Of a DNA stretch of 36,359 bases, positions 1-36,359 are shown one piece after another. How positions within the stretch are numbered: position 1 is the stretch's first letter; each line of letters starts with the position of its first letter. The stretch is from contig CATMOE010000038.1 of assembly GCA_950072105.1 (NCBI GenBank), positions 1 through 36,359 of the forward strand, written 5' to 3'. The DNA is from an uncultured Dehalococcoidia bacterium (lineage in GTDB: Bacteria; Chloroflexota; Dehalococcoidia; Lucifugimonadales; UBA3495). The notes below the pieces were generated by a model. The model worked only from the letters and a program-made list of their open reading frames with translations, made no database searches and was not told the DNA's origin. The position numbers and the translations under genes are program-made.

Positions 1-251
1 TAGTAGATATCCTTCAGGCCGATGGGAACCCCGTGCAGGGGACCGATGCTGCCGCCCTTCTCAAGTTCCTCTTGCTTTTGCTGGGCGTCGGCCAATACCG
101 CTTCCCGGTCCAGGTACACCCACGCGCTGAGGCCGGGCTCCAAAGCGTCATATTGGCTGAGCAGCGATTCCACCAACTCAACCGGCGACAGATCCCGGTT
201 TTTGATACGTTTTGCCGCCTCGTTGGCTGTTAAATTGAAGTGCTCGGTCAT
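1..251 (-). CDS. Amidase-signature (GatA-like) protein, N-terminal part; runs off the left edge
   Basis: Not in the ORF track. Manual translation from the ATG at 251 gives MTEHFNLTANEAAKRIKNRDLSPVELVESLL...GPLHGVPIGLKDIY, a typical amidase N-terminus with the catalytic-Lys motif. A G-rich RBS lies upstream. Confidence 0.9.
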   Translation of the reverse strand, partial: MTEHFNLTANEAAKRIKNRDLSPVELVESLLSQYDALEPGLSAWVYLDREAVLADAQQKQEELEKGGSIGPLHGVPIGLKDIY

Positions 252-376
252 GTATTCCCCCTTGTGTCTGATTCATTGGGTTATTAGTTACCGGTTACCT
301 CGTCTCAAAAGTCACGGCTTATAAGGCGATATGTCGAATGTGATATTGGGACCGCAGATTGTCCCTCTAGGAACCA

Positions 377-488
377 GAGATTCCTCTTCGCTTCGCTCAT
401 CGGAATGACAGGAGTCGTCACTCGTCGGAACGACAGTTATTGTGGCTTCGGTGTCCCATTTGTCACCCCGAGCGCAGCGAGGGGTCTC
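377..488. repeat. Cluster of TGTCA-tagged REP-like palindromic units (inverted pair plus a partial copy)
   Basis: 377-410 reverse complement is TGTCATTCCGATGAGCGAAGCGAAGAGGAATCTC; 461-488 is TGTCACCCCGAGCGCAGCGAGGGGTCTC; a partial copy lies at 416-435. Confidence 0.8.
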
Positions 489-498
489 AGGTTTGGGT

Positions 499-792
499 TC
501 AACTGGAGTACCAACGAAGGGCCACGTCCTCCCACAGCGGATTAACTGACTCTACGAGAGCAACCTTTTTGCTCCTGCGCCAAGGTTTCAACTGCTTTTC
601 CCTGGCAATCGCGGCTTGAACGTCCGAATTATCCTCATGGTATACCAGCTTCGTGACTTTGTATTTCGATATGAAGCCAGCAATTAACCCAGACTTGTGC
701 TCGAACACTCTACGTTCCAGATTGTGAGTGACCCCCACGTACAGCGTTTTGCCACGGCTTGCCATGATGTAAACGTAGTACCGATGTGTCAG
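499..792 (-). CDS. Stand-alone GIY-YIG nuclease family protein
   Basis: YYVYIMAS..TLYVGVTHNLERRVFEHK...AIAREKQLK.WRRSKK..LVESVNP.WED. The track start at 894 overlaps the amidase, so the probable start is the CTG at 792. Confidence 0.88.
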   Translation of the reverse strand: MTHRYYVYIMASRGKTLYVGVTHNLERRVFEHKSGLIAGFISKYKVTKLVYHEDNSDVQAAIAREKQLKPWRRSKKVALVESVNPLWEDVALRWYSS

Positions 793-814
793 AGGGTCGA
801 TTCGGATTTCAAAA

Positions 815-2230
815 CTAGATCGGTGGCCTGCGGGTATGCCAATCGGTGGCCTGCTCGTAGGCGTGGGCCACCCGGAACAAAGTACCTTCGTCAAATGGCT
901 TGCCCGCTATCTGGAATCCGACCGGCAGATTCTGGCTGGTAAAGCCGCAGTTTATGGACAGAGCCGGGGTGTTGGCCACGTTGAAAGGGGCGGTAAAGCT
1001 GCGGCGGCCGGCCAATCCGTCCAGCACCTCCTGTTTGCTGCCGATTCCAGCTTTAGTTGGTATCGGAGAGGCTGGTATGGAGGATGTGGGCATGACCAGC
1101 ACGTCTACTTTCTCCAGCGCGTCCAGAATCTGCTGCCGCAAAACTTGCCGTAACTTGACCGCTTTTTGGTGCGCTTGGGCGGGTATGATGCTTCCGACCA
1201 GCAGCCGAATTTGAATGTTATGGTCGTACTCTCCAAGATGTTCGTCGATGCCTTGCCGGTGTACTCCGGCGGCGTCGGTCAGGATGATGGTATTGGATAT
1301 GGCCGCGGAATGGACGATGAGGGGTATGGAGACTTCTTGGATGTCCGCGCCCAACTCGCCCAGGACCGCTATCGCCTGGACCACGTTATCTCGTACCTCC
1401 GGATCCACGGCTTCAGTGTCGACCCGTTCCTGGATAACGCCTACCTTCAGTCCGCGAATCTCGCCGGTTAGCATGGACAGATAATCGGGCACCGGCACAT
1501 CCCAGGTGGACGGGTCTTTCGGGTCGTATCCGGCGATGGCCCCCAGTGTCATGGCGCAATCGGCGGTGGTGCGGGAGATAGGTCCGACTGTATCCATGGA
1601 CCAGGAAGCTCCCAACACTCCGTAGCGGCTGACCCGGCCCCAACTTGGCCGGATGCCCACTAAGCCGCAGAAAGAGGCGGGACCCCGGATGGACCCGCCA
1701 GTGTCCTCACCCAAAGAAGTGGCGCAAAGGAAAGCGGCGGTGGCGGCCCCGGAACCACTGCTGGACGTCCCCGGGTTTCGCGATAGGTCCCAGGGATTAT
1801 GGGGAGTGCCGAAGGGATGAAAGAAGGCATCGCCCATGGCGTATTCACTCATGTTCAGCTTTCCCAGCAATACCGAGCCGGCGGCTTTCAGGTTGGCCAC
1901 CACGGTTGCGTCCTCGTTGGGGACCAAGTCTTTGAGGATGGCCGAACCACCGGTGGTGCGAATGCCTTTGGTGTAGAACTGGTCCTTCACCGCGACCGGC
2001 AGTCCGTGCATGGGTCCTCGATAGTTGCCGGCGGCTATCTCTTTCTCGGCTTGCTGGGCCTCGGCCAAGGCTTCGTCCCGGCACACAGTGATGTAAGAGT
2101 TCAGCTTGCCGTCTATCTGTCCGATGCGGTCCAGATACGCCTCGGCTGCCTCAACCGGCGAAACGTCACCGGATCTTATCAGCGCCGACAATTCGGTGGC
2201 TGGTAGAAACGGAATCTCGGTCGAATCCAT
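815..2230 (-). CDS. Amidase-signature family protein (GatA-like)
   Basis: Lys-cisSer-Ser triad motifs VAVKD, GTSSSGS and LGEDTGGSIRGP; C-terminal LPVGFQI; GGAG RBS. Confidence 0.93.
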   Translation of the reverse strand: MDSTEIPFLPATELSALIRSGDVSPVEAAEAYLDRIGQIDGKLNSYITVCRDEALAEAQQAEKEIAAGNYRGPMHGLPVAVKDQFYTKGIRTTGGSAILKDLVPNEDATVVANLKAAGSVLLGKLNMSEYAMGDAFFHPFGTPHNPWDLSRNPGTSSSGSGAATAAFLCATSLGEDTGGSIRGPASFCGLVGIRPSWGRVSRYGVLGASWSMDTVGPISRTTADCAMTLGAIAGYDPKDPSTWDVPVPDYLSMLTGEIRGLKVGVIQERVDTEAVDPEVRDNVVQAIAVLGELGADIQEVSIPLIVHSAAISNTIILTDAAGVHRQGIDEHLGEYDHNIQIRLLVGSIIPAQAHQKAVKLRQVLRQQILDALEKVDVLVMPTSSIPASPIPTKAGIGSKQEVLDGLAGRRSFTAPFNVANTPALSINCGFTSQNLPVGFQIAGKPFDEGTLFRVAHAYEQATDWHTRRPPI

Positions 2231-2327
2231 CGTGGGATCACTCCTTTATGGTCTGGCGCCAAAAATCGATGTGCTGGAAGATTGGGAGGTTGGGGAATCA
2301 CGCCCATTGTGCCCATGCGCGTTGAGC

Positions 2328-2354
2328 TTGTCAAATATAGGTTACTGATATAAT
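2328..2354 (+). promoter_or_regulatory. Sigma70-type promoter of glmU (extended -10)
   Basis: TTGTCA at 2328-2333 and TGaTATAAT at 2346-2354, about 90 nt upstream of the glmU start. Confidence 0.6.
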
Positions 2355-2442
2355 TGGCATTGAATCGGCGACGAATCATTAGCCGGAAATCTTGAGTAGA
2401 TTTGTCCGAATCGAGGCTTGGCGTACCGGAAGAGGTGACGAT

Positions 2443-3801
2443 ATGGACCAATGGGCCGGAGTGGTATTAGCGGCGGGTGATGGCGTAAGGATGAGATCGC
2501 GGCTCGCCAAGGTTTTGCACCGGGTGTGCGGCAAGGAGCTTATCCGTTACCCGGTGGATCTGATGAACCAACTGGGAATCGGCAAGGTGGTGGTAGTAGT
2601 ATCTCCCGGTAACAATGAGGCCGTTCGTGGTCTCTTGGGAGATAGTGTTGAGTACGTCATCCAACCGGACGTCAAAGGTACCGGCGATGCCCTCGGCAGG
2701 GCCGAAGGCCTTTTAAAGGGCCGGGCGCACAACGTCATGGTGTTGACGGCGGATGCCCCGTTAGTGCGGCCCGAATCGGTCAAGCCACTGATGGCAGCCC
2801 ACGTCGATTCATCACGTAACATGACGTTCCTTACCTGTAGATCCGGCTCGGCTAAGGATTTTGGCCGGGTGGTGCGGGACGAAAACGGGCAGGTGGTCGA
2901 GATTATCGAGGCCGCCGATAATACGGATACCGATAACGAGATTGCCGAGGTCAACGGCAGCGTTTATTGCTTCCGGGATAGATGGCTATGGGAAAGTGTC
3001 GAAAGCATCGGCGCCGCGCCGAACGGGGAAAAGTACATAACTTCCCTGGTGCGGATCGGTTCTTCCGGAAATTCCACCGTTCAAGCAATTTCCACCGAAG
3101 ATCCAGATGAGTTGATGGGAGTGAACGACCGGTTGCAACTCGCCCACGTAGAGGCGGTTCTTCGCCAGAGGATACGGGAACGATGGATGCTTTCCGGTGT
3201 CACGATGCCTGACCCTTCTACCGTTTACATCGACGCCGAGGCTACGATTGGACAAGATACGGTGATTTTGCCTAATACATCTATCATCGGACGCTCGGTC
3301 ATAGGGGAAGATTGCGAGATCGGTCCTAACTCGGTTATCCGAGATTCCAAGTTAGGCCGCGGCTGCCGGGCTACCGCCTCCGTGCTGGAGGAATCTACAA
3401 TGGAAGATGGAGCGAACATCGGTCCCTTCAGCCACCTTCGTCCCGGCGCTTACCTGGAATCCGGGGTGCATCTGGGGAATTTCGTAGAGGTCAAAGAGAG
3501 CCGCTTTGCCGCCGGCGCCATGATGGGCCATTTCGGCTACGTGGGAGACGCATCGATAGGCGCTGGAACTAACTTGGGAGCCGGCATGGTCACTTGCAAC
3601 TACGACGGCAAGGACAAGCACCGGACCGACATCGGCGAAAATGCGTTCATAGGCTGCGACACCATGCTGGTCGCTCCGGTGACCTTGGGCGCCGGAGCGA
3701 TCACCGGGGCTGGAGCTGTTGTGACCAAAGACGTTCCGGCGGGTAGACTGGCGGTGGGAGTTCCTGCTAAAATAAGAAGCAGGAATCCTGAGACCAACTG
3801 A
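2443..3801 (+). CDS. glmU: Bifunctional UDP-GlcNAc pyrophosphorylase / glucosamine-1-P acetyltransferase
   Basis: LAAGDGVRMRS..KVLH, GTGDA, GVNDR, hexapeptide repeats, GNFVEVK and CNYDG. ATG at 2443 follows a GAGGTG RBS. Confidence 0.96.
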   Translation: MDQWAGVVLAAGDGVRMRSRLAKVLHRVCGKELIRYPVDLMNQLGIGKVVVVVSPGNNEAVRGLLGDSVEYVIQPDVKGTGDALGRAEGLLKGRAHNVMVLTADAPLVRPESVKPLMAAHVDSSRNMTFLTCRSGSAKDFGRVVRDENGQVVEIIEAADNTDTDNEIAEVNGSVYCFRDRWLWESVESIGAAPNGEKYITSLVRIGSSGNSTVQAISTEDPDELMGVNDRLQLAHVEAVLRQRIRERWMLSGVTMPDPSTVYIDAEATIGQDTVILPNTSIIGRSVIGEDCEIGPNSVIRDSKLGRGCRATASVLEESTMEDGANIGPFSHLRPGAYLESGVHLGNFVEVKESRFAAGAMMGHFGYVGDASIGAGTNLGAGMVTCNYDGKDKHRTDIGENAFIGCDTMLVAPVTLGAGAITGAGAVVTKDVPAGRLAVGVPAKIRSRNPETN

Positions 3802-3857
3802 CCTCCTGGTAGGCAACATATACGAATCCCGATGGCGGCTCGTAGGCACCCAGGAGG

Positions 3858-5084
3858 GTGAGGGTTTTGGACACAGACAACGTACCATTAGCATTAATTC
3901 TCGCCGCATCCCTTCCGCTATTCTTCTTCTTCAGCCTGGCTCAGTACTCCGCTGACACACCGGGTAACGTCTTTAAAAGCCGGGCGTCTATTCGGCAGGC
4001 AGAGTTCATCCTCCGTTGGTGTGGATATGCCTGTGTCGTTGCTATGGCAGTATCGGGGCTGGCATTGGCCACCGGTTTCTTATCTGGTGTTTGGTGGCCG
4101 GTGTCCATCTTGTCTCTATCTCTCTTGGTTATTCTCCCGGCTATTGACTGGACCGCTTCTTATGTCGTGCTCCGGATTCCCTCGCAGGCTGACACGATCT
4201 GCCAACCCTTGATACGGTTATTGTCTGGCCGTAGACAATCGAGCCCGGCGGGCAATGGGCACGCTTCTAATGGCGCTGAGGGCCTTCGAGACGGTCAAAA
4301 CGAAGACTTCCCTGAAAATCAGGAGCCGGTCATCACGGAGGCGGATCTGGACAGCCTTGATCACCGGGACCGGGCGATGCTGCGGTCCATTCTTCGACTG
4401 GACGTCACCACGGCCCGGGAGATTATGGTGCCACGTTTGGATATGGTGGCCGTGGACATCGAGTCATCTCTGAAGCACGTAGCACAGCAGATGGTCGAAG
4501 GCGGACACAGCCGTCTTCCTGTCTTTGAGGAGTCTATCGACCACATATTGGGAATCGTACACTCTCGGGAAATCCTAGCCGCCATGGCTATAACTGATTC
4601 TGAGCAAAGCTTGCGGAACCTCGTTAATCCGGCATTTTTCATACCGGAAACGAAACGCTTGGATGACCTGTTGGAAGAGTTACAGGATATGGGCGTCCAG
4701 ATGGCCATAGTGGTCGACGAGTACGGTGGAACCGAAGGCTTGCTGACCATGGAGGACTTGTTAGAGGAGATCGTCGGGGAGATCGAAGATGAATTCTCCC
4801 GGACTCGGGAGTTAGAACTGATTCGTCTACCCGACGGCGATGTTCTGGTCCACGCGGGAGTGCCCACCGAAGATATCGAGGAGTTGTTCTCCACAACCAT
4901 TGACAGCGATGATGTGGATACGGTGGGTGGTTACGTTTATCAAGTTCTTGGGAAGATCCCATCCACCGGCGACGTGGTGGAAACGGAGCATCTGAGAATC
5001 GAAGTTGTTTCAATTTTAGGACGCCGGATACGCAAACTTCGAATCGGCCGTATCGGCGTGGACGCTTCGACTCCCTCCGGTTAG
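3858..5084 (+). CDS. Hemolysin/CorC-TlyC family protein (TM region, CBS pair, CorC_HlyC domain)
   Basis: AREIMVPR, HSRLPV, AIVVDEYGGT.GLLTMEDLLEEIVGEIEDE and DTVGG; hydrophobic N-terminus; GGAG RBS. Confidence 0.92.
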   Translation: MRVLDTDNVPLALILAASLPLFFFFSLAQYSADTPGNVFKSRASIRQAEFILRWCGYACVVAMAVSGLALATGFLSGVWWPVSILSLSLLVILPAIDWTASYVVLRIPSQADTICQPLIRLLSGRRQSSPAGNGHASNGAEGLRDGQNEDFPENQEPVITEADLDSLDHRDRAMLRSILRLDVTTAREIMVPRLDMVAVDIESSLKHVAQQMVEGGHSRLPVFEESIDHILGIVHSREILAAMAITDSEQSLRNLVNPAFFIPETKRLDDLLEELQDMGVQMAIVVDEYGGTEGLLTMEDLLEEIVGEIEDEFSRTRELELIRLPDGDVLVHAGVPTEDIEELFSTTIDSDDVDTVGGYVYQVLGKIPSTGDVVETEHLRIEVVSILGRRIRKLRIGRIGVDASTPSG

Positions 5085-5127
5085 TTAGTCCACTGTGTTC
5101 TTAGATCCCCGTTTAGCTCGTTAGAAA

Positions 5128-5162
5128 ATAGTGAGGGCGGGTTTTATACCCGCCCTCACTAT
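5128..5162. terminator. Bidirectional hairpin between convergent genes
   Basis: Perfect 15-bp stem ATAGTGAGGGCGGGT / ACCCGCCCTCACTAT with a 5-nt loop. Confidence 0.85.
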
Positions 5163-5186
5163 CTTATTGGTTGCTGTCTAGGTGGC

Positions 5187-6254
5187 CTACTTTTCGCCGA
5201 TCAACTCCCCGCTAACGATCAGCCGATGGTCGTAGACCAGTCTTGGCACGCATGAAACTAGATGTAGGGTAGCTTTGCCGGTGTCGTGAAGCGCCATTTC
5301 CTCTTGAGGTACTACCCGTGACGACGTGATGCGGTACAGGTATTGACGCTCCCCGTTCGACGTTACTACAAATACGTCTTCGCCGTTCTGCAGCATTCCA
5401 GGAATCTTGCTCAGGTTTAGGAACACCGAGCCCTCTCCCTGGATAGGGCTTTCCGTATGTCCGAAGAACCATCCGCTTCCGGCTTCGCCAGCATTGGCGG
5501 TTTCCGGAATATGGCCCACGGTGTTGGCGGGGGTTTCGTAGGCACGGCTTCCCCCCAGGTTCAGTATGGCCAGCTCATCGACCCCTGAATCCACATCGAT
5601 GGATGGGATAATAAGCCTGGTAGCCGGAGACCCGCTGCCCAAGGGCGATCCTTGGTTAAGATTCACCGCGTTGAACCCCTGGAGTAAGATCCGCTCCCTG
5701 TACGAGGCAGACTCGTAAGACAGGGGATTGCTCCAGAATGAAGCTTGCAGCGACTCCCCCGGGAAAAGCTGCTGATTGCTTATGGCCGAGAAGGGCATCA
5801 CCAGGAGCGGGTTGGATGACCCGCTCGCCGATACAGGATCTTCTCCCGGATCACCGGATGCGCCTCCGATAGCCACTTTAGGAGCCCCGGACCCCTCGGT
5901 CGACCCGCCATCCGTCCCGGTTCCTTGGACCGCTGGAGCTACCGCCTGACTAGACGATTGCCCTTCCGATTGTACCGGGCTCGAATGCGGGTACACGCCT
6001 TCTTGCGCTTGGTCGATTTGGGATTCGGTTAACGAGCCTTGGCTACCTGGACCGACGCTTGTTTTGGCGTTGGGGTTTGGGAGCGTGACATTTAGGCTAT
6101 CCAGGTCGGCATGGGCCTTGGCCGCATAGCCGTAGTAGGCTCCGCTGGTCGCCAGCAGTATTGCGCCAAAGACAAAAACAAATATTCCTGACACGTTGAA
6201 GAACCGGCGCTGCAGCCGTCCGCGGAGTAGTAGGTAATCGTATCCTGCTTCCAT
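5187..6254 (-). CDS. Sortase-domain protein with N-terminal TM anchor and S/G/P-rich linker
   Basis: RLIIPSIDVD, FFGHT (His), LHLVSC (Cys) and HRLIV (Arg); AGGAGGT RBS. Confidence 0.88.
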   Translation of the reverse strand: MEAGYDYLLLRGRLQRRFFNVSGIFVFVFGAILLATSGAYYGYAAKAHADLDSLNVTLPNPNAKTSVGPGSQGSLTESQIDQAQEGVYPHSSPVQSEGQSSSQAVAPAVQGTGTDGGSTEGSGAPKVAIGGASGDPGEDPVSASGSSNPLLVMPFSAISNQQLFPGESLQASFWSNPLSYESASYRERILLQGFNAVNLNQGSPLGSGSPATRLIIPSIDVDSGVDELAILNLGGSRAYETPANTVGHIPETANAGEAGSGWFFGHTESPIQGEGSVFLNLSKIPGMLQNGEDVFVVTSNGERQYLYRITSSRVVPQEEMALHDTGKATLHLVSCVPRLVYDHRLIVSGELIGEK

Positions 6255-6307
6255 TTCACCTCCTTTGTTTGGAATGCGACCCGTCTACACATTTACCCAT
6301 CGCATAA

Positions 6308-6345
6308 CCTTCGTGATGACTGATAGAAAAATAAAGTCACGAAGG
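6308..6345. promoter_or_regulatory. Inverted repeat (terminator or operator) upstream of the sortase gene
   Basis: CCTTCGTGA (6308-6316) and TCACGAAGG (6337-6345). Confidence 0.4.
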
Positions 6346-6386
6346 CCAGAGGGGGCTGTGCGCAGTTGGGGATTGCGGGGAGGGAT

Positions 6387-6599
6387 CTACCGGACCCGGG
6401 GAACGTGATTCGCGCCGGGAGTGATGGGCTCGTTCAGGTAGATGTCGCCGTTCCGGATCTTAACGTTGAATCCACATTCGGGGTTTGTGCAGACCCAGGC
6501 TTTGTAATGTACCGCCGCTCCTTGTCCACCATAGTCGGATAACGGTACCAGTTGGCCCACGTTACACTTTAGACATTTGGGTATAACGCCCGCTTCCAC
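6387..6599 (-). CDS. Small zinc-ribbon protein (70 aa)
   Basis: CLKC...CTNPEC; GTG start at 6599 after a GGAGGT RBS. Confidence 0.8.
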   Translation of the reverse strand: MEAGVIPKCLKCNVGQLVPLSDYGGQGAAVHYKAWVCTNPECGFNVKIRNGDIYLNEPITPGANHVPRVR

Positions 6600-6755
6600 T
6601 TTTACCACCTCCCATATCGGATTAAGGCCGAGTATATCATCGCCTTTCGGATGATACCAAGCAAAACGGAGACGGTGATTGACCATTTTGTTCAGATATC
6701 GTCCGCTTATCGGCCAGAAGCCTATGGGTTATTGAGGTAATTCATTACGTTATGT

Positions 6756-8351
6756 TCACTCCAGGAAGTCCTTTAGTTTACGAGAACGGGAAGGGTGGCG
6801 CAGTTTCCGAAGCGCCTTGGCTTCGATCTGACGAATCCTTTCGCGCGTCACGCCGAATTCCCGTCCGACTTCCTCCAAAGTCCGGCTGCGTCCGTCCTGC
6901 AATCCGAACCTCAGCTGCAATACCCTGCCTTCCCGCTCGGTGAGGGTGTGAAGCACCTCGTCTACCTGCTCTTTCAACAGTTGGAAAGACGCTGCGTCCG
7001 CAGGCGCGGGAGCGTTGCGGTCCTCGATGAAGTCTCCCAGGTGGGAGTCCTCTTCTTCACCGATGGGAGTCTCCAGAGAAACCGGCTCCTGGGAAATCTT
7101 CAGTATCTCCTCGACCTTCTCCGGGCCGATCTCCATGGCCTCGCCGATTTCCTCAGGAGTCGGTTCCCGGCCGTACTCCTGTAGCAGTCTGCGGTGTTGG
7201 CGCATGAGTTTGTTGATGGTTTCCACCATGTGCACCGGGATCCGTATTGTCCGGGCTTGGTCGGCTATCGCCCGGGTGATCGCCTGGCGGATCCACCAAG
7301 TCGCGTAGGTGCTGAACTTGTACCCCTTCCGGTAGTCGAATTTCTCGACCGCGCGGATGAGACCGATGTTGCCCTCTTGGATCATGTCCAGAAGCGCCAT
7401 ACCCCGGCCAATGTACTTCTTGGCAACGCTGACCACCAAGCGCAAGTTAGCCTCGGTTAGGTGGGCCTGGGCCCGGGACATCTCCGCGTGGATCCGATTG
7501 AAATAGGCTCTAAACAGAGGGTCTAACCGCTGGAGTTCGGCGTAGATACCCGGCTGCCTCAGGGTGGCATCCAGGTCGCTCAACTGGCAGTCTTCCAGCA
7601 CGTCGATGGCGTCGGGAGGCAGCAGCCAACTGTTCAAAGACAGATGCACCACTTGGATGTACAGACCTTCCAGTTCCTCACCCATCGATTCAGCGGCAAT
7701 GGCCAGCATCTCAGGAGACACCTCGGCGTCGATGGCCGCCCGCAGCTTTGGGTGGTCTGTAACCTGGGACAATGTAAGATTAGCCGGCAAACCCAACTGC
7801 TCGCCGAGGGCTGCCAAGAGTTGAGAAGACGCGATCAAACGGCGCAACAGGCCACAGGTGATTTCCCAAGGACGCGGTTGCCGGCTCTCAAGGCTGGTCA
7901 GTTCATTTTGCAGGGCTGTTAGATGCTTCCCGCCCTCAATCTTCCGGGCGAGGGAGCGTTCGTCTTTAGAGGTAAGCAGCCGGACCCGTCCGATCTCGCG
8001 CAAGTACATCCGTACCGGATCGTCCAGTACCTCTACGGTTTCTGTTTCCGGTTCCCAGTCCGAGTCCTCTTTATCGGACTCCTTCGAGGAATCGTCGGAA
8101 GCGTCGTCGGACGACTCCTTGGTCTTCTCGTCCGTAGCTGTCCCGTCCCACTGATCTTCTTGATTCTGGGCAACGAGGGTCGAGGGCAGATTAGCCAAGC
8201 CATTGGACTCACTGTTTGATTCGTCTTCCTGGCGGGCTTTCACACCGCGGAATATCTCCACGATCGCGTCGCCGTCGCCGTCGCGGGGCTCTTCGCTACC
8301 TTCCAGAAACTCTTCGGGGTTGAGACTGCTGTCACTCTTACGTCTTGGCAT
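6756..8351 (-). CDS. rpoD: Primary RNA polymerase sigma factor
   Basis: [57 protein letters not shown] and [20 protein letters not shown]. Confidence 0.98.
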
Positions 8352-10192
8352 TATTTACCTCTGGCTATACTTTCTTGATATACGGAATTACGCGCGCTCT
8401 GGTTCAATCTTATCCGCTGGTTAACTTCAAGGACATCTAAATGAGGGTCCTCCATTATATCTGTCGAGGATTCCGAAAACCTGATCTCCTCTTCCGCTTT
8501 CAGATCTACTAGATACCGGGACTCCAGCCGGCCTACCACGTCCTGGAAAGCGACTAGACGGCGGTAAGGCTCCAGGGGAGGCATGTTTTTGTTCAAAAGT
8601 GTGTCCAGCCGGGCGGTCAATTCCTCATCTACCAACCCAGAAAGTGATGCCGCCGCCTCTTCCTGGCGGCCTTGGCACACTTTGACCCATTGATTGAATA
8701 TTTCCCGGTTTTCCAACTGGCGGAAATACTCGGGGAGTAGGCCCTCGGCCGTCTCTTCTAACTCGGGATCGTTGAGCAGAAGGGTGAGGCAGTATTCCTC
8801 CAGAGGGTCGCCATCGGGCGTTCCAAAAGCCGGCGTGGCAGCTTGGCTGGGCCGAGGTCGCGTTCTTCGAGTTTGCCGGGCCGCGGCGGGCCGGTCTATA
8901 GTGGCCTGCAACGTCTCCCTGGTGACTCCCAATTGGTCCGCCAACAACTGGAAATAGTGGTCCTGCTGGAAGGGCTCCGGCACTGCTTGGATGGAAGGCA
9001 AGACCACGCTCACAATTTGGGCTTTTCCTTGGGGTGTTGAAGCGTCCAATTGAACCGGCAACACCTTGAGCAGATATTCTATATAGGAAGGGCCTTCCTT
9101 GATGAGCTGGGTCCACTCATCCGGAGACCGGTGGATCAAGTCGTCCGGGTCCATTCCTTCCGGCATTACGGCGATCTTTAGGTTCAACATCTCGGGGCGC
9201 TGGAACAATGTTGTGCCCCGAGACCGGCCGGCTATCTGGGTTTGGAGCACCCGCCATGAAGACTCCAAACTACGAAGGGTGGCCTGCTGTCCTGCCACGT
9301 CGGCGTCCAGGGCCATCGTAACGTCGTTCGTCAAGCGGCGTATCTCCGCCACCTGGTTTTCGGTTAATGCGGTGCCCATGGACGCCACCACGTTATTGAA
9401 GCCCTCCTGATGGGCGGCGACGGCATCCATATACCCTTCTACAATCACTATGCCTTGCTGGCGAGCCGATTCCTTGGCCAAGTGAAGACCATAAAGGATG
9501 TGGCCCTTGTCGAAAACCGGTGTCCGCGGCGAGTTCAAGTATTTGGGTTGGGAGTCGTCCAAAGCGCGGGCGCCAAACCCTCCCAATCCACCTTGGCCAT
9601 TCCGGATGGGGAACATCAATCGGCTGCGAAACAGGTCGTGGTTCCAACCGTTTTGGGAGGTGCGTACGATCCCGGCTTGGTTCAGTTGCTGGAGAGAAAA
9701 TCCGTGTTTGACCAGATGGTTCTTCAGCGATTCGCCATCGGAGGGGCTGAGTCCAATCTCAAACTTTTCTATGGCCGGGGCGGATACCCCTCGCTTATCC
9801 AGATAGGCCCTGGTTTCAGCGCCCCTCGGGGATGCCAGCAACTCTTGAAAATAGGTCCGGGCCGACTCGTTGATGTCGTAGATGCTCTGGTTCTGGTTTC
9901 GCTTCTCCGGATTGGGCAGCTCTACGCCCGACTGCTGGGCAAGGTGTTTCAGGGCATCGCCGAACTCCATGTTTTCGGCCTTCATTACAAAGGAAAAGAC
10001 GTCGCCCCCAGTGGCGCAGGCGCCGAAGCATCGCCAAGACTGACGCTCGGGAAAAACAAAGAACGAAGGCGTTTTCTCTTCATGAAACGGGCAAGGAGCC
10101 TTATGGCTACGGCCGGAGCGTTGCAGCGTAGCGTAGCGGGACACGACTTCTAGGATGTCCAGGCGGCCTTTAATGTCGTCTACGACGGTCAT
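8351..10192 (-). CDS. dnaG: DNA primase
   Basis: [11 protein letters not shown]...CFGAC zinc finger, KYLNSP, VEGYMD and TOPRIM DAD.AG; TAATG coupling to rpoD. Confidence 0.97.
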
Positions 10193-10484
10193 ACTATGAA
10201 AGAGAAACTCCAGAGAGAACGATGATTAGAAATCCTACTGCCATGAAAGTTGCCGTTAAGAAAGATACGGGGGCGGAGGATCTGAGCATTGAGAAGGGCA
10301 AGATGTTGCTGAGGCGAAATATCCCCTGCCACCCCACCGGCTGGTTGCCGGTTTTCCCAGTGCGATACCCGATTGATATATGCCGTTCTTGCCAACCTGC
10401 CGCATTAAAATGGGCAAAATGCGGCTAACTTATAGTCTACCACTATCGCGGTAGTTAAATCAAATTTTTGCCCGGTTCAGCCTG

Positions 10485-11942
10485 TTAAGTGCGCCGTAGG
10501 AAGTCTCGCACTTGCTCTTTCAAAGGGTCCGGATCGAATCGGCTCCACAAGATGCTGGCGTTGCGCATCCAGTCTCCTTGGAAGTACCGTTCGTAAAGGA
10601 CCTGACGGGATCCAAATGCGCTTCCGGATAGGTCCCAGGCCAGGCGAAACAGTTGCACCCGCTCCCGGGCGGTGGCGGTGTCCGTATCCATGTATTGCTC
10701 AATCTCCGCGCCCAGAGGTCCGTTGAAGTCCACCTCCGATGGCAAAGCCATCAAGCTGCTGGAACCAAGGAGTTGGATGATTTCCACCATCCTTGGGTAC
10801 ATGCGGATGAACATGTTCCGCGCCACGGTGATTGGTATCGTCGCCGGGCACATTACCCCCCATTCATCCAAGAAGGCGTCGATCTCGGCGGTGCAGAGTA
10901 GAGCTTTCATGACTTCCAGGTTCTCGATCAACTCGGCCAGCAAAGCATGCACCTGGCCGATGCTCTCCGACCCCAAGATCTCTACCATCATCGCGGCCAC
11001 ACCCAACACAAACTCGCACTTCGCCACGTTTTTGGTGACGACCTGGTGGCCGGAATGGTTGTATTGGTGCGTCCTGGGACTGAGATTGTTGGCCAGGTCC
11101 ACGTCCCGGTATAGGAACACTCTCTCCCAAGGGACGAACACATCGTCCATGAAAATTATGGCGTCCATCTCTTCAAACCTGGACCCCAACGGATGATCGA
11201 AGCTGGACCGGTCCAGGTCAAAGCTCTCCCGGCAGAGGAATCTGAGGCCCGGGGTGCCACACGGAATAGCGAAAGCAAAGGCATACCGCCAGGCGTCCTC
11301 AGTGCCTTCTAGCTGGGCGTTTCTTACTGGGTAAACCGCTATCTCGTCGGATAGGGGGCCCAGGGTAGCCAGAACTCGGGGACCGCGGACGACTATGCCG
11401 GCATCGGTTTCCTTGACCACCGCCAACGCGACGTCTGTGCTGTAATTCTGGGTACTGGCAGCCGGGCGGCGATTCCTCTGTAGATTCACCAGGGTATGGG
11501 TTAAGGTCAGGTCGTTCTCTCGGATGTAGTCGTAGTAATTGATGATGTTCTGTTTGAACTCGGGGCGTGACTGGGCAAAATAATCTCCTGCCTGGGCCAT
11601 GGCCATGATGCTGACGTTTAGGAAGTCCGGCGTACGCCCCATCATGCCGTAACTGGTATGGGCCCAGTGGGACATCATGGTCCGGCGCCTTTGCAAGTCT
11701 TCCAGATTCCTGGGAGCGATGAAAGAAAGGCCGACCGGATCACCCGTGGTGGGCGAGGTATAAGTCATCTCGTCGCGTATTTTCGGGTCGTGCTGCATGT
11801 CGTAAAGTCCGGCGATGGAACGAGCACCATTGGCCAGACCGGGAAAGGTAGTCACGTCCTCCACCTTCTGGCCTCGGTGGTGTATCTCTCTCGGTTGGTC
11901 CCGCAGTCCCGCTAGGTACTGTTCTCCGGTGCGCACTGGCAT
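10485..11942 (-). CDS. hpaB: 4-hydroxyphenylacetate 3-monooxygenase-like oxygenase component
   Basis: RTGEQYLAGLRD, GMMGRTPDFLN, FDHPLGSRFEEMDA and FGSRQVLYERY; ATG at 11942 with an AGGAG RBS. The substrate is not established. Confidence 0.9.
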   Translation of the reverse strand: MPVRTGEQYLAGLRDQPREIHHRGQKVEDVTTFPGLANGARSIAGLYDMQHDPKIRDEMTYTSPTTGDPVGLSFIAPRNLEDLQRRRTMMSHWAHTSYGMMGRTPDFLNVSIMAMAQAGDYFAQSRPEFKQNIINYYDYIRENDLTLTHTLVNLQRNRRPAASTQNYSTDVALAVVKETDAGIVVRGPRVLATLGPLSDEIAVYPVRNAQLEGTEDAWRYAFAFAIPCGTPGLRFLCRESFDLDRSSFDHPLGSRFEEMDAIIFMDDVFVPWERVFLYRDVDLANNLSPRTHQYNHSGHQVVTKNVAKCEFVLGVAAMMVEILGSESIGQVHALLAELIENLEVMKALLCTAEIDAFLDEWGVMCPATIPITVARNMFIRMYPRMVEIIQLLGSSSLMALPSEVDFNGPLGAEIEQYMDTDTATARERVQLFRLAWDLSGSAFGSRQVLYERYFQGDWMRNASILWSRFDPDPLKEQVRDFLRRT

Positions 11943-12068
11943 CTGTATCACTCCTGAGGGGTCGGCGCCGGCCACCGGCCGACGCCAAATCGTTCCGTGA
12001 CGGCTAGGTCTCGCATCATCTTACTATACCCAGCAAAGGCACAACCCACGAGGCTGTTTATATCCGGT

Positions 12069-12953
12069 TTATGCGCCCAGATAGCGGCGCAGCCAACTCA
12101 TGGCATGAGCGTTGAAGTCGGTGCACGGAGAGTGGGTCAACTCGGGATAAACGTGGAGCGCCTTGGGACCTGGGATGCGCTCAAAGACGGGTATTATCGT
12201 ATCGTAAGGACAAGTTTGGTCTTTCTTTCCAATGTCCACCAAAGTTGGGCACGTTATGCGGTCGACCAAGTTTAGGCAATCGAAGTAAGAAAGCGTCTCT
12301 AAAACTTCGGTTCTCTGCTGGGGATGCTGGGCCAGATAGTCGCGAAGCTCGCTGTAGGGTGAACTGGTTAGGTCAACCGCCAACGGATAGTTGCAAAGGA
12401 ACGGCTCTTCGGCCACCGCAACCTTCAGTCTTTGATCCAAGGAGGCTGTCGCCAGGGTGAACCCTCCGCCTTGGCTACGGCTCCACATCCCCAATCGCTC
12501 CGGGTCGACCTCCGGACGGGAGCCAAGGAAGTCCAGACCCCGGATGCAGTCCATGTAGGCCCCGCGGTAGTAATACTCCTCTTTATTCTCGAGATGGTAG
12601 GTCAATTTCGTGCCGGACTCTAGTTGCCACTCTTTGAGGCTTTCGCCCTGTCCTCTTGGGTAAAGAGTCAACACCACGAAGCCATTCAAAACCAAGTGGA
12701 ATGGGATGACTTTGCCGCCTCCGTACCCAGGCGCCGCCAGGACCGCCGGAAACCGGCCGTTGGGAGGCGGGTCATTGGGCACGGAATACCAGGCCCGCAT
12801 TCGCCGGTCCTGGAAGCTATGTAAGACAACCTGGTAGGTGGTGAACTCCCGTCCGCTCTGATCGGGAGACTCCTCCACGGAGGCTTTCATCTCCGTTTGC
12901 TCTAGCTGCTTAATCGTACCTTCCCAGAATTCCGATAGTCCGGTAGGACCCAT
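12069..12953 (-). CDS. Acetylxylan esterase / cephalosporin-C deacetylase family (CE7-like) alpha/beta hydrolase
   Basis: PGYGG, RGQG, YYYRGAYMDCIR, SRSQGGG nucleophile elbow, LSYFD, DQTCP and ELTH; ATG at 12953 after GGGAGG. Confidence 0.9.
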   Translation of the reverse strand: MGPTGLSEFWEGTIKQLEQTEMKASVEESPDQSGREFTTYQVVLHSFQDRRMRAWYSVPNDPPPNGRFPAVLAAPGYGGGKVIPFHLVLNGFVVLTLYPRGQGESLKEWQLESGTKLTYHLENKEEYYYRGAYMDCIRGLDFLGSRPEVDPERLGMWSRSQGGGFTLATASLDQRLKVAVAEEPFLCNYPLAVDLTSSPYSELRDYLAQHPQQRTEVLETLSYFDCLNLVDRITCPTLVDIGKKDQTCPYDTIIPVFERIPGPKALHVYPELTHSPCTDFNAHAMSWLRRYLGA

Positions 12954-13239
12954 GGTTTCCTCCCTTGTTTCCACTTTTAGAAAAGGCTGATCGAGAAAGT
13001 TTGCCCGTTACGGCTAGACCCTATCTCAAAACAGGATCCAGCCTGCGCCATCGACGTTGATATAGCCGCGGGTTGGCAGGCCGGTTCAACTTAACCGGGG
13101 GCTTTCATGGTGTCAAGATTGGTCATCTTAAGGCCGGCGGCAAAGCCGGTGATTCGCCTATAACCGGTGGCTCACGAAAGAGTACAATTGCGAACGCTAT
13201 GCGGCGGCCACGCTGCGGCGATCACGGAGAACATTAGAG

Positions 13240-14514
13240 TTGCAATCCGCGCCCCGGGACTCTGTCCCTTTATTGGCAGTATTGAAAAACCGCGCCTTTC
13301 GTACTATCTGGTACGTGGGCACCCTCCACGAGTTTGCCCGGCGGATGGAGCTGCTGATTCTCAGTTGGCTTATCCTCCAGGTTACAGACTCGTATTTTCA
13401 ACTCGGCTTGGTTTTGGTGTTCAACAACCTTCCCAGGCCGTTGATCTCGCTTTTCTCCGGAGTAATAGCAGACCGGTTCAGCCGCCACCGCACAATATTT
13501 ATATCCCAGATAGTGAACGCCATCACTTCCGGGGTAATGCTATTCCTGGTGGCATTCCATATGGATCTATTGAGTCCGTGGATGGTGTTTGCGGCCATCG
13601 CCATGCAGGGCGTGACCAAGTCGATCGAGGACCCATCCCGTCGAACGGCAATCTTGGACATCGTGGGTGAACGGCAATTGGTTCCTGCCCTCTCCTTGGA
13701 CACGATCAGTAATACCTCTGGGAAGATGGCCGGCCCTCTCCTGGGTGGGTGGCTTCTGGGCAACATCGATATCTCCGGGGAATTCACCGGGGCCTACATA
13801 TTCGTCGTATCCATTCACCTGATCAACGTCGTTGCGATTACCCAACTTCGGATTCCCCTCAGAGTATCGAGTCAACCCGGCGAAGCCGTGTGGCGGGGAT
13901 TGAGGACGGCCATTGGATTTGCTCTGCGCAGCCCGTTCATGCGGGGGCTACTCTACGTGACCATCGTCATGAACACTTTGACATTCCCGGTCCAGCAGTT
14001 CATCCCTGCCATCGGGCGCGACAATCTGGGTGTGGGCGTCGCCATGGTGGGCCTGCTAGTTGCGGCCGAGGGCATCGGCCAGTTAGCGGGTGCGGGACTG
14101 ATAGCCTTGGCCCGGGACATCCGATATCACGGACGGCTATTCGCCTTGGGGTCAGTGTCCATCTGTTTCATCACGATATTGTTCGTATGGGCGCCTTGGT
14201 ACGGGTTGGCTTTCGCTCTATTGGCCGTTGGGGGTGTCGGGCAATCGGGGTTTGGAACCATGCAAAGCGCGATTGCTTTGCTGGCCTCTCCCCAGGAAAT
14301 GAGGGGCCGTATGATGGGGTTGCTCAGCTTCTGCATCGGCGTGGGGACTCCGCTTGGAGGACTGGAGATGGGAGCCATGGCGGCTTTATTCACGATCCAA
14401 GGCGCCATCACAGCTAACGTGGCGGCGGGGCTGATCTTGATGGCGCCCGCCCTGGTCTTGAGTCCTTTGCTGTGGAAACCTTTGACTCGTCCGGCGGCCC
14501 CAGACCTCCCCTAA
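13240..14514 (+). CDS. MFS transporter (MFS_3/EntS-like)
   Basis: About 12 hydrophobic segments, GVIADRFSRHR motif A and EMRGRMMG. The TTG start is uncertain. Confidence 0.9.
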   Translation: MQSAPRDSVPLLAVLKNRAFRTIWYVGTLHEFARRMELLILSWLILQVTDSYFQLGLVLVFNNLPRPLISLFSGVIADRFSRHRTIFISQIVNAITSGVMLFLVAFHMDLLSPWMVFAAIAMQGVTKSIEDPSRRTAILDIVGERQLVPALSLDTISNTSGKMAGPLLGGWLLGNIDISGEFTGAYIFVVSIHLINVVAITQLRIPLRVSSQPGEAVWRGLRTAIGFALRSPFMRGLLYVTIVMNTLTFPVQQFIPAIGRDNLGVGVAMVGLLVAAEGIGQLAGAGLIALARDIRYHGRLFALGSVSICFITILFVWAPWYGLAFALLAVGGVGQSGFGTMQSAIALLASPQEMRGRMMGLLSFCIGVGTPLGGLEMGAMAALFTIQGAITANVAAGLILMAPALVLSPLLWKPLTRPAAPDLP

Positions 14515-14593
14515 CCCTTCCTTTGCAAGCAGTGAAATTTAATGCCTCGGCTCTATGAGACATCTCGCCTTCCATCGAGATCGTCCAGGTCTC

Positions 14594-14626
14594 GTCCCCC
14601 CTTTAAAAAGGGGGACCACAGGGGGG
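14594..14626. repeat. C-rich/G-rich REP-like palindrome
   Basis: GTCCCCCCTTTAAAAAGGGGGACCACAGGGGGG; same architecture as the units at 15879-15959 and 20119-20152. Confidence 0.6.
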
Positions 14627-14696
14627 CCGCTTCCCTCTACAGCTAATCTTCTCATGGTCTTTGGATTTCGTAGAGACCGGAGTTAACGTTCGCTGC

Positions 14697-14725
14697 TTGC
14701 CCCATCTAAAGGGAAGGGTTATATT
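14697..14725 (+). promoter_or_regulatory. Putative sigma70 promoter for the globin/aroQ-like pair
   Basis: TTGCCC, 17-bp spacer, TATATT. Confidence 0.5.
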
Positions 14726-14773
14726 CTGAGGGCATCTCAGTATTTGGTGTAGTGCTGGAATTAGCGGGGGTGT

Positions 14774-15349
14774 ATGCCTTATATCGTCGATTGGCCGGGC
14801 CGGTTGAAAGAAATGGCGGATTTCGTGGGCCTGGGAGAGGAAGAACTGGCCCTCATTCGAGAAACCTCGTCCGTGGTTTTAGAGCATGCCGATAGCTTAA
14901 CCGCCTCGGTGTATGACAATTTCCTCAAGTTTCCGGGATCCCGAAAATTCTTCTTGAATGCGGACGGTGAGGTGGACGACGTTCGTCTAGACCGGCGGAA
15001 ACATAGCCTGGCACGTTGGCTAAAGGGCTCCATCGACTTCAAGATCGATGAGGACTACCCCATAAGAGTCCTAGCCACCGGCATCGTGCACTCTCATCCT
15101 CCGGTCCACCGGGCGCACATGGGTTCCATCCCCAGCCGATTCATGATCGGCACCATCTCCTTCACCCAAACGGCGTTGGCAGAATTGCTGCATCGGGAGA
15201 TGGAGGACGCCGGATTAGCGGCGCGGGCGTCGGCAGCCTGGAATAAACTGATGATGTTGCAGTTGGACATATTGCTGGCCGGTTATCTAACCGAAACGCC
15301 CACCGAGCCGGAGCCCTCCGGACATGAAAGCTCCAGCGGACCGTGCTAA
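14774..15349 (+). CDS. Stand-alone protoglobin/sensor-globin domain protein
   Basis: FVGLGEEELALIR, VYDNFLKFP...FF, LARWL, GIVH (candidate proximal His) and AWNKLMMLQLDILL. Confidence 0.8.
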   Translation: MPYIVDWPGRLKEMADFVGLGEEELALIRETSSVVLEHADSLTASVYDNFLKFPGSRKFFLNADGEVDDVRLDRRKHSLARWLKGSIDFKIDEDYPIRVLATGIVHSHPPVHRAHMGSIPSRFMIGTISFTQTALAELLHREMEDAGLAARASAAWNKLMMLQLDILLAGYLTETPTEPEPSGHESSSGPC

Positions 15350-15411
15350 AAAAGCCGCGCCGTGTGTCTATCGGACCGGGACTCAACAATACATGGATTG
15401 GAGATTAAGCG

Positions 15412-15843
15412 ATGACTAAAGTGCTGGTGATCCAGGGAGCAGGGATGAACATGCGGGGCAAATCCCAATTGGACATCTTCGGCCCGACCACTCTGGACCA
15501 GATCAATGAACAGATTCTTGGCTACGCCGAAGGTCTGGGGATAGACGTTGAGCTATATCACTCGAATATCGAAGGCGAAGTAGTCAACGCCATATATGAT
15601 GCCCACGACCGGCAGATAGACGCGGCAGTGATCAACCCCGCCGGCTACACCACCACCACCGGGCCGCTACGCGCCGCGATCACCCAGGTGGGATTTCCGT
15701 TCATCGAAGTACATGCCTCCAACCCCACGGCCAGGGGAACGGTGTCCAATGTACTACCGGTGTGCAAAGGCTCGGTCTACGGCTTCGGAGTTTACGGATA
15801 CTACCTGGCCTTGGAAGCTGTCAAGCACATGTGCGCCGAGTAG
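15412..15843 (+). CDS. aroQ: Type II 3-dehydroquinase-like protein with a divergent active site
   Basis: HSNIEGE, INPAGYT and IEVHASN give the fold assignment; the lid Arg and Tyr are not conserved. Confidence 0.8.
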   Translation: MTKVLVIQGAGMNMRGKSQLDIFGPTTLDQINEQILGYAEGLGIDVELYHSNIEGEVVNAIYDAHDRQIDAAVINPAGYTTTTGPLRAAITQVGFPFIEVHASNPTARGTVSNVLPVCKGSVYGFGVYGYYLALEAVKHMCAE

Positions 15844-15878
15844 TTTTACTGGGGTTGGAATTTGATCGGGGCAGAAGC

Positions 15879-15959
15879 ACCCCCATCCTAACCTTACCCC
15901 GTAAAGGGGGAAGGGACTAATCTCCTCCTCCCTTGCGGAGGAGGATTAAGGTGGGGGGT
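15879..15959. repeat. Inverted pair of C-rich/G-rich REP-like units between convergent genes
   Basis: ACCCCCATCCTAACCTTACCCCGTAAAGGGGGAAGGGAC, and for 15922-15959 the reverse complement ACCCCCCACCTTAATCCTCCTCCGCAAGGGAGGAGGAG. Confidence 0.8.
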
Positions 15960-16007
15960 ACCGTAGCCAGCACCGCCGGTCGGGTAGCGTACCAGTCGGA
16001 CTGGAAG

Positions 16008-16199
16008 CTATCCGCACCAAAGGCAACGGGTCTCATCGAATACGGTGGCCTGAATATCAGGGTTGGACAGCAGGTAGTCCACCATGATCCGCACCACCTT
16101 GCTTTCGTCGGGAATGTTGTACTGTTCTTGGGTGGATCTGAGAAACGCGATCTGTTCCGCGCTTAGATCGATCTGATAAGCATCCTTGGCTCCAGCCAT
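16008..16199 (-). CDS. Small hypothetical protein, possibly ribbon-helix-helix-like, with C-terminal CxxC
   Basis: AGGAG RBS, co-oriented with xth, strand-helix-helix pattern, ends in RCLWCG. Confidence 0.7.
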   Translation of the reverse strand: MAGAKDAYQIDLSAEQIAFLRSTQEQYNIPDESKVVRIMVDYLLSNPDIQATVFDETRCLWCG

Positions 16200-16287
16200 G
16201 GGTCACTCTCCTGCAAACACCACCGGCCTTCCGGTCGATGGAATAAATTCTGGGATACCTGGTTTCGAATAGGGCCGTTCGGACGGG

Positions 16288-17061
16288 TCAGGCGATGTCG
16301 ATACCCACCGGGCAGTGGTCCGATCCCATCACGTCGGCGAGAATGTAAGCGTTCGTGACCTGGGAAGAAAAAGCGTCATCCACAAAGAAGTAGTCGATTC
16401 TCCAACCCACGTTCCGGTCCCGGGCGCGGGTCATCTGGTCCCAATAGGTATAGTTCTCCGGTTCCTGGTTGAACATGCGGAAAGTGTCTTTATAGCCGTG
16501 GCTGATGAACTTGTCCATCCATTCCCTTTCGATGGGCAAGAAGCCCGATGTGCCCTTGTTGGGTTCCGGCCGCGCCAGGTCTATCTCTGTGTGGGCGGTA
16601 TTCAAGTCGCCACAAAGCACGATGCCCTTACCTGACGCTTTAATCTTTTCCACGAATTCCAGAAAGTGGTCGTAAAACTCCATCTTGTACTGCAGACGTT
16701 CGCTGGATGACTGGCCGTTGGGAAAGTAGATGTTGATCAGAACGAACCGGCCGTAGTCGGCAACCAACACCCGGCCTTCTTTGTCGTATTCCTCGACTCC
16801 CAAACCGAAGCTAACCTGTTCCGGTTCAGTTTTGGTGTAAAGGCCCACTCCACTGTAGCCCTTCCTCTCAGGTGTCGAGAAGAACGAGTGGTAACCTTCG
16901 ATTTCCTTCAACGCTGCCGGCAATTGGTCCACATGGGCTTTCGTCTCCTGCAAGCACATTATGTCCGGGCTTGTTTGGCCCAACCACTCCACGAATCCTT
17001 TCTTGTGAGCCGCCCGAATCCCGTTGACGTTCCAGGAAATTGCTCGAATCGTTTCCGCCAT
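16288..17061 (-). CDS. xth: Exodeoxyribonuclease III (AP endonuclease)
   Basis: [33 protein letters not shown] and GSDHCP; ATG at 17061 after GAGGAG. Confidence 0.97.
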
Positions 17062-17120
17062 TTCAGATCTCCTCAAGGGGTCCGGGGAGTTTGGTCACCT
17101 AAGTTGCACCAAACCAATGA

Positions 17121-17189
17121 GTGGTTCGACGAACTCACCACGAACGGTAGGATGCGCTTTCGCCGTTCGTCCTCAGCCTGTCGAAGGAC
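17121..17189. repeat. Inverted pair of CCGTTCG-tagged REP-like units
   Basis: 17121-17147 reverse complement is CCGTTCGTGGTGAGTTCGTCGAACCAC; 17163-17189 is CCGTTCGTCCTCAGCCTGTCGAAGGAC. Confidence 0.8.
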
Positions 17190-17222
17190 CCAACGTCGAA
17201 GGCGATGATTCCGAGATATCCG

Positions 17223-19298
17223 CTAGGGCCGGATCAACACCCGAACGGTTCCGTCGGCGTCCTTGCGGTGGTTGAGTACGTTGTGTTTCCCCTGCTCGGC
17301 CCAAAGGATGACATCGTAGATGTTCAGGGCGTCGGCCAGGATGGCCTCCACTAAAGATTTATCGTCGTACTCCATCTGCCTGGCCAGGGCGGCGATGACA
17401 CCGGCGCAACTCTTGCCCCGGCCGTCGATGACCACCCAACCGCCCCCGGAACCGTTGCTGGGCATGGTCATTGCTTCGTTGAAATTGGCCCCGGAACTAG
17501 CCCCTTGGAACCCATTGGCTTCGGAAAATACGTTAACTTCACCGGTCTTGCGCATGTCCAACTGGCGCTTGAATTCGGCCACTGACTCCCAAGCAACCGA
17601 CCGTCCCCGGTCTCCATCGCCGCATACAGCGCCACGGACCCCGACGATGTCTGGATTGACTCGAGCTAACTCGTCCAAGTCAGAGATTTTCAAGTGACCC
17701 GACAATGCGGTACTCATACCCATCTCTTTTCCCTGGAGAACCATCTCCTTCAATTTGGCTTCTGTGATGAAATCAAATAGATTTCTACCGTCCTTGGTCA
17801 GAGTATCGATGAGCCATCCGTCGCACTGGCCGTCTTTTGCCAGCTGGACCATGCACATGGGATCCAAGCCGCCGTCGTATAGCACATTGTCGGCAAAAAC
17901 CGAGCCTACCAACTTGCAATTGAAACCCTCCATCGCCCGCCGGGATTGTTGGAGGATGTCAACGGCGGTGTCGTAGTCGGTGGTTCGAAAACCAACCTTG
18001 ACCGACGTAGCGTTCAAGCTGGCGGCGGCATAGGCAGCCATGGCCACCGTGCCGGCCTGATTGGGTACGACTCCGAGGGTAACGCTGACGTGATTCTCCG
18101 GCTGGATCTGGGACCGGACTTGGTGTACCACCGAGGGATGGCCCGAACCGACCATCGCCTCTTGCAGGTTCTTAACGTCCACTACGTCGGCTCCGCCCCT
18201 TTCGGCCTCCAGCGCCTCAGCCACGTTCTGGACGCTTACCATCAACAGCATTCCGGAGAAAAAGGCATTGTTGCCGGTCAGCCAGGACACCCGGTCGTTA
18301 ACCGGCTCGGCGGGCACGGCGTGAACAACTGGCTTGGGCTTTAGCGGTTCTAACTCCCGGCGCAGTTCGTCCTTTTGCTGGCTAGACATGTCTCCCAAAG
18401 GCGCTCGTGCGTGTCCGGTGGACAGGCCCATCAGTTCTCCCCAATATTTCACCATGGGTATGGGCAATGCGCCGTTTAGCTGGTCGACGGTCCGCGTCCA
18501 CCACGTGTCGGAGAGCTCCTTGATTCGGCGCAGGTGTTTGTCGTAGAAAGGCTCGTCCAGGTTTCCTTCGGTAGCCTTGTCGATAAATTGGACGTAGTAG
18601 TTGGCCTCCGGGACGTCGAAGCGCCAATCGGAGGTGTTGGAAAACATGACCTGTTGCTCAAAGCCAAGTTCCTTACCTTTCCAGAATATCCACTCGTCGG
18701 GAGTGCTGATGACGTGGTCCTTGCCCAGTGACAGGTGAGTCTCAATGGATAACTGCTGGTTGAAACTTGCTTCTTTAACACCCACCACGTTGGGTATCTG
18801 ACACAGTTGTTTAAGGCTGGAGGGACTTAAGACTATCCCGAATTGCGGGGAGTTGTAGAACATGATGGCCAGTGAGGTTTTTTCGGCCAAGTAGCGCACC
18901 CACTCGACCACTTGCTCTTCCGTCTTGGTAACCATGTAAGGAGGAGCCACGATCAGGACATCGTATCCCATAGTTTCGGCATTGCGGGCCAGGTCTAACA
19001 TGGCATGCGCCGATGTGTGGGTTACGTGAGCGCCGATGAGCCACTTGCCTTGGGATTCGTCAGCCACGACTTCCATCACCTTCAGACGCTCTTCGTGGGT
19101 CAAGCTCCAGAACTCACCCATCCCCCAAGTGCACCCGGCGCCGCGGGTACCCAACTTCTGAATATGGCGGATGTTATGGCGCATCCCGGTGTCGTCAAAC
19201 TCGTCGTCCGGGGTGAAGGGTGTGATCAAAGTGGTCCATTGGCCTTTCAAGGCGTCCTTGGCCCATTCCTGCGCTTCCTCTTTGGTATAGGTGGCCAT
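17223..19298 (-). CDS. Three-domain fusion: DapA/NAL-family aldolase + MfnB-like (5-formylfuran-3-yl)methyl phosphate synthase + TusA-like sulfur carrier
   Basis: aa 1-~320: ITPF, GMGEF, FYNSP, VGVKEAS. aa 350-~580: LLMVSVQNVAEA..A..GGADVVDVKN, SVKVG, DTLTKDG..LFDF, DIVGVRGAVC..GDR. aa ~621-691: IDGRGKSC...D.....DV..WA...H...LIRP. One uninterrupted ORF. Confidence 0.85.
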   Translation of the reverse strand: MATYTKEEAQEWAKDALKGQWTTLITPFTPDDEFDDTGMRHNIRHIQKLGTRGAGCTWGMGEFWSLTHEERLKVMEVVADESQGKWLIGAHVTHTSAHAMLDLARNAETMGYDVLIVAPPYMVTKTEEQVVEWVRYLAEKTSLAIMFYNSPQFGIVLSPSSLKQLCQIPNVVGVKEASFNQQLSIETHLSLGKDHVISTPDEWIFWKGKELGFEQQVMFSNTSDWRFDVPEANYYVQFIDKATEGNLDEPFYDKHLRRIKELSDTWWTRTVDQLNGALPIPMVKYWGELMGLSTGHARAPLGDMSSQQKDELRRELEPLKPKPVVHAVPAEPVNDRVSWLTGNNAFFSGMLLMVSVQNVAEALEAERGGADVVDVKNLQEAMVGSGHPSVVHQVRSQIQPENHVSVTLGVVPNQAGTVAMAAYAAASLNATSVKVGFRTTDYDTAVDILQQSRRAMEGFNCKLVGSVFADNVLYDGGLDPMCMVQLAKDGQCDGWLIDTLTKDGRNLFDFITEAKLKEMVLQGKEMGMSTALSGHLKISDLDELARVNPDIVGVRGAVCGDGDRGRSVAWESVAEFKRQLDMRKTGEVNVFSEANGFQGASSGANFNEAMTMPSNGSGGGWVVIDGRGKSCAGVIAALARQMEYDDKSLVEAILADALNIYDVILWAEQGKHNVLNHRKDADGTVRVLIRP

Positions 19299-19482
19299 CT
19301 TGTAACTCCTCTCGTATGGCTAACGATTGATTGCTTTTCACTGAGGCATTTTATGCTTTTATCCGGCTTCAGTCCATATGTTAACGGTTCCACTGGTCAG
19401 ACCCGTCCAGTTCTTACGAAGGCCCCAAGCGAAGCGCGATAGGTAAGAGTTGCCAATGGGCATGAAACAGATTCCGGCGAAG

Positions 19483-19510
19483 AAAAAGCCCCGGCGATTA
19501 TTGCCGGGGC
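19483..19510 (-). terminator. Rho-independent terminator
   Basis: Minus strand GCCCCGGC-loop-GCCGGGGC-TTTTT, about 40 nt after the stop at 19550. Confidence 0.85.
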
Positions 19511-19549
19511 ATGTTAGTCGATACTTGCGGCTAAAAGCTGATACCGGGC

Positions 19550-20026
19550 TTAAGTGGCGATCAAGTTTTCTTCGATCGCTTTGGGCCGGAGGCCGCTATG
19601 CTTTACCAGATGAGCCTTTATAGCGTCTATAGCGGTTGCTACCAACGTGGGATCAATTAGATCAGCCGCTGGGCCGTACTCCGCTTCTTGAAGCAATGCC
19701 TTGGTGTTATCCTGGATCTGCTGGTAAGCCCACTCCACTTGCGTGGCGACTGTGTTGACACCCTCGGGGAAATCACGGTGGGAGTTTCCCGGCCTCTCCA
19801 GACGGTCATATCCGCCGCCGTGCCAGTGGCCGATCGCGTCGTGGCAATCCCATCGCAGGACTTCTTCGTTGCCCACGTCGATGCCTATGGTCGGCCCGCC
19901 GCATCCCTTCTCTCTGATCGTCAATATCCGTAAAGGCCACACGTAGGCGGCAATTTGTCCATCCTGAGAAAGGGGCAAATGCAGCGCCTCGCCTCGATAA
20001 GTTTCACCAGGTATCTTGGTCGCCAT
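19550..20026 (-). CDS. Hypothetical protein with an E-x-LR[FW]DC..H[YW]H motif
   Basis: GGAGGAG RBS and its own terminator; EEVLRWDCHDAIGHWH. Confidence 0.8.
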   Translation of the reverse strand: MATKIPGETYRGEALHLPLSQDGQIAAYVWPLRILTIREKGCGGPTIGIDVGNEEVLRWDCHDAIGHWHGGGYDRLERPGNSHRDFPEGVNTVATQVEWAYQQIQDNTKALLQEAEYGPAADLIDPTLVATAIDAIKAHLVKHSGLRPKAIEENLIAT

Positions 20027-20118
20027 ATATTCTCCTCCATTGTTATCAAGTGGTATCGGCCCCTGAGTTTCGTTCGCCGAAAGAATCCCTTACCCTGCCA
20101 CGATTCCATCGTGGCCTG

Positions 20119-20152
20119 CCCTCTGCCAAAGGGAGAGGGGATGGGGTGAGGG
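20119..20152. repeat. C-rich/G-rich REP-like unit
   Basis: CCCTCTGCCAAAGGGAGAGGGGATGGGGTGAGGG. Confidence 0.7.
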
Positions 20153-20171
20153 AAAATCTACCACCTGCGGT

Positions 20172-20615
20172 CTAGTAATAACGCAGTTCTACGACGTTAT
20201 CGTCGGGGTCGTAGACGTACAGGGAGATTCCGTCGCCGTGGGAACCCCAGCGCTTGCCGGGCCCGGCTTGGATCCCCACACCCATCGCCTCGAACTTGGC
20301 CTTCAACTCGTCCATGTCCGTCTGCTCAATGACCATGCAGAAGTGGTCCTGGTTCTTGACGCCATCTCTGTCGATGGGTTCTTGGTCGCTGCCGAACAGG
20401 TCGATGATCGTATCATCGTTTAGGCGCGCCGATGGGAATCGTACGTCGCCGGCCCGCCACTCATCTATCCGCTCGGGCTTCAGACCCAGTGTCCCGGTGT
20501 AGAACTGGAGAGACCTTTCCACGTCCTTAACTCTAAGAACGATGTGATCCATCTCGGTTATCTTAACCAGTGGCTGTACCTTGGTCGATGAAGCCCTCTC
20601 TGTTTCGGTCGACAT
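20172..20615 (-). CDS. VOC/glyoxalase family protein
   Basis: MDHIVLRVKDVERSLQFY..LGL, DHFC and LYVYDPDDNVVEL. Confidence 0.93.
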   Translation of the reverse strand: MSTETERASSTKVQPLVKITEMDHIVLRVKDVERSLQFYTGTLGLKPERIDEWRAGDVRFPSARLNDDTIIDLFGSDQEPIDRDGVKNQDHFCMVIEQTDMDELKAKFEAMGVGIQAGPGKRWGSHGDGISLYVYDPDDNVVELRYY

Positions 20616-20737
20616 TGTCGTCCTCCTACCATTAAGAGATTACGTGGTAATTATGCGCGCCGGAATACCAGACATCTTATTTGGGATAATTGTAGCGTCG
20701 GCCCCACATGGGGTCAACAATCTAAGGTCCGTGCGGA

Positions 20738-21409
20738 TCAGGAATCGGTGAATCCGAGTTCCTTGTGCGTCCCGTCGCAAAGGGGTTTCATTGCCGAGGC
20801 CCCGCACCGGCACAGGGTCACTCTATTGCGGGTCTCCAGGGGCTTTCCATCGCTCCGTTCCACCGGGATACCCCCGGTGATCCATAGAGGCCCATCGGGA
20901 ATCGCCACTACCTGTTTAGGAAGCTCCGGCTCAATAATCTCGCCTTCGGCTTCCAGAGAGTAGGCAAGCGCCCCCGAGGGACAGTTATCTATCATGTCTA
21001 TGATTTGTGCCTTAACCTGGGGATCTTGGCTTTCGCCTATCATCTTCCAGACGTTGGTGAGCCTGGTCCCGCAAAATCCCGAGTGTACGCAAATAGAGTG
21101 CTCATCTTGAATAATAATATCTGGTGAACTAAGGGTCTTGCTGCGGTCGGCAGCGGTCCCCGTGTCTGCCGCCTCCGTACCATCGAATTCCACCATGGTA
21201 TGGGCGCCGTCGCAGAAAGGCTTGGACTTGGACTGGCCGCACCGGCACAGGCGGTAGGTCTCACCAGCGTCGATAACTCCCTCATCTTTCCACTCCAGTG
21301 GCTCGCCGTGCGGGCTCATTACCTGGGACTTGCGCACCAGGGGTATCGCCCCCCGCACCAAGTATGGTCCGCTAGGTCTAACGGTGATCTTTTGATTCTC
21401 TTCTGTCAT
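20738..21409 (-). CDS. CDGSH iron-sulfur protein (CDGSH / divergent ferredoxin / CDGSH)
   Basis: LCRCGQSKSKPFCDGAH, CVHSGFC...CPSGAL and LCRCGASAMKPLCDGTH; ATG at 21409. Confidence 0.92.
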   Translation of the reverse strand: MTEENQKITVRPSGPYLVRGAIPLVRKSQVMSPHGEPLEWKDEGVIDAGETYRLCRCGQSKSKPFCDGAHTMVEFDGTEAADTGTAADRSKTLSSPDIIIQDEHSICVHSGFCGTRLTNVWKMIGESQDPQVKAQIIDMIDNCPSGALAYSLEAEGEIIEPELPKQVVAIPDGPLWITGGIPVERSDGKPLETRNRVTLCRCGASAMKPLCDGTHKELGFTDS

Positions 21410-21555
21410 TGCATCCTTCCCGGGTCCATTTTCCCGTGCCCCCACCAGGCGGGGACCAACCGGTTGGTCTACACCGGGTATTATCCCGCTGTTAGAGGGA
21501 GTTGTAAATCGGCCCTCCGCTGGCACCTCGAAAACATCGGGACTATATTGGCGGC

Positions 21556-21738
21556 ATGTCCGAGCGGTTGTTCGAATTCAACACACAGAGGGACCTTTTG
21601 GTGCAATGGGCGGACAGAAAATGCGACCTGGGGCTGCGCGATTATTGGGAAAGCAGGAACCAGGTAAGCATCGACGGTAAGCCCACCAGAGTACTCAGCG
21701 ACGAATCTGTGCCCATAGCGACGCCCGGGTATTCTTAA
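21556..21738 (+). pseudogene. C-terminal remnant of a pyridoxamine 5'-phosphate oxidase-like (FMN split-barrel) protein
   Basis: (GG)MSERLFEFNTQRDLLVQWADRK...LRDYWESRNQVSIDGKPT resembles the family tail CG..VPL.E....R..L..W...K.....Y....N..SIDGLP; no upstream domain is seen. Confidence 0.6.
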
Positions 21739-21753
21739 TGCCCGGGCGTCGCT
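21717..21753. terminator. Strong hairpin between convergent units (REP-like or terminator)
   Basis: 17-bp stem AGCGACGCCCGGGTATT / AATGCCCGGGCGTCGCT with one wobble pair. Confidence 0.7.
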
Positions 21754-21805
21754 CGGTTCCGATTAAGGAATGGTTATTGGCACTGAATTGAGTGCCTCCA
21801 GGCCC

Positions 21806-22621
21806 CTACGGCAGATCCCAACCCAACCAGTTGCACAAGGCCCGCCCCATAATCAGATCCTTGTCGCTCTCCGAGAGGAAGGATAGTTCCTCTGTAAAAA
21901 AGGTTATGCACTGGCGCCACGTGCATGGCATGCGGGTGATGTCGGTGCCCCAGAACATCCGCTCCGGGCCGAAAGCGTCGTATATCTGGTGTATGTAGTC
22001 GTGGATACTTCTAAAAGGATAAGCCTCGCTGGAATAGCTGGGAGCGCCGGTGGCTTTGATCGCCACGTTGGGATACTTGGCCAGAGCCAGCATATCCGGC
22101 AGATTAGCAAAGCACTCGGCGTCGGTCTTGCCACCGGCCCGGCCCAAGTGGTCTATGATCAGCTTCACTTCGGGATTCTTCTCGGCGACTTGACCCACGG
22201 ACGGGATAATGGCGGAAGCGGCCAGCGCCACTGGCAGCCCGGCCCGGCTGGCGGCAGGCCACAGCCAGTCCATGGTCCCATCGGTCAGCCAGGTCTGCAT
22301 GTGGGGCTGCTGGAAGGTGAACCGCAAGCCCAACATGCCGGGTTGTTGCTTCCAACCGTCAACCAGCCCGTGACTGGACTCCTGGTCCAAGGGAAAATTC
22401 CCCAAGATTGCCAACCGGTTGGGGTGTTGGCGGGCCGCCTCGACGGCCAGCGGGCCCGACGTTGGGTCCCACCCCGGAGGATGAATCACCGCCGCGTCGA
22501 CTCCGGCCTCATCCATTTCCTTAAGCAAGTCGTCGGCCGAGAACGCGGTGATCTGCCGGTGGGAAGGGTTTGTGGGTAGGTTTTGAGACCAGATGTGGAC
22601 CTGCGCGTCTACGACTACCAT
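21806..22621 (-). CDS. Amidohydrolase family protein (amidohydro_2, lactonase-like)
   Basis: VDAQVHIW, AGVD.AV, IIDHLG, PNVAIK and FGPERMFWGTD. Confidence 0.92.
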   Translation of the reverse strand: MVVVDAQVHIWSQNLPTNPSHRQITAFSADDLLKEMDEAGVDAAVIHPPGWDPTSGPLAVEAARQHPNRLAILGNFPLDQESSHGLVDGWKQQPGMLGLRFTFQQPHMQTWLTDGTMDWLWPAASRAGLPVALAASAIIPSVGQVAEKNPEVKLIIDHLGRAGGKTDAECFANLPDMLALAKYPNVAIKATGAPSYSSEAYPFRSIHDYIHQIYDAFGPERMFWGTDITRMPCTWRQCITFFTEELSFLSESDKDLIMGRALCNWLGWDLP

Positions 22622-23101
22622 GTTGTTCTCCTTACGTCATGTTGAGATTGACCGGGTAGTTAATGTGATTTTCAGGTGAAACCAGCCACATCATGTGACC
22701 GCCACATCGTCATGAGGCGGCATAGATTCTGACTCTAGATCATGGCAACGATAGCGATCGGTGAAGGACCAGCCTACCACTGTACTGCGGACAATTCTAG
22801 GCGAGCCAAATTTGAATCCGAGCTACCTTTGGGGGTATAGCGGCGCTCGCGCAACATACCAACAAAAGCGCCCTCGACTCTCAGCAGGGACGCTCGTGAG
22901 TTCGCCAACCCTAAGCGATCGGCTTTACTTATTTGTTCTTCCCGCCGCCCATACCTTGGTCGTAGGGGACAGCCGCCAGAACGTCTCCCGTCTCCGGTGC
23001 CCGATCGCTCCGCCCGCAGATCAAGAGTCAAGTCACTGATAATGTCCCAATCTGGCGATCGGTGCGAATTGCGCGGAAACCCCACAGTCCTTCGTTTATT
23101 G

Positions 23102-25449
23102 CTACCCCATCGGCAATGTGAACCAAAATGTGCTGCCCTTTTGAGCCTCTGATTCTACCCAAATGCGTCCCCCATGCCGATCAATTACCTTTTTGCAGAT
23201 TGCGAGACCGATACCGGTTCCGGAATACTCGGCCTTGCCGTGAAGACGTTGAAAGATCACAAAGATACGCTCGGCAAACTCGGCCTCGATCCCGAAGCCG
23301 TTGTCGCTAAAAGAAAAGAGCCATTTATCTCCGCTCTCCACTGCGGAAACATGAATGCACGGTGAATCAGCTCCGTGGTATTTGATGCCGTTGCCGATAA
23401 TATTCTGAAAGACCTAAACAAGCTGTGAAGCGGCAGCCTGGACAGTCGGTAAGCAGTCTCGTGTCACGACCGCTCCGCTTTCTTCGATGCTTCCCGCCAG
23501 ATTGCTTATGGCCGTATCGAATATATCTTGGCAATTTGCCGAATCATACTCTATGACTTGGGTGGTAATCCGTGAAAATGCCAATAAGTCATTGATTTGA
23601 TCTTGCATTCGCTTTGCCCCATCAACTGCAAAGGCAATGAAATCATTGGCATCAGAATCGAGCTTGTCCTTGTAACGCCGCGCCAATAATTGGGTGTAAC
23701 TTGCTACCATGCGCAGCGGCTCCTGTAGGTCGTGCGACGCGATATGGGCAAATTGGTCTAGTTCCTGATTGGACCGTTCCAGCTCCACGATTAGGGCCTC
23801 CCGTTGTGCCTCCACCAACCTGTTTTGACGGTAGAGTCGAGCGTTAGAGAGGGCGCCTGAGATCTGGTTAGCGATTCGCAGGGCGAGACTCAAATCCCGT
23901 TCGTCATAGTTCTTTTCATTTATAGAGTTAATGTGAAGTGCACCAATGATCTCGTTCCTCGAGACCAGTGGTACGCCAATAAACGACCTTGCGCCTGCCT
24001 TATAGACAGGTACGAGACCCAGAATTTGGTGAGACAGCTCGTCGATGTTATCGGACTGAATGAGCATCGCCGAGTTGGAATTGACAATAGCTTCCGTAAA
24101 CGACCCTGAGAGTGGCGCTGCTTCGTCGGGCCGACGTCCCGGTGCGTCGAGACCTTTTACGGCCCGTACGAAAGTCCCAGTGACGAGATCAACGGTATTA
24201 ATTGCAATTCTGTCGTGGGTGATAAGCTTTTGTATCTCTTGAGCGAGGGGGTCGTATATTTCGGCGATGTCTGAAGATTCGGTAACAACCCTGCCGATTT
24301 CGGCCAAAACCGAGTTTTCTTCGGCCGACCGGCGCTCCCGAATTACAGCCTCCTCCCGTGCTTCAGCCATCTGATTAAAAGAATTTGCAAGGTCGCCTAT
24401 TTCATCTCGAGGTTTGATGTCCGTCCTAACGCTGAGATTCCCCTCACCAAGCTCGATTGACGCGTTTCTCAACCTCACGATTGGATTGAGGATATTCCGG
24501 CCCACAATCATCATCGTGGCAACTCCAATTAAGAGGCCCAATAAAGCAAAAATTCCGGTCACTAGTACGGCGGCATTTGATGACGATTTGGCGCCCTCCA
24601 GCGCTTTAACTGATTCGGCACGTATACGCGGGTGGATGTCCTCAGCCACGACTCTGTTGATCGCCTCGACGTTAGCTTCTAATTGCCCGAACAGAGAACG
24701 TTTCTCGTCTGCTAGGTCCATAGCCGATTCGCCCAAGGCTACTACGTCTTGGAAGTCCCTATCGATAATCTTCATCCACTGGTTCTCCACGGTGGAGAAT
24801 GAGGAAGCTCGGTATACGTTCTCGAACTTTTCAAAGTCCTGTGCACTGTCTATCACGACTTGCCTAAGTTCGGGGCTCGGACGATCGATGTAACTTTGAA
24901 TCGCGGCGAAAGCCTCATCGATGTTTATGTCCATTTCCAACACAGCTTCTAATTTTGATAGAGACTTAGGATCATTTCGGTTTACCAGTGGCTGGAGTCG
25001 TTGGTCAATAACCTCATCGATTTCCGCGACGTCGTTTCGCAGTTGCAAGATTATTGGTTCTACCCGGTCGATGATGTCAATGATTCGGACCCCGAGCTCC
25101 TGCAAACCGTCATGAAGATTGTCGACCTTAATAGCGGATGTCCTTTGTTCAGCGGTCTCGGCCAGTCGATGGAATTCTTTCATGGATCTCTTGAAGTCGG
25201 CATCGGAATCCTCGAAACGATCGACGTGTACGGCTTGTTTATCAATCGAGTACAGGATTATAGCTCTGGCGCCTTCACCAGCGTTATTCTCTAGTTCTAG
25301 AGGAGCTTCTACTAACGGTCCCTCGACCAGTCCAAGTTTTTGTACATTCTTGTCAATCTGATATATCAACACCAAAGACAAGAACGCGCTTGAAACCAGG
25401 AGAAGCATCAAGCCTCCCAGAGCCGGCCCAGTTTCTGTTTGATACTCAT
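23102..25449 (-). pseudogene. Membrane sensor histidine kinase (TM, helical sensor, TM, HAMP, GAF, HisKA, HATPase), disrupted twice
   Basis: H-box ASHDLQEPLRMV. An in-frame TAG at 23414-23416 is followed in frame by VFQNIIGNGIKY..DNG.GI..GTGIGLAICK. A probable 1-nt deletion at ~25424 separates MSIKQKLG from ALGGLMLLL. Confidence 0.85.
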
Positions 25450-25975
25450 CGCCGTCCCCTGTCGATGCCGTCCAAAGGTGGTTCCGGAGCTGCGTCAAGT
25501 ACCTGTGCCAAACATATGATGACTCTGCCTTCCGAAGGTCGGGTTGCCGGATTCGGCTGGGCTGCATGGTAGTCTGGCAGATCACGAATGGACGTGGACG
25601 TTCAGCGACCATCCCCTGTTTATAATAGAAACCCCGAGAAGTCTGTACCAGAATGTATTCACCCCAAAATACATATGGATTCTCCCACGGCACAGTCGGG
25701 CTTAATTGATATTTTCCGCGAATCGTGATCGTGAAAGCGGCAGGTCGAGGAGTTCAAAGTCTTAGCAGATTCAAATGGATACCGGAGGGTTGCCCCAAAG
25801 ACGAGCTGAGGGTATTCGCTGTGGCCTAACGGAGGTCAGCCAGCCATCTCGAAACCTGATTGTTCCGGACACGACTCTTGCTCGTTCCCGGCGATGCTCG
25901 GAGGTTACCCCGGATGTCGCCGCCGAGCGGACCCCAGAGCAGCGGTGCACCGCCACCGCCGGGTAGACACGCCCA

Positions 25976-26101
25976 CTACGATGCAGCAGGTTGCTCCGGA
26001 AGGGGAATCCTGTGTGCCGATTCCCAATCAAGTTCGTCCATTGCCTCTTCAACCCGTTCTAAGAGACGCTCGATTCGCCGTTGTTTCCGGTCGCTGGCCA
26101 T
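25976..26101 (-). pseudogene. Short N-terminal gene remnant (MASDRKQRRIERLLERVEEAMDELDW...)
   Basis: 41-aa ORF whose first ~28 aa form an amphipathic helix. It resembles, from memory, an N-terminal module of Dehalococcoidia signalling proteins; the rest looks non-coding. Confidence 0.4.
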
Positions 26102-26342
26102 AATCGGGAAAAGCCAATAGGGGTAGCGCGGATCCGTTCAGAGCCAGGGCGCTCCAGTTGAGATCTCCAGAGGCCTCATTTCAGTGACCTAGCGAGTCAA
26201 TCGACTATCGAGGGAGCAGAGGCTGTAAGGGGGAGAAGGCGCCGGTGTTTAAGATGCGATGACCGCATAGGTGTAGCTTTGGGACGGCAGCACTGGCCGA
26301 TGGAATCAGGCTGGCTTAGGTTCGAAAACGGTGAAATAAATC

Positions 26343-26364
26343 ACCACTGAACAAACATCGGGAT
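26343..26364 (+). repeat. 22-bp direct repeat, copy 1
   Basis: ACCACTGAACAAACATCGGGAT, identical to 28040-28061. Confidence 0.9.
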
Positions 26365-26727
26365 ATATGAATTTTAAAAGTTATATTTGGGTTCACGCGA
26401 CTTCGCTGTAACTTAGCTACGGAATCCACATCTTACTATACACCTCGGAGGTCACTCAGCCTTGGCAATCTTAGGTTTGCTGGACGCGAAGAGGGAATAC
26501 AGGGACGAGAGGGCGAAGAGTTGGACGATACCTGAAATACGGATTGGTGGTTTTGGTGGCATTTGAACCGAGCGAGATGGCCGTTCACGAATAATGTAAA
26601 GAGGCTTCTCCGCCGCCGAACAGTGTCAACTTGAATCAGCAGTTATACTGACACGGGGGATTATTGTCATCTTTTTGTATGGGCCGGGCCTGCCCCGTGC
26701 TCAGGACACAGGCGGAGGACGAAACAA

Positions 26728-27873
26728 ATGCATTGCGGAGTAATGGTTACTGGATATAACCAAGGTGACTGGGACCGGCTGATGAAGGGAGATTATGATC
26801 GGCCGCCAGAGGTTTCGGATGCCGAGAATATGGACAACACCCTTTATATGGGGGAACTGGTCGAGCCCCTGGGCTTCGATTCGATCTGGGCGACTGAGCA
26901 CTACGGTTCTGCCTACTCGATGCAGCCGAACCCATTGCAATACCTGGCGTATTGGGCGGGGCGCACCAGCCGAGTGGATGTGGGTACTGCGGTGATTGTT
27001 GCACCATGGTGGAACCCGGTAAGGTTAGCCAGTGAGATATCCATGCTCGATATCTTGTTGAAGGGCCGGCGCCTCCACCTTGGCATCGGGCGTGGCATTT
27101 CGCCACACGAATACGCTTCTCTCGGCTACCCGATGGATGAGTCCCACAAGTACTTCTATGATGTGGTTGATGCCATAAGGGTCTCCGACGGCGCTGAGCG
27201 CTTCGAGTTTAAAGGCGAGGTCTACGATATCCCACCTACCTCGATCAGGCCCCAAGCCCGCCACAAGGGCGAACTCACCAAGAATATCAAGGTGGCGTTC
27301 ACCACGGAGGCGTCGGCAAAACTAGCCGCCGAGCACGGGCTTGGCCAGATGTTTGTAGCCGGTGACGACGTTGACGAGATGATTGCCAAAGTGCAAAGGT
27401 TCAACAAGATTCGGAAGGATCTCGGCCTACCGCCGGACCAGCCCACCACCCTGTTGTGGATGTACTGCGCTGAAACTTCCGAGGAAGCCGAGGAAGGATG
27501 GGTCTATTTCCAAAACCAGGGCATCGCGGCCCAGCACCACTACTTCGATTGGAATAATCCAGGCTACGAAGGCATACGTGGCTACGAAGAATACCTCTTG
27601 CGCCAGAACGCCGACATAAGCCCTGCGGAGGCCCGCCTCGCCGCCCGCCGGGCGACCCAGCCCATCGGCACCCCGGACGAAATCATCGAGAAGATCAAGA
27701 CTATGCAGCAAACCATCAGCATGGAGAAGGTCGTGATCCACATGATGTACGGCGGGATGCCGAGGGAGAAGGCCGAAAAAAGCCTTCGACTTTTTGCAGA
27801 AAAAGTCCTCCCGGAGGTGCAATCCATGCCCACTCCCATCAACCCAAGATCCTTGGGTGAAGCCGTCGTCTAA
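26728..27873 (+). CDS. LLM-class (luciferase-like) flavin-dependent oxidoreductase
   Basis: GFDSIWATEHY, P...P.RLA.E..MLD, GR..LGIGRG, IGTPDE and LRLFAEKVLP; GGAGG RBS. Confidence 0.93.
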   Translation: MHCGVMVTGYNQGDWDRLMKGDYDRPPEVSDAENMDNTLYMGELVEPLGFDSIWATEHYGSAYSMQPNPLQYLAYWAGRTSRVDVGTAVIVAPWWNPVRLASEISMLDILLKGRRLHLGIGRGISPHEYASLGYPMDESHKYFYDVVDAIRVSDGAERFEFKGEVYDIPPTSIRPQARHKGELTKNIKVAFTTEASAKLAAEHGLGQMFVAGDDVDEMIAKVQRFNKIRKDLGLPPDQPTTLLWMYCAETSEEAEEGWVYFQNQGIAAQHHYFDWNNPGYEGIRGYEEYLLRQNADISPAEARLAARRATQPIGTPDEIIEKIKTMQQTISMEKVVIHMMYGGMPREKAEKSLRLFAEKVLPEVQSMPTPINPRSLGEAVV

Positions 27874-28039
27874 GCAGTACAGGTTGTTGCCGAGCGGCTA
27901 AATACCGGGTTGGACATCCTAGACGATGAAAGGCGTCGGGGATCTCTATCGATGCCGAAGATTAAAGCGGCGGCCACTAAAGAATAGGCAGTGGTCAAGG
28001 GCGCGGTGGAGTTTCCTGAAGCTGAAGTTAACTGCGGTT

Positions 28040-28070
28040 ACCACTGAACAAACATCGGGATGTGTGTTCA
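28040..28070 (+). repeat. 22-bp direct repeat, copy 2, extending into a 26-bp palindrome
   Basis: ACCACTGAACAAACATCGGGAT; TGAACAAACATC-GG-GATGTGTGTTCA pairs at 11 of 12 positions. Confidence 0.9.
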
Positions 28071-28290
28071 ATCGCGACCAAAAAGTTCCAGCGGTCCCGT
28101 TTAAGGTATTAGTACAATCCTAATGAATGCTGAACCCTAATCAATCCCATACTTCCGCTTGAACTCCGATATCCAAGAGTGATTACGGGATGCTTGGGGG
28201 ATGAATAAACCTCTTTTGTTGATCCGGTTGGACGCGCCCACCCCCTACTTGAGTGTAGGTAGTCTCACAGGCGATAACTACATCCTCAAA

Positions 28291-28388
28291 AAGTGTGCAC
28301 ACGGGTGCACAAGTGTCCAACGCATTGGACACTTGCACTAATAGTGTCGCCGGCCGGCGACATAGAGTGGGAACCATGGTTCCCACTT
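28291..28388. repeat. Array of four variant 24-bp palindromes
   Basis: AAGTGTGCACACGGGTGCACAAGT, AAGTGTCCAACGCATTGGACACTT, TAGTGTCGCCGGCCGGCGACATAG and GAGTGGGAACCATGGTTCCCACTT. Confidence 0.85.
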
Positions 28389-28472
28389 TGTCTAATGATG
28401 CCATGTATAGTTTGGAGATACGGGAATGTGACGGTTAACCTAAAGCATCAAGAAAGGCCTTTCGGATAATCT

Positions 28473-29783
28473 ATGGATAAACAGGAAAGCACAAAACCTA
28501 AGAGAAATTATGGTTGGGTAATTTTAGGCCTATCTTTTGGGAACTTAATCGTAGAAGGTGGCGTCACAAGAAGTCAACCTGTATTCCTCCCAGCTCTGAG
28601 GCGAGGGTTCGGCGGAAGCGCCGCCATGACAGCTGCTATATTCTCCGCTTCCGGATTTTTCGGTGGATTGGCTGCTCCTATACTTGGGAAAATCCTAGAT
28701 ATTATCGGGCCAAAATACATGTTTCCCTTAGCCGGTATAGTCATTCTCGTTGGATGGTGGGCCAGCAGCATGGTCAGCCATATGTGGCAGCTATTTATAT
28801 TTTATAGTCTAATATCTGCCCTGGGTCACATCTCTATTGGTTCACTCTCCACTACCGCCGTCTTAGCGCCCTGGTTCCCCAAGTCGAAAGGGGTTATGCT
28901 CGGAATCGCTGATTCTGGCAATGCCACGGGCCAAGCTATAACTCCCCCGTTGCTTCAACTCATCGTAACAAATTATGGATGGAGAGCGGGATTTCGAATT
29001 TTTGGAATCGTATTTTTCCTTATAGCCGCGCCCCTGAACTTTTTACTGCAAAGACGTCCTCCGGATGTAGATCCCAAATTATCTGATTCTGAAAATATGG
29101 CCGCAATTAATATCCATGATGAAACTTCGCAATCATCTATCGATACAACCGGTCAGTCCAAAGATATATCGAATGATGCGTACCGGTTTAACGCATTAAA
29201 GGAACCAGCAGTATGGATGCTGTTACTGGCACGAGCAACGGCAGCTATTTCCAATCAAATGACAAGTCTGCATATAATCGCGTTTTTTGTTCTGGCTGGC
29301 TACGGCGAAATGCAATCGGCTGCCGCCATTGGTGCCGCAGGTTTATTCGGTATAGGAGCAAGGCCAGCATTTGGGATACTGTCAGATAAGATCGGCAGAG
29401 AGATAGTTTTCTCTATAGCTATGGGCATGACGTTTATGGCGATATTAGTCGTCTTACTGTTTACGGGAGGAGCTAACCTGTGGGCCTTGATAATATTTGT
29501 AGCTCTAACAGGTTTGAGTGATGGCCTAAGCGGATTGCTTCTTGGGGCAAAGGCTGCAGACATTTACCCATCCAATGTCTTAGGTTCTGTAATGGGTGTT
29601 GTACATGTGGGTAGAAGTATCGGAACAGCGGTGGGAGGGGTACTAACAGGATTGCTATTCGACATAAACGGGGACTATGACCTAGCTTACTGGATTGCAG
29701 CCATACTAGTACTGTTGTCAACAGGAGCCGTGTGGGCCGTAAGGATCGTTGAAACAAAATCCAGAGCGTTAACTGCTGAATAA
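28473..29783 (+). CDS. MFS transporter (oxalate:formate antiporter / MCT-like)
   Basis: 12 TM segments, GKILDIIGPK, WFPKSKG, YGWR and GILSDKIGR; visibly AT-richer than the core genes. Confidence 0.92.
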   Translation: MDKQESTKPKRNYGWVILGLSFGNLIVEGGVTRSQPVFLPALRRGFGGSAAMTAAIFSASGFFGGLAAPILGKILDIIGPKYMFPLAGIVILVGWWASSMVSHMWQLFIFYSLISALGHISIGSLSTTAVLAPWFPKSKGVMLGIADSGNATGQAITPPLLQLIVTNYGWRAGFRIFGIVFFLIAAPLNFLLQRRPPDVDPKLSDSENMAAINIHDETSQSSIDTTGQSKDISNDAYRFNALKEPAVWMLLLARATAAISNQMTSLHIIAFFVLAGYGEMQSAAAIGAAGLFGIGARPAFGILSDKIGREIVFSIAMGMTFMAILVVLLFTGGANLWALIIFVALTGLSDGLSGLLLGAKAADIYPSNVLGSVMGVVHVGRSIGTAVGGVLTGLLFDINGDYDLAYWIAAILVLLSTGAVWAVRIVETKSRALTAE

Positions 29784-29910
29784 ACTTAAGAAAGTGGGCC
29801 TGGTACATGTTCAGTATGTACAGTGTACCTCTAGTGTTATATATCGTTTGGAGATACAGAACCGTGACGGACACAATTACGGCAAACCCCCAAATTCACC
29901 TAAAATAATA

Positions 29911-29937
29911 AGCCCTCAAGAATTGCTCTTGGGGGCT
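29911..29937. terminator. Hairpin terminator between the MFS gene and the tRNA fragment
   Basis: AGCCCTCAAGA / TCTTGGGGGCT with A/T-rich flanks. Confidence 0.7.
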
Positions 29938-29952
29938 ATTTCGTGCTCAAAA

Positions 29953-30014
29953 TGGCGGAGAGGGCAGGATTCGAACTCGCGATACCGTTTCCGGTATACC
30001 GGTGTGCGAGTCCA
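29953..30014 (-). pseudogene. Degenerate 3' part of tRNA-Ser (probably CGA); attachment-site duplicate
   Basis: Minus strand GGACTCGCACACCGG-TATACCGGAAACGGTATC-GCGAGTTCGAATCCTGC-CCTCTCCG-CCA: long variable arm, T-loop, G discriminator and CCA. No D-arm or 5' acceptor strand is present, and the T-stem is mispaired. Confidence 0.85.
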
Positions 30015-30164
30015 AGCTCGTAGGGTACGCATAGGATTATAACGGTTCGTTTAAGGTCGTTTTCGTACACAAGCCCCACCATCTATTAATCGTTTAGGAT
30101 CAACTGGGATCAGTTGTATTTGTTTAGCTTGTACCTTTTTTGTACCTTGTGCGTCCTCACCTCG

Positions 30165-31034
30165 TTAGCCCGGCCACTGCGCTGGCCAGCTGAGTCCGAT
30201 GGGGGTTCTGAGCCGCGCCAAACCGTTCTGGTCGAGAATCACTTGCAACAAATCCCGCAGAAGCGTCCACAGACGATGGGTGCGTTCTTTACCAAGCTGC
30301 AACCAAGGGCCGAGGGCTAAGCCATCGGTTTCCTCCTCGATGCGGGTCCGAGCTGCGAGGCCCTCGTCTGTCAGCCCGCCAGCATCGTCTAGCCAGCCTC
30401 GCTCTTGCAACTCAGCCACCGCTTGATTCCAGACATCATCCGGCCAACGCCAGCTACGGCCGTCTCGAGCCTCCCCCGTCGCCGCGATCAGCAACGGTGC
30501 CGTTTGTTCGGGCGTGAGCCGAGCCGCCATCACTGCGCTGGTATGTCCTTCGCCGCGATGCTCACGAAATAGATTGAGACCGTGCCACAGAGCGACGTGG
30601 GGTTCACTCGGCCACGGAAGCGCTGCGTGCGCTGCGAATAGGGGCCGGCCGGCGATTGAACAACCTACCATAGCCTCGCGTACCAATTCGACTGCCTCGA
30701 CGATCTCAGCGGATTCGATCTGCTGTGGAAGCAGTCGCCGGAGCGCCTGATCCACCGCCTCAAAACGTGCGGCGACGATTCTCTCCGGACTCGCGATGCT
30801 CCAGGCAAGCGGGATCGCAGGTGAAACCATCTCCACGGTGTGATGATAAAAGGTTGCCGAGACAACCTCAGCTGCCACCCGCCCCAACGCGGCGGAACGT
30901 ACCGCATAGTAACTCATGCGATGCTCGCTCAGCCCTAGCTGCTTACAGATAGTCTGTAGCTCTGGCGCCCCAGAACCCGTGAGGACGATCGGCTCGTACA
31001 CCTGAAACATGGCGCGTGCGATCTGTGTTTGCAC
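30165..31034 (-). CDS. SCO6745/SalK-like family protein
   Basis: YYAVRSAALG.V...VV.ATFY, GRPLFAAH..LPWP..P...LWH...FREHRGEGH and L..RGWL; GTG start at 31034 after GGAGG/GAGG. Confidence 0.8.
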   Translation of the reverse strand: MQTQIARAMFQVYEPIVLTGSGAPELQTICKQLGLSEHRMSYYAVRSAALGRVAAEVVSATFYHHTVEMVSPAIPLAWSIASPERIVAARFEAVDQALRRLLPQQIESAEIVEAVELVREAMVGCSIAGRPLFAAHAALPWPSEPHVALWHGLNLFREHRGEGHTSAVMAARLTPEQTAPLLIAATGEARDGRSWRWPDDVWNQAVAELQERGWLDDAGGLTDEGLAARTRIEEETDGLALGPWLQLGKERTHRLWTLLRDLLQVILDQNGLARLRTPIGLSWPAQWPG

Positions 31035-31189
31035 GTTATTTTCCTCTACCTCCAGCGCTCCGCTCTTATCTGCGGGGTGGCCCCGCGGAATGAACAATTC
31101 TGCATACGGCGTTCACTCTTCATTTCCAGCGACCAACAGCGCGATCCCATCTAGCAGGATCCGGACTTCCGGACTAATGGTTTACAGCA

Positions 31190-31702
31190 TCACTCTCCAT
31201 GCCCCCTAATCAAGCCCCGTATCAGTGCTACTTGACCCGTGTGTTGGCTTTCCTCGACGAGGATGTGTCCAACGATCCAGGTTCCAGCCCGGTCACTGCC
31301 CCTGCTGGAATACTCCTGCAACAGGTCGCCGTCTGAGGCATGGTCCAGATATTGGCGTGTGACGGCACGAACTGCGACGAAGTAGGCCATTAGTTCGCTA
31401 AGTGGTATCTCCGGCATCCCCCGGACGTCCTCGCTTGTCTGCCCGAATCCGTTGTCTTCGGGGTCCATGCCGAATCGGTCGGCCCATCCATCCGCGTTCC
31501 ACACCTGGGTGGTCCCTCTCAGGAGCCGACTCACCCACGAGTCCTCGACACGCGCCATATGCCAGACCAACCAGGCAATGTGGTTAGTGTGCATCGTGGG
31601 CTGCCAGCGCGCCTCGGCAGGCGTCAGTCCATCGATCGCACGTTCCAGACTCTGGAGGTATTCCTCAAGTCCACTCCGGATGGCCTCTTTAAATGCATCC
31701 AT
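31190..31702 (-). CDS. DinB/YfiT-family protein (putative thiol S-transferase)
   Basis: NHIAWLVWHMARVED and HILVEESQHTGQ; GGGAGG RBS. Confidence 0.88.
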   Translation of the reverse strand: MDAFKEAIRSGLEEYLQSLERAIDGLTPAEARWQPTMHTNHIAWLVWHMARVEDSWVSRLLRGTTQVWNADGWADRFGMDPEDNGFGQTSEDVRGMPEIPLSELMAYFVAVRAVTRQYLDHASDGDLLQEYSSRGSDRAGTWIVGHILVEESQHTGQVALIRGLIRGHGE

Positions 31703-31745
31703 ATCGAATTTCCTCCCTTTTTCAAGGCCCTACAACACGTACGAT

Positions 31746-33296
31746 TTACTTACCATCTTTAATAAAGTCAGATACTCGCTCCGCGATCATCATAGTAGTG
31801 ACATTAGTGTTTGCGCGTATGCAGTCTGGCATTATCGATGCGTCTACAATCCTAAGATTTTGGATTCCCCGTACTCTTCCGTATTGATTAACGACAGCCA
31901 TACTATCTGAGTCGGGTCCCATCTTGCAGGTGCCCGATATATGTTGTCCTGTTGTTACTTCTCTGATCATATAAGTATTCAGGTCTTCATCTGAAGCAAG
32001 TTCTTCATCTGTGGGTTCAATCCTAGACTCAATGATGTCATTGAACCGTTCATGTTCCCCCAAGCTTACGCACAAACGGACAGCTTCTCTCATTCTTCGA
32101 AGGTCTTCTTCCCGCTGGAAGTAACGATAATCCAAGAATGGTTGTTCATCTGGGTCAGTAGAACTTAATCTCAATTCTCCGGCACTCAGGGCCAATTCGA
32201 GAGACGCCATCATGCGGATCCCCAACGGTGGCATATCTCCTACCCCCCTGTAAGCCCGGTCCGTCGCGTACGATATCATGAATATAAGCAAGTCGTTCCG
32301 AAGATCCGAACCCTCGGCAGTCCATCTTAGATTGGTCTGGAGCCGCGGTGCATAGCCATCTAGGGGATGGTCAGTTTTCGTGCTCCAAGTAACAAATACG
32401 ACAGGATGATCACGGAGATTTTGTCCGACTCCAGGCAAGTCTTTTACTACCGGTATTCCCATATCCTGAAGATGTCCTGCCGGCCCAACGCCAGAAAGTA
32501 ACATGAGGTGTGGTGATCCGATAGCGCCAGAACTAAGGACTATCTCATTACCCTCTACTACGAAACGCTCCCCTTCGCTCTCCACTTCTACTCCTATAGC
32601 CTTAGTTCCGTCGAAGACTATCTTTCGAGTAGTGCAGTTAGGTCGGATAGTGAGGTTCAAGCGGTGGCGGGATGGGTTCAGATACCCCAGTGCTGTACTG
32701 AACCTGATTCCATTGGGATTATTCAAAGGAGTCGGACCCACGCCGCTTGCGTCTGGTGCATTATGGTCTGGACTGTCCGCAAATCCTGAATCGCGACAAG
32801 CTTGATAGAACGCAGTTTGGTCGGTCCTCATCTCTCCCGGCTTGAACCGCCTTGCAACTATAGCTCCTTCAGAGCTGTGGAAATCGTCGTCAGGGAAATC
32901 TGTGTCCGATTCAACTTTGCGGAAATAATGGATGAGATTTTGGAATGCCCATTCGTCATTGCCCATAGACGCCCATGAATCGTAATCCTCTGGCACCCCC
33001 CTTAGAAATACCTGTCCATTAATCGCGCTTGAACCACCGGTGACCTTACCCCTAGGAACCATCATCGGAGGCGCAGTCTCTGTAGCTTTGCCGATGAATT
33101 GCCAGTTGTGGTCGCTAGTCATGATATCTAGGCCAGTTGCATATCCTTGTTTGACTTCCTCCGGCAACTGCTCGAAGTCAGGGTAATCAGGCCCCGCTTC
33201 CAATAGGAGTACGGAATGCTTAGGGTCTTCGCTCAATCTGGATGCAACGATCGATCCGGCAGACCCGGCTCCAACTACGATTGTGTCGTATTTCAA
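31746..33296 (-). CDS. GMC oxidoreductase (choline dehydrogenase / MftG-like)
   Basis: VGAGSAG, LLLEAG, RGKVTGGSSAING, GVGQNLRDHP, HISGTCKMG and VDASIMP...ANTN; TTG start with a GGAG RBS. Confidence 0.93.
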   Translation of the reverse strand: MKYDTIVVGAGSAGSIVASRLSEDPKHSVLLLEAGPDYPDFEQLPEEVKQGYATGLDIMTSDHNWQFIGKATETAPPMMVPRGKVTGGSSAINGQVFLRGVPEDYDSWASMGNDEWAFQNLIHYFRKVESDTDFPDDDFHSSEGAIVARRFKPGEMRTDQTAFYQACRDSGFADSPDHNAPDASGVGPTPLNNPNGIRFSTALGYLNPSRHRLNLTIRPNCTTRKIVFDGTKAIGVEVESEGERFVVEGNEIVLSSGAIGSPHLMLLSGVGPAGHLQDMGIPVVKDLPGVGQNLRDHPVVFVTWSTKTDHPLDGYAPRLQTNLRWTAEGSDLRNDLLIFMISYATDRAYRGVGDMPPLGIRMMASLELALSAGELRLSSTDPDEQPFLDYRYFQREEDLRRMREAVRLCVSLGEHERFNDIIESRIEPTDEELASDEDLNTYMIREVTTGQHISGTCKMGPDSDSMAVVNQYGRVRGIQNLRIVDASIMPDCIRANTNVTTMMIAERVSDFIKDGK

Positions 33297-33428
33297 TGTA
33301 TCGCTCCTACATGACAGGTCTGAAATGGTTGTGGATGATAAGGGCCGATGGTTTCGGAGTCAAGTTACCACTCGGCCTAGGATATCAACACGGTTATTGT
33401 CATTGGCTCCGGTGGAAAGTAGGCTGCG

Positions 33429-33950
33429 TTATACGTTCAACTGGCGCGCTATGTGAGCTTGTAGGGTTTTATTGATGTTGTCTAAATTATTTGAGTATTT
33501 CGCCTGTTCGTTGTCGAGGAAACGCTGAATTGCAGACGCAAAACTCAAGGGCGGGAACCGTACCAGGACACCCGGCTTCAAACCATCCGATTTAGCCGCC
33601 CGGATAGTCCTGCTAGCGTTCAACTGGACCGGCGCATCTACCTCGGAAATTGATGCCAGCCGCTCAGAATGCAGGTATTGCACATAGTCCGCCAACTCTC
33701 CGGAGTCATAAATATCTTTGATTTTATAAATCGTTGGTTTAGCGGCCTGGTACGTCGGTCTTCCTTTAGTGTAGAGCTTATAGAGACTTAGACCGGAAGT
33801 TCCCGAACAGCAGTCGATGACTGCCTGGACTACGCTCCCCGGGACTCTGATCCCTAGGCCCCACAGGAATTGCGCTCTATCTCTCTCCATCGATAATCTG
33901 CCCGTACGGTAATCTTTTCTTACCGTATTGACCTTTGCCGTATCCCACAT
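33429..33950 (-). CDS. Hypothetical protein divergent from the excisionase gene (possible element regulator)
   Basis: ATG at 33950 after GGGAGG; no recognised family. Confidence 0.65.
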   Translation of the reverse strand: MWDTAKVNTVRKDYRTGRLSMERDRAQFLWGLGIRVPGSVVQAVIDCCSGTSGLSLYKLYTKGRPTYQAAKPTIYKIKDIYDSGELADYVQYLHSERLASISEVDAPVQLNASRTIRAAKSDGLKPGVLVRFPPLSFASAIQRFLDNEQAKYSNNLDNINKTLQAHIARQLNV

Positions 33951-34039
33951 CAGATAATCCTCCCACATCCAACAACACACCAAACTCTGGATCATTTGCC
34001 CTAATAATCCAGTATACCAAACCATTGGAGGACACGAAG

Positions 34040-34216
34040 ATGGACAACTCCAAACACTGGACTCCCGAAGAAATAGCTGAGATCTTCAGGGTCCACGTCG
34101 TCACGGTCCGCCGGTGGATTACTGGTGGCCAATTGGGCGCGATTCGCCTCCCTGGAGGTGGCTATCGAATCCCTCAGTCGGAACTTGATCGCCTATGTGC
34201 CGGTTCCTCGGTGTAG
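34040..34216 (+). CDS. Excisionase-like helix-turn-helix (HTH_17) protein
   Basis: WTPEEIAEIFRVHVVTVRRWI..GQL.AIRLPGGGYRIP..EL; GGAGG RBS. Confidence 0.9.
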   Translation: MDNSKHWTPEEIAEIFRVHVVTVRRWITGGQLGAIRLPGGGYRIPQSELDRLCAGSSV

Positions 34217-34227
34217 GTCGGGCGCGT

Positions 34228-34467
34228 TTGACTATCCAACAAGATGTCGCCAAGGTGATCGACCCGAACGGAGTTTCTACTGTCACTGTGCGGTGGGCCA
34301 TCGGTCCTCGCAGCCCAGAATGGGCCGAGCTGTGGCGCCGAATTTTCGTTCACTTTCTCTACAACAATGAGGACGTGACCAACGATGCGGCCCAGGGAAC
34401 CGATGAGCCAGCGGATGTTAATCCGCCCGAGTATAAGGGTATGTGCAATGGTAGCGGTGGAAGCTAG
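34228..34467 (+). CDS. Small hypothetical protein of the element
   Basis: Fills the gap between the excisionase and primase genes; contains EWAELWRRIF. The start is uncertain. Confidence 0.55.
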   Translation: MTIQQDVAKVIDPNGVSTVTVRWAIGPRSPEWAELWRRIFVHFLYNNEDVTNDAAQGTDEPADVNPPEYKGMCNGSGGS

Positions 34468-35530
34468 CCCTCAGTTGAATATTTCCATCAATCGCACCTG
34501 GCCTGCGGAGAAGCTGGGTCTACCTCCTGCTGAGAGACGTTGGGGCAAATATAATGGCAGCTTCCTTGCCGAGGAGCACACGCCAATCAGCCTGCTGGAC
34601 CAAATCACCCAGGGATATAGCTTCACTGCTGTGTTGGGCGGGTGCCAGGGAACATGCTGCGGTGCCTGGTGCACCAAGCCAGACCACAAGGTGCCAGACC
34701 ACTGTGGCCGCCCTGGCGGCTACCGCAGCAACCAGCATTTTGAGTCGGCCCAGTTCATTGCCCTAGACTTCGACACTGGTGACGAGCGGTCCACATTCAG
34801 TTACCTGGTGGACCAACCCCTCGTTGCCCAATTCGGCACATTTCTCTATACCACCCTTAGCCATACCTCTGAAATTCCAAAGGCTCGGGTCGTATTCATA
34901 ACAGGTACAGCCTTCACCCAGCCAGATAACTACCGGAGGGCCAAGAGGGCAGTAATGGCCCGCCTGCCCTGGGGAGATGCATCAGTCCACGACCCATCCC
35001 GGATGTTCTATGGCAGCCATCCCCGCCAAGGCCAAAACCGTTTTCTGGGTAATGTTCTACATCTGTCGATGGTGGACCAGCTGGTTGAACAACACCGGTC
35101 CGAACTGGAGGCGGAGCAATCCCGCCGGGAACTGCCCAGGATACCGGGGAACAAAGTAATGGGTGCCACTCCAGCAGAGCGGTACGTTAATACCGCGATA
35201 CAGCAAGAAGCGGCCTGGGTTTCCAGCCGGATCGAAGGAACCGGGGAGAGACACAAAGGCTTGCTCATCTCCGCGATGAAACTCGCTAGTCTCAGTTTGT
35301 CTGAGTGGCTACCCCCGGAGGTACGTGGTGGAATTGACGTTCATGCCCTGCTTTTATCGGCAGCCCATGCCAACGGCTATGTCTCCAAGTACGGGGAGTC
35401 GGCCGCCCGACAGACCATCTCCGACGGCATCACCTACGCCCGGCCTCGGCTTAGCCCGGATTCTCAGAATTCCTCCAAACCCCGGCTGCGTTGGAGCGGC
35501 GGTCAATGGGTAAAGGCAGTGCGGGCATGA
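34448..35530 (+). CDS. AEP-like primase/polymerase of a mobile element
   Basis: FIALDFD (DxD), YTTLSH, K.RVVF and D.SVHDPSRMFY, with a helical C-terminal domain; ATGA overlap with the next gene. Confidence 0.7.
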   Translation: MVAVEASPQLNISINRTWPAEKLGLPPAERRWGKYNGSFLAEEHTPISLLDQITQGYSFTAVLGGCQGTCCGAWCTKPDHKVPDHCGRPGGYRSNQHFESAQFIALDFDTGDERSTFSYLVDQPLVAQFGTFLYTTLSHTSEIPKARVVFITGTAFTQPDNYRRAKRAVMARLPWGDASVHDPSRMFYGSHPRQGQNRFLGNVLHLSMVDQLVEQHRSELEAEQSRRELPRIPGNKVMGATPAERYVNTAIQQEAAWVSSRIEGTGERHKGLLISAMKLASLSLSEWLPPEVRGGIDVHALLLSAAHANGYVSKYGESAARQTISDGITYARPRLSPDSQNSSKPRLRWSGGQWVKAVRA

Positions 35531-36359
35531 CGGACCAATACAACATTGAAATCCAGCGCCCCGTCCGCGCCCGACGGGGCGACTCCAAGCTAATCGTCGT
35601 GGTCACCGATTCCCAGAGCAAGGAACTCTTCCGGGACCGGGCGGACCTCAACGCCGAAAAGACCCGGATCAGCGTTGCCAAACGCATCGCCGGCATCACC
35701 GGAGACACCGACGACGCCATTGCCGGCCGGCTTCTGGATAAGCTGGGCCACCTGCCCCCGCCAGCTTCACCTGTCAGCAGCGGGCCTACCGCAGGGGCGG
35801 ACCCTTACCCCTACGAGGCGACGCCTGGAGGCTTGATCTGGAACAAAGAGACCACCGAGGGCATCGTCCCGATCCCGCTGACCACGTTCACCGCCGTCAT
35901 TACCGGACAGGCAGTGGAAGATGATGGTGTGGAGACGCGGCGCTTTCTGGAAATCGAGGCCACCCTACGCCAGCGCAATTACCGCTTCCAGGTGGCGGCC
36001 GGGCAGTTCGCCACCATGAACTGGCCCATGGAGCACTTGGGAGCTGCAGCCGCCCTTTGGCCCGGGTTCGGAATTAAAGACCACGCCCGGGCCGCCATCC
36101 AGTTCCTTTCAGGAGACCCGCCTGAGCGGAAGGTGTATGCCCATCTGGGGTGGCGGGAGATCGGTGGCACCTGGTATTACCTGCACGCCGGGGGAGCAAT
36201 CGGCCCGGTGGGCCCAGTCCCAGAGGTGGACGTGTCATTACCCCCGGACCTGGAACTCTACCTGCTGCCGGACCCGCCCCACGGGGCGGAACTGAGGGGG
36301 TCCATACAAGCTAGTCTTCGTCTGCTGGATGTGGCCGGAGAGACGTCGGTCTTTCCGCC
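35527..36359 (+). CDS. DUF927-like replication/helicase protein, N-terminal part; runs off the right edge
   Basis: Not in the ORF track. Open from the ATG at 35527: MTDQYNIEIQ...PLTTFTAVI....EDDG.E...F..MNW...ARAAIQ...VYAHLGWREIGG.W.YLHAGGAIG. Confidence 0.75.
   Translation, partial: MTDQYNIEIQRPVRARRGDSKLIVVVTDSQSKELFRDRADLNAEKTRISVAKRIAGITGDTDDAIAGRLLDKLGHLPPPASPVSSGPTAGADPYPYEATPGGLIWNKETTEGIVPIPLTTFTAVITGQAVEDDGVETRRFLEIEATLRQRNYRFQVAAGQFATMNWPMEHLGAAAALWPGFGIKDHARAAIQFLSGDPPERKVYAHLGWREIGGTWYYLHAGGAIGPVGPVPEVDVSLPPDLELYLLPDPPHGAELRGSIQASLRLLDVAGETSVFP

Follow-up and report, generated by a model that had tools for sequence, protein, structure and literature searches.

A conserved three-part enzyme of SAR202 bacteria and some archaea is a candidate for building the ring in a third route to respiratory quinone

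Architecture of the fusion gene

What might a single protein make that joins two Schiff-base barrels to a domain resembling a sulfur carrier? This question is raised by a gene in the window, i.e. the whole stretch of 36,359 nucleotides of Dehalococcoidia DNA analysed here. An earlier note had read this gene as one 691-aa open reading frame (ORF) with two barrels and a small C-terminal domain, and a Pfam domain scan confirms this layout on the minus strand. Its features are as follows.

17223..19298, minus strand: three-domain fusion ORF, 691 aa, with Pfam domains (single ORF in 35/60 relatives)
18348..19250, minus strand: N domain, aa 17-317, barrel of the DapA/NAL superfamily, not DHDPS
18774..18776, minus strand: codon of K175, the lysine predicted to form the Schiff base in the N domain (100% in 104 members)
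18255..18332, minus strand: linker, aa 323-348, variable and low-confidence; the split point in two-gene genomes
17571..18245, minus strand: M domain, aa 352-576, barrel of the MfnB/4-HFC-P-synthase family, distinct clade
18171..18173, minus strand: codon of K376, equivalent of the MfnB Schiff-base Lys27
17445..17522, minus strand: flexible Gly/Asn-rich linker, aa 593-618, tethering the TusA-fold domain
17229..17432, minus strand: C domain, aa 623-690, TusA fold
17406..17408, minus strand: codon of C631, the invariant cysteine, which aligns with that of TusA-family protein Ta1170 (1pav)
19306..19310, minus strand: AGGAG ribosome-binding site 5' of the fusion ATG, read from the sequence
19488..19510, minus strand: terminator-like hairpin behind the upstream DUF7700 gene (consensus match; counts near those of shuffled sequences)
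19376->19348, minus strand: weak promoter-like site 5' of the fusion (consensus match only; counts near those of shuffled sequences)

Pfam assigns DHDPS to aa 17-317 (113 bits, cut-off 22), 4HFCP_synth to aa 352-576 (180 bits, cut-off 22), and TusA to aa 623-690 with 24 bits (E 3.5e-5), under the cut-off of 28.6. Eleven NCBIfam models also match the ORF, all 11 under their own cut-offs. The hairpin behind the DUF7700 gene and the promoter-like site suggest that the fusion is transcribed on its own. The fusion stretch is present in 14 marine or vent RNA runs; these were set aside as expression evidence, with the four examined consisting of contigs with flat cover across intergenic DNA. A complex prediction of N and M with C as partner scored 0.00 and was not used as evidence.

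The N domain has the fold of the DapA/NAL superfamily of class I aldolases, dehydratases, and hydratase-aldolases (e.g. DHDPS, NAL, KdgD, YagE, HOGA, PhdJ, and Pyr4H2C deaminase; Z 28-33, top ones tied), and the catalytic Tyr and Lys are kept (Y148 and K175, 100% in 104 members). However, it is only 14-26% identical to the solved members compared, scores 87 bits on TIGR00674 against a cut-off of 206, and carries a unique invariant set (W21, H188, D201, E202, N221, D224-W-R-F-D228, W266, and W267). Compared with the canonical DHDPS-type paralogue encoded elsewhere in the source genome, G/N59, M60, M122, and F153 replace the TT motif, the second triad Tyr, and R138; i.e. GTTGE becomes W[G/N]MGE and the R138 equivalent is Phe. 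No named subgroup of the DapA family stands out by sequence, language-model features, or fold; in the NahE/PhdJ comparison, for example, PhdJ (6dan; Z 30.4, rmsd 2.8, 306 aligned) falls under or ties with many others.

The M domain, a PF04476 barrel, has the two Lys and the two Asp of the catalytic site as well as the K155 and R217 equivalents; it keeps D374, K376, K434, D498, K502, R555, and R564. It shares the fold of M. jannaschii MfnB (MJ1099; 4rc1, 4u9p) with Z 33.4, rmsd 1.9 A over 232 aligned residues, and 36% identity, and equivalents of D25/K27/K85/D151/K155/R208/C212/R217 are retained; for the catalytic residues D25, K85, and D151 the numbering is in part the one we take to be standard. 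By contrast, it differs from MfnB by P29L, G32A/M, A36S, D60V, Y122F, and A186S, falls into its own clade (SH-aLRT 99, quick tree), and invariably comes with a TusA-fold protein and a DapA-fold enzyme as partners. The motif changes listed in the earlier note (EGSLGA to EAMVGS, GD to GV, and AGS to SGH) are all seen in the 4rc1 alignment, and its "altered MfnB" proves to be a distinct clade with active-site changes of its own. The His of SGH is bacterial only, with archaeal-type members mostly having Ala at this position.

The C domain was described previously as TusA-like, and indeed it has a TusA fold with a conserved N-terminal Cys. It resembles the single-cysteine TusA/SirA carriers (PF01206; Ta1170, 1pav; profile match E about 4e-5), and 16 of 20 C-domain members match PF01206. 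C631 is invariant in two alignments (22/22 and 79/79 members). CPxP is the TusA motif, CPGP in Ta1170; the C domain has instead C-x-G in all 20 aligned members, the prolines being absent, and it also differs from these carriers in being tethered to an aldolase-type barrel and, in the source protein, in scoring under the Pfam cut-off.

Distribution and gene neighborhood

Searching for the architecture across genomes establishes that the fusion is real and conserved. Of 60 related Dehalococcoidia genomes, 49 have the module formed by its three parts (fused in 35, split in 13, and broken in 1), and archaea encode it as three genes, with C a separate gene directly behind the M gene in archaeal-type loci. 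An assembly chimera is ruled out by the 35 single-ORF relatives and by an independently assembled contig of 4,128 nt that spans the whole fusion gene with 4 differences. In SAR202 bacteria, which are abundant in the ocean, and in some archaea, this three-part enzyme is strongly conserved.

The module is single copy and lies among housekeeping genes (recG, ileS, fpg, speD/E, and pheA). A larger operon with additional pathway genes was rejected: in a comparison of 74 bacterial-type with 83 archaeal-type loci, no neighbor is conserved throughout. Specifically, the conservation of the window neighbors (DUF7700, glyoxalase, xth, aroQ, and hpaB) ends beyond a few genera.

Known quinone routes are missing where the module occurs

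Among the 60 relatives, menB or mqnE is found over cut-off in none of the 49 carriers compared with 6 of 11 non-carriers; counted once per family, the figures are 0/16 and 6/9 (Fisher P = 5e-4, kin not being independent). A sample of 251 genomes of the class holds 18 carriers and 99 genomes with menB or a strong mqnA/D match, with an overlap of 0 at a PF02621 threshold of 1e-44 that was chosen to exclude divergent MqnA-like genes. One family (f61) contains the module in 8 genomes and futalosine genes in 3 others. Of the classical Men pathway the search covered menB, which it found in 0/49, 0/18, and 0/6 carriers of the three samples; the 6 are archaeal carriers, in which PF02621 was likewise found in none. 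Two MAGs labelled Actinomycetota also follow this pattern.

The futalosine pathway consists of MqnAECD followed by MqnP/MqnL/MqnM and MenG, and its late genes were predicted previously (PMC4746308). MqnE is over cut-off in 0/49 carriers, and a radical-SAM or chorismate-binding domain, as in the early futalosine enzymes, is absent from the module. The source genome yielded no mqnD, mqnE, or menB; it does contain two divergent mqnA-like genes, a type kept in 35 of 36 genomes of its family, and one radical-SAM relative with 35% identity to MqnC.

Late quinone genes are kept and are linked to the module in some lineages

A MqnP-type UbiA prenyltransferase is encoded by 47 of 49 carriers and by 0 of 4 menB genomes, and MqnL by 16 of the 18 class carriers, both misses being genomes that are 55-57% complete. 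The source genome has an mqnL-ubiA-ubiX-menG operon on another contig (C27), together with complex I and cytochrome oxidase. Its mqnL reaches 627 bits (cut-off 496), its UbiX and MenG exceed subfamily cut-offs, and its UbiA exceeds TIGR01475, with best matches to MqnP models, under their cut-offs. These late enzymes score higher on Mqn models than on models of the benzoquinone routes to UQ, PQ, and mPQ (627 vs. 420; 288 vs. 91), and MenG against MpqE gives 185, below 335.

Outside the family of the source genome, 10 of 14 carriers have the module within 30 kb of an MqnP-type gene; inside that family the count is 0 of 33. In two families the gene stands directly behind mqnL-mqnP-mqnM; the order is ubiD-ubiA-ubiX-fusion in one genome (G043) and ubiD-ubiA-ubiX-fusion-menG in another (G054). 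Eight split-gene genomes show linkage over 8-30 kb, which may represent one inherited block. In all six archaeal carriers the N gene is back-to-back with a MenA-like gene, which is under all cut-offs and is not MqnP; MqnL is over cut-off in five of the six, and in the sixth it is in two pieces.

Since the known ring routes are missing and the finishing enzymes are kept where the module occurs, the module probably builds the ring by an undescribed route. From the genomes, in which the module co-occurs with late genes, excludes the known early ones, is linked to quinone genes, and keeps its catalytic residues, we consider it likely that the module builds the ring at the start of a third route to respiratory quinone, where it would stand in for MenFDHCEB or MqnAECD. 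Points against this reading are the genomes that have MqnL but neither the module nor known early genes, the absence of linkage and the retained divergent mqnA-like genes in the family of the source genome, the metagenome loci in which no UbiA, UbiD, or UbiX homologue is seen, the archaeal neighbor that is MenA-like and not MqnP, and the missing prolines of the C domain. A survey from 2026, covering 26,264 bacterial genomes, places Chloroflexota among the main lineages without a known quinone pathway and suggests undiscovered quinones (PMC13386864), and the module is a single-gene candidate for this gap. Among the planktonic prokaryotes of the deep sea, 10-30% are SAR202 (PMC10444878). If correct, aldol chemistry would provide a third way of making a head group of the menaquinone type, and the MfnB family would gain its first function other than methanofuran; the route might also provide a sulfur-ring quinone usable as a lipid biomarker of the dark ocean. 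In the literature searched, with subscription papers largely outside it, neither the module nor a SAR202 quinone is described, and no quinone measurement for any carrier was found.

Proposed chemistry

In the proposed mechanism, M would bind glyceraldehyde-3-phosphate as a Schiff base on K376, eliminate phosphate as MfnB does, and join a second triose in an altered geometry. N would add a 2-oxo-acid, probably pyruvate, via K175, and C631 would supply sulfane sulfur. Roles of the catalytic residues of MfnB are given in PMC6604932 and PMC11365854. The likeliest product would be a dihydroxybenzothiophene carboxylate, C9H6O4S, from two trioses, pyruvate, and S0 minus 5 H2O. This bicyclic dihydroxy-aryl carboxylate would be handed to MqnP for prenylation, MqnL/MqnM for decarboxylation, and MenG for methylation, giving a sulfolobusquinone-like lipid. 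The mass balance is not unique, with 15 redox-neutral combinations leading to C9H6O4S and 13 to dihydroxynaphthoate, and stoichiometry was rejected as proof of the product because of these many solutions.

Precedents that work in a similar way are ThiG-ThiS (thiazole synthase) and BexX (2-thioglucose synthase), in which a Schiff-base TIM barrel takes sulfur from a small carrier protein, although in both the carrier is of the thiocarboxylate type, with a different fold, and there is a single barrel. The module is not a replacement for thiazole synthase, as ThiG is separately present in the source genome. This genome also encodes what we take, from their motifs, to be SufS-type and IscS-type desulfurases.

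A sulfur-containing ring as the product of the module is a proposal that we make tentatively. Equally tentative is its extension: SAR202 and some archaea may respire with an undescribed benzothiophene-type quinone. Two triose phosphates, pyruvate, and sulfane sulfur carried on a cysteine would be its building blocks, this single protein would assemble the ring with no need for chorismate, radical SAM, ATP, or oxygen, and late enzymes borrowed from the futalosine pathway would complete it. The earlier suggestion of a new ring with sulfur holds in part; a new ring, possibly containing sulfur, is still the likeliest chemistry, but the comparative evidence ties the module to a respiratory quinone and not to a free-standing furan or thiophene cofactor.

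Natural respiratory quinones with a sulfur ring exist in Sulfolobales (sulfolobusquinone and caldariellaquinone), and the proposed product would resemble them. Zhou and White reportedly traced the ring of the Sulfolobales quinone to tyrosine in 1989. PF04476 has no match in S. acidocaldarius, so the module is not the pathway of this organism, and a role as the caldariellaquinone pathway of Sulfolobus was rejected. The pathways of both quinones are described as uncharacterised (PMC13386864).

Alternative explanations

The module may instead use aldol chemistry to make 1,4-dihydroxy-6-naphthoate, the usual end product of the futalosine pathway, or its quinone, a somewhat improbable variant whose share falls inside the likely quinone assignment. 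The cells would then make normal menaquinone, and C631 would serve as a redox thiol or covalent shuttle instead of donating sulfur. Consistent with this, trees intermingle MqnL and MqnP from carriers and from futalosine genomes (a pattern that also fits the quinone assignment as such), family f61 combines the two early routes with one and the same long type of MqnL, the archaeal neighbor is MenA-like, and redox-neutral routes to C11 products exist on paper. Benzothiophene is an isostere of naphthalene, so the shared late enzymes do not discriminate between the products. The C11 routes listed, however, depend on a C4 or C5 partner, on a decarboxylation step, or on four substrates, demands that a GAP-type MfnB site would satisfy less easily. 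Furthermore, the TusA-fold single-cysteine protein is an obligatory partner (79/81 loci), and TusA proteins are sulfur carriers (PMC4175335).

Unlikely, in our view, is a module unrelated to quinones that makes a free-standing cofactor or small heterocycle, with the men/mqn pattern stemming from shared ancestry. It would fit a self-contained module with no neighbor conserved across all lineages and the lack of linkage in the family of the source genome; moreover, 80 metagenome loci hold no UbiA, UbiD, or UbiX homologue. Late genes also occur without the module: 20 of the 251 class genomes have MqnL without module, menB, or a strong PF02621 match, and one genome (G039, 97% complete) has the whole late operon with no early route of any kind found. 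Three of nine such MqnL-only loci inspected carry an NMT1-like importer gene, and salvage could explain the gap there. Against an unrelated function stand the zero overlap with known routes in three samples, the swap within family f61, and the quinone genes directly adjoining the module in two bacterial families and one archaeal lineage.

The quinone assignment also has to be weighed against a catabolic or detoxifying module, which we regard as very improbable. Such a module could, for instance, release sulfite from sulfolactaldehyde by beta-elimination, break down furans, or deal with methylglyoxal, its cysteine trapping a reactive intermediate. The phosphate elimination of MfnB (PMC6604932) might conceivably extend to another leaving group, and SAR202 are organoheterotrophs with predicted sulfur metabolism (PMC10444878). 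Yet the module is single copy among housekeeping genes, the loci compared hold no conserved transporter, dehydrogenase, or regulator near it, and the exclusion with men/mqn genes would be left unexplained. The idea of the earlier note that the enzyme could run catabolically on furans is not supported; no conserved catabolic neighbors were found.

Finally, that M is an ordinary 4-HFC-P synthase for methanofuran or methylofuran synthesis is extremely improbable despite its likeness to MJ1099 and its retention of all named catalytic residues, given its separate clade, its changed equivalents of D60, P29, G32, A36, Y122, and A186, and its 181 bits on the MfnB equivalog model (cut-off 341). As a pathway, this reading is largely refuted. 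Among the 28 window ORFs scanned no other mfn or H4MPT family was matched, in line with what had been noted before, and a search of the 92%-complete source genome for ftr, mch, and mfnF (TIGR03123) found none of these three; a role in methanofuran synthesis or with H4MPT was rejected on this basis. M alone could release 4-HFC-P in vitro as a shunt product.

A three-domain protein

The fusion is a single 691-aa minus-strand ORF (17223..19298), in which Pfam places three domains:

aa 17-317, DHDPS (N)
aa 352-576, 4HFCP_synth (M)
aa 623-690, TusA (C; weak, E 3.5e-5, under cut-off)

No NCBIfam model reaches its cut-off with this protein. In the AlphaFold model, low-confidence linkers at aa 323-348 and 593-618 connect two TIM barrels and one small alpha/beta domain. 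The M barrel superposes on MJ1099 (Z 33.4, rmsd 1.9 Å, 232 aligned), the N barrel matches the entire DapA/NAL superfamily with no member clearly best, and a profile from 20 C domains matches Ta1170, a protein of the TusA family, and aligns the cysteine. The fusion is not an assembly chimera, which the earlier note had named as a refuting condition, because a 4,128-nt contig from an independent assembly covers the whole gene.

Population variants flank the gene: 131 intergenic nt (20040-20172) are swapped for 189 other letters in contigs of two runs (within 19997-20220), and loose contig ends cluster at 17121-17151. These two sites suggest that small repeated elements flank the gene on either side.

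Distribution of the module

The source genome (4.08 Mb, 92% complete; the window is its contig C38) has Dehalococcoidia as its named relatives; in one relative with split genes, the protein bears the label SAR202 cluster. We find the module, i.e. N, M, and C in any fusion state, in 49 of 60 related genomes (34/36 in the source family and 15 of 24 other families). A single ORF encodes it in 35 of the 60, so the architecture is not unique to this contig, the other refuting condition of the earlier note; a further 13 carriers have two adjacent genes (N, then M-C) and one a broken arrangement. The fusion is also present in two MAGs labelled Actinomycetota, whose M nests among Dehalococcoidia sequences (quick tree), while M and N occur in one Thermoprotei MAG and five relatives. 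A search with the archaeal protein yielded another 80 metagenome loci, which carry separate genes in the order M, C, N. Specifically, N was found in 61 of these 80. With the archaeal-type locus L092 added, C was found in 79 of 81 loci, the two misses ending within 81 bases of M; the cysteine is kept in all 79 C genes. The parts thus keep constant company in varied orders and fusion states. No further neighbour gene is conserved across lineages.

At Thermoprotei-type loci (L092:4542-7875 and L105-L115) a gene of the chlorite-dismutase/coproheme-decarboxylase family points away from the M-C genes in divergent orientation, often with moeA and xdhC nearby. Distant MfnB-family genes (28-35% identity, outside the M subfamily; L252-L266) occur in 15 of 121 archaeal genomes around genome G060.

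Catalytic residues

Every motif change that the earlier note had read in M is present. Comparing 136 subfamily members with 126 other PF04476-family representatives, we find D374, K376, K434, D470, D498, K502, R555, C559, and R564 kept in the subfamily. In an alignment with 4rc1 these include the equivalents of MfnB Lys27, identified as the Schiff-base lysine in PMC6604932, and of K155 and R217 (PMC11365854). The subfamily differs by P29L, G32A/M, L34V, A36S, D60V, Y122F, and A186S, at positions 83-98% conserved in other PF04476 members. MfnB D25, K85, and D151, whose equivalents are kept as well, also have roles in catalysis. The subfamily separates as a distinct clade with SH-aLRT 99 in a quick 55-row tree, for which 30 of the 126 other representatives and 10 of the 64 members of archaeal type were picked at random. 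The protein P0249 is an intermediate, sister to this clade.

In N, Y148 and K175 are present in 104/104 members. Where the source genome's DHDPS-type paralogue has GTTGE, N has W[G/N]MGE, and Phe stands at the R138 equivalent. N is not a DHDPS.

Exclusion with known early quinone genes

Early routes were scored by menB, mqnE, and PF02621. Among the 60 relatives, mqnE exceeds its cut-off in two and menB in four, all six without the module, and neither does so in any of the 49 carriers. Counted once per family, an early gene occurs in 6/9 non-carrier versus 0/16 carrier families (P = 5e-4, kin not being independent). Across 251 class-wide genomes, 18 have the module, 89 menB at E<=1e-85 (79 over cut-off), and 11 PF02621 at E<=1e-44, a threshold set after the divergent MqnA-like genes of the source family (E 1e-27 to 1e-41) were seen; the menB/PF02621 union of 99 has no overlap with the module. 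In family f61 eight genomes carry the module and three others futalosine genes.

The source genome has two divergent MqnA-like genes (L222:76-831 on contig C27 and L223:950-1720 on C19; 41% and 34% to a futalosine MqnA), a type found in 35/36 genomes of its family and 0/15 other carrier families. Neither mqnE nor mqnD was found in this genome. The MqnA-like genes may be a relic or a repurposed chorismate dehydratase. Its one radical-SAM relative of MqnC (35%) may be CofH.

Retention and linkage of late genes

An MqnP-type UbiA is present in 47/49 carriers and 2/2 futalosine genomes versus 0/4 menB genomes among the 60 relatives; class-wide, MqnL is present in 16/18 carriers and 11/11 futalosine genomes. 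Carrier UbiD and UbiA interleave with futalosine-genome enzymes (trees of 38 UbiD and, quickly built, 34 UbiA). The source genome has mqnL-ubiA-ubiX-menG on C27. It also encodes subunits I and II of cytochrome oxidase and two homologues of complex I subunit C. The fusion sits behind ubiD-ubiA-ubiX at locus L034, and the order is ubiD-ubiA-ubiX-fusion in G043 and ubiD-ubiA-ubiX-fusion-menG in G054. Outside the source family 10/14 carriers have an MqnP-type gene <=30 kb from the module, versus 0/33 inside it. In archaeal carriers N is back-to-back with a MenA-like prenyltransferase gene (6/6), MqnL is over cut-off in five of six and in two pieces in the sixth, and PF02621 and menB are found in none. 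Both Actinomycetota-labelled MAGs (completeness unstated) have MqnL, UbiX, and MqnP-type genes, with neither early route found. Among gut bacteria, PMC4746308 reports mqnP, L, and M solely where the Mqn pathway is present; that they occur here in the absence of early genes therefore calls for another ring source.

Several observations weigh against a quinone link. MqnL occurs without the module or a strong PF02621 match in 21 class genomes, one with menB and 20 with nothing known; 12 of these 20 are one genus (12/13 of its genomes have MqnL), and weaker PF02621 matches may also be present in the 20. Nine of the 20 loci were inspected, and an NMT1-like binding-protein gene is in the operon in three (two with a full ABC importer) and absent in six. 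Genome G039 (97% complete, single contig) has ubiD-ubiA-ubiX-menG at L224:8050-12436 and no module, menB, mqnE, or PF02621 match, nor an importer in that operon. No UbiA, UbiD, or UbiX homologue lies in the 80 metagenome loci (loci, not whole genomes), the archaeal prenyltransferase is under cut-offs, and the 8-30 kb module-mqnP linkage seen where the genes are split may reflect a single inherited block.

Operons of tetR-ubiD(mqnL)-ubiA(mqnP) with an NMT1/THI5-like binding protein lie in three Dehalococcoidia without the module, menB, or strong mqnA/D matches:

L280:7795-14092 (G112)
L281:3843-10124 (G138)
L282:4357-10553 (G091)

Since binding-protein/ABC importer genes sit in the mqnL-mqnP operon, they suggest a candidate salvage system for the quinone head group.

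Proposed role and mechanism

The module is real, conserved, and undescribed, with a specific testable role: judged from genome comparisons, it probably makes a quinone head group, taking the place of MqnAECD. Our literature search returned no description of it or of a SAR202 quinone. By the tests applied, the fusion belongs to neither MfnB proper, DHDPS, the futalosine early pathway, nor the Men pathway. Benzothiophene is a naphthalene mimic, and ThiG-ThiS and BexX pair a Schiff-base barrel with a sulfur carrier, as this module would. The source genome has ThiG and, judged by motifs, SufS- and IscS-type genes.

What is observed is the obligate linkage of the three parts, the intact Schiff-base sites of N and M, the invariance of one cysteine, mutual exclusion with known early routes, and the retention and linkage of late genes. 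In the proposed mechanism, K376 of M would form an imine with glyceraldehyde-3-phosphate and eliminate phosphate as in MfnB; because residues around D60 are changed, the second triose might be joined differently. N would add a 2-oxo-acid via K175. Sulfur would come from C631, which sits on a flexible tether and would be charged by a cysteine desulfurase. Without any external redox step, two trioses, pyruvate, and S0 minus five waters would add up to the dihydroxybenzothiophene carboxylate C9H6O4S, and a far-ring carboxyl would suit MqnP/MqnL. Within the quinone role, such a sulfur ring is the likeliest, though tentative, product: the mass balance fits but is not unique, as 15 combinations give C9H6O4S and 13 dihydroxynaphthoate. 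Ordinary naphthoate is a somewhat more doubtful product.

Unlikely, in our estimate, is a cofactor unrelated to quinones. A quinone ring of yet another kind is improbable, and a catabolic module, which the earlier note had entertained, would be quite surprising. Methanofuran synthesis, suggested by the fold of M, is hardly credible: FTR, MCH, and MfnF, all on the search list of the earlier note, were not found in the source genome (methanogen controls positive).

PMC13386864 lists Chloroflexota among lineages without a known quinone pathway, and places sulfur-ring quinones only in Sulfolobales, with pathways uncharacterised; S. acidocaldarius, by contrast with our carriers, is without PF04476. 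The methyl-plastoquinone discovery used the same missing-pathway logic (10.1101/2024.07.27.605408).

Other genes of the window

5187-6254 (-), sortase-domain protein, 355 aa, weakly class F-like, under all NCBIfam cut-offs
6756-8351 (-), RpoD, 531 aa, ~150 residues between region 1.2 and region 2
10485-17076, downstream of the fusion: hpaB (over the TIGR02309 cut-off), acetyl-xylan-esterase-like gene, MFS, protoglobin, type II dehydroquinase (under cut-offs), xth
23414-25693 (-), HAMP-GAF-HisKA sensor kinase
31190-31702 (-), DinB/mycothiol-transferase-like gene, next after the GMC oxidoreductase gene
31746-33296 (-), GMC oxidoreductase, barely over the mycofactocin MftG cut-off (396 vs 387)

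The 10485-17076 block recurs in only a few genera of the source family. The long stretch between regions 1.2 and 2 of RpoD is unusual for a Chloroflexota primary sigma factor. An in-frame TAG (23416-23414) ends the kinase ORF, yet kinase ATPase-like sequence continues beyond it; either a nonsense codon or an assembly error thus seems to have broken the gene.
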